A DNA stretch of 64,000 nucleotides, taken from positions 10,780 to 74,779 of the forward strand of contig JANNYF010000120.1 of NCBI GenBank assembly GCA_031409955.1, written 5' to 3'. Under the pieces are notes generated by a model. That model was not told where the DNA came from. It worked only from the letters and a program-made list of their open reading frames with translations, and did no database searches. Positions 1-64,000 of this stretch are shown one piece after another (position 1 is the first letter of the stretch; the number at the start of each line of letters is the position of its first letter). The stretch is from Blastocatellia bacterium (lineage in GTDB: Bacteria; Acidobacteriota; Blastocatellia; RBC074). The position numbers and the translations under genes were made by a program.

Positions 1-205
1 GCATTTCCGGGTAAGATATACCCGCCAAGAAAAAGGAGATTTTATTTCGCGGGAATCTGATTCCCACTACAGAGGGTAAAGCGAACTGAACTCAATACCT
101 AACGAATTCAAAGACGTGAGGAGTATCCGATACCCCTCACGTTAGGCAAGATGTGGCAGCAAGTTTGCTTTTGTAAGCGAAGATATGCGCGGTTCAATTT
201 CAGGG

Positions 206-2143
206 TTAATCGGCCTTGACGACGCCATCCGCGTAAATCACTCCGTCGGCATAAATTACCCCGTCGGCATAAATTACCCCGTCCGCGTAAATCACTCCGT
301 CCGCGTAAATTACCCCGTCCGCGTAAATCACTCCGTCGGCAAGAATTCCTCCTTCAGATACGACTATGCCTTGTGTCAAAGACACCTGATCTCTGGACAA
401 TAAGGTCTCGTCAATTTGTTGCTGACGATCTCGGTAAGAAACCACATCCGTCAGGACAGGGCTGCTGGAATATGCCCCCTGATAATTGGTCATCAGACCG
501 CGTCCATAGGCAAAGCAGTAGTTCAGAATTACGCCCTGCCCCCAAAAGCAGTTTTCGTTGGCGATCAGGCTGGATTGGCTTTCGGGCAAGCTTTCCCCGC
601 CCAACATGTTTTGCCCATGAGTGAGAGACCGGACGTTGGGGCCAATCAGGGCGGCCAGGCGCACTGCGCCTTCGATATTGAGCAACCCCGCGCCTTGATC
701 AAAGTTGCTGTAGCCTTTCAAAGGTTGTGCGGAATACATCAGAATTGATTTGACCAGATTGGGAGTCAAGTTGGGATTGGCTTGCAGCAATAAAACGGCA
801 GCTCCTGCGACGACAGGTGCGGAAGCTGAAGTCCCGCTCAAACTCAACAGTTGCTCAGCAGGATTAGGCGATTCGCCAACTTTCAATTCAGGGTGAGCCT
901 GGCCGTAAACACTGTTCTGCGCGCACGCGCCAACCAATTTGTTTCCCGGAGCAACTAGATCAGGCTTGATCAGATTGTCGTATCGCTTCACCCCATTTGC
1001 ATCAATCCTGTACCCACGGGTTGGCCCGCGTGAGCTATAACTGGCAATCTTGTCATCCGAACGCCCAGCCGTGCCAAAGGTATTCGCTGCTCCAACCGTG
1101 ATGACTGATGGATCAATTCCAGGGGAATGAATCGCTCCATAGATTTTGCGCCCGTTGCCGGTTTTGCCCAAATTTCCGGCAGCACAAACCACCACAATGC
1201 CAACATCGTGCGCACGCCGAACTGCCAGACACAACGGATCGCTCAAATAACTATCCATTGCCAGGCTGCCCAGACTCATGTTGATGACGCGAATGTTGTA
1301 GGCATCCTTGTTGGCAATACACCAATCAAGCGCCTCCAATAAAGCGCTTGATGAACCGCTCCCTTGTGCGCCAAGCACTTTCAGGCTAATTAAGTTGGCT
1401 CCTGGGGCAAGGCCAGAATATGCGCCTCCCGCAAAAGCAGAACTGCCTGCGATCAGGGAGGCAACATGCGTCCCGTGTCCAGAAGTATCTTGTGTGTCGC
1501 CTTGTCCAGTGAAATCCTGGCGATAGACGACGCGCCCACCACCAATCAGGGAATGACTTTCATCAATCCCGCTATCTAAAACAACGACTCCAATGCCACG
1601 ACCATCCAGTGGTAATTGATTGAGTTGACTTACCACCGACCGAACTTGATTCGCGCCGGTTGTCTCTTCCAGATGCCCCAGCGCTTGCACCTTGCGATCA
1701 GAAGAAACAAAGGCGAAGGAATTATCATTTGCCAATCCGATGGCGCGGTCCAAGGGCAGCCGCACTGAGACTAGATTCACGCGACCATACACTCGATTGA
1801 TTTGCGCCCCAGCCTCTTTGAGCTTCTTCAAATGCTCAGCGTTGGTGGCACCCTCGGTTTGAATAATGAACGAACGCTGTTGCGTTAATCTGCTGGTCTG
1901 GCGCCGGGCAGTAATCAACGCCACTTCTTCGCGTAAATCTCTGGAGAGTTTGTAAGTTCGATTGATTTCTTCGGAACGAGTTCTTGACCGCCCGGCACCA
2001 GTGTCTCTGGATTGGGCATCGGTGGTTAAGGTTAGGGCAGAAATAATAAGGGCAAAGAAAAGTGCGGATAAATAAAGGCTCGTTGCCTTACTTTTATCAT
2101 CGGTCTTTTTCTTAACCTTCTTCTGTAATTTTGTTGACCTCAT
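206..2143 (-). CDS. Secreted S8 (subtilisin-like) serine peptidase with C-terminal hexapeptide repeats
   Basis: Catalytic motifs VLDSG, HGTHVA and SGTSASAP; N-terminal hydrophobic segment and I9-like prodomain; ATG at 2143 preferred to the ORF-track start at 2233. Confidence 0.9.
   Translation of the reverse strand: MRSTKLQKKVKKKTDDKSKATSLYLSALFFALIISALTLTTDAQSRDTGAGRSRTRSEEINRTYKLSRDLREEVALITARRQTSRLTQQRSFIIQTEGATNAEHLKKLKEAGAQINRVYGRVNLVSVRLPLDRAIGLANDNSFAFVSSDRKVQALGHLEETTGANQVRSVVSQLNQLPLDGRGIGVVVLDSGIDESHSLIGGGRVVYRQDFTGQGDTQDTSGHGTHVASLIAGSSAFAGGAYSGLAPGANLISLKVLGAQGSGSSSALLEALDWCIANKDAYNIRVINMSLGSLAMDSYLSDPLCLAVRRAHDVGIVVVCAAGNLGKTGNGRKIYGAIHSPGIDPSVITVGAANTFGTAGRSDDKIASYSSRGPTRGYRIDANGVKRYDNLIKPDLVAPGNKLVGACAQNSVYGQAHPELKVGESPNPAEQLLSLSGTSASAPVVAGAAVLLLQANPNLTPNLVKSILMYSAQPLKGYSNFDQGAGLLNIEGAVRLAALIGPNVRSLTHGQNMLGGESLPESQSSLIANENCFWGQGVILNYCFAYGRGLMTNYQGAYSSSPVLTDVVSYRDRQQQIDETLLSRDQVSLTQGIVVSEGGILADGVIYADGVIYADGVIYADGVIYADGVIYADGVIYADGVVKAD
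209..370 (-). repeat. 18-bp coding tandem repeat (GIVVSE, GGILAD, 6x GVIYAD, GVVKAD)
   Basis: Six units at 227-334 differ only at synonymous positions, e.g. gtcggcataaattacccc vs gtccgcgtaaatcactcc. Confidence 0.95.
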
Positions 2144-2399
2144 CTCATTTGACCTTTCGATTGAGAACACTCCTGGAGCAGTTCTCAGGGGGATTACGGA
2201 ACGGCTGGGATGACGCAGAGGGACAAGAGACACTCCAAGCTAAAGCTTAGCCAGAGTGCTGCGCAGCCGCGGACATTAGCAACGGAATTACAGGTTGTTC
2301 GTTTTAGGGGTTGTTAGGATTTGGTTGTGTGAGAAGTTCCCTGGGCTTAGGGTATTTATGATCTCTCCAACACCGATTAAGGCCGTTTGGACAAGCGCC

Positions 2400-2427
2400 A
2401 TTCTAAGAGCCAGACTTTGATTGTCAA
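2400..2427 (-). promoter_or_regulatory. Sigma70-like promoter of the S8 peptidase gene
   Basis: Minus strand TTGACA-16 bp-TAGAAT. Confidence 0.6.
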
Positions 2428-2550
2428 CAGCTTTTTTCTGTCTTTGTTACTTTTCTTTTCGGATCATTCAGCCTGACGCATTTTCGCGTTTCTAATCAAT
2501 CAAATTGCGGGTGGCTTCCAGATAACAGGCAAATTTTGTTGCCTCCTGTA

Positions 2551-2580
2551 TTGACGCCAGAGGCTCAGGCTTTCTAGTAT
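2551..2580 (+). promoter_or_regulatory. Sigma70-like promoter
   Basis: TTGACG-18 bp-TAGTAT upstream of the ATG at 2631. Confidence 0.45.
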
Positions 2581-2630
2581 CTGGTCAGAAGATGGAAGAG
2601 ATTTCAGGCACAGTAAAGCAGGTGTGATTC

Positions 2631-3365
2631 ATGTCAACCAAGGAAACGCTTGATAACCGCTCCGCAGAAGAATCATTGAAGATGTTGTTCGCGGATGTTT
2701 TTCAGCAAATTTCCAAACGTCAGGCCAAGCCTGAAATCAATGTTACGTTTTATCCTTTTGCCGGTTTGAATCACACCATTCGGATTCGGAACCAGCGGGT
2801 TTACGTGCGGGTTTCGGATATTTTGCGTGACGCTCCACCGACAGTATATCGGGCGCTGGCACATATTTTAGTGGGAAAATTATTCAACCAGCGACCGCCA
2901 GCCGAATACGAAATCTTGTACCGGCAATATGCCTATCAACCGCAAATTTTACGCGCCTCGGATTTGGCGCGGCAACGTCGTGGGCGGAAGCAACTCAAGG
3001 GCTCCGTCGGGCGCACGTACGATTTAGATCGAATCTTCGCGCAACTCAACCGCCATTACTTTGAGAATGCTTTGCCCAAGCCAGTCTTGAGTTGGAGCGC
3101 GCGCTGCACAAAACGCATTCTCGGTCATCACGACGCCGTTCACGATGCGATTATCATCAGCCGCTCTTTGGACCTGGAATCCGTACCGGATTATGTCGTT
3201 GAATATGTGATGTACCACGAGATGCTGCACATCAAACACAAACTACAGGTCGTCAATGGAAGACGCATTTTTCATTCCCCTGCGTTTCGCGCTGAGGAAA
3301 AACGATTTGCACATTACGACGAGGCTATCAAATGGCTTGAGCATTCAATGCGTCGTCGTCGGTAG
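2631..3365 (+). CDS. SprT/YgjP-like zinc metalloprotease domain protein
   Basis: HEMLH zinc motif followed by a distal His (FHSPAFR). Confidence 0.75.
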
Positions 3366-3626
3366 CAAAATGAATCGCTCGACACGATTCCTTTCAATCG
3401 CTATAATCGCGCCGGATTGAGCTTCCTGCATTTCCCGCCTTTTGGCTGAAGCCATTACAGTTTCCCGTGTTGCAATGAAGCACCGGAATTGTCGTCCACT
3501 TGATAATCTGGCTATAGTGGGAACGACCTGATGAAGAGCTGGCAGAGAAAGCTCAACGACTTCATCAAGATCAAGCTCCCCTCGGCAAAAACAATTCTCC
3601 CAATAATTTCTGATAGAGGAGTAATT

Positions 3627-5462
3627 ATGGCAAAGACAACTCTCAAAACTACTTATTACCTGTTATTGATCGGCTGCTGGCTTGGGCTGGCAGGTATTTC
3701 AACTTCTGTCATGGCCCAGGAAGTTGCCATCGTAAATGCGGCAAGCTATGCCAAAGACGGCGGAACCGGTCCTACGGCTGGCAGCGGCATTGTCACACCC
3801 GAAGGGCTGGCATCGGCCTTCGGAGCCTTCAATATTACTGCCGGGCAATCTTCATATACAGCAACACCTGGCCAAGCCTTACCGAAAATTCTGGGCGGCG
3901 TCAAAGTCCGAATCGGAATCACTGACGCAGATTTGCTGTTTGTGGGAACAACGCAAATCAACCTGATCATTCCGACGGGCACGGCAACGGGAGGCATCGT
4001 AGACATCCTGGTCACGAATGCAAATGCCACCACTGTTCCCGGCAAGATTCGCGTCGAGTCATTTGCTCCCGGAATTTTTTCAGCGACGACGGACGGCAAA
4101 GGAGTCGCGGCGGCGGATTGGACCATCACCGGACAATTCCCTTATCCCAAAGTTTATAACATTGTCGGAGGACAGCCGGTTCACGCCGATCTGGATGCAG
4201 GCACGAAGCAAAAGCCGACGTTTCTGGTGCTGTACGCGTCAGGGCTGCGCGGTGCGCCCGATACCGTTGCCAATGATCCTGTGGCAGGGCTGAAGAACGT
4301 AGCGGAATCCTGCACCGTCACGATTCAGGGCATTCCCGCCAGAGTGGATTACGCTGGGCGACAACCGGACTTTTTCGGACTGGATCAAATCAACGTGGTA
4401 ATCCCGCCGGAAGTCTCCGGCTTAGGAATTCTCATTGTCCGAGTCGAAATTAAATCAGGGCAGACCTCACGCATCTCGAATGACGTGGAAATCAAAGTTG
4501 GCGGTCAACTCACGGCGCTGACCATTCTCAAAGACCTCAATCTGGCGGGCGATACAGTCACCGCCGCATTGACCGCAGAGGATGCGGTTGAAATGGACAC
4601 TAATCCCAACAGCCCATTTTTCCGCAAGACATATTTCATTGATGTCTATCGGTTCCGAACAACCGCTGCCAATACAACGGTGGCGATTGATTTGCGCGGA
4701 AACTTGGCCGATCCCGACCCGCTTGACACCCAGATCATTTTGCGCAAGGTCGAAACGAACGGCACACAAACCTTTTTTGGGGCAGACGACCAGGGCGGAG
4801 GGTTTGGGAACTGTCCGAATCCGCCGGGGAATTGCAAACCCATTGAAGCCAACAACAATTCATTAATGCTGACGCTCATTCCCGAAGTCGGGGAATACTG
4901 GATTTTCGTTACAAGCGCCGATGTCGCGCCAAGTGATCTGGGTACTTACACGCTCAAATTCAGCACCAGCGTTTTGACGCCGCTCGCATACGGGCAGACC
5001 GTCAATGGCAGCTTTTCTGGCACGACGAAGGTGCAGACCGCTGCTGGAGTCTATGTGGATGGCTATTATTTCAATGGGCGAGAAGGCGAGACGGTTCGAA
5101 TCACGATGCGCGCACCCGCACCCGTTGATGCGTTTTTGATTCTGCGCGAACGAAACGGTGACGAAATCCGATTGGACGACAGCGGTGGTGGTGGCACCGA
5201 TGCACAACTCAGTCTGACGTTACCGACAAATACCGCGCTGCCGATCACACGACCATTCATCATTGTGGCAACGCCCCTGGCAAATTTAGTCACGGGGTCG
5301 TATACCCTTCAGTTGGAGAAGACGGCTGGGCTTCAGGCGACCGAGAGCGAAGCGATTGCTCCTGAGTTCAGAACCCCAAGTCGAGTTTCGCCTGAAAGTG
5401 ATCCGCGCCGCGCCGTGTCGTCTCGTGCGATGTGGCGACGTGCTGTTCCGAAAGAACAGTAA
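3627..5462 (+). CDS. Secreted protein with a Solibacter-type (TIGR03437-like) domain and PPC-like domains
   Basis: Signal peptide; VNAASY, APGIFS and GLDQINV motifs; two PPC-like repeats (D-x-Y-x-F...LD..IIL...DD.GGG...G.YTL); RBS GAGGAG before the ATG at 3627. Confidence 0.75.
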   Translation: MAKTTLKTTYYLLLIGCWLGLAGISTSVMAQEVAIVNAASYAKDGGTGPTAGSGIVTPEGLASAFGAFNITAGQSSYTATPGQALPKILGGVKVRIGITDADLLFVGTTQINLIIPTGTATGGIVDILVTNANATTVPGKIRVESFAPGIFSATTDGKGVAAADWTITGQFPYPKVYNIVGGQPVHADLDAGTKQKPTFLVLYASGLRGAPDTVANDPVAGLKNVAESCTVTIQGIPARVDYAGRQPDFFGLDQINVVIPPEVSGLGILIVRVEIKSGQTSRISNDVEIKVGGQLTALTILKDLNLAGDTVTAALTAEDAVEMDTNPNSPFFRKTYFIDVYRFRTTAANTTVAIDLRGNLADPDPLDTQIILRKVETNGTQTFFGADDQGGGFGNCPNPPGNCKPIEANNNSLMLTLIPEVGEYWIFVTSADVAPSDLGTYTLKFSTSVLTPLAYGQTVNGSFSGTTKVQTAAGVYVDGYYFNGREGETVRITMRAPAPVDAFLILRERNGDEIRLDDSGGGGTDAQLSLTLPTNTALPITRPFIIVATPLANLVTGSYTLQLEKTAGLQATESEAIAPEFRTPSRVSPESDPRRAVSSRAMWRRAVPKEQ

Positions 5463-5464
5463 AT

Positions 5465-5562
5465 AGTCTGGGGAAGTCTAGGAGAGTCCGGGGAAGTCTG
5501 GGGAAGTCAAAAGCCCAACTTTCCTAGACTTTCCTAGACTTTCCTAGACTTTCCTAGACTTT
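5465..5562. repeat. Intergenic 10-bp tandem repeats in inverted arrangement
   Basis: (agtctgggga)-like units followed by (ttcctagact)x4, which are approximate reverse complements. Confidence 0.85.
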
Positions 5563-5569
5563 TCCCCTC

Positions 5570-6697
5570 ATGCATATTGGCATTGACGCCCATGCCATCG
5601 GCGCACAACAGGGTGGGAATGAAACCTACATTCGCAACCTGATTACGGCGCTGGCCGAGTTAGATCACGAAAATCAATATACGCTGTATTTGTCCGCTGC
5701 GCAGGCGGCTGAAATTTGGCGCAATCGCTATGCGAATTTTGACGTTCGTCTGTTGCCGCCGCCCACACCGCTGGTGCGCGTTCCATTGGCATTAGCACTG
5801 GAGCTACGCCGTCGCCCGGTAGACGTATTACACGTGCAATATACTGCGCCGCCATTTTGTCCTGCACCCATTGTCACCACGATTCATGATTTGGCGTTTG
5901 AGCATTTGCCCGAAACCTTCACGCGGCGCGGCAAAGCGCAATTACGATTGACTGTGCGACGGACAGCGCGTCACGCCGCGCATATCCTGACCGTTTCAGA
6001 ATTTTCACGCCAGGACATCATCAACACATACCGCTTGCCCCCGGACAAAATCACCGTCACCCATAATGGTTGCGAAGCGCAATTCACGCCCCAGCCCGCT
6101 TCAGACCATGAAGCCGAAACGATCAAACAAAAGTTTGGTATCGCACGTGATTACCTGCTGGCCGTGGGCAGTTTGCAGCCACGCAAAAATCTGATTCGTT
6201 TGCTCAAAGCTTATGCGATGTTGCGCACACAACAATCGGGCTTTCAACTTCAACTGGTCATTGTGGGCAGGCAGCTTTGGCTGTACAAAGAAGTTCTTCG
6301 TGAAATCAAGCAACAGAATTTTGCGGCAGACGTGATCGTCACGGGCTATGCCAGTGATGAAGATTTGCCTGCGCTCTACCGTTCGGCGGTCGCCTTGGTT
6401 TATCCTTCGCTCTTTGAAGGCTTCGGGTTGCCGCCACTCGAAGCCATGGCTTGCGGCACACCAGTGATTACGAGTAACTCTTCCAGTTTGCCCGAAGTCG
6501 TGGGGAACGCGGCGTTGCTGGTGAATCCATACAAAGAGGCCGACCTCGCGCAGGCAATGTGGAAACTCACTAACGATGCGACGTTGCGCGTTCAACTACG
6601 TCAGGCCGGAATCCAGCAGGCCAAGCAATTCACGTGGCACGCTGCCGCCGAAAAAACATTGGCGATTTATCGAGCGATTGCTCACCGACATCAGTGA
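5570..6697 (+). CDS. Glycosyltransferase family 4
   Basis: PRKNL and [14 protein letters not shown] motifs. Confidence 0.93.
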
Positions 6698-7665
6698 TCG
6701 AACATCTCAAATCGAACATCTCAAATCTCAACCTCCCTTGTGACCTCTGTGGCTCAACTCAGGCAAGATTTGTCCTCACCACGCCGCGACTTGACGGCCC
6801 GCTAGTTTGTTGTGAAAGCTGTGGCTTATTTTATATCGTCATGCCAGAAGCGCCCGCAATAGACAAACCTGCCATGACCATCATTGCAGAGCCTGTGACC
6901 GCAACGCTGACTGAAAGCGAACAGACCGCCGGAGAAATGGTTCGACTTGCATCGCGTGCGCGCGAACTTTCTTTGGTCGAACCAGCGGTGGAAGAGCGCG
7001 AGGGGAAATGGCGTGATGTGACCTCGGCTGAACGCCTGGCAGATTTGCTACGCGTGACGGCAGGCGCAATCAAAGGTGGGCGGTTGTTGGAAATCGGATG
7101 TTCGACGGGAGAATTTCTGGCGGCAGCCAAAGCATCCTTCAAGGTCACAGGCGTCGAGGCAGACCAAGCCAGTTGCGCGGTGGCACAAGCGCGTGGACTG
7201 GACTGTTTCAATGGCACTCTGTTTGATGCCCGACTCCCGGCTTCGCACTTTGATCTAGTCACGCTCTACCACGTGATTGAGCATTTTCCGCATCCACAGC
7301 AAATACTCAAGGAAATCCACCGCATCCTCTGGCCGAAAGGATGGGTCGTGATCGAAACGCCGAACATCGCCAATGTTTGGTATAAGTTGCTCGGCGCGCG
7401 TTGGCGGCAATTCATTCCTGACCACCGCTTCTTCTTCACCCCAGACACCATCAAGCGGAGCTGTCTCGACAATGGATTTGAAGTCGTAGCCATTGATTCG
7501 GTGCGCAAAGCGATGAGTCTGCGGCTCTTCATCAGTCGTTTGGGTCGTTACCATAAACCGACCTCGCAGCAATTAGCGCAATGGAGTGAACGGCTTCATT
7601 TGAGTGATCGCACTTTACAACTGAACCTCGGCGATGTGATGCGGGTCTATGCGCGGCGAAAATAA
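6694..7665 (+). CDS. Class I SAM-dependent methyltransferase with an N-terminal CxxC...CxxC zinc finger
   Basis: LLEIGCSTG motif I, HVIEH, CDLC/CESC; GTGA overlap with the upstream stop. Confidence 0.85.
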
Positions 7666-7695
7666 GGCTGCGCTTGCTTTTCAACATTTTCCAGC

Positions 7696-7724
7696 TTGAC
7701 AGTTTTACTGGCCTGCGTTAAGTT
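7696..7724 (+). promoter_or_regulatory. Sigma70-like promoter
   Basis: TTGACA-17 bp-TAAGTT. Confidence 0.6.
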
Positions 7725-8015
7725 CCGTCCGTAGTGGTTAAAAGCAATTTCGGCAGTTGTTTGTTAAGGTAGGTCCGGTATTCAAAGCAGTTGCTATCTC
7801 CCTTGCGGCTGCATTTCCCGTTAGCTCAAAGACAATCCAGATTTTGCGGCGGTCAGAGAGGTCGAGCTTTCGGGTTCACCGTACCCCTAAACAACTGTGC
7901 AGCCGCTGAACTAATAAGACCAACGCAGTCTAATAAAAAAAGCCCCTACCGGGATCCAATCGGAGGGATTAGATGGTCGTTAGTCAACTAACCGAAAAAG
8001 AGAGTGTGATTCGCC

Positions 8016-8678
8016 ATGGCAGCCCCGTATATATCCCATGTGCCTGTCCGCCGGGCACCTTCTTTCGTTCTTCAGCGCGTCTATTACGGCGTCCCATCTT
8101 GTGGGCCTTCGCTCCAGCATCATCTGCTGTTGGCGTTGCGAGAGGTGTCGCCGCAGATGTACGCGCGGTTAGTCGCAGAAACTGGTTTGACAGTAGATAA
8201 AACCCAGACGTTAGTCGAACGGAATTCGATGATTAGCGCTGCTGGCTCAATGATGATCTTTCGCCTGATTGCCTCGGAGAAAATGTGGCGCGAGATTTTG
8301 CAGCGAGCCAGTGAATCCTTGCTGGCATCGCTTTATTATGACCTTCCGTTCTCGCTCAAATTCGCCCTGAACAATTTGCCGCGTCAATTACGGCTTCGCT
8401 TGGCGATGACGATTTTGGAGCGCAAGCTACCCCATATCGCCGGCAGTGGTGGTCGCTTAATCAACTACAACCGAAGAGGCAATCAGCTTTATATTCAAGT
8501 CAAGGATGGGCTGTTCGCCGATTTGATGGAAACGCGGGCTGGAGCCAGAGAATTTTATAGCGCGGCCTTGCGTTGGATGTTCTGGCATTTTGCGCGGGTC
8601 AATTGCAACGTCACAGAAGTTCGCAGTCAATTGATCCTCGCTCACGAATGCTGGTACGCAGTGGAATGGGAAGTCTGA
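8016..8678 (+). CDS. V4R/BchJ-like hypothetical protein
   Basis: LPRQLRLRLAMTIL...IAGSGG and the C-terminal VTEVRS...ECWYAVEW resemble the BchJ/V4R pattern, with most Cys lost. Confidence 0.5.
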   Translation: MAAPYISHVPVRRAPSFVLQRVYYGVPSCGPSLQHHLLLALREVSPQMYARLVAETGLTVDKTQTLVERNSMISAAGSMMIFRLIASEKMWREILQRASESLLASLYYDLPFSLKFALNNLPRQLRLRLAMTILERKLPHIAGSGGRLINYNRRGNQLYIQVKDGLFADLMETRAGAREFYSAALRWMFWHFARVNCNVTEVRSQLILAHECWYAVEWEV

Positions 8679-9034
8679 ATTGCAATGCCAGACTGGATAT
8701 TTTTCCCGCCGATAACAGTCGTCCCCCATCTCCTGTAACCTGTAACCCTGAACAGTGATTTGTGCCCGTCTCGGCTTTTAATGTATGCCGAGACAGCAGT
8801 CAGAACATCGTTGGTCAGTCATCGCCGCCGCCGCCTGCCAAACAATCCACCCGGCTCAGCAACGCAACTCGCCAGCCAGCGTCTCGGTATTTTTTACGTT
8901 CGCTGCCAATTGCCGCAGCTTCCCTTTGCCAAGCGTGAAAAGTTATGTTAATTATTCCCGCTTAATTTGGGCGCGGGTTAGTTTCTCTATGTAGCTGCAA
9001 GCGCGATTTTTACGACTTTCGAGGTGCATCATAA

Positions 9035-9514
9035 GTGATGAGTTTTGCTGTCCTCCTTCTGGCAGAAAATATCCTGGCGATTGATGGGTCTTTTCTTTTC
9101 GCCTTTATTTCCGTCCTCCTGCTAATCTTCATTCTTAACGCGACGCTGTTTCGCCCCATCAACAAAGTACTGGAAGACCGCGAGAAAATGAGCGGCGGGA
9201 CTTCGCACGAGGCCAGAGATTTAATCAAAGAATACGATAAGAAAGTGATGTTGTACGAAGACGGCATCCGCAATGCGCGGCACGAAGCGTATCAATACGC
9301 CGAGGCGCAACGCCGTGAAGCGTTGGCGGATCGCCAGGATTTGATGGCCCAGGCCAAAGCTGAAGCGACCGCACAAATCGAAGCCGCCAAACAGGAGATC
9401 GGCAATCAAGCCGCAGACGCACGCACTGGCCTTGAAAAAGAGGCGATGGCGATGGCCGCCAAGGTTTCGAGCAGCATCCTGCACCGCCCAGTCAATGCGC
9501 CGGAGGGAATCTAA
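9035..9514 (+). CDS. atpF: ATP synthase F0 subunit b'
   Basis: N-terminal TM helix, LFRPINKVLEDR, Ala/Glu coiled coil, operon position. Confidence 0.88.
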   Translation: MMSFAVLLLAENILAIDGSFLFAFISVLLLIFILNATLFRPINKVLEDREKMSGGTSHEARDLIKEYDKKVMLYEDGIRNARHEAYQYAEAQRREALADRQDLMAQAKAEATAQIEAAKQEIGNQAADARTGLEKEAMAMAAKVSSSILHRPVNAPEGI

Positions 9515-9519
9515 TTCCA

Positions 9520-10032
9520 ATGATTACCACACCACTCTTCTCGCTAGCTGCTCCGCTCACATTCATCAACCCGTTAATCCCACGCACCGTCAACGCCATT
9601 ATCTTTTTCGGCATTTTGTACTTCCTCCTGCGCAAACCGACGCGCGTTTTTTTTGCCGAACGGTTCGCTCGCATTCGCTCCCTGCTTGAGCGCGCCGCGC
9701 AAGAAAAAGCCGAGGCGCAAGCCCGCATCAAAACGATTGACGAACGCCTCGCCCAATTGGATAGCGAGGCCGCCAAAATCAAAGAAACCTCGCGGCAGGA
9801 AGCAGCAGCGGAAAGCGAACGCCTGAAGGCACAAACCCAGGCGGAGATCGAAAAGATTCGCGACACAGCACGCCGTGAAATTGAAGCCGCCAAACAAACT
9901 GCGTTGGTCGAATTACGGCAATACACGGCGGCAAACACGGTCGCATTGGCGGAGCAAATCATTCGCCGCGAATTGAATCCGGCAGATGACGCAGCCTTGC
10001 TGGAACGCGCCAGCAATGGATTCAAGATGTAA
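9520..10032 (+). CDS. atpF: ATP synthase F0 subunit b
   Basis: TM helix, LRKP motif, coiled coil, operon position. Confidence 0.88.
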   Translation: MITTPLFSLAAPLTFINPLIPRTVNAIIFFGILYFLLRKPTRVFFAERFARIRSLLERAAQEKAEAQARIKTIDERLAQLDSEAAKIKETSRQEAAAESERLKAQTQAEIEKIRDTARREIEAAKQTALVELRQYTAANTVALAEQIIRRELNPADDAALLERASNGFKM

Positions 10033-10047
10033 TTTCCGACAACTTTT

Positions 10048-10589
10048 ATGAGCATTACAACCATTGCCAATCGTTACGCCAAAGCGTTAGCCGACGTCAT
10101 TATGGATCGTGGGCAAACGCTGGCGGTGGCAGATGAAGTCAAAGCATTTACTCGGTTAGTCGAGGAAAACCCGGAACTCCGCGATGTCTTCGCCAGCCCC
10201 GTGATTGCCTTGGATCGCAAGAAAGCAGTGCTGAACGAAGTGCTGGCGCGGATGCAGTTCAAGCCAACGACGAATAACTTCCTGCAACTCCTCTTAACCA
10301 ATCAGCGCTTGCACCACATTGATGTTGTGCGGGCAAGTTTGATGAAGGAGTTGGACGAACGCGCAGGCGTGGTTTCGGCTGACGTCACGACGGCGCGCAC
10401 GCTGGCAACAACTGAGCAGGAGCATTTGCTCAATCAACTGCAAACGGCAACGGGCAAGCGGGTGCGCGTCAATTTCAAAATTGATCCTGAAATTATCGGC
10501 GGGGTTGTGACCCGCGTCGGGAGCTTGATCTATGACGGCTCCATTAAGAATCAACTAGCACTTATGAAGCAGCAATTAGCGAAAGGATA

Positions 10590-10590
<1 letters not shown>
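10048..10590 (+). CDS. atpH: ATP synthase F1 delta
   Basis: ANRYAKAL and DPEIIGG...YDGSIK. Confidence 0.95.
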
Positions 10591-12166
<1,576 letters not shown>

Positions 12167-12167
<1 letters not shown>

Positions 12168-12258
12168 TCCAGAGAGTCTATAAAGTCTATCGAGTCCAGA
12201 GAGTCGTTCGAACCTCCAGACTCTCCAGACTCTCCAGACTCTCCAGGCTCTCCAGACT
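12167..12258. repeat. Intergenic 9-bp tandem repeats in inverted arrangement
   Basis: (agtccagag)-like units then (ctccagact)-like x5. Confidence 0.85.
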
Positions 12259-12267
12259 TACGAGTTT

Positions 12268-13155
12268 ATGCCTAATTTACAGGACATTCGGCGGCGCATT
12301 CGAGCCGTCAAAAACATGCGGCAGATCACGAAGGCGATGAAAATGGTCTCTGCCGCCAAATTGCGGCGTGCGCAGGAACGCGTCGTCGCGGCGCGTCCGT
12401 ACACCATCAAGATGATGGAAGTGATGAGCGACCTTTCCAAACGTGCGCCGGAATTTCAGCATCCGCTGCTGGCGAATTCGCGCAAGCCCGTTGAAGGCCG
12501 TCAGGAGCGCGTCATCCTCGTTTTGGTCACAGCGGACAAAGGCTTGTGCGGCGGCTTCAATACAAACTTGAATCGTGCGGCAGCCCAATTTTTGCGCCGT
12601 CACACCGGGCAACACGTCGAGTTGATTTTGATTGGTCGCAAAGGTGCAGAGTATTTCAAACGCCGCGATGTCAACATTCGCCGCAACTATCTTGGCATCA
12701 CAGGCACGGGCAAGGTCAACTTCGCCGATGCCCAGAAAATCGCGCACGAGTTGGTCGCCGATTTCACGTCCGAAGAAAACCCGGTAGACCAAATTTACCT
12801 GATCTACAACGAATTCAAATCCGCGTTATCGCAACGCCCCGTCGAAGAAACGATGCTGCCCATCGGTCGCATTCAGGACGATTCCGACCAAGAGCATCTG
12901 CTCGCATATTCCTACGAACAATCGCCCGGAGAAACGTTCGGCACGCTCTTGCCCAAGTTGCTCGAGACGCAACTCTATCGCGCGTTGCTTGAATCCGTCG
13001 CCTCCGAACACGGCGCACGAATGACCGCGATGGATTCTGCCTCCAAGAACGCCAACGAAGTCATTGATAAGTTGACGCTGAACATGAACCGTGTGCGCCA
13101 AGCCGCCATCACGCGCGAAATCATCGAAGTCGTCAGTGGTGCAGCCGCCTTGTAG
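12268..13155 (+). CDS. atpG: ATP synthase F1 gamma
   Basis: ITKAMKMVSAAK, DKGLCG, RQAAITREIIEVVSGA. Confidence 0.98.
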   Translation: MPNLQDIRRRIRAVKNMRQITKAMKMVSAAKLRRAQERVVAARPYTIKMMEVMSDLSKRAPEFQHPLLANSRKPVEGRQERVILVLVTADKGLCGGFNTNLNRAAAQFLRRHTGQHVELILIGRKGAEYFKRRDVNIRRNYLGITGTGKVNFADAQKIAHELVADFTSEENPVDQIYLIYNEFKSALSQRPVEETMLPIGRIQDDSDQEHLLAYSYEQSPGETFGTLLPKLLETQLYRALLESVASEHGARMTAMDSASKNANEVIDKLTLNMNRVRQAAITREIIEVVSGAAAL

Positions 13156-13245
13156 TCAAGAGAGTATGGAGGGTCTATAGAGTCTGGAGAGTCTTGTGAT
13201 TTTCCAGACTCTCCGACTCTATAGACTCTATAAACTCTCTAGACT
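13154..13245. repeat. Intergenic 9-bp tandem repeats in inverted arrangement
   Basis: (agtctatag/agtctggag) units then (ctatagact/ctccagact)-like units; same family as 12167-12258. Confidence 0.8.
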
Positions 13246-13288
13246 TTTCCGTTCCCCCTTCCTCTCTCGCCCCCGCTTTGAAGTTGTT

Positions 13289-13780
13289 ATGAGTGAAAAC
13301 ATCAGCCGCTTACCAAACTCATTACCATTTATGCGCAAGCTCTCTCAGTGGTTGCCGCCGTTTCTTTGGATGGCTGCGATCTTTGTGTTCTCGACCGATT
13401 TGTTTTCGTCAGGAAATACAGGCGGGATATTAGCCAAAATTGTTTTGTGGCTCGCCCCCACGATCAGCGATGAGGGGCTTCAAACAATTCATTTTTTAGT
13501 CCGCAAAGCGGGGCATTTCACCGTCTATGCCGTGCTGGCGTTTTTGCTGATTCGTACATTTCGCGCAGTCTCAGACCAGCGCTGGCGCTGGCACTGGGCG
13601 TTGTATTCGTTCTTTATCGTGGGGATTTATGCGTTGCTAGACGAGTATCACCAATCGTTCACGACCAGCCGCACGGGTTCGATTTATGACAGCCTGATTG
13701 ACTTGATGGGCGGAGCTTGTATGTTGCTTGTGCTGTGGATGCTGAGTCTGCGTAAGCCAAAGATCACAGAATCTGTATGA
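13289..13780 (+). CDS. VanZ family membrane protein
   Basis: RKAGHFTVY and DEYHQSF..SRTGSIYD; the ORF-track N-terminal extension is translated repeat. Confidence 0.88.
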   Translation: MSENISRLPNSLPFMRKLSQWLPPFLWMAAIFVFSTDLFSSGNTGGILAKIVLWLAPTISDEGLQTIHFLVRKAGHFTVYAVLAFLLIRTFRAVSDQRWRWHWALYSFFIVGIYALLDEYHQSFTTSRTGSIYDSLIDLMGGACMLLVLWMLSLRKPKITESV

Positions 13781-14101
13781 GAAATATTTTTCTGTGCAGT
13801 TCTTTTATCTCAGCCTATAATTCAGTTTCTGGTAACGCTGATGCCTCACGCAGAAGCATTCACTAACAAGCAGACAATCGTTTGTTGTCTCACATTACTG
13901 GCATCTTTCTCCTCGCTATTTTAGATGGCTGTCTGACCAAGTTAGAACCCAGCATTTTTCCCGATAGCCTTTATATCGTTAGGAGCAAAGTTCCTGTAGT
14001 GCCGATGTGCCACAGGTACGCCGACAATAGCGCGTCTTAACATTGCATTTGCTGTCGGTCGTTTCCTGTGGATTTGTCGAACCAGAAAGGGTGGAGATGT
14101 C

Positions 14102-16024
14102 ATGAAAATGTGGGTTAGCTCAAGAAGCTTTTATTTCGTCATGAACAAGGTCGTCGGGTTAGTGCCTCTGTGCCTGACTCTTGCAATCGTTGCTCAAGGA
14201 CAAAGCCAGAGTGAAAGATCAGTCACTGCCATCTCACCTGTGCCGCCTGTAGTGGTTCCGGCAAAGCGAGTGACCGTCAGTCAGGCATTGCGCTTCGGAG
14301 AACAGGCAGAGCCGCGCCCGGATACACTGGCAAAACGTTCTGATCTTCCTGTCGTAACAGCAAGACAGCCCGTACAGTTCGACCATGATTTGCTTCGTTG
14401 GGAGCTTGGGTTTGACAGGGGCGACGGTTATCACAAGCTCAGAATTAGAGTCACTAATCTTGCCGACACGCCGCAGAGTTTTGAATTGCTCTACGCACCA
14501 ATAGCTTCACGTGACGGCAGCGCAGAAACCAATTGGCGGATTGTGGCGGAGCAGATGATTCAGCCGGGTCAGGTGTTTACCGATTGGCAGTCTGTGCTGA
14601 TTGAAAACAATATTACCCGCCTGGTCTTTCTGATGCGCAGGCGTGATGCTCCGGCTAAAGACCGAGCGGTTAGTGCTTACAGCCGCAATCCAGAAGCTGA
14701 CTATCCCATTCCTGCGGCTGTCTCACTCAAGGCTGATTTGACAGGTGACGTTCCCAAAGTTATCGCCTCGCCGAGCAACGGCGCGTCAGCCCTAAAGTCT
14801 CCGCTGATCCTTCCAGCCACGTCGCAATTCACATCTACTCTTCAACAGAATCCAGATAATCATTTTCGCCAACAACCCTTTAAGCTGGAAAGAACAGTTG
14901 ATATGCCAGTTTTACCGGATGACATCAGCTTTGAGATTGAAGGGCTACGCTGGGAGGTTCAAAACTTCAACCAATGCCTGCCACCAACATCACCTCTACG
15001 GGGAACAAGGATATTGACCACCCGCTGCACCTTGAAAATCCTTGTAACAGTGACAAATCTGACCAACGATAAGCAAACGGTAAACTTAATGTCTTCTATT
15101 CCTGAACAGGGTGACGGAACCGTGCGGGATCATTGGGAAACAGTGGTCAACTTCCAGGATATTTACCCTGGAAGGTCAGCTAGTAAGGAACGAACTCTTA
15201 CTGAGATTCGGCTCACAGATACGACTCAACGCACAATTCCCTTACGCTGGCTGTTCCGCGCCTATCGGGACCCAAGTGGTGAAGAACAAAATCAAAGAAG
15301 GCGCAGCCTTGAAGAAGCTCAACAACAGAGTCGTCGTTCGTCAGACCCAATGATGCAGGCATACCGCTCGTTTTATACTGATCCTCCTGCTGCTTATTGG
15401 AAGGTCTTTATTTCCGTCCCGCCGAATCAGAGGAATGGGCAATCGAAACAGTCTCAGAGGATGAGTATGGAGTTGCCGCGGAAAGAAGCCGTAAAGGCAG
15501 ATAAACCGAGTGAGAGTCAAGCGGAAGCGAAGGTTCTTCGCAAAGAAGCGATACCGATAGATAAGAATGAAGCAAGCAAAAACGAGCCGGTCGAACGAAT
15601 TGAGTATCCAGCCAATATGACTCTAGCCCCTAGACTCATCCATCAGATCACGGCTGAATATACGCCCGACGCACTAGCACATCGTGAACAGGGGACAGTC
15701 ATTTTAGTAATCACAATTCGAGAAGATGGCACAGTGGATAGCAGCAGTATACGGATAGTGAACGGCTTACGTTTTGGTTTGAATGAACAAGCCATCAAAG
15801 CCGTAAAGCAAACGAAGTTTGAGCCTGCCCGATGCAATAACCAGCCGTGTGCAGTGCCGACGCAAGTACGGTTCAACTTTACTCTTAATTCTGAAGAGGC
15901 TGACAGTCAGCCTACAACAAGCAAAACAAATGCACCCTTATCTCAACCTGTACTCAATAAGCCTGTATTGAAGGAAAAAGACAATGTGCAAAGCATGAAA
16001 CCTACAAGGAGACGCTGGCCATAA
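14102..16024 (+). CDS. Exported protein with a C-terminal TonB (energy transducer) domain
   Basis: Signal-like N-terminus; YTPDA...QGTVILVITIREDGTV...GLNEQAIKAVKQTKFEPA. Confidence 0.75.
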   Translation: MKMWVSSRSFYFVMNKVVGLVPLCLTLAIVAQGQSQSERSVTAISPVPPVVVPAKRVTVSQALRFGEQAEPRPDTLAKRSDLPVVTARQPVQFDHDLLRWELGFDRGDGYHKLRIRVTNLADTPQSFELLYAPIASRDGSAETNWRIVAEQMIQPGQVFTDWQSVLIENNITRLVFLMRRRDAPAKDRAVSAYSRNPEADYPIPAAVSLKADLTGDVPKVIASPSNGASALKSPLILPATSQFTSTLQQNPDNHFRQQPFKLERTVDMPVLPDDISFEIEGLRWEVQNFNQCLPPTSPLRGTRILTTRCTLKILVTVTNLTNDKQTVNLMSSIPEQGDGTVRDHWETVVNFQDIYPGRSASKERTLTEIRLTDTTQRTIPLRWLFRAYRDPSGEEQNQRRRSLEEAQQQSRRSSDPMMQAYRSFYTDPPAAYWKVFISVPPNQRNGQSKQSQRMSMELPRKEAVKADKPSESQAEAKVLRKEAIPIDKNEASKNEPVERIEYPANMTLAPRLIHQITAEYTPDALAHREQGTVILVITIREDGTVDSSSIRIVNGLRFGLNEQAIKAVKQTKFEPARCNNQPCAVPTQVRFNFTLNSEEADSQPTTSKTNAPLSQPVLNKPVLKEKDNVQSMKPTRRRWP

Positions 16025-16066
16025 AACTGATAGGAAAGCCGATGATTTTGCGTGAGCGAGATTTCC

Positions 16067-17020
16067 TCACAGAATCTGCTTGAGCGTCGAAAGGCTGATG
16101 TTTGCGCCGCACAAAACGATTACAACGTTTTGCCCTTTGCATTGCGAATGAAGTTTTTGAAAGCCTGCGATTGCCACTCCGGCTGAGCCTTCAATCAATT
16201 GATGCTGCGTTTCCAATATCAGGCGAAGCGCCGCTGCAATTTCCTCTTCGCTCACCAAAACATATTCGTCTACCAACTGCTGGCACAATTCAAATGTGAT
16301 TGCGCCCGGCTCAAATCCGCCTGCTGTGCCGTCCGAAAGCGTAGGCTTCGGTTCGATTTGAATGTGATGACCAGCCTGCACCGCCAGCGCCATTTCGGGC
16401 GAGTTTTCCGGCAAACAACCTATGATCTTTACATCGTTCGGAAGTGCTTGTTTCAAATAACCCGCGATGCCTGAAATCAAGCCACCACCGCCGATTGAAA
16501 CAAACACCGCGTCAATCTTTTCGCTTTGCCGTTTCAACTCAACGCCAATCGTCCCTTGTCCGCCGATGACTTGCGGATCGTTGTACGGCGAGATGTAGGT
16601 CAAGCCGGTTTCCTCTGCGTATCGCTGTGCGTAGAGTTCGGTTTCGAGGCAATCTGCGCCGTGAGTTTCAATGCGTGCGCCGTAGCGTTTGATTGCAGCA
16701 ATCTTCGTCGTCGCAGCGTTTTCAGGCACAAAGATCGTACCCGTCAAATGCAAGGCGCGCAGCCCAAACGCGGTTGCTGCGCCGTGATTGCCTGTCGAAG
16801 CCGTCACGACTCCACGCGCTTTTTCTTCGGACGTGAGCGACAAAAGTTTATTCATTGCCCCGCGCACTTTGAATGAGCCTGTGTGTTGCAGGTTTTCGAG
16901 TTTGAGAAACACTTCGGCGTCGTATTGCTGACTCAACGCCAGCGAATATTCGAGCGGCGTTTCGCGCACGTAAGGCCGAATGCGCTGCTCTGCCTGCAAG
17001 ACTTCGGCGTGTACGTTCAT
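16067..17020 (-). CDS. PLP-dependent threonine/serine dehydratase (no ACT domain)
   Basis: ENLQHTGSFKVRG, STGNHG, GGGGL; ATGA overlap with the upstream stop. Confidence 0.9.
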   Translation of the reverse strand: MNVHAEVLQAEQRIRPYVRETPLEYSLALSQQYDAEVFLKLENLQHTGSFKVRGAMNKLLSLTSEEKARGVVTASTGNHGAATAFGLRALHLTGTIFVPENAATTKIAAIKRYGARIETHGADCLETELYAQRYAEETGLTYISPYNDPQVIGGQGTIGVELKRQSEKIDAVFVSIGGGGLISGIAGYLKQALPNDVKIIGCLPENSPEMALAVQAGHHIQIEPKPTLSDGTAGGFEPGAITFELCQQLVDEYVLVSEEEIAAALRLILETQHQLIEGSAGVAIAGFQKLHSQCKGQNVVIVLCGANISLSTLKQIL

Positions 17021-17895
17021 CGGCACTGCTCCAGCCACAACGCGCGATAGTAGCGCATCAATCTGAGCGGGTCAGGATTGTCAGGAATTTCGATCAGGCA
17101 GTAGCGATTATATTGTGCTTGCTTCATCAAGCCGAACAATTCACGCCAGGGGTATTCCGGCTTCCACAATTCGTTGATATGCGCACTGCGCAGCCAGGGT
17201 TTGAGCAGCGCAAAACTTTTTTTCACCGAGCCATTTTCTACGTCGGTCGGATTCGAGTTCCAGCAAATGCCGACGTGCGGATGATCGGCAACTTCCATCA
17301 TCCGCCGCATCCGCGCGGGAACTTGCGATTCGTTGCCGTGTACTTCGACCCAAATTTCAACGCCGGAGCCTTGTGCGAATTCGCCGCATTCCCGCAGCGA
17401 CTTGCCAATCTGTTCGAGCGTTTTTTCTTCCGGCACATCTTTTGGAATCCCGTTCGGTCGCACCTTCACGCCGAGCGCGCCGATGTCGTGTGCCAGTTCG
17501 GCAAAACGTTTGCATTCGTCAATGTTTTTGCGCACTACGATTTGATCCAGCGAATGGAATTCGCACACAGAACCAAGACTGAGCAAACGCACTTTGGAAT
17601 CAGCAAAGCGCTGTTTGACTTCAGCGCGTTGCGACTTGCTTAAGCTCGGTTCGACGCCGTGTTTATGCGTGGTTCGTAGCTCGACGGCTGCATAACCAGT
17701 CGCTTCGCAATGCTTGATGATCGCGGCGATGTCCCAGTCTTTGGCGATGTTGTACGTCACAATGCCAAGCTTGAATCCGCCGCCGCCCAGCGCGGGATTT
17801 TTCTTCGGCTGCGCAGTGATTGCGTTTTCATCAAGTGCAATCAAACCTGTTGCGGCAAGGCCGGATTGCACGAATTCGCGTCTAGTGGATTTCAT
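17017..17895 (-). CDS. Tat-signal sugar phosphate isomerase/epimerase (xylose isomerase-like TIM barrel)
   Basis: STRREFV twin-arginine signal; AVELRT and VEVHG motifs. Confidence 0.8.
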   Translation of the reverse strand: MKSTRREFVQSGLAATGLIALDENAITAQPKKNPALGGGGFKLGIVTYNIAKDWDIAAIIKHCEATGYAAVELRTTHKHGVEPSLSKSQRAEVKQRFADSKVRLLSLGSVCEFHSLDQIVVRKNIDECKRFAELAHDIGALGVKVRPNGIPKDVPEEKTLEQIGKSLRECGEFAQGSGVEIWVEVHGNESQVPARMRRMMEVADHPHVGICWNSNPTDVENGSVKKSFALLKPWLRSAHINELWKPEYPWRELFGLMKQAQYNRYCLIEIPDNPDPLRLMRYYRALWLEQCR

Positions 17896-17911
17896 TTTTC
17901 TTCTCTCCGTA

Positions 17912-19123
17912 TCAACTCAATTCTTGTGCATTGATGCCTGCAGCGTGGAAGGCTTTGAGCAGTTGCTGAATGTGATCGTGACCGCGTGTTTCCAGGATCA
18001 AATCCAACTCAACGCCGCCAACTTCGAGTTTGCCGAACGCGCGATTGTGCGCCACATCCATGATATTCCCGCCCACATCAGCGACGATCTGGCAAATCTT
18101 CGCCAACTCGCCGGGACGATCCCGAACAATAGTGCGAATGCGAACCAGGCGACCATCTTTCGCCAAGCCGCGCTCGATAATTTTCGATAGCAAGTTCGGA
18201 TCAATGTTGCCGCCGCACACAACGATGGCGACGTTCTTTTCCTCCAGCCCGGCGACTTTGTGAAACAGCACGGCGGCCAATGAAGCCGCGCCTGCGCCTT
18301 CGACGACGGTCTTTTCGATTTCGAGCAGTTTCAAAATCGCGCTGGCAATTTCTTCTTCGGAAACGCTGACGACTTCGTCCACATACTGCTGCACGACTTC
18401 GAGCGTGCGAGCGCCTGCGCGCTTGACTGCGAGGCCGTCGGCAATCGTCGGTTCGATAGTGATTTCGGTGGGCTGACCTGCGAGCAATGCGGCTCGCATC
18501 GAAGCCGCGTGTTCCGGCTCGACGCCAATGATGCGAATGTCGGGTTGCAGCGTTTTCATCGCTACGGCGAGGCCGCTAATCAAACCGCCGCCGCCAATCG
18601 GCACGACGACGGCATCGAACTTTATCTCTTCCTCAAGTAACTCAAGGCCGATGGTTCCTTGTCCCGCGATCACGGCATCGTCGTCAAACGCGTGCACAAA
18701 GGTGAAGCCCTGTTCTTGGGCAAGTTGACGTGCGAGCGCAAGCGCTTCGTCGTAATTCGCGCCGTGCAGAATCACTTCGCCGCCGAGGTCGCGCGTGTTG
18801 GAAACCTTGATGAGAGGCGTCTGCTTCGGCATCACGATGACGGAACGAATGCCGAGCCGCGTGGCGTGATGCGCGACACCTTGCGCGTGATTGCCTGCGC
18901 TGGCGGCCACGACTCCGGCACGCTTTTCGGCGTCGCTCAATTGCAGCAGCCGATTGAGCGCGCCGCGTTCTTTGAAGCTGCCCGTCATTTGCAGATTTTC
19001 GAGCTTGAAGTAGGTGTGACAGCCGCAGAGTTTGCTGAGCGTTACGGAAACCGGACAAGGCGTGTGATAAATCGCGCGGCCTAATCGTGCGCGCGCAGAC
19101 TGGACATCTTGCAGAGTAATCAT
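17912..19123 (-). CDS. ilvA: Threonine ammonia-lyase with a C-terminal ACT domain
   Basis: [30 protein letters not shown] domain; TGATG overlap fixes the start at 19123. Confidence 0.9.
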
Positions 19124-20136
19124 CAGGGTTGATATTTGAAAATCGCGCCGTTCGTTCCGATGACCCAACCGCAATCCGGCGCGATGAAAAAGAAACGCGT
19201 CAAATCGGAGCGCGTTTTGAGTTGGACGCGCTGCCACTGTACGCCGCCATCAGTTGTGTGCAACAACACGCCGCGCTCTCCGGCAGCCCAACCGTCTGTC
19301 TTACTGGTGAAATAAACGGTATTGAGTTGTTCCGTGCTGCCCGACGCCTGGGCTTGCCACCGACTGCCGCCATTTGTGGTGGCGATGATCGTGCCATCAG
19401 AGCCTACTGCCCAACCGCGCTTGGAGTCAATGAAGTGAACGCCGCGCAACGTCTTTGTCACGCCCGTCGTTTGTTCGTTCCAATTCTTGCCGCCATCCAC
19501 TGTGCGCAAAACGACGCCGCCGCCGCCCACTGTCCAGGCATTGCTTTCATCGAACGCGCTGACATCCAAAAACAGTTTGTTGCTGGGCAAGGGTTGGCGA
19601 AACCAGGTTCTGCCCGCATCGCGTGTGGCAAGCATCAAGCCTGCTTCGCCACAAGCCCAGCCGGTGCGGTCGTCGGCGAAGACCAGACGCACAATGGCAA
19701 CGCCGTTGTACCGTTTCGGGTCATCAATCTTAAGTTCTTCATTGACCAAATCAACATCGTTCCAGTTTTCCCCGCTATCACTACTGGCCAGCAGAAAGGC
19801 GCGACTCTTTGGCACATCGCTCGCCGGACGATTGAAGATCATATATTCGCCCAATACGAAGCCGCGTTCTGGATCAAGGAAATGCACATCACGCAGCACT
19901 TCACGATTGAGCGCGGCTTTGTGTTCCCAAGTGATTCCGCCGTCTTTCGTCGTCAACAGCAAGCCGTTGCTGCCAACGATCCAACCCTGATTGCGATCCG
20001 CAAAAAACACGCCGAGCAAGCGCGCCAATACGCCACTATTTTGCGCAATCCATGCGGCAGGTTCAGCTTGTACAGGTGAAGTGAGCAGGCCAAGGACGAT
20101 CAGTGCGATTGATAAAGTAGAACGTTTTGAAAGCAT
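19123..20136 (-). CDS. YCF48-like/BNR-repeat beta-propeller secreted protein
   Basis: Signal peptide; repeated GW(A/I)VG...TxDGGxxW. Confidence 0.85.
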
Positions 20137-20284
20137 GCGAATCCTGTTTTCTTTGTCGCGGTGCGCGCGCGCCGCAAAGCCAACGTTTACGGCGCGGCTT
20201 TTATGAAGGCCAAAAGCAGAAAAAGGCAAACAAGAAGAGAAGGTTCCTGTTTGCCCGTTCGTTCAATCGTTGCAAGCTAACTCT

Positions 20285-21121
20285 CTAGCGCCGCATGCCG
20301 CCCATCATCATCGGCAACCAGGTTACGGTCTGCACAACTTGTAAATATTTGCTGATGGTTTTGAACCGATTACCAGGGACAAAAATCATATCGCCGGGAG
20401 CTAAAAACTCATCAATGCCTTTCCCTTTTTCTAGCTCCTTGAAATTGATCAACCTCAATTCACTTTGGCCATTCGGCATCGCACGCGCGATTTGGACTTT
20501 GGCCCTGTCTCCGGTGGGAAGAATGCCGCCTGAATTTACGATGGCCTCTCTGACCGTCATGCGGCGTGTCATTTCAAAGATTCCGGGTTTCCCCACATCG
20601 CCATCCACAATATATTTCATGCTGTGCGATTGCAGAAGCTGCACGGTGACTTTGGGGTCAATGATATATTCTGTTAACTGCTCTGTGAGTTCTCGCTGTA
20701 GATCATTGACAGTTCGCCCCCGTGCGTTGAGTCGGATATTTAGCTTATAGTTAACTTTGCCATCAGGCGGTATGATTAGTTGAGAAATAGAATATTGCGG
20801 CAGGTTGAAAACGTCAATGCCAATGACGTCCTCCGGCCCCAGCCGATATTCCTCGAAATAGTTTCTGAGATAGGAAACGTCCGCCGCTTCCTCTTCAGAA
20901 GAACGTTGCCGACGCAAGCTTTGAATCTGCTCTTCGCTCAAGCCCTTGTTATCCTTTGCTGTCGCGTCACGGGGCTTCTTGTCATCCTGCGCCGTTGCAG
21001 GTTCTGGCTTTTCGGTGACTCTTTGCCGGGTTTCCCCGCTTTGCCCTAGGGCTTGCGCGGCAAACAAAGCAATGAGTAAGAGTGCTGCGATTATCGAACT
21101 CTGGCGATTACGTGATCTCAT
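20285..21121 (-). CDS. Polysaccharide biosynthesis/export protein (Wza-like, SLBB domain)
   Basis: YRLGPEDVI, PDGKV, GDVGKPG, LAPGDMIFVP. Confidence 0.88.
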   Translation of the reverse strand: MRSRNRQSSIIAALLLIALFAAQALGQSGETRQRVTEKPEPATAQDDKKPRDATAKDNKGLSEEQIQSLRRQRSSEEEAADVSYLRNYFEEYRLGPEDVIGIDVFNLPQYSISQLIIPPDGKVNYKLNIRLNARGRTVNDLQRELTEQLTEYIIDPKVTVQLLQSHSMKYIVDGDVGKPGIFEMTRRMTVREAIVNSGGILPTGDRAKVQIARAMPNGQSELRLINFKELEKGKGIDEFLAPGDMIFVPGNRFKTISKYLQVVQTVTWLPMMMGGMRR

Positions 21122-21151
21122 AACAATCTCCCAAAAATAATGCCCCGAAAC

Positions 21152-22573
21152 CTATCTTCCTCTTCCAAACAAGACGATTTTCATGGTTTGTAGGATGATC
21201 CAAATGTCGAAGAACAACGATACGTTTTTGATATAGTACAAATCGTACTGCAACTTTTGCAAGGCATCTTCCACCGAAGCGCCGTAGTCGTATTTAACCT
21301 GCGCCCAACCCGTCAAGCCCGGTGCGACCAAATGGCGTTGCGAATAAAACGGAATGAGTTCGGTCAATTGCTCGACGAAGACGGGGCGCTCCGGGCGCGG
21401 GCCGACAAAACTCATTTCACCGCGCAGCACATTGATGAATTGCGGCAATTCATCAATCCTGACTTTGCGAATAAAGCTTCCGACATACGTTGTCCGATCA
21501 TCATCTTTTGTTGCCCATACTGGCCCGTTCTTTTCCGCGTCTTGCCGCATGGAGCGAAATTTGATGATCGTGAACGGTATGCCATTTTTCCCGACGCGCT
21601 CTTGTTTATAGAAGGCTGGCCCCGGCGATTCCAGCTTGATGGCAATTGCCGTCAAAACCCAAAGCGGCGAACTCAGCACAATCCCAACAACAGCCAGCAC
21701 CAAATTGAACAAGCGATTGACAACTGACCAGAAGCGGCTGCGCTTGCTGCCGCCGGAAAAGATGATCCAACTGGGGCGCAGCATTTCGACGCTGATTTTG
21801 CCCATGATTCGTTCATAGAGGGACGTGCCTTCTTCAATGACCGCGCTGCCCTGCAAGCGGAGCTTGAGCAACTGATCCACGGGCAGGTGTCCGCGCCGAT
21901 CTGACAGCGCGACAACCACGCGATCCACGCGTTCACGCTTGACGATTTCATTCAACTGGTCAACCACGCCGATGACTCTTGGATTGATTAAGCTTTTCCC
22001 GACTTGTGTCGGGTCTTCGCTGACAAAGCCGACTATGCGGTAGCCAAAGTTGCGATTGCTCATGATCGCCCGGGCGAGTTCTACCGCAGATGTATCAGTC
22101 CCAACGATCAACACTCTTTCGCCGAAACGCGGATGACTCAAAACCCAGTGGCTCAGGATGCGCCAGCCGATCATCAAAAAGAGCGTAATGACAATGGTTC
22201 GACTCGGTACCCCGCCAATTGCTCCCGTGGGGTCTTCGGTGTTTATGTGTCCCAACTGGACGGTCGGAATCACCACAAAGATGGTGGCTAGAATGAAGCA
22301 CGCAGCAGCCATCGCCATTAAAATCCGGCGACATAATTCGCGCAACGAATGAATAACTTCCAGGTCGTACAGATCGAAGAGATAGAATGTAAACTGGCAC
22401 ACAGCGGCCGTCAGTAAAAGTTTCGCAAAGCCCTGCTGTCCGTCTCCCCACATCAACTCTTTATAATCACTGGGGTAGCGCCAATACAAGCTCAGCAACA
22501 CCGCCACGACGATGATACCGCTTTCGATTGCGACCAGGGTAAATGTTCTGAGCCAAATATCTCTTCGAACCAT
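21152..22573 (-). CDS. Priming sugar transferase (undecaprenyl-phosphate glycosylphosphotransferase, XrtA-system type)
   Basis: KFRSM, RIDELPQF, MSFVGPRPERP, PGLTGWAQV, KLQYDLYYIKN. Confidence 0.93.
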   Translation of the reverse strand: MVRRDIWLRTFTLVAIESGIIVVAVLLSLYWRYPSDYKELMWGDGQQGFAKLLLTAAVCQFTFYLFDLYDLEVIHSLRELCRRILMAMAAACFILATIFVVIPTVQLGHINTEDPTGAIGGVPSRTIVITLFLMIGWRILSHWVLSHPRFGERVLIVGTDTSAVELARAIMSNRNFGYRIVGFVSEDPTQVGKSLINPRVIGVVDQLNEIVKRERVDRVVVALSDRRGHLPVDQLLKLRLQGSAVIEEGTSLYERIMGKISVEMLRPSWIIFSGGSKRSRFWSVVNRLFNLVLAVVGIVLSSPLWVLTAIAIKLESPGPAFYKQERVGKNGIPFTIIKFRSMRQDAEKNGPVWATKDDDRTTYVGSFIRKVRIDELPQFINVLRGEMSFVGPRPERPVFVEQLTELIPFYSQRHLVAPGLTGWAQVKYDYGASVEDALQKLQYDLYYIKNVSLFFDIWIILQTMKIVLFGRGR

Positions 22574-22783
22574 GACTGTTGCAAAGACCGGAATGAACCT
22601 TTAATGAAACCTTGCCGAACAAGGCTAAGAGAGTGAAGACAGCAGCGACCTTTTATTGATCGCCAAATTTTCCTTACGGACAACTAATGAGTTGGGTGAA
22701 GATTAAGTTCCAGTATAACCCATCCTCACGCCTTTTTGATTAGGGATGAGACCGCTAATTCCTGCTTGGACGATTCGCTAAGA

Positions 22784-24013
22784 CTATGAAGTTGATCCGT
22801 CCGTGTCGCTGCCGGACGAGGCCTCTTTGCGCGCGCGCCATTTGAATCGTTCGGCCAAAGCCCCTAGCCCCAGTCGTTCAAGTAAGGATTGTGATTCCTT
22901 CTGTCGGCTGTAGCCATAGCCATAGCCGTAGTAGCCATAATAGCCGACCTCGGACATTTGATCCGCGCCATTCAGGACAACCCCCAGAATGCGATTGGAC
23001 GGCAACGCTTCAATCGCCCGTTCGACGGTGCTGTGGCCGGCCAAGCCCGCGCGAACAACCACAATCACGGCGTCGGCGTGATTGGCCAGCAACCGCGCAT
23101 CGGCAAAGGCAACGACCGGCGGCGCGTCTATCAGAATGTAATCAAAATATTTTCTTAGTTCATTCAAAGTCTCGCCCACTCGCTCCTTCGAGAGAGACTC
23201 CGCCGGTTGAGCGGCTTCCCGGCTGGAAGACAAAATATACAAACTTGAATCTGCGACTCGGACGATGGAGGGCAATGCTTCACTGACTTCATTGATGACC
23301 TCACCAAAGCCCAACTCAAAATCCAGCCCCAAATAGGAACTCACACTGGGGCGGCGCAAATCGCCATCTATGACCAGCACGCGTTTCTCTTTGGATTGGG
23401 CAATGGCCCAGGCGAGGTTCAGAATCGTTGACGTTTTCCCTTCGCCTGCGATGGCGCTTGTGAGCAAAATAATTTGGGTCAGTTGCCGTTCGGCGGCGTG
23501 AAAGACCTGCGTTCTCAATGTCCGATACTGCTCACACCCGGTTGATTGTGAGTCGGTAAATAAAACCAAGCGCGTATGCAAACGCGTGTCGTCCAACCAG
23601 ACGGTCGTGGGAACTGATGGCTCAACTGTAAACGGCGGAGTGAATGATTTTTCTTTCCCGTTGTCCGTAAACATAGCCGATTTCGGAACCGGGACCAATC
23701 CGGTACTCCCACTCACAGGACTTCCATTCGTGGAAGTCGAAGGCAACCCCGGATAGTATCCAGCGGTTGCCCTTGCGCCGTAGTCATTGAACTCATCTGT
23801 AGATTCGGTCAATTCGTCGTCGGAAAAAAATGTAAAAACGGCACCGTCATTCGAGCGCGGCGCGCTTGGCATCCCGATTCGCTCTGGTAACTCGAACCGT
23901 CGAACATCAGTATCCGGCGCAGTTTCAGGGGAACCAATCGCATCCGCCAGTGGGTCTCTTGGTACTTCCTGATTTTCCTGTTGGCGCTGAAGCGCCTCTA
24001 ACACACGTCCCAT
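22784..24013 (-). CDS. CpsD/CapB family bacterial tyrosine kinase
   Basis: EQYRTLRT, Walker A GEGKT, DGDLRRP, IDAPP, Tyr cluster YYGYYGYGYGY. Confidence 0.92.
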   Translation of the reverse strand: MGRVLEALQRQQENQEVPRDPLADAIGSPETAPDTDVRRFELPERIGMPSAPRSNDGAVFTFFSDDELTESTDEFNDYGARATAGYYPGLPSTSTNGSPVSGSTGLVPVPKSAMFTDNGKEKSFTPPFTVEPSVPTTVWLDDTRLHTRLVLFTDSQSTGCEQYRTLRTQVFHAAERQLTQIILLTSAIAGEGKTSTILNLAWAIAQSKEKRVLVIDGDLRRPSVSSYLGLDFELGFGEVINEVSEALPSIVRVADSSLYILSSSREAAQPAESLSKERVGETLNELRKYFDYILIDAPPVVAFADARLLANHADAVIVVVRAGLAGHSTVERAIEALPSNRILGVVLNGADQMSEVGYYGYYGYGYGYSRQKESQSLLERLGLGALAERFKWRARKEASSGSDTDGSTS

Positions 24014-24056
24014 GAAACACCTATTTGTGAGAAGGAGGGCACAACTTTATTAAGCC

Positions 24057-25166
24057 TCAAGCGCGATTTTCAGACTCAGTCGTCACTACGCCAAAATCGG
24101 ATGCGGCCTTGCCATTGCTATCGGTCCCGGTTGCAACCGACTGATTGTTCGACGGGGTCGGCAGTGATGCGATACGAGGGGGTTCCTGCCGCGGATTCAG
24201 TTGCGAACGAGCCGAACGTAAGGGGGTGGCTTCCGCAGCTCTGAGCCGTGGACGATTGGGATTATCAAAGTGCCGCCATTCATCTCGAACATCATCTTTG
24301 ATAATAGATTTCGCTGGCAACCCGCCCAGCAATGCTTCTGTTTCATCTGCCTCCATTGAGGGGCGAACCAGATCAAGATCTTCGACAACTTCGGCAATAA
24401 TTTTCTGTGTAATTTGTTTCGCGCCGCCCGCAAAGCCATTGAGCAACGCATTATCGCAAATGTTATTGATCAGGCGCGGGATACCTTCCGAAGCGCGATG
24501 AATCATGGCGACGGCATCTGCCGTGAACAAATCCAGGCGCGTTGCACCAGCAGTTTTGAGGCGGGCGCGAATATACACTGACACTTCGTCAGAACGCAGC
24601 GGTTTGATTTCGCAACGCAAACTGATGCGCTGTTTGAGTTGCCGCAAGGCCGGATCGTTGAGAACCTGCCGCAACTCTGGTTGACCAGCCAAAATGATTT
24701 GCAATTGTTTTTCTGTGTAAGTCTCGAAGTTCAGCAATAGGCGAATTTCTTCGAGTAATTCTTGTGACAGCCCTTGCGCTTCGTCAACGATCAAAACGCT
24801 TCTTAATCCGCGTGCATGCCGCGTCATCAACAAACGCCCAAACTTCATCAGTAAATCCGATTTTGAAGCATACTGCGTGACGCCGAAGCTGGTCGCAATG
24901 TAATGGTAAAACTCTGAAACTGTCAGCCCTGGATTGAAGATGTAGCACGTCAGAACGCTCCGATCCAACCGTGCCAACATCGCGCGTAGCATCGTCGTTT
25001 TGCCAGTCCCGACTTCTCCACTGGCGACGATCAGGCCTTTGCCGTGTTGAATGCCATAGTGCAGATTTGCCATCACTTCACGATGACTGGCGGTGAAATA
25101 AAGGAACCGCGGATCAGGAGTCAAACTGAACGGGATGTCACGCAATCCATAAAATTCTTTGTACAT
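24057..25166 (-). CDS. ExeA-like AAA ATPase (XrtA/PEP-CTERM-system associated type)
   Basis: MYKEFYGL..PFSLTPDP, GEVGTGKT, VDEAQ, GQPEL, GIPRLIN. Confidence 0.9.
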   Translation of the reverse strand: MYKEFYGLRDIPFSLTPDPRFLYFTASHREVMANLHYGIQHGKGLIVASGEVGTGKTTMLRAMLARLDRSVLTCYIFNPGLTVSEFYHYIATSFGVTQYASKSDLLMKFGRLLMTRHARGLRSVLIVDEAQGLSQELLEEIRLLLNFETYTEKQLQIILAGQPELRQVLNDPALRQLKQRISLRCEIKPLRSDEVSVYIRARLKTAGATRLDLFTADAVAMIHRASEGIPRLINNICDNALLNGFAGGAKQITQKIIAEVVEDLDLVRPSMEADETEALLGGLPAKSIIKDDVRDEWRHFDNPNRPRLRAAEATPLRSARSQLNPRQEPPRIASLPTPSNNQSVATGTDSNGKAASDFGVVTTESENRA

Positions 25167-25231
25167 AAATTTCTTCTTTCTTCTTGCCGGCCTCTTGCGG
25201 CGATGCTAATTCGGTATCGTCAATCAGTAAA

Positions 25232-25277
25232 GAACAAAAATTCTGGTCGGAGCGAAGAAAGTCCCTCCGACCAGAAT
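25232..25277 (-). terminator. Intrinsic terminator-like hairpin after the chain-length gene
   Basis: attctggtcggag / ctccgaccagaat 13-bp stem followed on the minus strand by a U-rich tract. Confidence 0.6.
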
Positions 25278-25284
25278 GGGTTCA

Positions 25285-26901
25285 TTAATAAACGCCGGCA
25301 AAAACGTTCAGCACTCGTGAATGTGTAACCACCGTCACCAACACTGGGATTGCTACCAGAATCAAAAGCAGGACTCCAGCAAATTGCACCAAGCGCAACA
25401 TCGCACGTTGCTGCCGCTCGTTCTCCGTCACGATTTGCGGCACCGTCACGAGCAACGGTAAATGCATATAATGTTCGACGTCACGGGCATCTTGAATCGT
25501 AAACAATGATCGCGCTTCGACGGCCAGCGCAATGACTAAGCCTGATGCCAGCCCCAGCAGCAAGGAGAGCGGATAGAGCATCCAGCGCTGCGGTGCCACG
25601 GGTTTTTGTGGCAAATACGCCGGGTCTTGCAAGCGAAACGTATTCCCACTCAATTCGTTGGTTAACTTGGATCCCCAATCCACATTATTTTTCTGGACGA
25701 GCAAATCATCGTAGCTTTTCTTCAAGGTGTTGTAATCGCGCTCAATCTTTTGCACGGTTGCTTGCAAAGCCGGAATCATTTGCAACTTGGAGTTGAAACG
25801 ATTGATTTCGGCTTGCAGTTGATTAAGCTCGTTCTGCTTGATTTCCAGTTCACGCTGGCTCCCGGCGATACGCAGTTTCAAGCCTTCGATTTCAGGCTTT
25901 TTTGCGGCCTCACGTGCTTTTTGGAGGCGGTCTCTGTCTTCTGCCGACTCATTCTTTTCATCCGTTTTCGCATCTAGTATTTGAGTGTCAATTGCTTCGA
26001 TTTGGGCGCGGGCTTCCTGTACCTCAGGATGCTTGTCTGTGTAAATTTTCAGGAGCATGTTGAGCTTCGCCACATAATCGGCCTTCTTGGCTCTCAATTG
26101 TGCTTCAATTTGCCCTTTAGCAAAGGACCGCATCGGGTCAGACGCCGTAAACTCTGTAGAGTTATAGACACCCAAGGTTTGCTCCAGCATCAGGAGGTTG
26201 TTCTTTGCCGAATCAATCGAAGTTTGCATGGATTGCCGCTGCATTTGCAGCGCATTGACTTGCCCAATAATGGTTTTGTCATTGCCTTCAACGGCTTCAG
26301 GATGTTCCGCTTGCATCGTGGCCCGCTGTCCCTCAATTTCTTCCAATTGCTTTTTGCGTTGACTGAGTTGATCTTCGATTTGATCCTGCAAGCGCTTGGT
26401 TTCGATCACGGTGGCATCCGTATTGGCGTTGATAAAGCGAGTTGCCAAATCAGAGGTAACCAACTTTACGGTTTCCGGGTCTGACCCTTTAAACTGGATC
26501 AGGAAAGCATTCGCCCCGGAACCAGTATTTCTAACCTGTAAATCAATCCGCTTGCGCATCTCGTCCAGCAAGACTTCCTCCGGGGTATTGATCGCTTTGA
26601 GTTCTCGAAACAAACCGAAATTGTCAATGATCTCCTTGAGACCTGTTCGGCTGGTAACTAAGTTTTTGATTGTTGCTAAGCGAGTGCTGATGTCTATGGG
26701 GATGGGTTGCGAAACAACTTGGTTACTGACTTTGGATTGTTCGACCAAAATCATGGTTTCAGACATATAAACGTTTGGCAGACGATAGATCGCGTACGCC
26801 AGCGTAATCGCAACGATTATCGTCGGCACAACAACGAAAAACTTTCGTCGCCACAACATTCGCAGATATTCGGCAGGGGTCCTTACTCTAAAACTAGCCA
26901 T
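25285..26901 (-). CDS. Polysaccharide co-polymerase/chain-length determinant (Wzc/GumC N-terminal type)
   Basis: Wzz-like N-terminus (LPNVYMSET), long coiled coil, DPAYLPQKPVAP plus TM helices. Confidence 0.88.
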   Translation of the reverse strand: MASFRVRTPAEYLRMLWRRKFFVVVPTIIVAITLAYAIYRLPNVYMSETMILVEQSKVSNQVVSQPIPIDISTRLATIKNLVTSRTGLKEIIDNFGLFRELKAINTPEEVLLDEMRKRIDLQVRNTGSGANAFLIQFKGSDPETVKLVTSDLATRFINANTDATVIETKRLQDQIEDQLSQRKKQLEEIEGQRATMQAEHPEAVEGNDKTIIGQVNALQMQRQSMQTSIDSAKNNLLMLEQTLGVYNSTEFTASDPMRSFAKGQIEAQLRAKKADYVAKLNMLLKIYTDKHPEVQEARAQIEAIDTQILDAKTDEKNESAEDRDRLQKAREAAKKPEIEGLKLRIAGSQRELEIKQNELNQLQAEINRFNSKLQMIPALQATVQKIERDYNTLKKSYDDLLVQKNNVDWGSKLTNELSGNTFRLQDPAYLPQKPVAPQRWMLYPLSLLLGLASGLVIALAVEARSLFTIQDARDVEHYMHLPLLVTVPQIVTENERQQRAMLRLVQFAGVLLLILVAIPVLVTVVTHSRVLNVFAGVY

Positions 26902-27663
26902 ATTCGACTCTCCTTGTGCTAAGTAGCTTGCTTCTCAGGCGACCACTCTGACTCTCTCTCATGCTGGCCAAGAGGATAGCTACTATCCCAGCTTTCCGCG
27001 ATAAAAATACTGACCTCCTGTCACAAAGGTCTTGCCGGCTAATGATGTATCAGTGTCGCCTTGGTTGAAGCGGACAGGCAACAACCGGGCGAATGGGGAC
27101 TGAGCAAGAAAGCTCTCACTGGTTCTCTCGGGCAGGACACCTTGACGTTTCTTGAGTCGCGGCGGGGGGAGCCGAATGTTACATTACATTGAACGAAATT
27201 AGTGTAAAACGAAAACGCCTCCACAGTCGCTCGAAAAAGCGTCTGCGGAGGCGGCTCTGATTCTAACTATCAAAACGCGAATCTCCACAGACCCATCAAC
27301 AATAATATCTCCAATTCGCGCTTGGTGAAGTCAGATTATCTAGCTTAGAGCGGAGCGAGTCAATCACTTAATGAAACACCGTCGTTTTTTTGTTCAGACG
27401 TTTGAATTGACTTTACCGAAAAGGTATTGATCGTTGTCGGTCAATCAATACCGCGCCTTACCCGCAAGAACCCTTTGCGGTTTCTGATGCTACGAACTAA
27501 AAAGCAATAACCCTATCCCATACAATCTAACCCTTTTATTACAAACGTTTACTGAACCAATAATAACAGGAGGTTATCGTACGTGTACTCGTAGTCAAGA
27601 TAAATACTGCCTACTTAACACCCTCTTTTCCTATACAAAAAAGAAAGCGCGCAAAGAAATTTT

Positions 27664-30135
27664 TTATCGCAGTTTGGCGATCTCATTCTTCACAACTTCC
27701 GCGTCTCGGTACTCCCCCCCGCCCAGTTTGAGGGCCTGTTCATACGCCTGTAAGGCCTTTCCCTTATCACCATTTTCCTGATAAGCCTTGGCCAGATGAT
27801 GATGAAAAGTTGGATCGTTCGGGCGTCGCTCAATCGCCTTCCGGTACTGCTCAATCGCTACGCCGTAGAGCCTCTTTTTGTGTAAGACATACCCAAGCGT
27901 GTCGTAATAACTCGCAATCGTTGGTGCTAGTTGAATCGCCTTTCGGGCGTGTTCGGCAGCTTTGTCGAGATTGCCTTTGCTTTTATCCGCCATTACCCAC
28001 GCCAAATTATTGAAGGCAATCGAAGCGACCGAAGTCCGAGCGTCCAAGGCAATGGAGCGCTCATAATTCTTGATGGCTTCCTCATATCGTCCCCGCTCTT
28101 CTTCCGTCATACCGAGCAGCAGGTGAGCCTGTGCCAATTGGCGAGGGTTATCAGGACGAAGGTTCACCACTTGCTGTAGCTCATTGATGGCTTGATCTGC
28201 TTTATCCTGGCTTTTATAAAACGCAAATTTTTTGAAATATGCATCCAGGTATTTCGGATCCGCTTCCAGCACCTGCCGCAGTGTGAGTTCAGTATTGGCG
28301 GGGTCGCCTTGCGCTGAGTAAACGGCAACTTTCTGATCAAGTAAGAAAGCTTTCTTGCTCGGCTGCGAAGCAATCAACGCATCCAGGGTTTGCAGCGCAG
28401 TCGAGTAGTCTTTTTGTGCCACGTAAACGTTGATCACACTCGTCACGGCAGTTTCAGCTAAAGGTCTGATTTCGAGCGTTTGGTCAGCAAGCTGCCTGGC
28501 TTTAGTCAAATCATTTTTGCTTAACAAAATATTCATCAAGTTGCCACGTGCCTCGGCATTGCGTGGATCAATCTGTACCGCTCGTTCCAAATCAGCAAGC
28601 GCTCCGACCATATCCTTCAACTGTATCTTTGCTACTGCGCGCGCAGCATAGCTCTGGCTTTCCAATCCAGGTAAGGATTCCGGATCCAACCGCGAAGATT
28701 GTAAAGCCACTGCATTAGCTCGCAAGGAATTGAGCCCCGCAATAATTCGATCTGCCGTTTTGATGGCCTCATTGATCTCATCTTTAGCTGTCGTGTTTGC
28801 TTCACCTGACGGTCTGGTTTGACTCAGCAGAATGCGAATCTTCATCAACAACCCGGCAGGACTTTCAGGATAATATTTCAGCAATTCGCCGATATCGGAT
28901 CGGGCTCGTTCTGGATCACCGTCCCGCACTCTGGCGTCAGCCATAAAGTACAACCCCATCGCATGCTTCGGTTCATTTTTGAGAACCTGTTCCAAATCTG
29001 CAATCGCTTCACGAGTTCTACCATTGTTAATATTCAGCCGCCCTCGCATCAGCAACGCATCGGTGTTTTGCTTGTCTACTTTCAGCGCAGCTTCAACTTG
29101 CTGTTGCGCGCCAGCCAAATCACCTTTGCCCATCAATAAGCCCGCAAGCTGCACATAAGCATGAATGAATTTCGGGCTTTGTTTGATCAAGTCTTGGTAT
29201 TCGTTAATGGCCTGATCTATTTTGCCTTCACGTGCATGCAAATCAATCAATTGGGCCCGTCCGGCATTTTTGTCCGGGTTAACTTCCGCCAGTCTGGTCA
29301 AATATTTCTCGGCCTCCGCAAGGTTTTTTCGGGATTCATAAAAGCGGGCAATGGCCGCCAGTGCGATGCGATCATTCGGCTCTGCGTCTACCGCTTGTTT
29401 GAGTTGTGTCTCAGCCTCATCCAGACGTTGATTGGAGTAAAGAAAATCTGCGAACGCCAAATGAGCCAAACTGGATTTCGAGTTTAATTCGAGCGCCTGT
29501 TTGAAATGCTTTTCTGCTTCTGCCAGGAAGGCGGCCCTCTCGGCACCAGACTTCCCGCGTTCCTGCCAGAATTTCGCGTAACTCAAGTGGCTTTCCACGC
29601 GCTTTGGATCAAGGGCAATCGCACGTTTCAAGTCCTGCTCAGCTTCCGTCCATTTTTGCTGAGCAGTGCGCACACTGGCGCGCAAAATATAGCCTTCGAT
29701 GTTATTCGCATCAGCTCCCAGCACTTCTCGCGCGTACTTTTCCGCCTCGGTGATGTTATTGGAATCACGGACAAACTGAAGGTAGATGTTGCCCAAACGG
29801 ATTTTGGCATCTAGGTTTTTCGGGTCTAACTCAATTGTTGCCGTGAGTGCCTCATACGCCTCTTGCACATTGTTTAGGCCGAGCGCCGCTTCTGCGAGAC
29901 CATACGTCGCTTCCGCCGACTTTTTGTCCAGCGACAATAAGTTACGGAATTCAATGCGCGCTTCGTTGTATTTTTTTTCCTGTAAATACTGTTTGCCTTT
30001 TGCCAGGTGTTTGAGTTTGGCTTTTTCGGGGTCTTCCTTGCAGGCCTGAACCAGGAGGCAGGTGAGCGCAAGAAAAGAGAGCAGAACCAGGCGAACTGTG
30101 CGACCAGTGAGGTTGTGAGAATGCATGTTTTTCAA
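27664..30135 (-). CDS. TPR-repeat lipoprotein (PrsT-like)
   Basis: Lipobox LVQAC; many TPR units; NNLAW...DTLG signature. Confidence 0.82.
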   Translation of the reverse strand: MKNMHSHNLTGRTVRLVLLSFLALTCLLVQACKEDPEKAKLKHLAKGKQYLQEKKYNEARIEFRNLLSLDKKSAEATYGLAEAALGLNNVQEAYEALTATIELDPKNLDAKIRLGNIYLQFVRDSNNITEAEKYAREVLGADANNIEGYILRASVRTAQQKWTEAEQDLKRAIALDPKRVESHLSYAKFWQERGKSGAERAAFLAEAEKHFKQALELNSKSSLAHLAFADFLYSNQRLDEAETQLKQAVDAEPNDRIALAAIARFYESRKNLAEAEKYLTRLAEVNPDKNAGRAQLIDLHAREGKIDQAINEYQDLIKQSPKFIHAYVQLAGLLMGKGDLAGAQQQVEAALKVDKQNTDALLMRGRLNINNGRTREAIADLEQVLKNEPKHAMGLYFMADARVRDGDPERARSDIGELLKYYPESPAGLLMKIRILLSQTRPSGEANTTAKDEINEAIKTADRIIAGLNSLRANAVALQSSRLDPESLPGLESQSYAARAVAKIQLKDMVGALADLERAVQIDPRNAEARGNLMNILLSKNDLTKARQLADQTLEIRPLAETAVTSVINVYVAQKDYSTALQTLDALIASQPSKKAFLLDQKVAVYSAQGDPANTELTLRQVLEADPKYLDAYFKKFAFYKSQDKADQAINELQQVVNLRPDNPRQLAQAHLLLGMTEEERGRYEEAIKNYERSIALDARTSVASIAFNNLAWVMADKSKGNLDKAAEHARKAIQLAPTIASYYDTLGYVLHKKRLYGVAIEQYRKAIERRPNDPTFHHHLAKAYQENGDKGKALQAYEQALKLGGGEYRDAEVVKNEIAKLR

Positions 30136-30378
30136 ATGAGTCTTTCTTAGTTTAGTGATAGGAGCTAGTAGTAACCCATTCCGTAGGGCAAATGTGCGAG
30201 GACTTGAAATCGCTTTCAGGAGACCTTGCGAGGCTTACGACTTGAGCTTCTATTTGAAGGGGGCACACACGATGAAGTGGCAGTCTATCCTACGCTTTAG
30301 AGCGGAGCAAGAGAAAGTTCAGCCGCAGCATGCTACTGCCTTCAGAGATGAATACCGAGAAAAGACCTGCTGATTGGG

Positions 30379-31221
30379 CTAATTCAACTGCGCTTGTCGT
30401 TGCCGAACATCATTCAGCACTTCTTTAATTCTATCTTTGTCATCGGCATGGGGAATGCGACGCAAATAAGTTTCCAGATTAACGCATGCCTGCGAATATT
30501 TTTTCAAGCCATAACAAGCCAGCCCGCGATCACGAATCTCAAGGGGCGCATCTGGCGTGAGAAGCAGTAACCGCTCAATGACACCCAGCAGCTTATGCAA
30601 ATCGGAAGCATTCGCATACACATTCTTCAGGTTTTGCAGCATCCGGCTGAGGATTTGCTTCTTCGTGACTGCGTGCAGAAATGCCTGCTCAAAGCTGATC
30701 CGTCCGTCGTACAGTTCTTCAATCATTTCGCGGCAATTCGATTCCGCCAGTACACGTCCGCCATTGAACGGATCAAAGAATACTTCCTGTTCGTCGTCAC
30801 TATATTTGACCAGGAAATGCCCTGGCATTCCGACGCCGAACAGCTTGATACCAAGTCGTCGCGCCACTTCGATAAAAACCACCGAAAGCGTAATCGGAAG
30901 GCCGGTGCCGCGCTCCATCACATCGTTCAGAAAGCTGTTGCGAGCATTGAAATAATCCTTACTGTTGCCTGTGAAGCGCCCTTCGTAAAACAAATACGCC
31001 GCCAGTTTTGTAGCGCATTCCAACGGCTCGAAAAGTTCTCCCAATGTCATCCGTTGCTGCACGTCTTCGGCCAGTTCATCAAGCTGTGTAAGGTACTCGT
31101 CCACCTGCATCGCCGGATATTCTTCGGCAGCCAGAAGCAACGCCGCACGATCCAATTCAAGCGCGGATTCATCGCGTGAAATCAACTCTGTGAATTGTTG
31201 CCGGGCATCTTCTTTGGTCAT
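30379..31221 (-). CDS. SirB1/transglutaminase-like TPR protein
   Basis: NSFLNDVMER.TGLPITLS, GMPGHFL, FDPF.GG, EIRDRG. Confidence 0.88.
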   Translation of the reverse strand: MTKEDARQQFTELISRDESALELDRAALLLAAEEYPAMQVDEYLTQLDELAEDVQQRMTLGELFEPLECATKLAAYLFYEGRFTGNSKDYFNARNSFLNDVMERGTGLPITLSVVFIEVARRLGIKLFGVGMPGHFLVKYSDDEQEVFFDPFNGGRVLAESNCREMIEELYDGRISFEQAFLHAVTKKQILSRMLQNLKNVYANASDLHKLLGVIERLLLLTPDAPLEIRDRGLACYGLKKYSQACVNLETYLRRIPHADDKDRIKEVLNDVRQRQAQLN

Positions 31222-31238
31222 GCACAAACCATTCGCAT

Positions 31239-31796
31239 TTACTTGATCAACCTTTGCACGGCCTTGAATTCCGCAGCATCCGACGATTTCATCATTTCAA
31301 ACAACGCCATCTCCACCGAAGAAAGAATGGCTCCGGCGCGCTGCATTTTCGTCAGCGCGACTTCGCAGTTGTGAGGGAAACGTGCGCCAATCGCCTCGCT
31401 AATCAAATGTACCTGATAGCCGAGTTGCAACAAATCATGTGCCGTTTGGCTCACACAGATATGCGCTTCAATGCCGACGATCATCACTTGCTCAATGTGC
31501 TTCTCGCGCAACTGCAAATCGAACTCCGGCACGCCACAGCTTGAAAACGTCAGCTTCTCAATCGGCACGGTCGCTTCTGGTAAGTGCGCTTTGATTTCCG
31601 GCGCAGTATGGCCTAAGCCTTGCGGATACTGCTCCGTCACAAGGATCGGCACACCGAGCAACTTACAGCCCTGCACCATCACGGCGATGCGCTCGGCCAC
31701 TTCGTCAAAGTTCGCCATAATCGGGCGAAACTTTTCCTGCATATCAATCACGGCCAATGCCGCGCGCTTACGATCCAGTAACGATGGATGTCTCAT
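31239..31796 (-). CDS. Isochorismatase family hydrolase
   Basis: VIDMQE, TEQYPQGLG.T, GIEAHICVSQTA. Confidence 0.92.
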   Translation of the reverse strand: MRHPSLLDRKRAALAVIDMQEKFRPIMANFDEVAERIAVMVQGCKLLGVPILVTEQYPQGLGHTAPEIKAHLPEATVPIEKLTFSSCGVPEFDLQLREKHIEQVMIVGIEAHICVSQTAHDLLQLGYQVHLISEAIGARFPHNCEVALTKMQRAGAILSSVEMALFEMMKSSDAAEFKAVQRLIK

Positions 31797-31816
31797 AGCA
31801 AAAGGGGGAAAGTGAG

Positions 31817-31850
31817 AAAGCCGCTCTGGTTACATTTCCAAAGCGGCTTT
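31817..31850 (-). terminator. Hairpin/terminator downstream of the tRNA
   Basis: aaagccgct ... agcggcttt inverted repeat. Confidence 0.5.
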
Positions 31851-31865
31851 GATGATTCTCAGAAA

Positions 31866-31940
<75 letters not shown>

Positions 31941-32082
31941 GAATTGTCAATCCTGCGCGAAGGCGGAGATACTAGCAAACCCGACGCGCAGGCGTCAATC
32001 CAGCCCGTCCATGAAATTTGAAAAGGGGGTGGTAACTGGCTGGCATAAATTTAATTTCCCGTGATACACTCCGCGACTTTAA

Positions 32083-33600
<1,518 letters not shown>

Positions 33601-33673
33601 TTGGTGGTCGGTGGTCGGTGGTTGGTAGTCGGTTAGAAAACCAGCCACCAGCCACCAGCTACCAGCCACCAAC
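33601..33673. repeat. Intergenic 7-bp tandem repeats in inverted arrangement
   Basis: (ggtggtc)n then (ccagcca)n. Confidence 0.85.
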
Positions 33674-33682
33674 ATCTAAGCT

Positions 33683-34081
33683 ATGGCTAACAAAATTCAT
33701 CTCGAAATCATCACGCCTGAAAAGCTCGTCTTGCGCGAGGAAGTGGACGAAGTCGTGCTGCCGGGACTCACGGGTGAACTCGGCGTGTTGCCGGATCACG
33801 AACCGTTGATTACGCAACTCAAGACGGGCATCCTGACCTATCGGCAAGGCGGTTCGCAACAAAAGCTGCACATCAGCGGTGGCTTCGCAGAAGTGTTGGG
33901 CGACAAGGTCTCCGTGCTTTCAGACGTGGCGGAAAAGCCTGAAGAAATTGATGCCGAGCGCGCGAAAGCCGCATTGGGTCGCGCTGAGAAACGGTTGCTT
34001 GGCAGCGGCGAAACCATTGACGCCGAACGCGCAGAACTCAAAAAGGAACGGGCGAAAACTCGCATCCAACTTGTAGGCTGA
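33683..34081 (+). CDS. atpC: ATP synthase F1 epsilon
   Basis: LEIITPE, GELGVLPDHEP, SGGFAEV. Confidence 0.96.
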   Translation: MANKIHLEIITPEKLVLREEVDEVVLPGLTGELGVLPDHEPLITQLKTGILTYRQGGSQQKLHISGGFAEVLGDKVSVLSDVAEKPEEIDAERAKAALGRAEKRLLGSGETIDAERAELKKERAKTRIQLVG

Positions 34082-34107
34082 AGCACAAGCATTACAGCGG
34101 ATTCACG

Positions 34108-34143
34108 AAAGCGCAGGGAGCATTCCTTGCGCTTTTTCTTTTT
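34108..34143 (+). terminator. Intrinsic terminator after atpC
   Basis: aaagcgcaggga-gcat-tccttgcgcttt followed by a T-tract. Confidence 0.75.
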
Positions 34144-34228
34144 GGCTTTCTGCAACTATTAGCACAGCGCCGCGTTTTGGATTGCAAGCGGTACAATTCA
34201 TTCACAATCTGAATCAGGAGGTTAATCA

Positions 34229-34555
34229 ATGAAACGATCTATTTTGCTCGCCAGCGCGATTGCGGCGTTGCTGATTGCCACACTCGCATTTGCCAATCAG
34301 CGTTCGTCGCCTGCCAAAGCTTCTGACAAAACTGACTGGGAATATTTGGTGATCGTGGGCGGTCGCCAAAACCTGACCAGCTCCGGCAATAACAAGATGG
34401 CGAAGCTCTCGCTCGACAGCAGCTTTCGCGAGCATTTTCCACTCGAAGCGAATCTCGACAAACTCGGCGCAGAAGGCTGGGAGCTGGTGACTGTGACGAT
34501 GACACGCGACGAGCCGATTTATTATCTCAAAAGGCTCAAAGACGCCGCGCGATAG
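34229..34555 (+). CDS. Small exported DUF4177-like protein
   Basis: Signal peptide; WEYL...LDKLGAEGWELV...YYLKR; RBS AGGAGG. Confidence 0.7.
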   Translation: MKRSILLASAIAALLIATLAFANQRSSPAKASDKTDWEYLVIVGGRQNLTSSGNNKMAKLSLDSSFREHFPLEANLDKLGAEGWELVTVTMTRDEPIYYLKRLKDAAR

Positions 34556-34594
34556 CTCAATCACCAGGCTGCGGGTATAATCCCTGCCCGCTGC

Positions 34595-36058
34595 ATGAGT
34601 AACCAAACAGGTAAAATTCTGCTAGTCGAAAACGACGCTGCGACGCTTGGGTCGGCACGCGAACTATTGCTGCCCAATTCGCTTTCTAACGTTGAGACAC
34701 TTCCGGCGGCGCTGAAAAAAGTAGCCCATCGCGCGGCAGATTTTGTATTGCTTGGGCCAGACGCCGCACAGGCACTTTTGCAGGAAGTCGAATTGCGCAC
34801 GCAAGAACGCACGGCGGAGTTAGCACAAGCCATCGAAACGTTGCGCGAACAGGTACTCGAGACACAACGAATTGAGACGGAAATCCGCCGCGAGAATCAG
34901 GAATTGGCGATCCTCAATTCAATTCCTGCCGCTGTCAGAACTTCACTTGATCTAACCGAAGTCCTGCTTCTGCTGAAACAACAATTGTCGCAACAACTCG
35001 GCGTGCCGGGTGGCTGCATTTACGTTTATGACCAGCCAGGGGAAAAGTTTGAGTTGAAAGAATCGTGGGGCTTCCCGGATGAAGTCACTCAGGCAATTAC
35101 AATGGTTCCGGCCCAAAGCTATCCGGCGAACGAAATTCTCAGAACCCGCAAGCCCTTCCTCGTCGCGGAGATCAAAAAAGACCGACTTTACCAGAAATTG
35201 GAACTGCATCAAACGCGCTCCGAATGGCAGAGTTGTTTGGGCGTGCCAGTGTTGGCGGATGGAGCCATGCAAGGCGTTGTCGTGCTGTTTAGTCCTGCAA
35301 TTTTCAATGACGCACAGATTTCGTTTTACACTTCGTTCGGGCGGCAAGTCGGCGCGGCGTTTCATCACGCCCGTTTGTTCGCGCAGTTCTTTGCCGCGCG
35401 CGAACGCACACAAGTTCTCTCGCAACGACTCGTAACGATTCAGGAAGAAGAGCGGCGCAACCTGGCGCGCGAGCTGCACGACGAAATCGGACAAATCCTG
35501 ACGGGGCTGAAATTGATTTTGGAGATGAGCCTGCGCTTGCCGCCCGAAGAGAGCCAGGCCAATGTGCAAGAAGCACAAAAGCTGGTCGGCGAACTGATGT
35601 CGAAGGTGCGGCAAATCTCCTTGGATTTGCGTCCCGGCATGCTTGATGACCTGGGCCTGCTGCCAGCCTTGCTCTGGTATCTGGAGCGCTATACTTCACA
35701 AACCAAAGTGCAGGTCAATTTCACGCATCGCAGTTTGGAAGGACAGCGCTTTCCGCCGGATAGCGAAACCGCCGCATATCGAATCGTGCAGGAAGCGTTG
35801 ACCAATGTCGCGCGGCATGCCGGAGTCAAAGAGGTCAATGTCAACGTTTGGGCGGACCCGGATATTTTGTGTGTCGAAATTGAAGATCAGGGCGCGGGCT
35901 TCAATCCGCAAGCAGCGCTCGAAGCCAATGTTTCCAGTGGTGTCGCGGGGATGGGCGAACGCGCGCGGTTGTTGGGCGGCGGCTTGACGATTGAATCAGA
36001 AATCGGGAGGGGAACGCTTATCACAGCGCATTTGCCGTTGTGGGATGAAATGACTTGA
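34595..36058 (+). CDS. GAF-domain sensor histidine kinase (HisKA_3/NarQ type)
   Basis: EERRNLARELHDEIGQ, QEALTNVARHA, DQGAGF; degenerate receiver-like N-terminus. Confidence 0.92.
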   Translation: MSNQTGKILLVENDAATLGSARELLLPNSLSNVETLPAALKKVAHRAADFVLLGPDAAQALLQEVELRTQERTAELAQAIETLREQVLETQRIETEIRRENQELAILNSIPAAVRTSLDLTEVLLLLKQQLSQQLGVPGGCIYVYDQPGEKFELKESWGFPDEVTQAITMVPAQSYPANEILRTRKPFLVAEIKKDRLYQKLELHQTRSEWQSCLGVPVLADGAMQGVVVLFSPAIFNDAQISFYTSFGRQVGAAFHHARLFAQFFAARERTQVLSQRLVTIQEEERRNLARELHDEIGQILTGLKLILEMSLRLPPEESQANVQEAQKLVGELMSKVRQISLDLRPGMLDDLGLLPALLWYLERYTSQTKVQVNFTHRSLEGQRFPPDSETAAYRIVQEALTNVARHAGVKEVNVNVWADPDILCVEIEDQGAGFNPQAALEANVSSGVAGMGERARLLGGGLTIESEIGRGTLITAHLPLWDEMT

Positions 36059-36080
36059 GGTTTGAAATCTCAGATTTGAA

Positions 36081-36740
36081 ATGAACGATATGACTACGAT
36101 TGTTTTAGCAGACGATCATCCAATTGTGCGGCGCGGGCTTCGTTCCGTGTTGGAGGCGGAAAAAGGCTTCAGCCTGATTGGCGAAGCGGGCGATGGATTG
36201 GAAGCTGTGCGAACAGTGGAGAATCTGCAACCGGACATTCTGATCGTGGATTTGATGATGCCGGGACTCACTGGATTAGAAGTCACACGGCAAGTCAAAC
36301 AGCGCGTCCCTACCACCAAAGTTATCATCCTTTCCATGCACGCGACCGAATCCTACGTGCTGGAGGCCTTGCGCAACGGGGCGAACGGCTATGTCCTGAA
36401 AGACGAAGCCGCCGATGAATTAGTCCGCGCGATTCGGGAAGTATTGGCGGGACGCCGCTATTTGAGTTCGCAGCTTTCCGAACGGGCGATTGAAAGTTAT
36501 GTGCTAAAGTCTGGGGCCTCCGCGGTAGACAGCTATGATTCGCTCACGACCCGCGAACGCGAGGTTTTGAAATTAGCGGCGGAAGGATTAACCAACAACG
36601 AAATCGCCGAACGGCTTTTTATCAGCCCGCGCACGGCGGAAACGCATCGCGCGAATCTCCTGAAAAAGCTCCATCTCAGTAATCATACGGAGCTGATCCG
36701 CTACGCAATTCGACGCGGCCTCCTATCTCTGGATGAATAG
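36081..36740 (+). CDS. NarL/FixJ family response regulator
   Basis: LADDH, VDLMMPG, LuxR HTH LTTREREVL...TAETHRANL. Confidence 0.95.
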   Translation: MNDMTTIVLADDHPIVRRGLRSVLEAEKGFSLIGEAGDGLEAVRTVENLQPDILIVDLMMPGLTGLEVTRQVKQRVPTTKVIILSMHATESYVLEALRNGANGYVLKDEAADELVRAIREVLAGRRYLSSQLSERAIESYVLKSGASAVDSYDSLTTREREVLKLAAEGLTNNEIAERLFISPRTAETHRANLLKKLHLSNHTELIRYAIRRGLLSLDE

Positions 36741-36821
36741 AAAAGCCTGATAAATACAGGGCGCAACTGATTTCAGCCATTTCCGTGCTCGCTCCTGCGC
36801 CTGTTTCTCCGCAAATTCAAT

Positions 36822-36860
36822 TACGGGAAATTACGGACGAAATTCCGTAGTTCTACGAAT
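36822..36860. promoter_or_regulatory. Candidate NarL/LuxR-type operator sites
   Basis: CGTAG-TT-CTACG inverted repeat plus upstream TTACGG direct repeats. Confidence 0.4.
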
Positions 36861-37031
36861 AGTCACGCCCCCTTGCAAGGCGTAAACTCCGTTTCGTTAT
36901 CACGCACATCTCACTGGTGTCAGGTAACTGCTCCGAAGTGGGCAAGATTGACTGCAATCGTAGCAGTTACCTTTTTTTTGAATCAGTGAGCAGCAAGGAA
37001 AATTTCAGGTGCAGTCGAAGGAGTAAATCTC

Positions 37032-37310
37032 GTGGGTACAGCTTTAATTTCAAATCACAAGGCAACCACTGCCACCCAGCAGTTTTTGGCTTCCCCCAAG
37101 AACCTGGTCGAGCCAGGGAGCAAGGTGCAAGAGGCGATTTGGCGGTTGCAGGACGAGGTGAGGATTTTACAAGAGGTGCTGACGCGGACGCGGCGAGCGT
37201 TGGATCAAAGAGAAGTCCTGCTGCGCAATTCTAAACAACGGGAATTAGAGTTGCGCGCAGAAGCCGGTGACGGGGTCAGGCAATTCGATTTCTCCCCCCG
37301 AATTGCCTGA
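37032..37310 (+). CDS. Small hypothetical coiled-coil protein
   Basis: AAGGAG RBS before the GTG; heptad-rich LQDEVRILQEVL...LDQREVLL. Confidence 0.5.
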   Translation: MGTALISNHKATTATQQFLASPKNLVEPGSKVQEAIWRLQDEVRILQEVLTRTRRALDQREVLLRNSKQRELELRAEAGDGVRQFDFSPRIA

Positions 37311-37425
37311 CTAGGTGCTTGAGTTGATATGAGTTGATGCTGGTGCTGGATTGGTGACGGTTTGAGTTGGTACTGGTGTCGGTCCTGGTGTCGGTGGGAA
37401 AGGTGCTGGTGTCGGTGTTGGGTTT

Positions 37426-37544
37426 TGTCGCCACGGTAGCCGACGCGAAACGTAAGCAAAACAAGGTGACGGTGTAAAAAGATCAGGTTGATGCCGGTTT
37501 GGAGTTTGGTGCGCTTGCGTTTCGCGCCGCCTGCCGTGGCGACA
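37426..37544. repeat. REP-like long imperfect inverted repeat
   Basis: tgtcgccacggtagccgacgcgaaacgtaagc ... gcttgcgtttcgcgccgcctgccgtggcgaca. Confidence 0.75.
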
Positions 37545-37555
37545 CCCATTGCAAT

Positions 37556-38221
37556 CTATTTTTCTCCCCCAATCAGTTTTTGTAATTCCCCAAAACGTTC
37601 GATCAGGAAATCGGCGTGCGCTTCGACGAGTTCCTCTTTACCTCTAAATCCCCCAACAAAGCCGCAGGTTTTCACGCCTGCGGCTTTCCCCGCTAACATA
37701 TCCACTTTGGTATCGCCAATCATCAGACAATCCATCGGCGCAACGTCACAGAGCCGCGCCGCTTCGAGCAATGGCGCAGGCGCGGGCTTGCGTTCCGGCA
37801 AACTATCGCCGCCAATGACTGCCGCGAAGTGCCGCTGCAAATCTAATGCTTCCAGAATCGTCACCGTAAATTCGAGCGGCTTATTCGTGACAACGGCTTT
37901 GGGCAAATGGGCAAACGCTTCGAGCGTTTCGTACACCTCTGGATAGGCTTGCGTTTGATCCAGCAGATGCTCTCGATATTTGCCTCGGTACACTTCCAAT
38001 GCGCGCAGCACGAGCGCTTCGTCCGGCTCCTGAGAAAAGCTCGCGCGCAAGGCTCGCTCAATCAGCAAGCGCATCCCTTCGCCGACAAACGTGATGATTT
38101 GTGTCGCGGGCAGTGGCACGTAGCCCAATTCATCCAGCATCAAGTTCACGGAAGTCACCAAGTCAGCCCGCGAATCCACCAGCGTGCCGTCCAAATCAAA
38201 AAGCAAACCCCGAAAATTCAT
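37556..38221 (-). CDS. gph: HAD phosphatase, phosphoglycolate phosphatase-like
   Basis: FDLDGTLVDS, VTNKP, RKPAP, IGDT..D. Confidence 0.8.
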   Translation of the reverse strand: MNFRGLLFDLDGTLVDSRADLVTSVNLMLDELGYVPLPATQIITFVGEGMRLLIERALRASFSQEPDEALVLRALEVYRGKYREHLLDQTQAYPEVYETLEAFAHLPKAVVTNKPLEFTVTILEALDLQRHFAAVIGGDSLPERKPAPAPLLEAARLCDVAPMDCLMIGDTKVDMLAGKAAGVKTCGFVGGFRGKEELVEAHADFLIERFGELQKLIGGEK

Positions 38222-38339
38222 ACGCGAAACTCACTGGAGCAAAGAATGCGAAAAAAGAAGCGCTACTTTGCCGCAGCCAATGGTTTTTGGCAACTTGTGC
38301 TATGATTTTCGTCCCCACTAATTTAGCGAGGTAATTCGA

Positions 38340-39833
38340 GTGCGAGTGCTTACGAAATCCATTTTGGTTCTCGCTTGTCTGATGCTCAGTGCGGCATCTA
38401 TCTGGTCGCAACCGCGCCCGCGTGCCAAGACGCCCGCGCCCGTTGCGCAAGAAGCCAACCAACCAAAAGCCGCCGCGCTCTTTGACGCCGGGCAGGAAGC
38501 ACACGCCGCAGGCAAGCTCGAAGACGCCGTCAAACTGTATTCGCAAGCCTTGGAATTAGACTCGTCGCTTTGGCAGGCGGAATTTCAACGCGCCGCCGCT
38601 TACTTCTCGCTCAACCGATTGCCCGAAGCAGGAAGTGCAATCAACAAAGTTCTGGAGCAACTCAAAGACTTCGCCGATTCGCCCGAACTCAAGCAGGTCA
38701 CCGCGAAAGCAAACACCTTGCGCGGTGAAATCGCACTCGCGGCAAATCAAGCGTCCGACGCCGAAGCTGCATTTCGCGGTGCGCTCGAACTGGACGCCAA
38801 TCACAAGCGCGCGCATTCGGGTTTGGCGCAGGTTTTGCTCGCTAACAGTAAAGTCGCCGCCGCAATCATTGCCGCCAAGGCTGCGATTGCGGCGGGCGAG
38901 GACAGCGCATTGATATACGCCTTGCTCGGTCACGCGCAATTTCGCAGCAAGCTAAATGATGAAGCATTGGCAAGCCTGTCCGAAGCATTGCAGCGCGAGC
39001 CGAACAATCCGCAAGCCTTGCGTGACCGCGCCGAAGTATTCCTCGCGCGTAACGATGCGACGCGGGCAGCAGCGGATTTCCAAACGCTCCTGGCGGTCGA
39101 GAAATCCACGCCCACAATGCTCCGCCTCGCCGCTCTTTATCGTGCGGCAAAACAATACGACGAGGCGACGAAGCTCTATCAGCAAGTCACCGACGCGGAA
39201 CCGACCCATCAGGAAGCGCGCACGGCGTTGGCTGAAATCCTGATCGAATCCGGCAAAGCCGAAAACGCCATGGCACAACTTGAAGCGCTCATCAAAACCG
39301 AGCCGAATCGCCCGGATTTGCGTTCGCAACTGGCGACGTTGTTGGTAGTGAATCAACCGGACAAGGCGTTGGAGCAATATCAAGCGGCAGCAAAGCTCGC
39401 GCCCAACAATCCGAATCATCTGATCGGCATTGGCTCCGCGCTGGTGAAAATGAAACGGTATGACGAGGCGATTGCCGCGCTCCAGCCGCTGTTGGCGCAA
39501 ACGCTGCAAGCGGAGCAGGCGTACACGGCGCGTGCGAACTTTGCGACGGCGTTGTTTGAGCTGAAAGATTACCCGAACGCGGCGCGCGAATACGTCTGGT
39601 TGCTGGATTATTTGGCGAAACGTGGGGAGCGGAAAAAAACCGCTGTGACAACGTATTTGCTTGGTGTATGCTTCGATAAATTTGGGGATTTTGAGCAAGC
39701 GCTCAAGGCATATCAGCAATTTCTCAGCCTGGCCACGTCGGAGCAACAATTGGAAGTCGAGAAGGTCAAGCTTCGTCTCCCGTCGTTGCAAAGACAGATC
39801 GCACAAGGCCAAGGGATCAAACGGAAGAAGTAA
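38340..39833 (+). CDS. Exported TPR-repeat protein
   Basis: Signal peptide; continuous TPR pattern. Confidence 0.85.
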   Translation: MRVLTKSILVLACLMLSAASIWSQPRPRAKTPAPVAQEANQPKAAALFDAGQEAHAAGKLEDAVKLYSQALELDSSLWQAEFQRAAAYFSLNRLPEAGSAINKVLEQLKDFADSPELKQVTAKANTLRGEIALAANQASDAEAAFRGALELDANHKRAHSGLAQVLLANSKVAAAIIAAKAAIAAGEDSALIYALLGHAQFRSKLNDEALASLSEALQREPNNPQALRDRAEVFLARNDATRAAADFQTLLAVEKSTPTMLRLAALYRAAKQYDEATKLYQQVTDAEPTHQEARTALAEILIESGKAENAMAQLEALIKTEPNRPDLRSQLATLLVVNQPDKALEQYQAAAKLAPNNPNHLIGIGSALVKMKRYDEAIAALQPLLAQTLQAEQAYTARANFATALFELKDYPNAAREYVWLLDYLAKRGERKKTAVTTYLLGVCFDKFGDFEQALKAYQQFLSLATSEQQLEVEKVKLRLPSLQRQIAQGQGIKRKK

Positions 39834-39895
39834 TTTTCTTCCGGCTCAATGTGGCGGTTCTCGCTCCATTGGCACGATTAAGTAGAGAGAAAATT

Positions 39896-40426
39896 ATGAG
39901 GCACTCGATTCACAGTAAGTGTTCATGGCTCGCCTCATTCGCTTTGCTGGCGAGCTTCATCATCTCTTTCGCGCTGGTCATTCCGGCCCTCGCACAAACC
40001 GATAAACCGCACGAGTGGAAAAACAAGCTGACGGCTGAAGAGCGCACCACCTTCAGCAAACCCGACAGCCCAAATGATCGCATGAAAACCTTTGTGCGAT
40101 TGGCGGAGTCGCGGTTGAAATCGGCGCGGGATTATTTGGTCCGCGATGATTACACGGGCGCGGACGAACAGATTATGGGCTATGCGGCTTTGGTCGCAGA
40201 AGCTGGTCAGTTCTCGAAAATCTCCGTGCCAAAGCGTGACAAAGCGCACAAAACATTGGAAGTCTCGCTCCGCGAACAGACGCGCACGTTGGAAGGCATT
40301 CGGCGCGATACCTCTGTGAATTATGCCGAGACCATTGAAAAAGCGCTCAAGCTGGCTAATCAAGTGCGCCGCCAAGCCTTGAATTTATTGCTCGGCGAAG
40401 GGTTTCTTTCCGAAACGGACAAATAG
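39896..40426 (+). CDS. Exported helical hypothetical protein
   Basis: Signal peptide ending ALA-Q; similar to the next gene. Confidence 0.7.
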   Translation: MRHSIHSKCSWLASFALLASFIISFALVIPALAQTDKPHEWKNKLTAEERTTFSKPDSPNDRMKTFVRLAESRLKSARDYLVRDDYTGADEQIMGYAALVAEAGQFSKISVPKRDKAHKTLEVSLREQTRTLEGIRRDTSVNYAETIEKALKLANQVRRQALNLLLGEGFLSETDK

Positions 40427-40433
40427 TAACGAT

Positions 40434-40928
40434 ATGAACCCACGTTTTCTTATTTTTGCCGTTGTTCTCGCCTGCGTGTTTCTGATTGCACCTGTAACTA
40501 CTGCGCAAACACGCGATCACCTGACTGAAAAAGAAGTAGATTGGGTGCGCGAGGTTCAGGTCATTGACAAGCGCATCGAAGTGTTTGTCAAAGCGGCTGA
40601 CCGCCGTTTGTTGGTGCTGGTCAACCCTGACTCCAAGCAAACTAAAAAGGAAGAAGAAAAGTGGGGGCCGTTGCCGACTGGTACAAAAGCGGAGTTGCTG
40701 CAAGATTACAAACACATCCTCGAAGAAGCCGAAGAAAAGCTGGATGATGCGTTTGATCGCAAAGACGCATTGGTTCCCAAAGCACTCTCCAAGTTCAAAG
40801 AGGCCGCGCGCAAACAGCTTGAGCAATTGCGCTCACTCGAAACAAAAATGACCGAGACGCGCGAATTGAAAGCTTTATCCGAAGCCATTGAAGAAGCCGA
40901 AACCGTCACCAAAGGCGAAGTCAAATAA
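40434..40928 (+). CDS. Exported helical hypothetical protein
   Basis: Signal peptide; DHLTEKEVDWVRE...RIEVFVKAADRRL. Confidence 0.75.
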   Translation: MNPRFLIFAVVLACVFLIAPVTTAQTRDHLTEKEVDWVREVQVIDKRIEVFVKAADRRLLVLVNPDSKQTKKEEEKWGPLPTGTKAELLQDYKHILEEAEEKLDDAFDRKDALVPKALSKFKEAARKQLEQLRSLETKMTETRELKALSEAIEEAETVTKGEVK

Positions 40929-40936
40929 CCCATCTT

Positions 40937-40976
40937 AAAAAATCAGGCCGGAAGCAATGAACGCCTCCAGCCTTTT
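40937..40976. terminator. Possible bidirectional terminator between convergent genes
   Basis: A-tract, aggccggaagc...gcctccagcct imperfect stem, T-tract. Confidence 0.45.
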
Positions 40977-40998
40977 CAACTCTCCTCCCTGGGCTTTA

Positions 40999-41937
40999 TT
41001 ATTTAGCGCTGAAGCTTCCCGTGAACGAGCCTTCCGTCGTGTTGTATTCAATCGTATTGTTTCCTCTGGTGCGCAGCGTCCCGGTTGCCCCGCTCAAGGC
41101 CAGCGTGTTTCCGGTGACGAGGCAATTTGAAACGCGCGTCTTCGCGGTGCTGGTGCTTTGAATCCCCGTGCCATTATGACTGGCAACGCAATTCTCCAGC
41201 AGCATTTCGGTCTCTGCGCCGGAATTCCCATTGGACGTAAACCCGATGGACGCGCATTGCAAAACAACCGTATTGCGAATGACCGCCAGCGTTTTGTTGC
41301 CGCTGTTATTGGCTGAAATTGAAATGCCGGTCGTGGCCATTTTCTCGACGCGGCAATTATTGATGAGGGCGAACGCGGTGGTAAAACTTGCGGTCGTGAC
41401 CGCTGCCACAATGCCGTTATTGCAATTCTGCACGGTCGTGTTGCTGATCGAATGTTTGCCCGCGTTACCCGAAAGCGAGATACCTGTCCCCGCAAAATTA
41501 CGAACGACGCAATTCTCAATTTGCACGCCGCCTGCCGCTGTGGACTGAATTCCAAAGCTCGCGGTGCTTTGTCCCTCCAACGTCAAGCCGCGCAAGATCA
41601 CAAAATCAGTAGTGGCGGCGGCGACTGTCAGGGCATTGCCAGAGGCTGTATTGATGACGGCTTTGACGCCTGGCGCAGCTTGAATCGTGATGGCTTTCAA
41701 AATGGAAGCCGAGGCAAATTCCCCGGAATCAATGATGGTGATGACGCCGCCCGCCTGTGTTTGCGTAAGCGCATACGTCAGGTTCCGACAGGGTGACGCC
41801 GACGTACATAGCCCGGCATCACTACCTGTTCCGGCAGAAAGATAGGTGGTGGCGGATTGCGCAGAAACTGTGAGAGAAAACCCCACAACCAGCAAGGCGA
41901 TGAATAAAATCTGTGCGATGAATTTTGAATGCAACAT
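40999..41937 (-). CDS. Secreted right-handed parallel beta-helix protein
   Basis: Signal peptide; C..ASPCR, IIDSGEF, repeated I.NC....N..GI. Confidence 0.82.
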   Translation of the reverse strand: MLHSKFIAQILFIALLVVGFSLTVSAQSATTYLSAGTGSDAGLCTSASPCRNLTYALTQTQAGGVITIIDSGEFASASILKAITIQAAPGVKAVINTASGNALTVAAATTDFVILRGLTLEGQSTASFGIQSTAAGGVQIENCVVRNFAGTGISLSGNAGKHSISNTTVQNCNNGIVAAVTTASFTTAFALINNCRVEKMATTGISISANNSGNKTLAVIRNTVVLQCASIGFTSNGNSGAETEMLLENCVASHNGTGIQSTSTAKTRVSNCLVTGNTLALSGATGTLRTRGNNTIEYNTTEGSFTGSFSAK

Positions 41938-41968
41938 GATGATTTCCTTTTTGATAATGGCTCGCAGT

Positions 41969-42910
41969 TTATTTGGCGACGTAAACTTCTGAGAATGTAC
42001 CGTTGGTCGTATTGCCTTCCAGCGTATTGTTCAAGCGGGAAAATATCTGACCAAGATTAGATATTTGCAGCCCCTGAGCATTTCCGACAATGGTTGAATT
42101 TGAAACGCGAATCACCGTTCCATCTCGTTCCGCGATAAGGCCAACCCCGTTGTCAAAAGAAACAGAATTCTCGACCACGCATTCGACGGTGGAATTGGTG
42201 ACATTCGCAATGGCGCGTAAACCAGCCCCAACGTTATGCGCCAGATTCGTATCTCGGAGCGTAAGTCGTAGGGCCGCATTCGCTGCGCCGCTGGCATTGA
42301 TTCCATTGAAATTGCTTTTTTCGATGAGGCTGCTTTCAATCGTTGCTGTCAGTAGCCCACTGGACGCGGGGGTCAAGACTATTCCCTGCGAATTATGGCG
42401 AACGGTGGTCTGCGAAATGGTCAGGTGTCCGCTGGCCTGCGCTTTGATGCCCTCACCCGAAAACCCTTCGATGATGCAATTGCTCAAGGAAACAACGGCA
42501 GCAGATTGATAGCTGACACCTCTCAGGTTCGTGCTTGTACTGCCTTTGATATGTAACCCTTGCAGAAACACTTTGCCCACACTGCCAGCGTTTACTGTAA
42601 TTACATTGGAAATCGCCGGATTCTTGAGCACCGCAGCGACGCCCGGCGCAGCTTCAATCGAAACGGATTTCGTGATCGTGATTTCGGCATAATCGCCCGA
42701 ATCAACAATGAGAATGCGCCCGCCCGCAGCAACGAGGGAATGTGCCGAAGCCAGGCTGCGACACGGCAGGGCGAGAGTACAGGGATTGCCGTCTACGCCG
42801 TTCTGCGCGGAAACAAAAGTTTGCGATGGTTGCGCAAAGGCCGCGCACGTCGTCAGGATTACTGCGACAACGGAGAGAATGATCTGAGTTACAGAACGTG
42901 GATTGTCCAT
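41969..42910 (-). CDS. Secreted right-handed parallel beta-helix protein (paralog)
   Basis: Signal peptide; TFVS...NPCTLALPCRS, IVDSGDY, AAPGV shared with 40999-41937. Confidence 0.82.
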   Translation of the reverse strand: MDNPRSVTQIILSVVAVILTTCAAFAQPSQTFVSAQNGVDGNPCTLALPCRSLASAHSLVAAGGRILIVDSGDYAEITITKSVSIEAAPGVAAVLKNPAISNVITVNAGSVGKVFLQGLHIKGSTSTNLRGVSYQSAAVVSLSNCIIEGFSGEGIKAQASGHLTISQTTVRHNSQGIVLTPASSGLLTATIESSLIEKSNFNGINASGAANAALRLTLRDTNLAHNVGAGLRAIANVTNSTVECVVENSVSFDNGVGLIAERDGTVIRVSNSTIVGNAQGLQISNLGQIFSRLNNTLEGNTTNGTFSEVYVAK

Positions 42911-42934
42911 TGGGTTTTCTTTCTCCTACAAAAG

Positions 42935-43195
42935 TTAGTTGCGGTGACATAGCGAATTGAGACAAATAAGGAGCAGCCCGTCGCGCTCCTCAATCACGTG
43001 AAGCCGATGCAATTGAATGAGCTGGTGCAAAGCAGTCATTGAGAGTTGCAGCAACAATGCCGCCTGAGGTGGTGTGACCGTTGGGAGGTGCGCCTGACAA
43101 CGATCACACCACATAACAAACGGGGCATTGCGCCGGCTGACAAGCACGACGCGTTCGGTTTCGATAATAATTTCAGTGCGTGTTCTTCGGCCCAT
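42935..43195 (-). CDS. Small CxxC + HTH-like (excisionase/MerR-like) protein
   Basis: WCDRC, TPPQAALLL, LH.IEE.DG.LLICLNSL; paralog of 43322-43594. Confidence 0.7.
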   Translation of the reverse strand: MGRRTRTEIIIETERVVLVSRRNAPFVMWCDRCQAHLPTVTPPQAALLLQLSMTALHQLIQLHRLHVIEERDGLLLICLNSLCHRN

Positions 43196-43224
43196 AACTT
43201 CAACCTCTTTCAGCTTCGAGGTGA

Positions 43225-43302
43225 ATGATAGGCGGGCAGAGGAAAAGAATCTTGAAGTTCGGCTGAGGTTTTCTTGAGATTATTTTGAGGTCGTTTTGAG
43301 GT
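43225..43302 (-). promoter_or_regulatory. Promoter with five 11-bp-period direct repeats (box A)
   Basis: TGAAG/TGAGG/TGAGA/TGAGG/TGAGG at 43253, 43264, 43275, 43286 and 43297; minus strand AAGATT-17 bp-TATCAT. Confidence 0.75.
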
Positions 43303-43321
43303 AACGACAGTTTGCGCAACC

Positions 43322-43594
43322 TTATTGGCTCTCGCTGGCTTGCCCATAAAGCGAGTTGCGGCAAATCAAGACGCGGCCATCTGGTTCTTCGATAAAATGC
43401 AAAAGCTGGGCTTCCACCCAGCGATAAACCACACGCGGTGTCACCTGAATCAGCACCGCTGCCTGTTCCGGTATCAACATTTCCACGCGCGCAGAACAGT
43501 TCAGACACCACAAGTGAACGGGCATTGTTTGTTGAGGGACAACAATGATTCGTTCGGTTTCGACAATAATTTCTGTCCTTCTCTTCGTCGCCAT
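43322..43594 (-). CDS. Small CxxC + HTH-like (excisionase/MerR-like) protein
   Basis: WCLNC, PEQAAVLIQVTPRVVYRWVE, LHFIEEPDGRVLICRNSL. Confidence 0.75.
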   Translation of the reverse strand: MATKRRTEIIVETERIIVVPQQTMPVHLWCLNCSARVEMLIPEQAAVLIQVTPRVVYRWVEAQLLHFIEEPDGRVLICRNSLYGQASESQ

Positions 43595-43687
43595 AAAAAC
43601 TACTTTACGAAAGGGGGCAAAGTTAGGGAGCCGGGGGATTTGGCTACGATAAAACCTGCTTCACAAAGAACAAGGGCAACGGGTTTG

Positions 43688-44956
43688 CTATTTGGTTTTT
43701 AGCAGCCGCAAATTGCGAAATCCGCTTTCGCTCAGGGCCTTTCCGCTTTGATCTTTGGCAATCACGCGCCAGCGAATAGTTTCCGCCTTATCCTTCAACC
43801 ACGACGGAGCGCGATACGATTTGATCCCACTCCGAAACCACGCGAACAAAAGGTTCTTGCCATTCGCATCCTGAATTTCCAACTCATAAAATGAAGCTTG
43901 CGCGACATCAGACCACGTGAAGTCAATCGGTCGCCGCGCGTCGAGCTGCACATTGTCGCGTGGCAATAACAGTTGCAAGGCAGCCGCCGTTGGATTCACG
44001 CCTTGCCCAATGCCGCCGATCACATAGCGCAACACTGGCAACGGAAAGCCTGCGACCGCGCCGCTATGAACGGTATCAGGACCAGCATTCACAGCGGTCA
44101 AATTGGAATCGCCTTCGCGGTCATCACTGGCTTCAATCCGCAATAAAATCAGGTACGTTCCTTCGACTTTGCGCGGCAACCGCGCGACCTCCGGGCCGGG
44201 CAAAATAACTTTGCCGACCGGCGGCAAGAACACATTGAAGCGGCTAAGTTGCGTGTAGCGTTTTTGCAATCCGCGCTCTTCAAACGGCAACGTCGCTTCG
44301 GTCAGCAAGTCGCGCTCATCGGGCAATTCTTCGCCAGGCAACACAATTTCCCAACGTCCTTTCAATCGGCCTGTGCCGTTGTACGTGATGTTGGCTTTGA
44401 GCGGCGGCAGCGGCTTGTCAGTTTCGGCAAACAGGATTTGCGATTCTTCTTTGCCAAACAACAGCTTTACGTCCGTCAGGGAAAACGGTACGCGCGCGCC
44501 GCCGCCTGACAAACGACACGTGACATCCACATATTGATCGGGGCCGCCCGTCGTGCTGACGAAGCGACGCACGTAAAAGAACCGCGCCTCTTCGCCGCGC
44601 GCCGCCGCCTGATACGCACGCCGCGCGACCGAAGCCGGAATGGACATCACATCGGTGTAGGCATTGTTGCCGCTGCGCTTGCTGCGATCATAGCGCGATG
44701 GCAGCAAGCCGTAGGTTGCCGCCGGATTGCACTTCAGGCCTTGATCGGGCGCAGCCGAAATCAAATCGCCACACCACGTCGCTTCCGCCGGGCTGTAATC
44801 GCGTAAATTGCCAAACGTCAAAAACACCGTCGTGGCACCTTGACTGTTAACGTTGACGCCTTTCGGATTGACAGCAATCGTCTGTGCGAAGCATTCCAGC
44901 CTCACGCCCAGAAACAGATAAACCAAAAACAAAATGATGACCGAGGTTCGATTCAC
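43688..44956 (-). CDS. Exported multi-beta-sandwich hypothetical protein, partner of the outer-membrane barrel
   Basis: GTG at 44956 with GGAAAGG RBS; signal peptide ending CFA-Q; C-terminal FN3-like FTWS....FYELEI...WRVIA. Confidence 0.7.
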   Translation of the reverse strand: MNRTSVIILFLVYLFLGVRLECFAQTIAVNPKGVNVNSQGATTVFLTFGNLRDYSPAEATWCGDLISAAPDQGLKCNPAATYGLLPSRYDRSKRSGNNAYTDVMSIPASVARRAYQAAARGEEARFFYVRRFVSTTGGPDQYVDVTCRLSGGGARVPFSLTDVKLLFGKEESQILFAETDKPLPPLKANITYNGTGRLKGRWEIVLPGEELPDERDLLTEATLPFEERGLQKRYTQLSRFNVFLPPVGKVILPGPEVARLPRKVEGTYLILLRIEASDDREGDSNLTAVNAGPDTVHSGAVAGFPLPVLRYVIGGIGQGVNPTAAALQLLLPRDNVQLDARRPIDFTWSDVAQASFYELEIQDANGKNLLFAWFRSGIKSYRAPSWLKDKAETIRWRVIAKDQSGKALSESGFRNLRLLKTK

Positions 44957-44973
44957 AGTAGTTACCTTTCCAA

Positions 44974-45069
44974 TGGGGAGGGCAGCGGAAGCGCGTGCCT
45001 GCTCTGACAAACTAAATTGCAGTGAAGTCGGTGCAAAAGCCATAGCACGCGCTTCCGCTGCCCTCTCCA
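44974..45069. repeat. REP-like long inverted repeat
   Basis: tggggagggcagcggaagcgcgtgc ... gcacgcgcttccgctgccctctcca (about 25-bp stem). Confidence 0.8.
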
Positions 45070-45071
45070 AA

Positions 45072-47231
45072 CTAAAAGAACGTAAAATTGATGCCCGCAT
45101 TCAACGTGTTACTTTTCGTCAAATTATTCGTATCAAAACTCCGATCAATCGTGCGCACGAAGAAGTTGGCATAACGAACAAAGAACTGTCCGCTGAACTT
45201 CTTGAATTGCTTCTGCCCAGCCAAAAACTTCCACGTCCACTGCGCATTGAATTCGTTCGTGAAGTTGTCGCTGATCTGCCCTAAATCAAACGCATTCAGC
45301 GTCGAAAGCGTTGCGCTCAACGCGGTGTTTTTCGTCACCTGCAAATTCGCATTGAAGCCGAAACGCCACGTCTGATCGCTGCGTTTGTTTTCGACATTGC
45401 GGGCGCGTTCGGAGTTCACGTCAAAGCTCAAATCCACCTTTTGATTCGGCGTGTAGCCAAAGGTGACGCCGTTGATTGTGTTGTATAAATCCGCGCTTTC
45501 GCGCCCGGTTTGCCGATTGTCCTGTGACGAACGATTGAAGCGATAGCCGGTGCGAAACTTCGTAAATTGCCATTCCGCCGTGAACGCCTGATTGATGCTC
45601 AACTGATTCGGCACCGTGCTGAGATCAAGGTCAAACCCGCCGTTCACCGGAATGGCTGCGCCGAATTGATGCACGCGGTCGTAGGTGAATCCCACACGCG
45701 GCAGCCAGGGCGAAGGCTTGTCGGCATTGCCGATGAACGCCTGCAACGGCGCATTGATCGCGGCGGCGCTGCGTCGTGTCAGGCTTTTCAAAATCGAAGG
45801 AATGTCCGCCAGATTGTCATTGAACCGCTGATGCGTCAGCGTGATATTCAACTGATCCAGATTGCCTGTCACGTCCCATTGATTATTAAAGCGATCCGCT
45901 TGCGTCGTGGCGGCAACGCTGCGAAACAATGGGTCTACGCGCTCGTGATGATACGCGGCGGTCAGCGTTGCTTTCTTCGATTTCGTGACCGTGATGTCTT
46001 TCAGAATATCGAAGCTGGCATCAATGAATTCGGCGTTGCGCGTAGTTTCCTGCACCTGCACGATGGGCCGACCTTGATTCAGCAGCGGGTCGGGCGGATT
46101 CGTGAAGCGGTTGCGTGTGAAGCCGCCATCGAATTTCGCGCGCTGCGATTTGTCGCTCGCAATCAGGCGAAAGCCGTAGCCCTGACTCTTTTCGGCGTCT
46201 GTGATTGCACTCTGATTGACGCCAGTTTGTGGCAGCAACGAGCCATCCATAAAACTCACCTCGGTGCGCAATCCGCCGGGACGTTCTTTCAGAAATTCGT
46301 GCCCCCACGATGCGCTGAACACTTGGTGATTGCGGTTGTTGAGGCCGAAGAAATTGCCGAAGCCGACAATGCTTGAGCCGTTCAAGGCCGCGACGGAAAA
46401 CTCATCCTGCTTGCCGACGGGAACGGTCAACGTCAGTCCACGCGAAGCAAAGCTGTTGATGAGATGGCGATTGCTGCCGAATGATGTGTGACCAGAAATG
46501 AACTTGCTGCGCCCCAGATTGAATTGCATCAGGTAATTCGCCAAATCTGTTCTCGGTGCGTCATTGCCCAACGTACCAAAGCGCAACGCTTCTTTGCGAA
46601 AGCTTGATCCCGCGATGTCGAATTGCATTTCGGAACTAAACTTGTCGCGCTTCATTTCGCCTTTCAAACTGGCTTGCAACGTCGTGTCCAAAAACTTCGG
46701 GCGTTCGGGTTTATTCGTATCTGGGAAATGCGTTTCTGCCGCTTGCGATTTGAAGCCCAGCGTTATCGAAGGCGTGAACTTCATCTTGCGCGTGACCACT
46801 GCTTCGGGCTGCGCAGTCGGATCCGTCGTAGCCGCAGCAACTGTCTGATTTGCCGCCGCCGCCACGCGCAATGAGAAATGCGCCAATGCTTTCCATTCGT
46901 CATTATTGGTCACGAGGTAAATCGTCACCTCGTTTTCGCCGACGGGCAGGGCGAATGGCGTGGGCAAATAGCTTACGCTGTCGGCCTTGCTCGTCAGCAA
47001 ATTCGTCACGTCGGTTGTTCCGATGACCACCGCGATTTTTTCGTCTTTGAGCGCGCGACTGAGCTTGAATTCCAACAACTCAGTCGGCGCTACTGATTCC
47101 TTCCCAGCAAAGCTTGGCGTGACGGTCAATGCGTCTTGCGCCAATAATGACAGGCTCAGCAGAGCCAGCCACAAGATGAACCAGGCTGCGGGCAGCATCA
47201 GCTTTTGTTCTGATTTCAGCCTGAAAGACAT
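45072..47231 (-). CDS. Putative outer-membrane beta-barrel protein with an N-terminal Ig-like domain
   Basis: Signal peptide; long run of alternating hydrophobic strands; terminal NAGINFTFF (BAM-type aromatic end). Confidence 0.72.
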   Translation of the reverse strand: MSFRLKSEQKLMLPAAWFILWLALLSLSLLAQDALTVTPSFAGKESVAPTELLEFKLSRALKDEKIAVVIGTTDVTNLLTSKADSVSYLPTPFALPVGENEVTIYLVTNNDEWKALAHFSLRVAAAANQTVAAATTDPTAQPEAVVTRKMKFTPSITLGFKSQAAETHFPDTNKPERPKFLDTTLQASLKGEMKRDKFSSEMQFDIAGSSFRKEALRFGTLGNDAPRTDLANYLMQFNLGRSKFISGHTSFGSNRHLINSFASRGLTLTVPVGKQDEFSVAALNGSSIVGFGNFFGLNNRNHQVFSASWGHEFLKERPGGLRTEVSFMDGSLLPQTGVNQSAITDAEKSQGYGFRLIASDKSQRAKFDGGFTRNRFTNPPDPLLNQGRPIVQVQETTRNAEFIDASFDILKDITVTKSKKATLTAAYHHERVDPLFRSVAATTQADRFNNQWDVTGNLDQLNITLTHQRFNDNLADIPSILKSLTRRSAAAINAPLQAFIGNADKPSPWLPRVGFTYDRVHQFGAAIPVNGGFDLDLSTVPNQLSINQAFTAEWQFTKFRTGYRFNRSSQDNRQTGRESADLYNTINGVTFGYTPNQKVDLSFDVNSERARNVENKRSDQTWRFGFNANLQVTKNTALSATLSTLNAFDLGQISDNFTNEFNAQWTWKFLAGQKQFKKFSGQFFVRYANFFVRTIDRSFDTNNLTKSNTLNAGINFTFF

Positions 47232-47255
47232 GGGGGTTTCTCCTGCTTTGAATAA

Positions 47256-48062
47256 TTAGGGATTGCCGCTCAAGGTGGTGGTAATCCGTTGTATGACCGT
47301 GAAAAAGGTTTCGACTTTGATGACCGCTTCGATGCGGACATCTGACAAACTGGCAACAGGCGAAGAACTCACGGTCAAGCGCGCCTGCCGGGTGCCGGAG
47401 CCAACGGTCGTCGTCGCCGTGCGCGTCCCTAACACTTGGGCGCCACGTTTATAGGTAAACGTGCCACTGACCTTGGATTGCTTTTCACTGACACTTGGCG
47501 CCAAACGAGCGCGCCAAAACACATCGAAACTCTTGAACCCGGAGCCATCTACAATCGTCACGTTCGTAACGGCATCGTTGGCGTTAGGAGTACTGCTCGG
47601 TCCTCCTGACGAGCCTTCCTGTTTGCCCAACGAAAACGTGCCGTTCAATTCACGCTTTTGCGTGGCAAGCGTGGTGAAAGACGTGACAATAGTCGTTTGG
47701 GCTACGACAAACTTGAGTCCATTGAGTGGCACCTGAAGCACGAGTTCACGGACGGAACCTGCGGCGGTTTGATTCGTAGTGGTGATCTTCCCCTCGGAAT
47801 CCCTCGTATTAAGGGAAATATCAAACCTCTCAAGCTTGGTGAGGTTAGGAACTTGCGCTGTCCATTTCACCCGCACCTGGTTGCCTTTACCCGGAATGGT
47901 TTTGGCTTCGGTAATTTGCACCGTGGGCGGCCCGGCTAAGTTCGGAATATCAATCGGATTGAGCGTCTTATCCGGCAGTTGCACCGGTTGCGCGACGGCA
48001 ACCAAGATCAGTCCCAGCAAGATTGTGGTGGCTGCGAGCCAGCTTCGTAATTGGTTAAGCAT
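47256..48062 (-). CDS. Secreted Thr/Ser/Val-rich two-domain beta protein
   Basis: Signal peptide then QPVQ; two V-x-W motifs; ends LSGNP. Confidence 0.7.
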   Translation of the reverse strand: MLNQLRSWLAATTILLGLILVAVAQPVQLPDKTLNPIDIPNLAGPPTVQITEAKTIPGKGNQVRVKWTAQVPNLTKLERFDISLNTRDSEGKITTTNQTAAGSVRELVLQVPLNGLKFVVAQTTIVTSFTTLATQKRELNGTFSLGKQEGSSGGPSSTPNANDAVTNVTIVDGSGFKSFDVFWRARLAPSVSEKQSKVSGTFTYKRGAQVLGTRTATTTVGSGTRQARLTVSSSPVASLSDVRIEAVIKVETFFTVIQRITTTLSGNP

Positions 48063-48074
48063 ACGTTCTCCTCA

Positions 48075-48953
48075 TTAAAAATTGCCGCTGACCTGCGCTT
48101 CCGCTGGTTGTCGGTTTGTCTGATCGCGTCGGCCTTTGATCGTGACGCTCGCTTGCATTTGCGTGAGCTTGCGTGGATCGTTGCGGAAGCGGCTGTCATC
48201 AATGTCAATTTCCACTTCCCGCAAGGCAACATTGCTCACCTGTTTTCCGCCACCTGCGCTAAATGTTTTGGGCGGATTCCCACCTGTAAAATTGAACCCA
48301 CCGGAAACACTAACCTGGAAGGAAACAAACGGGATGACTGGCGGCTTAACAAACCAGGTGACTTTGAAGCGGTTGGGATGCGTGGCTTGTTGCCCGGTTT
48401 TGATGATACCCGTGATTAAGATTTCTTGCGTATTCGACGACGCAGCGATGCCGGGCGCAGAGAAGTTGTTTTCCGGCGTCAGAATAAACTGTCGCTCCGT
48501 CGTAAACTCTTCCGCGTTGGCGAACTTGGGGTTGTAAAAAGCTCTGGCATTGGCCGAAAAACTTTTGAGCGGCACGGCGGGCAAAAGCTTGGCTGGCACC
48601 ACAACTTTTCCCTCACACGGAATCAATCCGCCCGACGGATTACTGCAGGTCGCCACCAGCACCTTGCTCGTCTTCGTAGACCCGTCAGCATAAGTCACGG
48701 TGAGGAACAAATCAGAAGTTCGCAACACGAGGAATTGCGGCACAAATACTTTCCACGTAGTTTTGATCTCAAACGAGGGCGACGCCCCGGGCTTAAAAGC
48801 AGGTGTGCCAACCACGATGTTTTCGACTCTTCCTTTGGCCCCAATTTGATCGCTGACATTGGGTACTTGCTGGACGGGCTGGGCGCTGGCAGTGATCGCC
48901 CAAGCCATCAGGATCACTGTCAGTTTCCATCCGCTTCGTCGTTTGTTGTACAT
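48075..48953 (-). CDS. Secreted two-domain beta protein
   Basis: Signal peptide then QPVQ; KTTWKV and KVTWFV; ends VSGNF. Confidence 0.7.
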   Translation of the reverse strand: MYNKRRSGWKLTVILMAWAITASAQPVQQVPNVSDQIGAKGRVENIVVGTPAFKPGASPSFEIKTTWKVFVPQFLVLRTSDLFLTVTYADGSTKTSKVLVATCSNPSGGLIPCEGKVVVPAKLLPAVPLKSFSANARAFYNPKFANAEEFTTERQFILTPENNFSAPGIAASSNTQEILITGIIKTGQQATHPNRFKVTWFVKPPVIPFVSFQVSVSGGFNFTGGNPPKTFSAGGGKQVSNVALREVEIDIDDSRFRNDPRKLTQMQASVTIKGRRDQTNRQPAEAQVSGNF

Positions 48954-48983
48954 AGTTTCTCCCGTGCAATGAATCAGAAACGC

Positions 48984-49466
48984 CTACTGTTTTTTGGTCA
49001 CGCCCGTGATGGCGACGCCGTCATCGGTTCCCGTGAAAAATGTTTCCTTGCCCTCATTCACGATGACAAAGCTGCCGTTGGTCGAAATCCCCAGCACGGG
49101 CAATTGCAGCGTCACAGTGCCGGTGCAATCGTCGTCAACCGTATACGTGCCAATGAAGCGGCCTTTGAACGGAATCCCGCCGAGATTCACGTTGTATGTC
49201 GCAAACAAGCTGCCACGCCCATCGAACGTGATTGGCCCGGCGGCAGTGATGGCTTTGCCCATCACTGTGCCGTGATACGAATAGCCATGCGTACCTTTCA
49301 TCGTGCGTGGTGAGCAAGGTCGGGCGTGATCGCGCTCAGAGTTTTGAGCCAAGCTCGATTGTTGTGCGTGCACGCGCGGTGCCTTGCTGAACGCGGCAAT
49401 GAAGGTCAGCATCAACAGACTGATGGTAGTGAATCCGACCGTGAGGGTTGTTGTTGTAGGTTTCAT
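48984..49466 (-). CDS. Secreted small beta-rich hypothetical protein
   Basis: AAGGAG RBS; signal peptide; CS..TMKGTHGY...TFDGRG...GTYTVDDDCTGT. Confidence 0.72.
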   Translation of the reverse strand: MKPTTTTLTVGFTTISLLMLTFIAAFSKAPRVHAQQSSLAQNSERDHARPCSPRTMKGTHGYSYHGTVMGKAITAAGPITFDGRGSLFATYNVNLGGIPFKGRFIGTYTVDDDCTGTVTLQLPVLGISTNGSFVIVNEGKETFFTGTDDGVAITGVTKKQ

Positions 49467-49538
49467 AAAGACTCCTTGAGTAAGATTTTTGTAACGCTGA
49501 TCGCCCACCCGAAAGCAGGCGGTCAGCGATTCTGCGGA

Positions 49539-50573
49539 TCACTTTTTATTGAATCCCACTTCAATGAAGACAGTGCTTGAAAGGATGAAACTGCATTGGG
49601 CCTGTCCATTGCAGGCGCTGGCATTGGGGTCATTGCCCGTAATGATGACCGATCTGACTGTGCTGCCAGCAGCGGGGGTAACTTGCAAAAATAACTTGGT
49701 GTCTCGCTTGAAAGTTCCTTTGGCAAACTGGCCGTTTTGTATGCCATCGGTCGTGATGGCTGGCCCTCCTTTGGGAGCGATAACAACCTTTCCGCTTCCC
49801 GGTCCCAACTTCTTCAGAGAAACATTGAACTCTGTCAGAGGCGGTGTTGGCTTGGGTGCAGGCGGCTTTTTGAAGACCGCTGACACTTCGGAGTTTGCGT
49901 TCAGGGTAAAAGCGCACGGGGCAGTTCCACCGCAAATCGAAGCCGCGCCAGACCCGTTGGAAAAGCTCTGAAAATTTTGCGTGCTGGCTTGAATCCTGAT
50001 TTGCGCCCCTTTTCTGAGGCGAAAATCACAACCGGAAAATGGATCGCGGTCATTGGGAATCGCGCATTTCACCTGTGAGATAATCGGGTCACCCGTCACT
50101 TGCACGTCTACGAAATCGCTGAAAGTGGGCTGAAGCATCTTCAGGTTAAATCGGAAGAACGGGTCTACGCCGGTACATTTCACCGCGAAGTCTGTCACTC
50201 TTTTTAAGGTCTGATTAGCAAATCCAGCGGTGATAAAGGCGGTTGCACTTACGGTTGTTGCTGTCTTCGGATTACAAGCAACATTGACTGTTTTCTGTTC
50301 ACCGGGATTCAGCGTTTGGTTGCTGCCTGGAATTGAAACATTGAAAGTGCCGGCGGGATTATTGGCAATGTTACCCCCGATTCTGATCTGTTGCTGGCTG
50401 GTATTTTTGACCGTTACGGGTACGGTCTTTCCCGCCTCAAATTCAACCGAGCCGAAATCCAATGAGGTCGGATTCACCGAAACAGTGGGGCTGCCTTGCG
50501 CGAAGGCCGCAGCCGTCAGCAGCAATAACCAAGCGGCGCTCAGACCAGCGATTTTCTTCAGTGTAGTGTTCAT
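49539..50573 (-). CDS. Secreted protein with an ASH/choice-of-anchor-D-like Ig domain and InlB B-repeat-like modules
   Basis: VNPTSLDFGSV...VTVKNT...LNPGE; C.G...C.F.L modules; AAGGAG RBS. Confidence 0.72.
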   Translation of the reverse strand: MNTTLKKIAGLSAAWLLLLTAAAFAQGSPTVSVNPTSLDFGSVEFEAGKTVPVTVKNTSQQQIRIGGNIANNPAGTFNVSIPGSNQTLNPGEQKTVNVACNPKTATTVSATAFITAGFANQTLKRVTDFAVKCTGVDPFFRFNLKMLQPTFSDFVDVQVTGDPIISQVKCAIPNDRDPFSGCDFRLRKGAQIRIQASTQNFQSFSNGSGAASICGGTAPCAFTLNANSEVSAVFKKPPAPKPTPPLTEFNVSLKKLGPGSGKVVIAPKGGPAITTDGIQNGQFAKGTFKRDTKLFLQVTPAAGSTVRSVIITGNDPNASACNGQAQCSFILSSTVFIEVGFNKK

Positions 50574-50604
50574 AGTGTTCTCCTTCTCTGTGGTTATATT
50601 CGGT

Positions 50605-50994
50605 TTAGAACGCATCCATCGTACAAAAATCATTGGGACTCTGACCGCAACCCCGGCAATCGCCGCGATTAGGCCCCAAGATGATGCCGCGACAATTGCC
50701 GCCAGAGCTGGAGCTATTGCCAGGACAGACGCCGCAGCCTAACCGCCCGACGAAGCGGCGCGTAGATTTCTCGCGCACCGCGAGCTTGCCGTCGGATTCT
50801 ACGATCAGTTCAAACTTGCCCGTGTCTTTCAGGCGAACACTGTTTTTCGCTGTTTTTTCCAGCACATCCCGGAGCTTCACGCTGGGAGGGCTATCTTTTT
50901 TGCTGGTCTTTTGTGTGAACGCGCCGACGAACGCGACCATCAGTACGGTGGTCAGAATGGAGAGCGCGAGTTTTTTCCAAGCTTGGTTCGACAT
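50605..50994 (-). CDS. Small secreted protein with a six-Cys C-terminal domain
   Basis: Signal peptide; CGVCPG...C...C..C...CTMDAF; AAGGAGG RBS. Confidence 0.72.
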   Translation of the reverse strand: MSNQAWKKLALSILTTVLMVAFVGAFTQKTSKKDSPPSVKLRDVLEKTAKNSVRLKDTGKFELIVESDGKLAVREKSTRRFVGRLGCGVCPGNSSSSGGNCRGIILGPNRGDCRGCGQSPNDFCTMDAF

Positions 50995-51024
50995 AAATGT
51001 TTCCTCCTTATTTGTGAGCAGTTC

Positions 51025-51396
51025 CTAAAATGGATCAATCAGACAGCCCGAACTGGTACAACTGTTACGTGGCACACAGGAGCCGCTGAGACGTGACCGA
51101 CAGGTTCCACCAGGGCAGGAACCGCATTTGACGCGGGCTTCCAACCGCCGTGTTTCTTTGCCTACGATCTGATCCACGACCCAACCTTCGTCAATCAACA
51201 CCAGTTTGAAGCCAGGTTTGGCGCGAATCTGGTTCGGGCCGACACGTTCGACTGCCTCTTTCAAGGTCACTTTCTTTTCGCTTTTTTTGCCCTGTGCCTG
51301 CGTGAAACTGCTGAGCGATAAGGCCACCATCAGTACGCCTGCAACACAAAGCAGCGAGGTTAACAATAGGTTCTTTTTCAGAGTTGTTCGTAACAT
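51025..51396 (-). CDS. Small secreted protein with a six-Cys C-terminal domain (paralog)
   Basis: Signal peptide; CGSCPG..C...C...C...CLIDPF. Confidence 0.72.
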   Translation of the reverse strand: MLRTTLKKNLLLTSLLCVAGVLMVALSLSSFTQAQGKKSEKKVTLKEAVERVGPNQIRAKPGFKLVLIDEGWVVDQIVGKETRRLEARVKCGSCPGGTCRSRLSGSCVPRNSCTSSGCLIDPF

Positions 51397-51439
51397 AACG
51401 TGACTTCCTTTCTAGCTTGAGGCCGGCTTGCGAAGAGGA

Positions 51440-52081
51440 TTACTTGGCGGCGATTTTGCCTTCAGCGCGGACGATGAAGATCAGTTCTTCGACGACTTTC
51501 TTTTTGTCCACGACCCGCTTATTGCCGGCGAATTGTTCTTCGTGATTGATGACGACAGGCTTGGAAAAGCCCACGACGGCGATGTCGCCTTGCTTATTCA
51601 CGATGCGGACGCGCTTGCCGCTGAGTGATTCGCCGTTCGGGACACTCACGGTTTCGGTCGTGAGCGAAAAATCCGCGATGACCGTTTTTCCGCCCACTGA
51701 GAGCTTGATCGGAACGGAGCTGAAGTCGAATTTCCCTGACGTCAAATCCGCCGTCAGCTTGCCTGCGCCTTGCAGCGCGGCGTTGAAGTTTTTGCCTTTC
51801 GCAGAAGTGCTGCTCCAAACGCGATTCGTCGTGAATTCCTTGCCACTGGCGGCGTCAATTAAGTTGCTTTCAAAACTCAACGGGCCTTCGGCTTTGTCAA
51901 TTTCCTGCCATTGTCCGTTGGGTAATTTCTTGCAGACTTTGATAGCGATCTTGCCGCTGAATTCGCGCTTCTTTGAGGCCGCGTGCAGCAGGAAGCCGCC
52001 CACGGCAATGAAAGCCGCGAGGGTTGTTATCACAGTGATACCGAGAATGCGAGATAGCTTGTTTTTTAGTTGCGGTTTCAT
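51440..52081 (-). CDS. Exported Lys-rich beta protein, first gene of the operon
   Basis: AAAAGGAGG RBS; hydrophobic N-terminal helix. Confidence 0.72.
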   Translation of the reverse strand: MKPQLKNKLSRILGITVITTLAAFIAVGGFLLHAASKKREFSGKIAIKVCKKLPNGQWQEIDKAEGPLSFESNLIDAASGKEFTTNRVWSSTSAKGKNFNAALQGAGKLTADLTSGKFDFSSVPIKLSVGGKTVIADFSLTTETVSVPNGESLSGKRVRIVNKQGDIAVVGFSKPVVINHEEQFAGNKRVVDKKKVVEELIFIVRAEGKIAAK

Positions 52082-52118
52082 GGTTGTTCCTCCTTTTGTT
52101 AACTAACTCATTTGGGTG

Positions 52119-52406
52119 GCATCCAGCTTCTTCAACTCACCACAGTGTTCTGCCCGAAGACTGCGTGTGACTGAAGAAGCTGGTGTCAGTCGCAGTCATC
52201 TTCATCGGCAGTGCTTGCTGATAGCTGCGACTTTTAGTAACGAGAGTCATTCGGGATAGGAGAGAGCGTCCCCGACGCCACAGACTCCCCCGAACCGGTG
52301 GCGTGTCGGACTCCCAACCATCCCGAATGATTCATCGCCCCATCCACTATCGAGCTGTTGGCAGCGGATGGTTACGCTCCTCCTGTCAAAGTACCTGTTC
52401 GGTACG
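52119..52406 (-). ncRNA. Candidate structured 5' leader (four or more consecutive hairpins)
   Basis: Stems 52123-52134/52172-52183, 52188-52195/52225-52232, 52244-52257/52320-52333 and 52340-52345/52366-52371. Confidence 0.5.
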
Positions 52407-52412
52407 CGCCAA

Positions 52413-52490
52413 ACATTACGTGGGTCAGGAACCAAAATCTTTAGGTTGGTTTGAGGTTTTCTTGAGATTTTTCTCTGCTCGTTTTGAAGC
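52413..52490 (-). promoter_or_regulatory. Promoter with 11-bp-period direct repeats (box B, homologous to box A)
   Basis: TTAGG/TGAGG/TGAGA/(mismatch)/TGAAG at 52441, 52452, 52463, 52474 and 52485; minus strand AAGATT-17 bp-TAATGT; 18 bp identical to box A. Confidence 0.75.
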
Positions 52491-52728
52491 CTGGAATATC
52501 GTTCAGTCCATTGGGCCTGTCGAATCTGCCAAGCCTGCCGAGTCTTTGAAATCTTTGGCTCTCCAAATTCGATGGATTTTAAAGATTCGATACGCTTTAT
52601 TTTTTAGATACTTGCCCCTCTTTCATAAAAAATTTAGAGGTCTTTTATGAATTCCATTCCCCAATCCGGTTATCATCCGATACGGACACCGCATCCCGAA
52701 ACTTGCAACGATTACACCCGGAGAAGTT

Positions 52729-54567
52729 ATGAATCATCATTCCCTTCCACTTTACGAATTTGGGACGTTTCGACTCAACCCGCTGGAACGAATGCTGACG
52801 CGCAACGGTCAGCCCATTCCGCTGGCGCATAAAGTTTTCGATACGCTGATTCTGCTGGTGCAAAACAGCGGTCATGTGATGGGCAAGGACAAGTTAATGG
52901 AGCTGATCTGGCCGGACAGCTTTGTCGAAGAAACCAACCTCGCGCAAAACATTTCGATTTTGCGCAAAGCGTTGAGCGAAGGAGTGGAAGGAACAAAATA
53001 TATCGAGACGGTTCCGAAGCTTGGCTATCGCTTCATCGTCCCGGTCAAGGAAGTTACCAATGAACCCGCCAGTCTCATCATCCGCGAACGGACGCGCGCC
53101 CGCATCATTGTCGAAGAAACCGACGACGAATTGGACGAGCCGCGTTTGGTGAATCCGCGCCACCCCATCATCGAATTGCCGCCGCACGCCGTGCAGGTTC
53201 TCGCGCCCGCGCCCACGCCGAGGCAATTGCCACCGATGCGGCGAATGTTGGAAACCCATTACGTGCAGAGCGGCGATGCCAACATCGCGTATCAAGTCGT
53301 CGGCAACGGCCCGATTGATCTGGTGTTTGTGATGGGCTGGGTTTCGCATTTGGATTATTTTTGGGAAGAGCCGTCGTTTGCCTACTTCCTGGATCGGCTG
53401 GCGTCATTCTCACGGCTGATCCTGTTCGACAAACGGGGGACGGGGCTATCGGATCGCGTGCCGCTCAATCAATTGCCGACGCTCGAACAACGGATGGAAG
53501 ACGTTCACGCGGTGCTGGACGCGGTTGGATCAGAACGTGCTGTGTTGTGCGGCGTTTCGGAAGGCGGGCCGATGTGCAGCTTGTTTGCCGCCACGTATCC
53601 CGAACGAACGTCGGCGCTGGTAATGATTGGGAGTTACGCGCGTCGCCTACGAGATGAAGATTATCCCTGGGGGCCGACCGTCGAACAGCGCGAGCATTTC
53701 TTCAAGGAAATCATCGAACATTGGGGCGGCCCGGTTGGCATCGAAGACCGCGCGCCAAGCCGGATGCACGACGAACGTTTCCGGCAATGGTGGTCCACGT
53801 ATTTGCGAATGGGGGCCAGCCCCGGCGCTGCGTTGGCGTTGACCAAGATGAATGCCGAAATTGATATTCGCCCGGTTTTGCCGAGCATCCGCGTCCCCAC
53901 GCTCGTGCTGCATCGCAAGGACGATATGTGCTTGCGCGTCGAAGAAGGGCGTTATGTTGCCAATGCTATTCCCGGCGCGAAATTCATCGAATTGCCCGGC
54001 ATAGACCATCTGCCGTTCGTCGGCGATCAGGATGCAATTCTGGATGAAATCGAAGAGTTCCTCACGGGCATGCGCCACGCCCCCGAACACGACCGCGTAC
54101 TGGCCACCGTATTATGCACGCGCCTAGTGAGCTGCCCCGAAGCCAACGAACGAGACGTGCGGTGGCAAGAGATGTTTGACCGCCATTACGCCTACGTGCG
54201 CAAAGAAGTTGAATTGTTTCGAGGCCGTGAAAGCGATCTGAATCAATGCGGCTTGATCGCCACCTTCGACGGCCCCGCGCGCGCAATTCGCTGTGCCGCA
54301 GCAATCAATAACTCCGCACGGCGGATGGGCATTCCGATTCAAACCGGCGTGCATACGGGCGAATGCGATTTGATCGGAGATGACAAAGTTAGCGGCATCG
54401 CCGTGGACATCAGTTCGCAAATTGCGCAACTGGCAGCGACGAACCAAGTGTTGATTTCTGGTACCGTGAAAGACTTAGTCGCCGGTTCGGGACTTCGGTT
54501 TTCCGATTACGGATTGCATCAGTTGGAAGGCGCAGAGCAAAACTGGCGACTGTACGCCGTAGATTGA
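52729..54567 (+). CDS. Transcriptional regulator: OmpR/CadC-type winged helix + alpha/beta hydrolase + class III cyclase-like domain
   Basis: YEFGTFRL...IWPDSFVEETNLAQNISILRKAL...IETVPKLGYRF; GVSEGG nucleophile elbow; ATFDGPARAIRCA...GVHTGEC (LipJ-like). Confidence 0.88.
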   Translation: MNHHSLPLYEFGTFRLNPLERMLTRNGQPIPLAHKVFDTLILLVQNSGHVMGKDKLMELIWPDSFVEETNLAQNISILRKALSEGVEGTKYIETVPKLGYRFIVPVKEVTNEPASLIIRERTRARIIVEETDDELDEPRLVNPRHPIIELPPHAVQVLAPAPTPRQLPPMRRMLETHYVQSGDANIAYQVVGNGPIDLVFVMGWVSHLDYFWEEPSFAYFLDRLASFSRLILFDKRGTGLSDRVPLNQLPTLEQRMEDVHAVLDAVGSERAVLCGVSEGGPMCSLFAATYPERTSALVMIGSYARRLRDEDYPWGPTVEQREHFFKEIIEHWGGPVGIEDRAPSRMHDERFRQWWSTYLRMGASPGAALALTKMNAEIDIRPVLPSIRVPTLVLHRKDDMCLRVEEGRYVANAIPGAKFIELPGIDHLPFVGDQDAILDEIEEFLTGMRHAPEHDRVLATVLCTRLVSCPEANERDVRWQEMFDRHYAYVRKEVELFRGRESDLNQCGLIATFDGPARAIRCAAAINNSARRMGIPIQTGVHTGECDLIGDDKVSGIAVDISSQIAQLAATNQVLISGTVKDLVAGSGLRFSDYGLHQLEGAEQNWRLYAVD

Positions 54568-54630
54568 GAATCGGTTATATTTCGGCGCAGGAATTTGACA
54601 GTGGCGCTATAGAACCAGAAAATAACGGCG

Positions 54631-55215
54631 ATGCAAACAACCCGAATCAGCTATGAGAAGTTTATTACGCAAACCAGTGATGGGGCGTGGGTTGAATGGA
54701 TTAAGGGGAAGATTCTCACTCTGACGCTTACCAATGATCATAGTGATATGATCGGTTTCCTCCTGCCGCTTCTTCGTACTTTTGTGGAAACATATCATCT
54801 GGGAAAAGTTTTCTCCCCGCCGTTCCAAATGAAAACCGGGCCGGAGCTTCCAGGCCGCGCCCCAGATGTTTTCTTTGTTACGCAAGCGAACCTCGATAAG
54901 CTCAAGAAGTTTTATTTCAACGGCCCGGCTGACCTCGTCATTGAAGTCATCAGTACGGAGAGCCGCTCGCGGGATCGCGGCGAAAAGTTTTATGAGTACG
55001 AAGAAGGCGGCGTGCGCGAATACTGGCTGATTGATCCGCAACGTAAGCAAGCCGAGTTTTATCAACGCGAAGACAGCGGTTTTTATCGTGCCATTCCAAC
55101 TGCAGACATCTATCACAGCCAAGTGCTGCCGGGTTTGTGGATTAGCGTGGATTGGCTTTGGCAGGAGCCGCTGCCGAAGCTATTGAGCGTACTCAAAGAG
55201 TGGAAGCTTATTTAG
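54631..55215 (+). CDS. Uma2 family (PD-(D/E)xK) putative endonuclease
   Basis: APDV, PADLVIEVIS, DRGEKFYEYEEGGVREYWLIDP. Confidence 0.88.
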   Translation: MQTTRISYEKFITQTSDGAWVEWIKGKILTLTLTNDHSDMIGFLLPLLRTFVETYHLGKVFSPPFQMKTGPELPGRAPDVFFVTQANLDKLKKFYFNGPADLVIEVISTESRSRDRGEKFYEYEEGGVREYWLIDPQRKQAEFYQREDSGFYRAIPTADIYHSQVLPGLWISVDWLWQEPLPKLLSVLKEWKLI

Positions 55216-55264
55216 CGCCTCTTCGATAAGCGCTTTTGTTCTACCACACCAAAAAAAGTAATTC

Positions 55265-55282
55265 TTACACTATCCTGTGTAA
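55265..55282. promoter_or_regulatory. Candidate enhancer (UAS) for a sigma54 activator
   Basis: TTACAC-N6-GTGTAA about 110 bp upstream of a -24/-12 motif. Confidence 0.4.
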
Positions 55283-55389
55283 TTTTATCCTGATCTGAAA
55301 ATCTTGCTTACTCTGCCCATCCTTCGATTTCCGAGGTAAATCTTTGATAGTCAATGGATTATCTGTCCAATAAAAGCAGCGCTAACCAC

Positions 55390-55404
55390 TGGCACATCCT
55401 TTGC
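55390..55404 (+). promoter_or_regulatory. Sigma54 (-24/-12) promoter
   Basis: TGGCAC-ATCCT-TTGC exact consensus about 100 bp before the ATG at 55501. Confidence 0.7.
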
Positions 55405-55500
55405 CCTGTATCGCCACGAACAACCCATTCCGACCCCGGCAACAAATGGAGTATGTCTCATCACATACTTTTAATTATTAATCAGAATAGGGAGAACTTT

Positions 55501-56343
55501 ATGATAAGAACAGTGCTGGTTATGACTGTCATTTCATTTTTCGTCGTGTCGGCAAGTGCACAGGAAAAGGCTGGAATCCAGGCAACGACACGCGGATCTG
55601 CCAATGTCGCAGCAGAAACAAATAGACAGGGATCAGAAAATTCAACGGTGCTAATGACTGGAACACAATTAAGTGCAGAACTGTTATCCACCATTGACGC
55701 GAGCAAGATAAAGCCAGGTGATGAAGTGAAACTGCGAGTCACCAAGCCAGTTATGGTGGGCGGAAAACGCGTCATCAATAAAGGTGCAACGCTGCTTGGT
55801 CGCGTGACTGAGGCAACGAAGGCCGAAGGAAAACAGGATGTCTCGCAGGTCAAGCTGGTCTTTGATGAAATTCGCAACAAGGATGTCACGGTTCCGTTTT
55901 CTGCCACACTTGAGCAGATTACCAAAGCAACCGTACAAAGCAGTCTGGATGATGGTTCGATGATTCAGAGCAGTGGCACTGCCAGTTCAAACACACGTGC
56001 CTCCGCACAATCGGGTGGCGGGCTGCTGGGCGGCGTGACAGGGACGGTCGGCAATACTATTGGCGGAGTTACCGGGGGAGTTACGGATACCGCGTCCAGT
56101 ACGGTTGGCGGCGTTGCGTCAACCAGCCGCCAGGCTCTTGGCCAGGTCATTGCTGTTTCTTCTGATACGGTCAATACAACCGCAGGGAAGGCTTCAGGGC
56201 TGATCTCGATTTCTTCAGAAACGAGCGCTCAGGCGGAAAGCAGTTCGACGCTTTCACTAACAGGGCGGAATGTGAAAATTGATAAGGGCGCAGTTTTCCT
56301 GCTGCGAACTGATAAATCGCTGGCGATGAGAGCCAGCCGCTGA
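55501..56343 (+). CDS. Exported TrbI/VirB10-like beta protein with a Gly/Thr/Val-rich insert
   Basis: Signal peptide (ASA-Q); GTQLSAELLSTIDAS...PGD.V...KGATLLGRV; GGVTG repeats. Confidence 0.65.
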   Translation: MIRTVLVMTVISFFVVSASAQEKAGIQATTRGSANVAAETNRQGSENSTVLMTGTQLSAELLSTIDASKIKPGDEVKLRVTKPVMVGGKRVINKGATLLGRVTEATKAEGKQDVSQVKLVFDEIRNKDVTVPFSATLEQITKATVQSSLDDGSMIQSSGTASSNTRASAQSGGGLLGGVTGTVGNTIGGVTGGVTDTASSTVGGVASTSRQALGQVIAVSSDTVNTTAGKASGLISISSETSAQAESSSTLSLTGRNVKIDKGAVFLLRTDKSLAMRASR

Positions 56344-56398
56344 CGTTGAAAGCAAAGCGGGCGCGAGTGAAGAAAACGGATATTTTCCTCGTGCCTGC

Positions 56399-56776
56399 TT
56401 AGTTTTTCGTTCGCCACAAATATTCGACAAATAACCCCGCCAACACCAAATCTACCAGCGCAGGCACAAACACCGGAAAAGAAATCTCGCCGCTGAACAA
56501 CGCCACCGCATAAATCACAAAGAACAGCGTTTTGGAAAACGCGCCGAGCCGCACGAACTCGCGAAAGCGCGTGGGATTCACCACGACTAACGCGTATGCC
56601 ACGCCCCACGCCGTCACACTGGAAGCCATTGAGCGCGCGAGCCACTTTGCCGATGGGTCGCTAATCGCCAGCCTTGCCAACACAACGTCAGGGCGAAAAA
56701 TCAGGATCGCGGCGGTACTGAGATTGAAGATTGCCGCGACGATGAACAGCAGGTTGTCATACCGATTATGGCGCAT
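56399..56776 (-). CDS. Small membrane protein (about 4 TM helices)
   Basis: Hydrophobic segments; TGATG overlap with the upstream gene. Confidence 0.65.
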   Translation of the reverse strand: MRHNRYDNLLFIVAAIFNLSTAAILIFRPDVVLARLAISDPSAKWLARSMASSVTAWGVAYALVVVNPTRFREFVRLGAFSKTLFFVIYAVALFSGEISFPVFVPALVDLVLAGLFVEYLWRTKN

Positions 56777-57084
56777 CAGCAAACCACGAAGATTTCATTA
56801 CCTTCGATTTTAAGTTCGTAGGTTCGCACTGGAAAATCGGGAATCGCGCCGCATTCGCCGGTCTTCAAATCGAAGTCAAACAGATGCCAACTACAAAAGA
56901 CTTTGCCGTTCTTGCAAATGCTTTCGGCCAGCGACGCGCCGCGATGCGGACACGCATCATCAATCGCATAATAATTTCCCTCCACATTGAAGAGCGCTAT
57001 CGTGTTGCCGTTGATTTGCACCGCTTTGGCGCGTCCCGGCACGACGTCGGTGAGGTTCGCAAGCTTGAAGATTTGTTTTTCCAT
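56776..57084 (-). CDS. Rieske [2Fe-2S] ferredoxin (NirD/dioxygenase ferredoxin-like)
   Basis: CPH...CSWH motifs, FDLKTGEC. Confidence 0.92.
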   Translation of the reverse strand: MEKQIFKLANLTDVVPGRAKAVQINGNTIALFNVEGNYYAIDDACPHRGASLAESICKNGKVFCSWHLFDFDLKTGECGAIPDFPVRTYELKIEGNEIFVVC

Positions 57085-57138
57085 AGTAACAAAACAGGTG
57101 GGGGCTGTGCCGCGCAGATGGTAGGCGATTTGGCGTTT

Positions 57139-58125
57139 CTATTCAACCAATCCGAGCTTGATCATCTCTGGAGTTTCGGTGTCGAAAGGTTGGAGCGCCG
57201 CCTGCATCTCCGGCGCAACTCGCAACCACTTCGCGTTCCAAATCACGAGCGTTGCCACAACCAACACCAACGTCGCCGCGATACCGCCCTCGCATCCATA
57301 ACTTCCCCCTGTTAGCCACAACGGCGCTTCGCTGGTCGAAAGCAAAACCGGATGCTGCACCAGCTTCAAGCCGCTGACCGGAAGGCCAAAGAACGCGCCC
57401 ATCATCCAGTTCCAACCCAAATGCAACGCCGTCGGAAACCACAAGCTGCGCGTTTTCAAATACGCGATGGCGAGCCAGATGCCTGCCAGGATTGTATTCA
57501 CAGTCGAAAACGTAGTGCTGCTCGGATTGCCCAAATGCACGACGCCAAAGAACACAGACAGCAAAATGATCGGAACAGCAGGAGCAACCCCGCCGCGCAA
57601 CAATGTCTGAAATGGAAAGCCGCGAAACAACAATTCTTCGAACGCTGCCGCCAACGCGAATAAAACAAACGCCAGCACAAAATCGCGGGCGATCATTCCG
57701 ATGCCAATAAAATCAAAGCTGCGAACGCCATCCACAGATTTCCAGAACAACGGATTCAGCATCATTCGCGTGCCACTGCCCATCGCTTGCAACGCGACAA
57801 CCGCGATCATCATCAACGCCGCGATCCCCAAGCCAAGCCACGTTTCGCGCCACCAACCGCGAAAGAACGCAAAGCCCAATGACGCCAAGCGCAGCTTCTC
57901 CAAATACTTCAGACACAGCCACGCCGCAAGGATGAGCCACGCAACCTGCACGACATAGCTGATGATCGTCGGGAAATTCAAGGCGATTCCGGCGGGTTCT
58001 GTTTCACGGGCAGGCAAAAGCGGCGCGAGCAAAATGAACGCAAAGGGCGAAAGAATCAAATAAAGCAACGCACGCCAGCCGCTGCGCAGAAGTTTGGTTT
58101 GGGGATCAATGAAGATGCGATTCAC
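57139..58125 (-). CDS. CPBP/Abi family intramembrane glutamic endopeptidase
   Basis: EELLFRG, FGVVH, H..WN; LRSGWR N-terminus; GTG start at 58125. Confidence 0.9.
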   Translation of the reverse strand: MNRIFIDPQTKLLRSGWRALLYLILSPFAFILLAPLLPARETEPAGIALNFPTIISYVVQVAWLILAAWLCLKYLEKLRLASLGFAFFRGWWRETWLGLGIAALMMIAVVALQAMGSGTRMMLNPLFWKSVDGVRSFDFIGIGMIARDFVLAFVLFALAAAFEELLFRGFPFQTLLRGGVAPAVPIILLSVFFGVVHLGNPSSTTFSTVNTILAGIWLAIAYLKTRSLWFPTALHLGWNWMMGAFFGLPVSGLKLVQHPVLLSTSEAPLWLTGGSYGCEGGIAATLVLVVATLVIWNAKWLRVAPEMQAALQPFDTETPEMIKLGLVE

Positions 58126-58189
58126 GCCAAGAGGAAAACAAATCAAACGGCAAAAGGCAAATTGCAAAAATGATAGGGCGTACGCAGAA

Positions 58190-58272
58190 GGTCCGACAAA
58201 CTGAAGTTTGTCGTTGGTTTCGGCCCACGGCTCTGGCTTGGAACGATGCGACAAACTGAAGTTTGTCGGACC
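58190..58272. repeat. REP/REPIN-like doublet of palindromes
   Basis: Two copies of CGACAAAC-TGAA-GTTTGTCG with outer ggtc/gacc ends. Confidence 0.8.
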
Positions 58273-58380
58273 CTTTCCGCTGCTTCTGTATAAGTCCTCT
58301 GACGTCAGTTGCGACTGTTTGCCTTTTGATTTCTCTCAGCAGGATTTAGAATCTGCGTGCAAACGAAACTAGCAATCACC

Positions 58381-60648
58381 ATGTCCGATTCTCCCACGCC
58401 AATCAATCTGCCTCGTCGCTCGTCGCGCCGCACGCGCGTGATCCTGCTGACCATAGCGACCTTGTTGCTGGCCATTTCGTTATTGGTCTTGCAAGCCTTC
58501 AATACGGAACAGTGGTTTGCACCCGGCTCGGCGAGCGAGACGTTGATCCTGTTTGCGCTTTCGACGTTGAATGTGATCGCGTTCATCGTGCTGCTGATGT
58601 TGCTGGCGCGCAACATTATCAAGCTGCGGGGTGAGACGCGCCCCATGAAATTAGGCTCGCGGTTCACCACGCGGCTCGTTAGCTTTTCAGTCGCGTTGTC
58701 GCTCTTGCCCGTCGTGTTCATGTTTTCTTCGACCGTGCTGCTCATCAATCGCAGCGTCGAAAAATGGTTCAGTTTGCCCACGCGCAAGATGGCGGAAAAC
58801 GCGCGGCAAATTCAGAAAAGCTATTTGCAGTCCGAAGAAGAAAGCCTGCAACATATTGCTGTCACGCTGGCGCGGCTCGCTTCCAGCAGCGAAGACATTT
58901 CTCACACGCTGCAAGCCGAGCGCAACAATCAGCGCCTGTCTTCCATCGAAATATACGATCCGACCGGCAAATTAATTTTCCGCGAAACTGCCGCCGAATC
59001 CGCCTTGCCAAATAACGACCTAAGCGCCGCAATGCAACAAATGCGCGCCCGCATTGCCAGTGGCGAGCCAACCGTTACACAAGTCTTTCGTGATGCAACC
59101 AGCCTCTCGTTACTCGCCGCCGCTGCTGTGCCGGAGGGCAAGAATTCAATCGTGCTCACGCGTCTGATTGACCCCAAAATCGCTGAGCGACTGTCAGAAA
59201 TCGAACAGTACGCTGTGACCTACGGGCAATTGCAGCAGCAACAACGCGCGATCCGCACGAATGCCCAATTGGCGCTGGGCTTGCTAACCTTGTTCGCGCT
59301 CTTCATTGCGACGTGGATGGCCATTAAAGTGGCGCGCAGCATTGCCGCTCCCGTGCAGCAATTGGCTGAAGCTACTGAACGCATTCGGGCGGGTGATTTG
59401 ACCGGACGCGCGGTCATCGTGGGCGATGATGAGCTGGCAGCGTTGGCGCGATCATTCAACGAAATGGCGGCAGAGTTGCAGGAAAACCGCGCGCAAGTGG
59501 AACTCTCCGCCACCGCATTGGACGAGCGCCGCCGCTACATCGAAACGATTTTGCAGAATCTGTCGGCAGGCGTGATTTCGCTGGATGAACAAAACCGCGT
59601 GACGACCATCAATCCAGCCGCGATTCGATTGTTGCGTTTGGAGCAAACGATGAAAACCATGCCGGCCAATGGCGCGGAACTCGCGGTGCTCTTGCCGGAA
59701 GAACAACGCGAAGAATTGCGGCGCATGATTCGGCGCGCGCTCCGCGGCAGCTCCGCTTCACGCGACGTGCATTTCAAGCTGGCGAACAACGTCAAGCTGG
59801 ATGCGTCCGTCACCGTCACTGCACTGCCCGGTTCGCACGGACATTTGCGCGGCACGGTGATTATGATTGAAGATTTGTCTGACTTGATCGAAGCGCAACG
59901 GCGCTCGGCCTGGAGCGAAGTCGCGCGTCGCATGGCGCACGAAATCAAAAACCCGCTGACGCCGATTCGCTTGTCGGCGGAACGCCTTGCCAAAAACCTG
60001 CTCGGCACTTCCAGCAACGGGCCAGCCAACGGCCACGAATCGAAGGTTGCGCCGTATCCTTGCCTGGATGAACGGGGCGCGAAGCTGGTGCGCGAATGCA
60101 CATCGTTGATTGGCGACGAAGTGGCAACGCTGCAACGAATGGTGGATGAGTTTTCGAGCTTTGCGCGCCTGCCTGCCGCCAAGCCTGTGCTGAGTGACAT
60201 CAACGAAGTCGTGACCGACACCTTGAAGCTTTACGAAGAACGCCTCGATGGCATCAAGCTTGAAAGCAAGCTCGCCAATGAATTGCCGCCCGTGTTGATT
60301 GACCGCGAGCAAATCAAACGCGCGCTCGTAAACCTGATTGACAACGCTTTGCACGCCATCACAGAAAGCAAATTCGCGCTTGACGAAAAGTCGTTGACGC
60401 TGGGAACACGCGAAGTTTTGGAGCAGGATGCCGTTGAAATTACGATTGCGGACACCGGCCCCGGCATTGCTCCGGCGAATCGGGAACGCATCTTTTCCCC
60501 CTATTTTTCGACGCGCAAACGCGGCACTGGTTTGGGCCTGGCTATCGTCAGCCACATCGTTGCCGAACACAGTGGTCGGATTCGCGTCGAAGATAATTTC
60601 CCGCACGGTGCACGGTTTGTGATTGAATTGCCCAATGCGAAGGAGTGA
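58381..60648 (+). CDS. ntrY: NtrY-like membrane histidine kinase (HAMP, PAS, HisKA, HATPase)
   Basis: AWSEVARRMAHEIKNPLTPIRLSAERL, MVDEFSSFARLP, GTGLGLAIV. Confidence 0.85.
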   Translation: MSDSPTPINLPRRSSRRTRVILLTIATLLLAISLLVLQAFNTEQWFAPGSASETLILFALSTLNVIAFIVLLMLLARNIIKLRGETRPMKLGSRFTTRLVSFSVALSLLPVVFMFSSTVLLINRSVEKWFSLPTRKMAENARQIQKSYLQSEEESLQHIAVTLARLASSSEDISHTLQAERNNQRLSSIEIYDPTGKLIFRETAAESALPNNDLSAAMQQMRARIASGEPTVTQVFRDATSLSLLAAAAVPEGKNSIVLTRLIDPKIAERLSEIEQYAVTYGQLQQQQRAIRTNAQLALGLLTLFALFIATWMAIKVARSIAAPVQQLAEATERIRAGDLTGRAVIVGDDELAALARSFNEMAAELQENRAQVELSATALDERRRYIETILQNLSAGVISLDEQNRVTTINPAAIRLLRLEQTMKTMPANGAELAVLLPEEQREELRRMIRRALRGSSASRDVHFKLANNVKLDASVTVTALPGSHGHLRGTVIMIEDLSDLIEAQRRSAWSEVARRMAHEIKNPLTPIRLSAERLAKNLLGTSSNGPANGHESKVAPYPCLDERGAKLVRECTSLIGDEVATLQRMVDEFSSFARLPAAKPVLSDINEVVTDTLKLYEERLDGIKLESKLANELPPVLIDREQIKRALVNLIDNALHAITESKFALDEKSLTLGTREVLEQDAVEITIADTGPGIAPANRERIFSPYFSTRKRGTGLGLAIVSHIVAEHSGRIRVEDNFPHGARFVIELPNAKE

Positions 60649-60685
60649 GGATTTGAAATCTGAAATTTCAAATTTGAGAGGAATT

Positions 60686-62587
60686 ATGAAGAAGATATTA
60701 CTTTGTTTATTATTGATTGTTGCTTGTACGACGGCTGTTTTCGCCGATAACTATTCCGAAGCGCGCAAGGCGTACCAAGCGAAAGATTATGCCAAAGCAG
60801 CACAGCTTTTTGCAGCGGCGGTGCAGGAAAAAAATGACGCGCCGAGCTATTACGGATTGGGGATCACCTATCTACGGCTGAAACGTTTTTCTGACGCCCT
60901 CAAACCACTCGAAACCGCGCAGCAAAAAGACGCTACATTGAATTTTGCGCCGGGCAGCGATTTTGCGGCGAAGAAAAAATTCTTTGAGCAACGCTTGGCC
61001 GAAGCGCGCAGTGGCGCTGGCACTGCGGGCAACGCGCCGCGCTTGGTCAACGACGCGCAATTGGATCAAGTCTTAGCCGACCTGACCGCAGGCAAAGCAG
61101 TGATGGATTACACGAACACGCTGACGCCGACGGACAAAACCGAACTGGAAAAAATCGTCAACGATGCGCGTGGTCGCGGTTTCAACTTGCGTGCGTATCT
61201 TGTCCCGCCTGGTCGTGCCATTAAAACCAAAGAATTTACTCTCCGCGACGTGCGCAAGCTTGGCAATCTGAAAGCCAATGACATCGTTGTCATCGCCAGT
61301 CAGGAAGGCGTTTATGCGACGGGCTTGCGCGGCGAATCCGAACTCGACAACGCGGAAATTACAGCCGCAGCACAAGCCTCGACACCGTTCTTCAAGCAAC
61401 AACAGGCTGGGCGCTCCGGCTTCGGACTTGGCATGGCAGAGTTCTCACGCGCGCTAACCGCCGAGGCCAGTTCAGATCGTTCGACGCGCAGAACTTCGTA
61501 TGGGTTTCTCCTCTTACTTGGCGGTGGCGCAGCCGTCACGGGCGTAGGCTTCGTCATTGGTCGCCGCAAGCTCAAACAAAAAGCCTACAAAAACAAACTC
61601 AACGAAGGCATCAATCTGTTGATGAACGAAATCAACGACAAGCTCGGCAAAGAGTTTGATGTCAACGCACGCTTCGTCAATTGGCAGAGCGAATACGAAG
61701 CCATTAAGGCCGAAAACAACTGGAAAGATCACACCAAAATTGATCGCTTGAATGTGACGATGCAAGACGCCGTGCGCCAGCCGGAGCGCTACTTTGATTA
61801 CTTGCCCGGCATCAAAGAAATCAAGGAAGCTGCCGCCAAACTCGGTGCGCCGCCACCGCCGCAAAGAAACACTGAAGATGTGTTTGATTACTTCGACGGT
61901 CGCCCGCTCAACAAAGACGAAGCAGTTGTGGTGGCGCTCAAAGACAAAGACGGACAGGAGATTCGCGTGCTGACTTCGCGCGCACACGCCGATGAAATGG
62001 GACAAGGCCAAATGCCAAAAGTGCTAACGCGCGAAGTCAATGGTCGGCGCGTGCATTGGTCGAACGATTCCAGTTATGATCCACACCGTGATTATCGGCC
62101 TTATGATCCGTACCAACGCAACACAAGCTGGGTGGACATTTGGATGATGAGCCAGATTTTCAATCAGCACACGTATTACGGCCCCGCGATTTATCCGTAC
62201 TATCACAACGATTACTATTACTCGCAGCCGTATTCGCATCAGCCGATTTATGATTCGCCCGGCGCGCGCGATTGGAATGGCGACGGCGTAGTTGACTTCG
62301 GCGAATCGCAGCGCCATTACAATGAACCCGTCTATCGCCCCGACGAGCGAGGCTATCCGGTTGAGGCATCCCAACAAACATACGACGACAATTCCGGCGG
62401 CATTGATTTTGGCTGGAGTGGTGGTTCCGACAGCAGTTCGAGTTCGAGCGATTCGTCGAGTGATTGGGGTTCGAGCAGCGGCAGTAGCGATTGGGGTGGC
62501 GGCAGTGATTTCGGCGGTGGCGGTGATTCTGGTGGCGGGAGTGATTTTGGTGGTGGCAGTGATTCCGGGAGCAGCAGTAGTGAATAA
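60686..62587 (+). CDS. TPR + TPM-like membrane protein with Tyr-rich and Gly/Ser/Asp-rich tail
   Basis: Signal peptide, TPR, VMDYTNTLTPTDK TPM-like start, one TM helix, GGSDFGGG tail. Confidence 0.7.
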   Translation: MKKILLCLLLIVACTTAVFADNYSEARKAYQAKDYAKAAQLFAAAVQEKNDAPSYYGLGITYLRLKRFSDALKPLETAQQKDATLNFAPGSDFAAKKKFFEQRLAEARSGAGTAGNAPRLVNDAQLDQVLADLTAGKAVMDYTNTLTPTDKTELEKIVNDARGRGFNLRAYLVPPGRAIKTKEFTLRDVRKLGNLKANDIVVIASQEGVYATGLRGESELDNAEITAAAQASTPFFKQQQAGRSGFGLGMAEFSRALTAEASSDRSTRRTSYGFLLLLGGGAAVTGVGFVIGRRKLKQKAYKNKLNEGINLLMNEINDKLGKEFDVNARFVNWQSEYEAIKAENNWKDHTKIDRLNVTMQDAVRQPERYFDYLPGIKEIKEAAAKLGAPPPPQRNTEDVFDYFDGRPLNKDEAVVVALKDKDGQEIRVLTSRAHADEMGQGQMPKVLTREVNGRRVHWSNDSSYDPHRDYRPYDPYQRNTSWVDIWMMSQIFNQHTYYGPAIYPYYHNDYYYSQPYSHQPIYDSPGARDWNGDGVVDFGESQRHYNEPVYRPDERGYPVEASQQTYDDNSGGIDFGWSGGSDSSSSSSDSSSDWGSSSGSSDWGGGSDFGGGGDSGGGSDFGGGSDSGSSSSE

Positions 62588-62603
62588 GTTCTGAGGTTTT
62601 ACT

Positions 62604-63260
62604 ATGATTGCAGTAAGTACAGACTATCTTTCGATTATCAATACCTTGCCTCCGGGCGCAACAACAATCTTTCGCAATGTTTCGTGGGAAGACTATGAGA
62701 CCTTACTTGATGAAATCACTGACGAGCCTCACATTCGTATTTCTTACGATGATGGGGTTTTGCAAATTATGACTATTTCTACTGACCACGAAGAACTCAC
62801 CGTACTTATTTCTATCTTTATTCGCGTTATTGAAGATGAGTTGCGGCTCCCCATTCAAAGCTATCGCTCCGCCACCTTCAAAAAAGATAGAAAGCGCAAA
62901 GGCACGGAACCTGATGATTGTTTTTATATTCAAAATGCTGACAAAGTAATTGGCAAGAAATTGGACATACAAACCGATCCGCCACCTGATCTTGCTATCG
63001 AAGTTGATCTTTCCAGCCCTTCGTTATTGAAGTTCCCAATTTACGCGGCGCTCGGTGTACCAGAGCTTTGGCGCTACAAAAATGATGACGTGAAATTCTA
63101 CAAATTGATGGATGAAGAGTATGAAGAAACTGATCGAAGCCTGGCCTTTCCTTTCTTAACTTCAGAGGTTCTCACGCAGTTTCTATTACGTGGCATTACT
63201 GACGGGCAAACCGTTGCCAAATGGGCCTTCGCAGATTGGGTCAAAGTAAACAAACCTTAA
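62604..63260 (+). CDS. Uma2 family putative endonuclease
   Basis: VSWEDY, EPDDCFY, PPPDLAIEVD, YAALGVPELWRY. Confidence 0.9.
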   Translation: MIAVSTDYLSIINTLPPGATTIFRNVSWEDYETLLDEITDEPHIRISYDDGVLQIMTISTDHEELTVLISIFIRVIEDELRLPIQSYRSATFKKDRKRKGTEPDDCFYIQNADKVIGKKLDIQTDPPPDLAIEVDLSSPSLLKFPIYAALGVPELWRYKNDDVKFYKLMDEEYEETDRSLAFPFLTSEVLTQFLLRGITDGQTVAKWAFADWVKVNKP

Positions 63261-63273
63261 CTGAGTAGTAACT

Positions 63274-63936
63274 ATGATTGCAGTAAGTACAAACTATCTT
63301 TCCATTATCGAAGCCTTGCCCCCGGACGCTATGACAATTTTTCGCAACCTGGCCTGGGAGGAATATAAGTCTATCGTCAAAGCACTAGGTAATGCGCCGC
63401 GCTTCCGAATGGCCTACGACAATGGGACATTACAAATTATGACTACTTCCCCGAAGCATGAGCGAATCAAAATGTTACTTGGTTGGTTAGTTCTGGAGTT
63501 AGTCAAGGCCGCCGGACAGCCTTTTGATAGTATTGGTTCAACGACCTTGATGAATGACAACGTCAGAAAGGGTACGGAACCAGATGATTGTTATTATCTG
63601 CAAAATGCCAGCCGAGTAATCGGGAAAGATATTGACCTTAATATTGACCCGCCACCTGACTTAGCCATTGAAGTTGACTTATCCTCTCCATCTTTGAAGA
63701 AGTTCCCTATTTATGCGGCGCTCGGCGTTCCTGAACTTTGGCGACATAAGCGTGGACACGTCAAGTTTTATCAACTTGAGATAAGTGACTATGAAGAAAT
63801 ATCGCAAAGTATTGCTTTCCCCTTTCTTAGCTCTGACATCATTACAGAGCATGTTCAGATAGGACTTGAACAGGGGCCTATGCCTATGTTGCGATCTTTC
63901 GCTGACTGGATCAGAACTAATCAACCGGACGCATAA
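63274..63936 (+). CDS. Uma2 family putative endonuclease (tandem paralog)
   Basis: Same motifs; near-identical start MIAVST.YLSII. Confidence 0.9.
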   Translation: MIAVSTNYLSIIEALPPDAMTIFRNLAWEEYKSIVKALGNAPRFRMAYDNGTLQIMTTSPKHERIKMLLGWLVLELVKAAGQPFDSIGSTTLMNDNVRKGTEPDDCYYLQNASRVIGKDIDLNIDPPPDLAIEVDLSSPSLKKFPIYAALGVPELWRHKRGHVKFYQLEISDYEEISQSIAFPFLSSDIITEHVQIGLEQGPMPMLRSFADWIRTNQPDA

Positions 63937-63938
63937 CC

Positions 63939-64000
63939 ATGCCGCATTCCATTCTCATCGTTGACGACGAACCCGGCATTCGCCAATCGCTCGCAGGTGT
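63939..64000 (+). CDS. Response regulator N-terminus, probably NtrX-like (truncated by the window edge)
   Basis: MPHSILIVDDEPGIRQSLAGV receiver start downstream of the ntrY-like gene. Confidence 0.7.
   Translation, partial: MPHSILIVDDEPGIRQSLAG

Follow-up and report, generated by a model that had tools for sequence, protein, structure and literature searches.

What kind of system is encoded by a cluster that combines a large predicted outer-membrane barrel, an exported partner protein and a run of small exported proteins, and in which no protein has a known function? The cluster lies in a 64,000-nucleotide stretch of DNA (the window) from a soil- or sediment-dwelling Blastocatellia bacterium, where gene order, folds, conserved linkage, repeat boxes, RNA structure and the predicted barrel-partner interface were established by computation. 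The barrel and its partner very probably form a barrel-plug complex. The fuller proposal, that the cluster is an undescribed two-protein outer-membrane complex together with exported proteins that it exports or displays, is held tentatively and has a little short of an even chance of being right.

Gene content and control elements of the locus

Between 40999 and 52081 the ORF list of the window gives 13 co-oriented minus-strand ORFs (Table 1); the initial annotation had the orientation right and the number, twelve, wrong. Signal-peptide calls were made by reading N-termini by eye, and 11 of the 13 cluster proteins carry a basic-hydrophobic signal sequence, mostly ending in A/T-Q, so that nine proteins rather than the eight first reported are predicted to be exported besides the barrel and the partner. 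The earlier statement that the cluster holds no ATPase, ABC transporter, prepilin peptidase or T1-T9SS component agrees with the lack of any Pfam or NCBIfam match to such families among its ORFs, and neither an energy source nor a periplasmic chaperone is encoded within it. Paralogue pairs are supported by identity for bh1/bh2 (35%, E 3e-37), cys129/cys123 (35%, E 1e-12) and hth1/hth2 (43%); for sp268/sp292 the BLASTP score is not significant (E 0.47) but profile comparison is clear (hhalign 97%, E 1e-10).

Table 1. Features of the locus in window positions; export is as read from N-termini
Feature	Position	Strand	Basis or remark
Terminator-like hairpin and T-run	40945..40973	-	directly after last gene; consensus match only
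bh1, exported right-handed beta-helix, 312 aa	40999-41937	-	Pfam Beta_helix E 1e-11; signal peptide read
bh2, exported right-handed beta-helix, 313 aa	41969-42910	-	Pfam Beta_helix E 3e-10
hth1, small CxxC protein, 86 aa, no signal peptide, presumed HTH	42935-43195	-	
Repeat box 2, five tandem 11-bp CYTCAAR units	43247..43301	-	upstream of hth1-bh2-bh1
hth2, small CxxC-HTH protein, 90 aa	43322-43594	-	Pfam HTH_17 E 5.5e-4, below cut-off
Partner, 422 aa, exported, GTG start	43688-44956	-	AF2 model and complex prediction
Long near-perfect hairpin between barrel and partner genes	44974..45069	-	
Barrel, 719 aa, predicted outer-membrane protein with signal peptide	45072-47231	-	AF2 model
sp268, exported	47256-48062	-	family recurrent upstream of barrels
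sp292, exported, remote paralogue of sp268	48075-48953	-	hhalign
sp174, exported	48984-49508	-	likely true start at internal Met ~49466
ig364, exported, ASH / choice-of-anchor-D type Ig domain	49539-50633	-	likely true start ~50573
cys129, small exported, C-terminal six-cysteine module	50605-50994	-	
cys123, small exported, C-terminal six-cysteine module, ends in DPF	51025-51396	-	
sp213, first operon gene, N-terminal hydrophobic anchor or signal	51440-52081	-	
Structured 5' leader, conserved core 52117-52375	52082..52434	-	~350 nt, covarying
Repeat box 1, five tandem 11-bp units	52435..52489	-	upstream of main operon
Divergent regulator, winged helix, alpha/beta hydrolase and cyclase-like (LipJ-like)	52729-54567	+	

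A second, putative transcription unit (hth1-bh2-bh1) is made up of both beta-helix genes and one of the two CxxC-HTH genes; of the orthologous loci, just that of the window and that of one close relative (L031) have it, and we therefore regard this unit as an add-on and not as part of the core. No family match of its own was seen for hth1 in Pfam or NCBIfam. In 7 loci of this genus the partner gene is followed by an orthologue of hth2 (cluster c10). The terminator-like hairpin has a 12-pair stem with 7 GC pairs, followed by GATTTTTTAA.

The divergent gene encodes, as initially described, a winged-helix regulator with a hydrolase domain (Trans_reg_C, E 1e-15; alpha/beta hydrolase, E 6e-16). Its residues 172-611 align end-to-end with a LipJ lipase/adenylate-cyclase model (E 7e-116; 387 bits, not reaching the cut-off of 800 bits), and the protein thus also has a cyclase-like C-terminal domain, which the first description lacked; orthologues at 79-87% identity occur at loci L032-L035. 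This domain make-up hints at possible ligand-responsive control. The two repeat boxes are homologous, as claimed, forming a 52-nt direct repeat (43248-43299 and 52436-52487) that is 81% identical, each copy consisting of five 11-bp CYTCAAR units. A three-unit degenerate box pattern hits only these two sites in the 7.68-Mb genome (reversed-sequence control, 0), and the core of box 1 does not vary among 6 orthologous intergenic regions whose spacers have otherwise diverged. The long structured leader noted earlier is borne out too: its fold (52082-52440) has an MFE of -149.9 kcal/mol (z = -6.3), with 0 of 100 shuffles as stable, and the consensus structure of 5 orthologues has 92 pairs, of which 32 show double changes; it has no Rfam match. 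The intercistronic hairpin, with 25-nt arms that are 96% complementary (dG -66.9 kcal/mol, z -7.7), is unique in the genome.

The barrel-partner pair and its predicted complex

Neither protein of the pair had a match in Pfam, NCBIfam, PADLOC or PDB sequences, and Foldseek returned only generic large barrels (TM at most 0.37) for the one and generic tandem-Ig matches for the other, in keeping with the proposal that the system is undescribed. The barrel model (AF2 pLDDT 77) comprises an N-terminal Ig-like domain (~residues 37-123) and a 26-strand beta-barrel (149-718) with neither an inserted plug domain nor C-terminal domains, and the protein ends in FTFF. The partner model (AF2 pLDDT 84) consists of four Ig-like (beta-sandwich) domains.

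In the complex model, partner domains 1-3 lie within the barrel lumen. Three runs gave ipSAE values of 0.84, 0.86 and 0.84, compared with 0.00 for the best of 3 controls; 58 of 80 solved complexes reached the ipSAE mark, as did 2 of 110 mismatched pairs, counts that are only rough because analysis-specific alignments were used. The runs have at least 85% of their 359-417 barrel-partner contacts in common, with a partner pLDDT of at least 77. On the barrel side the interface is made of alternate residues on most strands (for example 680, 682 ... 719) and of the long loops 334-347, 378-396, 434-446, 472-487 and 528-541, and on the partner side of residues 35-319 only, domain 4 contributing 0 interface residues. 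At the predicted interface, barrel positions with a conservation of 90% or more across the sequences are over-represented (64/146, odds ratio 3.6, p 1e-9), an enrichment that could partly mirror general conservation of lumen-facing residues; conserved partner residues showed no interface enrichment (odds ratio 1.15, p 0.31). The models thus predict a plug that fills the barrel lumen, not a free periplasmic helper of the PapD or CsgE kind. With the four amendments given above (gene count, signal peptides, paralogue pairs and regulator domains), the initial annotation is confirmed as an observation, all its features lying at the stated coordinates, and its interpretation is partly supported.

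Conserved pairing with variable cargo, which had been suggested as a check, was found. The partner gene lies directly downstream of the barrel gene, co-oriented, at 16 of 16 relatives' loci with downstream DNA. In a sample of 82 loci, ORF clustering labelled a partner ORF in 70 (the linkage count does not include the other 12), and 54 of those 70 had at least 2.4 kb of upstream sequence; barrel-partner adjacency was found by clustering in 51 of these 54 eligible loci, and in the remaining 3 the barrel was recovered by tblastn, once with a frameshift. Loci with a linked pair belong to Acidobacteriota and Gemmatimonadota, and a second pair is present in the window's own genome (C12:10205-13695). 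At paralogous loci the partner is the better conserved protein (54-58% identity versus 40-51% for the barrel). The upstream exported genes and regulators change from locus to locus. The module is patchy: of 301 genomes sampled from the phylum, 12 have it, and it is often present in 2-3 copies with different neighbours.

Exported neighbours and candidate functions

Co-oriented genes lie within 400 nt upstream of the pair in 41 of 52 loci. By a crude heuristic, signal-like N-termini occur in 94 of 107 non-regulatory upstream ORFs (at least 100 aa) versus 292 of 646 other ORFs at the same loci, and small Cys-rich C-termini are present in 15 of the 52. The families of these candidate clients are mostly unrelated to one another, and no signal motif common to them was seen. 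The most widespread accessory family is that of sp213 (cluster c5; 12 members, 10 loci), which had no informative Atlas match, and the sp268 family (c8) has 8 members at 7 loci; orthologues of sp174 are found at L002, L008, L009 and L025. The Ig domain of ig364 matches Pfam HYDIN_VesB_CFA65-like_Ig at 26.3 bits (cut-off 25.5), a PapD-like family at E 6e-5 and NCBIfam choice_anch_D at E 7e-8, the last below cut-off. All six cysteines of the six-cysteine module, including CxxCPGG, are invariant across 10 sequences, and none of the 27 relatives found for cys123 bears a functional name. Similar small secreted proteins stand beside winged-helix and CxxC-HTH regulators at C246 and C19 of this genome with no barrel near, so that an adjoining barrel is not a general requirement for proteins of this kind.

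The most likely function of the barrel-plug complex is export or display of the co-encoded proteins, and any such export or polymerisation of subunits is wholly inferred. The partner would be exported by Sec, and the barrel would fold around its first three Ig-like domains, leaving the fourth to hang into the periplasm, where the Ig-like domain of the barrel would also reside. Candidate clients are the small Sec-exported upstream products, namely the six-cysteine mini-proteins, the beta-rich proteins of the sp268, sp292 and sp213 type and the Ig-domain protein, which the complex would take from the periplasm for translocation to, or anchoring at, the cell surface. The divergent regulator may switch on expression by binding both 5 x 11-bp boxes, and the leader and intercistronic hairpin could act as further layers of control. 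Several observations weigh against this scheme: 11 of 52 loci have no co-oriented gene within 400 nt upstream, neither an energy source nor a periplasmic chaperone is encoded in the cluster, the candidate client families show no common signal motif, and similar secreted proteins occur elsewhere in the genome with no barrel nearby. In the model, three Ig domains fill the lumen and loops cover it, so that the predicted complex looks closed, which appears to count against passage of a folded or disulfide-bonded client.

That closed appearance would suit an envelope-remodelling or stress module in which the complex is a structural or permeability element and the exported neighbours are merely co-regulated, not transported. 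We consider this reading unlikely. Many loci adjoin sigma-70/ECF-like genes and TPR-CHAT proteins, or one-component winged-helix regulators, as is typical of envelope-response wiring, and 11 of the 52 loci have no co-oriented gene within 400 nt upstream. However, the enrichment of exported proteins among upstream neighbours and the tight packing of the window operon (intergenic spacers of 12-45 nt) speak against mere co-regulation, and patchiness, multiple copies and differing neighbours make an accessory cargo system more plausible than a housekeeping part of the envelope.

It is quite unlikely that the pair instead serves uptake or sensing, as a gated import channel or surface receptor to which small secreted scavengers or binders return cargo, in the manner of hemophore/receptor or SusCD-type loci. 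TonB-dependent transducer and polysaccharide-utilisation loci likewise combine a large, plugged barrel and variable binding proteins with sigma/anti-sigma-like neighbours, and neighbours of this kind were seen here; the six invariant cysteines could bind metal, and the beta-helix proteins are similar to glycan-active folds. Yet no TonB-dependent receptor, plug or SusD family was matched in Pfam or NCBIfam, most loci are without transporters or catabolic enzymes, and beta-helix genes occur in only 2 compared loci.

Fibre assembly of the chaperone-usher type, with the partner as periplasmic Ig-fold chaperone and the barrel as usher polymerising beta-rich subunits, is improbable: the Usher family was not found in the genome, no cluster protein matches PapD_N/C or Usher, the barrel has 26 strands and neither an inserted plug domain nor C-terminal domains, the partner is predicted in the lumen and not free, and the client families are mostly unrelated and include many Cys-rich mini-proteins that are not pilin-like. 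These points stand against the Ig-like folds of the partner and of the barrel N-terminal domain, the PapD-like Ig domain of ig364, the paralogous beta-rich exported proteins sp268 and sp292, and the presence of FimD among the barrel Foldseek matches (TM 0.27). That hypothetical genes with nothing in common lie together here by chance, for which the lack of known functions might speak, is highly improbable, being contradicted by barrel-partner adjacency across two phyla, the strong complex prediction and two shared repeat boxes unique in the genome.

Comparison with known systems

The regulator resembles OmpR/PhoB/CadC-type activators in its Trans_reg_C DNA-binding domain and in the direct repeats that precede both units with an 11-bp period, close to one turn of the helix. 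It differs in having no receiver domain and in the fusion of its DNA-binding domain to a LipJ-like hydrolase and cyclase-like module, and its binding to the boxes is putative. With chaperone-usher, curli (CsgEFG) and Fap systems the cluster shares Sec-exported subunits, a dedicated outer-membrane barrel, a helper and the lack of a cluster ATPase, but no member family was detected (Pfam, NCBIfam, genome Usher search), the barrel differs in size and architecture, the helper is predicted to be barrel-embedded and the clients are heterogeneous.

In LptDE, a separately encoded partner, LptE, is the plug in the LptD lumen. The pair described here likewise unites a 26-strand outer-membrane barrel with a separate lumen partner, the strand number of LptD being that given in PMC11494523, and LptDE chains are the top barrel Foldseek matches (E 2e-6). 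TM-scores against the barrel are, however, only 0.22-0.29, the barrel has no Pfam LptD or OstA match, and the genome's own LptD is located elsewhere (C56). Moreover, the LptDE plug is a lipoprotein, whereas the plug predicted here belongs to a soluble Sec protein and is made of three of its Ig-like domains, in a pair that is accessory, patchy (12/301 genomes), often multi-copy and placed in operons with exported proteins. In MtrB-MtrA(-MtrC), a 26-strand barrel sheathes an elongated spanning partner, with a further protein docked outside. The chain 6r2q_B scores highest among the top-ranked barrel Foldseek matches (TM 0.34/0.37), a trimeric SlpA chain (8ae1_A) lower in the list having a TMq of 0.36; the partner has no CxxCH haem motif, no cytochrome family was matched in the cluster and no sequence similarity was detected among PDB sequences. 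As modelled, the plug-in-barrel arrangement appears closer to LptDE or MtrAB than to chaperone-usher, curli or Fap and, since no described system matches it, the cluster may represent a novel path to the bacterial surface.

Anatomy of the gene cluster

The window lies on contig C120 of a genome that spans 7.68 Mb and is 98.6% complete, and the best protein matches of the window are records labelled Blastocatellia or Acidobacteriota. All 13 ORFs of the cluster are on the minus strand in head-to-tail order, and a terminator-like hairpin comes after the last gene (bh1); the initial annotation had recognized their common orientation, although it counted twelve genes. N-terminal signal sequences, read from the translations, are present in 11 of the 13 proteins, in most cases with A/T-Q before the mature part, and are absent only from two small CxxC proteins (hth1 and hth2). 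Searches of all cluster proteins against Pfam, NCBIfam and PADLOC returned little of use: Pfam/NCBIfam recognized bh1 and bh2, the two final genes, by right-handed beta-helix repeats and ig364 by an ASH/choice-of-anchor-D type Ig domain, and hth2 gave a weak Pfam match to HTH_17. The paralogue pairs are borne out, with bh1/bh2, cys129/cys123 and hth1/hth2 clear by BLAST and sp268/sp292 apparent by profile comparison only.

Two groups of genes border the cluster. Between the regulator and the syntenic flank, a Uma2-family gene is inserted together with a 329-aa ORF of no assigned family, and neither was seen in the orthologous loci compared. At the opposite end, the TPR gene and its two small companions are syntenic beside the cluster within the genus, but in other lineages they do not accompany the barrel and partner genes (together, the pair); they are therefore probably not part of the system.

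Coordinates of features in the window and on other contigs of the same genome
Feature	Contig	Position	Strand	Description
TPR gene and two small genes	window	38340-40928	+	497-aa TPR protein; two small products without Pfam match whose N-termini are signal-like
Gene cluster	window	40999-52081	-	13 ORFs
Partner	window	43688-44956	-	422 aa; GTG start at 44956
Barrel-partner spacer hairpin	window	44974-45069		25-bp arms; dG -66.9 kcal/mol; z -7.7
Barrel	window	45072-47231	-	719 aa
Leader	window	52082-52434		z -6.3
Leader core	window	52117-52375	-	covarying multi-stem RNA
Regulator	window	52729-54567	+	divergent from the cluster
Uma2-family gene	window	54631-55215	+	putative restriction endonuclease
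Second pair (locus L011)	C12	7400-19400
Further CxxC-HTH genes	C246	2200-9000		divergent from winged-helix regulators
Further CxxC-HTH genes	C358	38300-41300		divergent from winged-helix regulators
Box-like motif	C19	24480-24990	-	two 11-bp units

The barrel-partner pair and its predicted complex

In the model of the barrel protein (pLDDT 77; 41-sequence alignment), a signal peptide is followed by an Ig-like domain (residues ~37-123) and, after a disordered linker, by a 26-strand beta-barrel with an FTFF end; with this model Foldseek recovered only generic large barrels from the PDB (LptD, MtrB, SlpA, FimD and AlgE; TM 0.16-0.37). The partner, whose start codon is preceded by a GGAAAGG-type ribosome-binding site, is predicted to fold into four beta-sandwich domains (pLDDT 84), and its Foldseek matches in the PDB are generic tandem-Ig proteins only (TM at most 0.26). 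Neither profile matched a PDB sequence at E <= 1. The barrel matches no Pfam or NCBIfam family and falls only among unnamed clusters in the ESM Atlas (0.98); 24 more distant representatives, out of at least 150 for its family, gave just two sub-threshold Pfam matches. The barrel profile retrieves 927 clusters at 50% identity and the partner search 3295 proteins at E <= 0.001, the partner being the better conserved. None of 120 relatives of either protein among the matches listed has a precomputed Pfam domain, and the listed relatives, where named, are called 'hypothetical protein', with the single exception of an 856-aa barrel relative that carries the JGI label 'chemotaxis protein histidine kinase CheA'.

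The partner gene follows the barrel gene in 16 of 16 relatives' loci that include downstream DNA. A scan of species-representative genomes yielded 270 partner-encoding stretches, the best 80 of which were kept; apart from a few third-party assemblies with clearly odd labels, the record titles of the kept stretches name Blastocatellia, Pyrinomonadaceae, Vicinamibacteria, Thermoanaerobaculia, Chloracidobacterium, Gemmatimonadaceae and Longimicrobiales. ORF clustering of 82 loci labelled the partner in 70, the remaining 12 being excluded from the linkage count, and 54 of the 70 were eligible in having at least 2.4 kb of upstream sequence. The barrel lies directly upstream and co-oriented in 51 of these 54 loci by ORF clustering, and is present by tblastn in the other three, once with a frameshift. 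Apparent natural barrel-partner fusions at loci L074 and L080 were rejected as ORF-calling artefacts, the two genes lying in different frames.

The pair is patchily distributed, with two to three copies in several genomes: the barrel occurs in 11 of 13 genomes of the same genus and in 18 of 41 relatives (a count including the unpublished genome G015), and the partner in just 12 of 301 genomes sampled evenly across the phylum (including the unpublished G064). The window's own genome encodes a second pair on contig C12. Upstream of it lie a TPR-CHAT gene and genes for an EF-hand-containing protein of the prepilin type (N_methyl) and for three small exported proteins rich in Cys, and downstream a sigma-70/ECF-like gene, a 357-aa gene of no assigned family and another TPR-CHAT protein. 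Duplicated MacB/FtsX-type permease genes occur near the pair at L038, L041, L101 and L110 and may be chance neighbours.

Prediction of a complex between the barrel domain (residues 148-719) and the mature partner (residues 27-422) gave ipSAE values of 0.84, 0.86 and 0.84, the best of three controls reaching 0.00; 58 of 80 solved complexes attain the ipSAE mark, as do 2 of 110 mismatched pairs, and these counts are only rough owing to the use of our own alignments. At least 85% of contacts are shared between runs, and the partner pLDDT is at least 77. With 359-417 contacts the interface is very extensive. Its barrel side is formed by alternate residues of most strands, whose contacts face the lumen, and by long loops, which in standard outer-membrane topology lie outside the cell; on the partner side it spans residues 35-319, with no contribution from domain 4. 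From this contact list we read domains 1-3 as probably occupying the lumen; domain 1 would then lie beneath the extracellular loops, and domain 4 would be periplasmic. Barrel residues that are at least 90% conserved are enriched at the interface (64 of 146; odds ratio 3.6, p = 1e-9), and conserved partner residues are not (odds ratio 1.15, p = 0.31). The model supports barrel-partner binding as a prediction. Solved plug-in-barrel complexes exist in LptDE and MtrAB, and part of the confidence of the model could come from likeness to them; no sequence similarity of the barrel or partner to LptDE or MtrAB is detectable. We consider it likely, and well supported for a computational result, that the structural core of the system consists of a conserved Ig-domain partner with the barrel formed around it.

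Variable neighbours and regulation

Within the genus the flanks are syntenic and the exported genes between regulator and barrel change from genome to genome, drawing on sp213-like, six-cysteine, sp268-like, sp174-like, ig364-like and nine-cysteine families; the hth1/bh2/bh1 unit is found in the window and at locus L031 only. Distant loci have other families upstream of the barrel, most without a Pfam match and some with Ig-like domains of the CARDB or CarboxypepD_reg type. A pilin-like N_methyl gene is confined to certain paralogous loci, such as L011. Co-oriented upstream genes lie within 400 nt in 41 of 52 loci, and a crude heuristic assigns signal-like N-termini to 94 of 107 non-regulatory upstream ORFs versus 292 of 646 other ORFs of the same loci. 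Small proteins with Cys-rich C-termini are encoded at 15 of 52 loci; in the family of the window six cysteines are invariant (C-x2-C-P-G-G-x-C ... C ... C ... C-x3-PF), and only 27 relatives are detectable, none bearing a functional name. For sp213, the ESM Atlas gave nothing above 0.77. No secretion signal shared by the putative client families was found, their C-termini being family-specific (for example ...C-x3-PF or ...G-x-F) and none universal, and cross-family hhalign comparisons were mostly negative, with sp268/sp292 and the ORF clusters c17/c46 and c23/c40 as exceptions. The initial annotation had proposed looking for conserved barrel-partner pairing with variable exported cargo, and the neighbourhoods agree with it on both points.

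The regulator exceeds the Pfam gathering score for an OmpR/PhoB-type winged-helix DNA-binding domain (Trans_reg_C, residues 27-102; 57.9 bits versus a cut-off of 26.2) and also has an alpha/beta hydrolase domain (Pfam/NCBIfam). Its residues 172-611 align to positions 6-449 of the 449-position LipJ lipase/adenylate cyclase model NF058673 at 387.5 bits (cut-off 800), and Pfam Guanylate_cyc gives no match at E <= 0.01; judged by these profiles, the protein is LipJ-like in architecture and not a LipJ equivalog. Regulator types vary by locus, from the winged helix with a LipJ-like module of the window to winged helices with TPR or PD40 propeller domains and, as a third type, a sigma-70/ECF-like gene with a 300-440-aa protein of no assigned family and a TPR-CHAT protein. 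Further CxxC-HTH genes on contigs C246 and C358 lie beside, and divergent from, winged-helix-TPR or winged-helix-propeller regulators; on C246, genes for small exported proteins come next and there is no barrel in the vicinity. The combination of CxxC-HTH and winged-helix genes resembles a regulatory cassette that can be reused.

A 52-nt repeat upstream of sp213 recurs upstream of hth1 with 81% identity, each box comprising five tandem 11-bp units that start with CYTCAAR. A degenerate three-unit pattern of the box occurs only at these two places in the genome and nowhere in a reversed control; its core is invariant in six orthologous spacers that have otherwise diverged, and the exact core is found once per orthologous locus that includes the operon start. 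These putative sites fit tandem binding by the divergent winged-helix protein. On contig C19 a box-like motif stands ahead of genes for three exported proteins, one of 151 aa whose C-terminus is rich in Cys and two that are larger; the 8 kb inspected there contain no barrel.

The leader of ~350 nt between the first box and sp213 is highly structured and retains 92 consensus pairs in five orthologues, 32 of them maintained through double changes. It has no match in Rfam 15 and was rejected as a widespread RNA motif, its covariance model finding only the five training loci across 41 related genomes; it occurs as a single copy, only at this locus, and in five genomes that belong to one genus. The barrel-partner spacer hairpin gave only sub-threshold matches to microRNA models in Rfam 15 and, with a single occurrence in the genome, was discarded as a repeated element. 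Equally strong hairpins of unrelated sequence occupy the same spacer at L031, L033, L036-L039 and L032/L034/L035, and none is present at L025 and L041. Such hairpins may tune the ratio of the barrel and partner products or mark an RNA processing site.

Function and comparison with known systems

A constant pair, an accessory multi-copy distribution, tight operons with changing exported proteins and dedicated regulators are most simply explained by an export or display device, and we infer, with confidence that is close to evenly balanced, that the pair is a Sec-dependent outer-membrane device for export or display of the co-encoded proteins. Three points chiefly stand in the way of this reading: the modelled complex has a closed appearance, the cluster encodes no energy source, and a signal common to the clients was not found. 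With a chance that is below even but substantial, the pair could be the centre of a Sec-dependent system of a new type for outer-membrane secretion or surface display in Acidobacteriota and Gemmatimonadota, in which an Ig-domain plug in the 26-strand barrel would act as gate or carrier and each copy would serve its own hypervariable small clients under its own sensor regulator. These clients, often with six to nine cysteines, might be, for example, bacteriocin-like, signalling or adhesive proteins.

A co-regulated envelope module, in which the pair and its exported neighbours would share control, is unlikely. We regard as slightly less likely an uptake or receptor complex in which the small exported proteins would be secreted binders; Plug, TonB_dep_Rec and SusD, the families of TonB-dependent receptors and SusCD, gave no Pfam/NCBIfam match. 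Chaperone-usher-like polymerization is improbable: chaperone-usher, curli and Fap systems resemble the pair in genomic logic, but Usher (PF00577) has no match in the genome, nor Usher or PapD_N/C in the cluster, and a fimbrial usher has inserted plug and C-terminal domains whereas the barrel model has no inserted plug domain. Chance neighbourhood is very improbable beside the linkage seen across the eligible loci.

Acidobacteriota and Gemmatimonadota are among the most abundant bacteria of soils and sediments and, to our knowledge, little is known of how they place proteins on or beyond the outer membrane. If the pair is a translocon, it provides a new secretion route and a catalogue of clients; if not, it joins LptDE and MtrAB as a third case in which a barrel encloses a partner protein, and this bears on BAM assembly of plugged barrels. 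The analysis defines a large protein-family pair named by no source, a genomic rule in which the pair is constant and its exported neighbours and regulators vary, and a testable structural prediction of Ig-domain plugs within a 26-strand barrel. It also describes a compact regulatory set in which a winged-helix/LipJ-like one-component regulator is accompanied by 11-bp repeat boxes and a leader RNA that covaries.

No description of the pair was found in a full-text literature search judged from titles and abstract openings; passages of PMC11494523 concern the multi-barrel protein GfcD, which is unrelated to the pair. The 719-aa protein has no Pfam/NCBIfam match to LptD (PF04453 and the OstA N-terminal domain), and the genome has its own LptD (PF04453) on contig C56, so that the barrel was rejected as an LptD paralogue. 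For MtrB/PioB with a decahaem partner there is no family match, and the partner sequence has no CxxCH motif. Searches of the window's proteins for type V systems (two-partner secretion, autotransporters, Omp85; POTRA/ShlB/TPS) found none, one distant barrel-family member matching ShlB at E 0.006, below cut-off. Among the 13 genes and the regulator, Pfam/NCBIfam identified no T2SS, T4P, T9SS, curli or Fap part (secretin, GspE-type ATPase, prepilin peptidase, SprA/PorV, CsgG and FapF were sought). Comparison of the locus with LptD, Usher/PapD, MtrB with haems, T5SS, TonB/SusCD and T2/T4/T9 components gave no match to any of them. In architecture, LptDE and MtrAB are nearest to the pair, and the LptD-LptE type of plug and barrel, with 26 strands and a separate protein in the lumen, is matched by prediction only; we file the pair as a new variant of plug-and-barrel outer-membrane complexes.

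Follow-up and report, generated by a model that had tools for sequence, protein, structure and literature searches.

Phased 11-bp repeat arrays over weak -35 elements as predicted operators of a CadC-like one-component regulator in a sediment acidobacterium

We found that two boxes of 11-bp direct repeats, A and B, located in a 64,000-nt stretch (the window) of the 7.68-Mb genome of a sediment acidobacterium, are likely to be activator-type promoters, and we predict that they are bound by a 612-aa one-component regulator encoded next to box B (Table 1). Each box would hold four to five head-to-tail units with about seven conserved bases (YCTCAAR) and about four A-rich ones, one helical turn (11 bp) per unit, and span roughly -83 to -29 relative to the predicted start. 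The N-terminal CadC-like winged helices (wHTH) of the divergently encoded cytoplasmic regulator would line up along one DNA face and bring in RNA polymerase in the manner of PhoB, PhoP and SARP proteins, with the alpha/beta-hydrolase and degenerate cyclase-homology module as putative sensor and dimeriser; activation, rather than repression, is what we infer. Most likely, the boxes represent a PhoB/SARP-like class of operators, i.e., a familiar switch in an unstudied regulator family. Since phased direct repeats over a weak -35 are textbook matter, it is the new family and the series of paralogues that are of value here, not a new principle.

To our knowledge, how uncultured Acidobacteriota control transcription has hardly been studied, and full-text literature searches listed no paper dealing with wHTH operators of this phylum or with a wHTH/hydrolase/cyclase-homology fusion. 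The boxes provide one regulator with a concrete predicted operator, defined by its sequence, its phase and its distance to the -10, and with a predicted regulon of four promoters, mostly of secreted proteins without known function. From the many paralogous regulator-array pairs one could learn what determines the repeat preferred by an OmpR-type recognition helix.

Table 1. Features of the window and related sites elsewhere in the genome (units on the plus strand unless marked; promoters, transcription units and targets are predicted)
Feature	Position	Strand	Remarks
Box A	43248-43301	-	81%-identical partner of box B; nhmmer E = 2.7e-14
TGARR units of box A	TGAAG 43253, TGAGG 43264, TGAGA 43275, TGAGG 43286, TGAGG 43297	+	
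Units of box A, coding strand			CCTCAAAACGA, CCTCAAAATAA, TCTCAAGAAAA, CCTCAGCCGAA, CTTCAAGATTC
-35-like AAGATT, box A	43253-43248	-	
Predicted -10 of promoter A, TATCAT	43225-43230	-	17 bp past AAGATT
Downstream of predicted start A	ATG at 43195	-	AAGAGG, then ATG
Box B	52436-52489	-	B-type boxes in 13 same-genus genomes; nhmmer E = 3.6e-18
Units of box B	TTAGG 52441, TGAGG 52452, TGAGA 52463, CTCTG 52474, TGAAG 52485	+	
Units of box B, coding strand			distal to proximal: CTTCAAAACGA, GCAGAGAAAAA, TCTCAAGAAAA, CCTCAAACCAA, CCTAAAGATTT
-35-like AAGATT, box B	52441-52436	-	within proximal unit
Predicted -10 of promoter B, TAATGT	52413-52418	-	17 bp past AAGATT
Candidate regulator, 612 aa	52729-54567	+	CadC-like wHTH, alpha/beta-hydrolase, LipJ/Rv1900c-like cyclase-homology domain
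Unit B	43322-52081	-	nine- to ten-gene secreted/envelope-protein operon behind structured leader
Leader of unit B	52082-52406	-	structured 5' leader, ~325 nt, between promoter B and first gene
Unit B genes	51440-52081, 51025-51396, 50605-50994	-	small secreted Cys-rich proteins
Unit B gene	49539-50633	-	Ig-like
Unit B genes	48984-49508, 48075-48953, 47256-48062	-	
Unit B gene	45072-47231	-	719 aa, C-terminal Phe
Long hairpin in unit B	44970-45073	-	between 719-aa gene and likely true start of next gene
Unit B gene	43688-45100	-	
Unit B last gene	43322-43594	-	90-aa BldC/Xis-like protein
Unit A	40999-43195	-	
Unit A gene	42935-43195	-	86-aa paralogue of the 90-aa BldC/Xis-like protein
Unit A genes	41969-42910, 40999-41937	-	secreted right-handed beta-helix proteins
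Profile sites	B, A, C191:6268-6338, C19:24928-25012, C309:16276-16341		C309 site E = 1.4e-4
Target, contig C191 site			DUF2306 membrane protein
Target, contig C19 site			five-gene secreted-protein cluster

Repeat architecture and predicted core promoter geometry

An earlier note on this DNA had described five TGARR units at exact 11-bp spacing in box A and units of the same phase in box B; both statements hold on the sequence, and the two boxes consist of head-to-tail direct repeats with an 11-bp period. A repeat search recovered 43248-43299 and 52436-52487 as a 52-nt direct repeat of 81% identity with copies 9188 bp apart. The 18-mer at 43264-43281 and 52452-52469 is identical in the two boxes, as claimed, and has two exact copies in the entire genome; with up to three mismatches it matched twice in the window against 0.05 expected, a number reached by 0 of 100 shuffles. 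Also common to both boxes is TCGTTTTGA (43291-43299 and 52479-52487). When both strands of the genome were scanned, five of five TGARR units at period 11 occurred in a single run, box A, and in none at periods 8, 9, 10, 12, 13 and 14, while four of four units gave three runs at period 11 and none at every other period scanned. The unit of box B at 52474 had been taken for degenerate. It does deviate from TGARR, yet it is not a product of decay, as its coding-strand form CAGAGAAAAA is invariant in 13/13 B-type boxes.

The predicted promoter elements read earlier on the minus strand are likewise in place, with AAGATT, 17 bp and TATCAT at box A and AAGATT, 17 bp and TAATGT at box B. From the position of the predicted -10s, transcription would start near 43218 (A) and 52406 (B), in agreement with the earlier note. 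AAGAYT agrees with TTGACA at 2-3 of 6 positions and is thus a weak -35, overlain by the proximal unit (CYTNAAGAYTT), the end of which lies 16-17 bp from the -10. Of 19 boxes, 18 have TAnnnT at 17-18 bp past their proximal AAGAYT (16 called by script and two by eye, since the script had picked a distal AAGATT there; the exception is the C309 box), against a background of 105 of 7219 genomic AAGAYT sites (1.45%). A consensus sigma-70 scan had no match at predicted site A or B, which is expected for a weak -35, so that the scan does not lend support either.

The alignment of 17 boxes is ungapped; its invariant columns are confined to the pair of central units and the proximal AAGA-T, while the spacer to the -10 has none, which indicates that the array is under selection. 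A profile search of the genome returned five sites at E <= 1.4e-4, the next match having E = 0.7, and for B, A, C191 and C19 alike an orthologous box was identified in a further genome (for A, in G006). The proposed regulon of two transcripts therefore proved too small: the genome-wide scan gives four predicted CTCAA-type promoters and a fifth site beside a wHTH paralogue (C309). The C309 box is of the CTCAA/TTCAA type and abuts this paralogue. These in silico data support the arrays as a selected cis-element over a weak -35 with the -10 at a fixed distance.

The candidate regulator and its linkage to the box

The wHTH domain of the 612-aa protein (residues 27-102) matches Trans_reg_C (PF00486) above cut-off with E = 1.1e-15, and its best solved match is CadC (5ju7, E = 1.2e-15). 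Residues 172-611 match the LipJ model with E = 7e-116, which is below that model's cut-off, and the cyclase-homology domain matches the solved cyclase domain of Rv1900c (1ybt, E = 3e-29). The two Asp of the solved cyclases, those of FTDIV and GDG in 1ybt, align with Arg and Cys in the 612-aa protein, so that its degenerate domain, judged by class III cyclases, is probably not a cyclase. Orthologues within the genus retain 74-94% identity. The comparison with OmpR/PhoB-type proteins drawn earlier stands with regard to the Trans_reg_C winged helix, but the protein is not a response regulator of that type: the domain search found no receiver, and the N-terminal wHTH is fused to the alpha/beta-hydrolase and cyclase homology. 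A two-component response regulator such as PhoB proper was rejected on these grounds.

Box and regulator are linked across genomes. In 7 of 14 genomes of the genus (G000, G004, G006, G007, G009, G010, G011) the box is located 203-507 nt upstream of the regulator start; in G001 and G005 an insertion of two genes separates them and the distance is 2-3 kb, and in G002 and G008 a B-type box is found mid-contig, not beside the regulator (no array was seen in the 420 nt upstream of the G008 regulator). In other genera, 11-bp arrays of TGARA-type units precede the regulator orthologue and mostly abut its start codon, those of G014, G038 and G048 being 60-250 nt away. Inspection by eye recognized such arrays in 7 of the 9 regions of a first set (G026, G030, G038, G034, G014, G021, G023), none being evident upstream of the orthologue in G024 and G017, and further in G048, G045, G042 and G047, with a weaker one in G058.

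Among 40 genomes of the family, 20 have both box and regulator, 2 of the 14 without regulator have the box, 6 of the 26 with regulator have no box match and 12 have neither (odds ratio 20, p = 2e-4), while for box and small BldC/Xis-like HTH protein the respective counts are 16 with both, 6 with the box only, 7 with the protein only and 11 with neither (odds ratio 4.2, p = 0.053), p-values that overstate the significance because related genomes are not independent. Leaving out the unpublished G015 changes the odds ratios to 19 and 3.9. The idea that the boxes are operators of the adjacent wHTH protein thus stands in part: divergent linkage, co-occurrence and the fact that 11-bp arrays are enriched in the regions preceding wHTH paralogues support this CadC-like protein, by comparison, as the best candidate binder, but the C309 site adjoins a different wHTH paralogue.

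Paralogous arrays and alternative binders

We identified 19 wHTH matches in the genome, 18 of which are CadC-like. Compared with 3376 control upstream regions, lag-11 self-similarity places 6 of the 19 wHTH upstream regions in the top 1% and 8 in the top 5%, and lag 11 is the best lag in 7/19 versus 228/3376. An exact 4-mer occurs three times at period 11 in 6/19 of them and in 44/3346 controls. The roughly 18 paralogous wHTH genes thus appear often to have 11-bp arrays of their own, with only 6-8 of 19 regions passing periodicity tests and the others judged by eye or showing nothing. The array units vary between paralogues (TTCTTGG, TTCCTGG, TGTGGGA, CTGAAA, TCAGGG). Three wHTH proteins of the genome have the recognition stretch LAQN(I/V)S in common, and that of the paralogue beside the C309 box is near-identical to that of the 612-aa protein (LAQNVS versus LAQNIS). 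The C309 paralogues span the membrane once and have their TPR part outside.

Because of this common stretch, boxes A, C191 and C19 could belong to a paralogue, so that the membrane-anchored C309 proteins of the TPR type would act, in part or entirely, on box A and the unlinked C191 and C19 boxes, a form of cross-talk that we regard as unlikely. The box abutting one of them was recovered by the same profile, and the box beside the 612-aa regulator is the odd one out, as all B-type boxes have a CAGAG unit where A, C191 and C19 have a normal one. Nevertheless, boxes A and B have the exact 18-mer and 81% of 52 nt in common, the profile score of box A is far above that of the C309 box, and box A is part of a conserved cluster beside the 612-aa regulator in G000 and G006. 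It is very improbable that there is no dedicated protein and that the units are intrinsically curved or UP-like DNA or a neutral relic of promoter duplication. The A-tracts do lie in helical phase, and A and B could stem from one duplicated promoter as their small HTH genes are paralogues; on the other hand, the invariant positions of the 17 boxes are the CTCA cores and AAGA-T and not A-tracts alone, paralogue arrays keep the 11-bp phase with units that are not A-rich (TGTGGGA, TCAGGG), and the motif, which has no more than five occurrences in this genome, co-occurs with the regulator across genomes.

The small BldC/Xis-like proteins offer another, rather improbable, solution, in which they would bind the arrays head to tail as filaments, each regulating its own unit, and the wHTH protein would be merely a neighbour or an upstream input. 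Both transcription units encode one; the gene is the last of the B-type operon in G000 and 10/12 relatives (in the other two, contig or locus ends earlier), and all five paralogues of the genome lie within, or divergent from, wHTH loci. The predicted model (pLDDT 81) suggests a small MerR/Xis-like wHTH without dimerisation coil for the 86- and 90-aa proteins, its best Foldseek matches being the BldC-DNA complexes 6ama and 6amk (target TM 0.74-0.80), followed by RacA and Xis proteins. The top seven matches are all BldC chains, yet their E-values are weak (3e-3 to 1.5e-2), the NCBIfam BldC match is faint (E = 0.0068) and that to Pfam HTH_17 is below threshold. BldC itself binds direct repeats in variable number, head to tail, but the same study gives a protomer footprint of 9 bp and the site AATTxxxxC (PMC5859096), and the arrays here keep an 11-bp period instead of 9-bp AT-rich direct repeats. 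Moreover, the genome has only five small HTH genes, found at 4 of its 18 wHTH loci, while 11-bp arrays also occur at wHTH loci with none nearby (two on C99, and C81, C317, C9, C309), and the box co-occurs less closely with the small proteins than with the regulator. The small proteins also differ from BldC, with which the modelled fold would be shared as a small monomeric one, by a ~35-residue N-terminal extra part that contains an invariant CxxC.

Binding by the 612-aa regulator therefore remains our preferred reading. The box may, more tentatively, be one instance of a duplicating cassette of regulator, operator and core promoter, in which each of the ~18 CadC-like one-component regulators would have a private 11-bp-phased array by its gene, in many cases directly at the start codon. 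A common type of divergent core promoter (ARGAYT, 16-19 bp, TAnnnT) would lie opposite every array, and a natural code of specificity could be read from the way recognition helices and repeat units are paired. Within this series, the 612-aa protein could be a cytoplasmic receptor that detects a small hydrolysable signal by means of its alpha/beta-hydrolase, which is KAI2/D14/RsbQ-like, and its dead cyclase domain, and that would turn on the secreted-protein and outer-membrane cluster, in a two-tier circuit with the BldC-like proteins and the structured leader RNA.

Relation to known systems and predicted targets

In the pho box, each unit has about seven specific and four A/T-rich bases on the coding strand and the site replaces the -35, and PhoP promoters of Bacillus contain four or more repeats. 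The one-component 612-aa protein differs from PhoB of E. coli and PhoP of Bacillus subtilis in its N-terminal wHTH and the lack of a receiver domain, and its arrays in having up to five units, the unit YCTCAAR and a proximal unit that ends 16-17 bp from the -10, a distance that also departs from the pho box. A Trans_reg_C winged helix and 11-bp direct repeats are common to both, the latter being given for the PhoB operator in PMC3978041.

SARP proteins (AfsR, PimR; Streptomyces) likewise have an OmpR-type wHTH at the N-terminus with large sensor domains behind it, as well as 11-bp repeats over a poor -35, which is a predicted one here. Their operators are direct repeats 11 or 22 bp apart that overlap a poor -35, with the 3' repeat 8 bp from the -10 (PMC10936776), and SARP proteins activate promoters with a weak -35 (PMC10936776; PMC5930380). 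We rejected SARP membership, as the 612-aa protein has no BTAD match at E <= 0.01 and its proximal 11-mer ends 16-17 bp from TAnnnT rather than at 8 bp, although the 11-bp spacing agrees; phylum and sensor module differ as well. The N-terminal wHTH is also reminiscent of CadC/ToxR regulators, in which Acidobacteriae are reported to be rich (PMC10269533), and the C309 paralogues resemble these in membrane segment and outside part too. The transmembrane class was rejected for the 612-aa protein, which has no membrane segment (maximum 19-residue Kyte-Doolittle mean of 1.22 versus 2.35 and 2.66 in the C309 paralogues) and bears a LipJ-like hydrolase-cyclase module instead. This module is shared with LipJ/Rv1900c of Mycobacterium tuberculosis, except that here a wHTH is fused in front and the two cyclase Asp positions are changed.

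Predicted targets of the 612-aa regulator would include operon B behind its leader, the A unit with a small BldC-like and two beta-helix proteins, the C191 DUF2306 gene and the C19 cluster. In G006, the A-type box is placed directly before the two beta-helix genes and is predicted to drive both. Synteny across relatives retains box B and, after a cassette that varies, the 719-aa gene, a 470-aa gene and the small HTH gene. The leader had no Rfam match at E <= 1, and its fold comprises 71 base pairs, of which 36 covary through compensatory substitutions, with 0 of 500 shuffles as good. The long hairpin within unit B, for which hairpin-type Rfam matches on both strands were all below threshold, has a folding energy of -68.1 kcal/mol (z = -8.4).

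Phased repeat arrays and their predicted promoters

Re-reading of the sequence bore out the description in the earlier note of two arrays with an 11-bp period, box A and box B, both of which, as it had claimed, carry AAGATT-17 bp-TAnnnT on the minus strand. A repeat search of the window recovered them as a 52-nt direct repeat (43248-43299 and 52436-52487, 81% identity, 9188 bp apart). The 18-mer common to both has two matches in the window at up to three mismatches, against 0.05 expected and none of 100 shuffles reaching two; its exact form occurs twice across the 7.68-Mb genome. Both genomic strands were scanned for phased TGARR units at periods 8 to 14: the only five-of-five run was box A, at period 11, and four-of-four runs were found three times, all at period 11. 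On the coding (minus) strand the unit is YCTCAAR plus an A-rich stretch of about four bases. A consensus sigma-70 scan gave no match at either predicted promoter; a sigma-70-like sequence at 52523-52495 (TCGACA, 17 bp, GATATT) was rejected, since 0.6 such sites are expected by chance and the relatives compared do not conserve its sequence.

Box A sits in the 126-bp gap separating two paralogous small genes, of 90 and 86 aa, with BldC/Xis-like products. A 23-nt predicted leader containing AAGAGG lies between predicted start A, near 43218, and the 86-aa gene, which is followed by two genes for secreted beta-helix proteins. Box B is localized 240-290 bp upstream of the divergently oriented gene of a 612-aa winged helix-turn-helix (wHTH) protein (52729-54567, plus strand) and about 360 bp upstream of an operon of nine to ten genes, the last being the 90-aa gene. 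The operon encodes signal-peptide proteins without family assignment: Pfam and NCBIfam gave no match for most of them, and an Atlas search with the 719-aa protein returned unnamed clusters only. No terminator-like site was found between the operon and box A, so read-through is possible. Of the sequencing runs listed as containing the locus 43000-52800, eight are DNA, from two sediment studies, and none is RNA.

A degenerate box-core pattern matched 19 times in 14 genomes of the genus, against 3 for the reversed control. Boxes of the B type occur in 13 of these genomes, the sole exception being G013, which is 67% complete and likewise misses the 612-aa protein. When 17 boxes are aligned without gaps, invariance is confined to the CTCA cores and A-tracts of the two central units and to the proximal AAGA-T, and the spacer leading to the -10 contains no invariant column. 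TAnnnT follows the proximal AAGAYT by 17 or 18 bp in 18 of 19 boxes (16 by script, two read by eye), compared with 105 of 7219 genomic AAGAYT sites at equal spacing. The second unit of B-type boxes (52474-52483), which the earlier note called degenerate in box B, is an invariant CAGAGAAAAA that replaces the CTCAA unit, is found at the matching place in 12 other genomes, and might be bound by a second factor; boxes of the A, C191 and C19 types have a normal unit at that position. Behind box B, a variable cassette of small secreted proteins is followed in most genomes by the 719-aa and 470-aa genes. The 90-aa gene closes the operon here and in 10 of 12 relatives, the contig or locus ending earlier in the remaining two.

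The earlier note had proposed a two-transcript regulon. A genome-wide search with the 17-box profile found five sites at E ≤ 1.4e-4 (the next having E = 0.7), one of them beside a different wHTH paralogue; two transcripts are therefore too few. That site, on contig C309, begins at the ATG of the paralogue and has no TAnnnT 17-18 bp past AAGAYT.

Predicted regulon sites, small HTH genes and other features (C numbers, contigs of this genome; L numbers, loci; G numbers, genomes of relatives)
Feature	Coordinates	Downstream genes or description	Orthologous box
Site B	window 52436-52489	operon 52081-43322	12 other genus genomes
Site A	window 43248-43301	86-aa gene and two beta-helix proteins	G006
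Site C191	C191:6268-6338	DUF2306 membrane protein	G004
Site C19	C19:24928-25012	two small Cys-rich secreted and three larger proteins	G010
Site C309	C309:16276-16341	812-aa beta-propeller/cytochrome c protein	
Small HTH gene	window 42935-43195	86 aa	
Small HTH gene	window 43322-43594	90 aa	
Small HTH gene	C246:2828-3064		
Small HTH gene	C246:5938-6192		
Small HTH gene	C358:38424-38687		
Small secreted proteins, box B	window 50605-50994; 51025-51396	signal peptide, Cys-rich C-terminal part	
Small secreted proteins, C19 box	L059 4969-5391; 5480-5935	similar layout	
Box-B leader	window 52082-52406 (-)	predicted start B, near 52406, to first ATG	
Operon hairpin	window 44970-45073 (-)	near-perfect, long	
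Leader hairpin, 812-aa gene	L060 (C309) ~5480-5570	~40-bp stem	

The small Cys-rich secreted proteins whose genes follow box B and the C19 box had no family matches. Since BLAST of the C19 cluster against the window proteins gave a single weak match (30% over 85 aa, E = 2e-4), the Cys-rich proteins of the two clusters are alike in layout only.

Candidate binders of the arrays

On comparative evidence, the 612-aa wHTH regulator is the probable array binder. It consists of a CadC-like wHTH (5ju7, E = 1.2e-15), an alpha/beta-hydrolase part with KAI2, D14 and RsbQ among its solved relatives, and a LipJ/Rv1900c-like cyclase-homology domain; no membrane segment was found in it. The hydrolase part, as read from the sequence, keeps GVSEG, which we take to be the elbow motif. 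The Asp residues of FTDIV and GDG, catalytic in cyclases, align from 1ybt with Arg and Cys in the regulator. Its orthologues in 11 same-genus genomes are 74-94% identical. In 7 of the 14 genomes of the genus the box precedes the regulator start by 203-507 nt, and in two more it lies 2-3 kb away, across two inserted genes; it is unlinked to the regulator in G002 and G008, and G003 and G012 meet contig ends. In other genera, where every array was read by eye, 11-bp arrays of the TGARA type occur upstream of the regulator orthologue, most adjoining its start codon (those of G014, G038 and G048 lie 60-250 nt from it). They were seen in seven of nine regions of a first set, none being evident in G024 and G017, and in four of five of a second, weaker in G058.

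The serious alternative is that the arrays are bound by the small BldC/Xis-like proteins, a family of about 90 aa with a CxxC and an invariant TEI-ETER motif in the N-terminal strand. A structural model (pLDDT 81) best matched BldC-DNA complexes, then RacA and Xis, and BldC is described in the available part of PMC5859096 as binding head-to-tail to rows of direct repeats; the BldC site given there is, however, 9 bp, versus the 11-bp arrays found here. Moreover, only five small HTH genes exist in the genome, each located within a wHTH regulator locus or divergent to one, and wHTH loci without such a gene still carry arrays. For these reasons we read the small proteins as conserved targets or partners of the regulator rather than as the array binder. 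Among 40 family genomes the box co-occurred with the regulator at an odds ratio of 20 (2 × 2 counts 20, 2; 6, 12) and with the small HTH protein at 4.2 (16, 6; 7, 11), or 19 and 3.9 with the unpublished genome G015 left out, figures that overstate the association because related genomes are not independent. G015 enters into none of the other claims. Cross-talk is also conceivable: as a LAQN(I/V)S stretch is common to the regulator and two wHTH paralogues on C309, the orphan boxes may answer to the latter. Curvature intrinsic to the DNA accounts by itself neither for the invariant CTCA cores nor for the non-A-rich arrays of paralogues.

Paralogues and known systems

A tblastn search with regulator residues 1-115 gave 19 wHTH matches in the genome, 18 of them CadC-like, and many of these 18 have an array of their own (contigs C99, C81, C317, C9, C246, C249, C358, C322 and C309). 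The 11-bp self-similarity of the upstream regions ranks in the top 1% of 3376 controls for six of 19 paralogues and in the top 5% for eight, the other 11 falling below the latter mark. Lag 11 was the best lag in 7/19 regions versus 228/3376 controls, and an exact 4-mer in three copies at period 11 was present in 6/19 versus 44/3346. The repeat unit is paralogue-specific. The arrays usually terminate 5-60 nt from the ATG of their own regulator, with the start of a divergent ORF usually within 100-350 nt. In 10 of 19 the opposite strand carries ARGAYN, 16-19 bp and TAnnnT; the arrays have a distal AGTCYT directed at a divergent gene.

The layout of the boxes is that of PhoB and PhoP, for which two or more 11-bp direct repeats are described (PMC3978041, available part), and also that of SARP activators, whose repeats are spaced by 11 or 22 bp and overlie a poor -35 (available parts of PMC10936776 and PMC5930380). 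Unlike PhoB/PhoP, the regulator has no receiver domain, and unlike SARP it has no BTAD domain; the boxes also depart from the 8-bp distance to the -10 that the available part of PMC10936776 gives as a rule for SARP. It further differs from the CadC/ToxR class in lacking a membrane anchor, and thus belongs to none of the named families compared. It is best filed as a cytoplasmic one-component protein with an N-terminal wHTH and a LipJ-like module, whose putative operators have up to five units: a mechanism of known kind in a new family. Literature searches for a prior description of such a regulator or operator listed nothing relevant among their results; PMC10269533, in its available part, notes only that membrane-bound relatives are abundant in Acidobacteriae.

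Leader RNA and hairpins

The box-B leader, about 325 nt long, is a candidate new cis-regulatory RNA. It shows a conserved multi-helix fold in seven genus genomes, with 71 pairs, of which 36 show compensatory changes; paired cells amounted to 90.7%, against 78.3 ± 1.1 in shuffles (0/500 as high) and 36-52% with slid partners. Rfam at E ≤ 1 over 42000-53000 had no match in the leader and gave sub-threshold hairpin-type matches at the operon hairpin plus two stray ones. A covariance model of the 3'-domain retrieved only the window's own copy among 41 family genomes, the genus members sampled there all having short leaders. A small ORF and an intrinsic terminator were dropped as readings of the leader; no U-run comes after the last helix in the sequences compared.

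The operon hairpin (-68.1 kcal/mol, z = -8.4) lies after the 719-aa gene and ahead of the point where the following gene probably begins, and its sub-threshold Rfam matches are of the miRNA-precursor type, on both strands. The leader of the 812-aa gene forms a hairpin made of 10-nt GAAGTCTGGA-like repeats, and also contains a CATTCGGGGGAGT stretch similar to one in the box-B leader.
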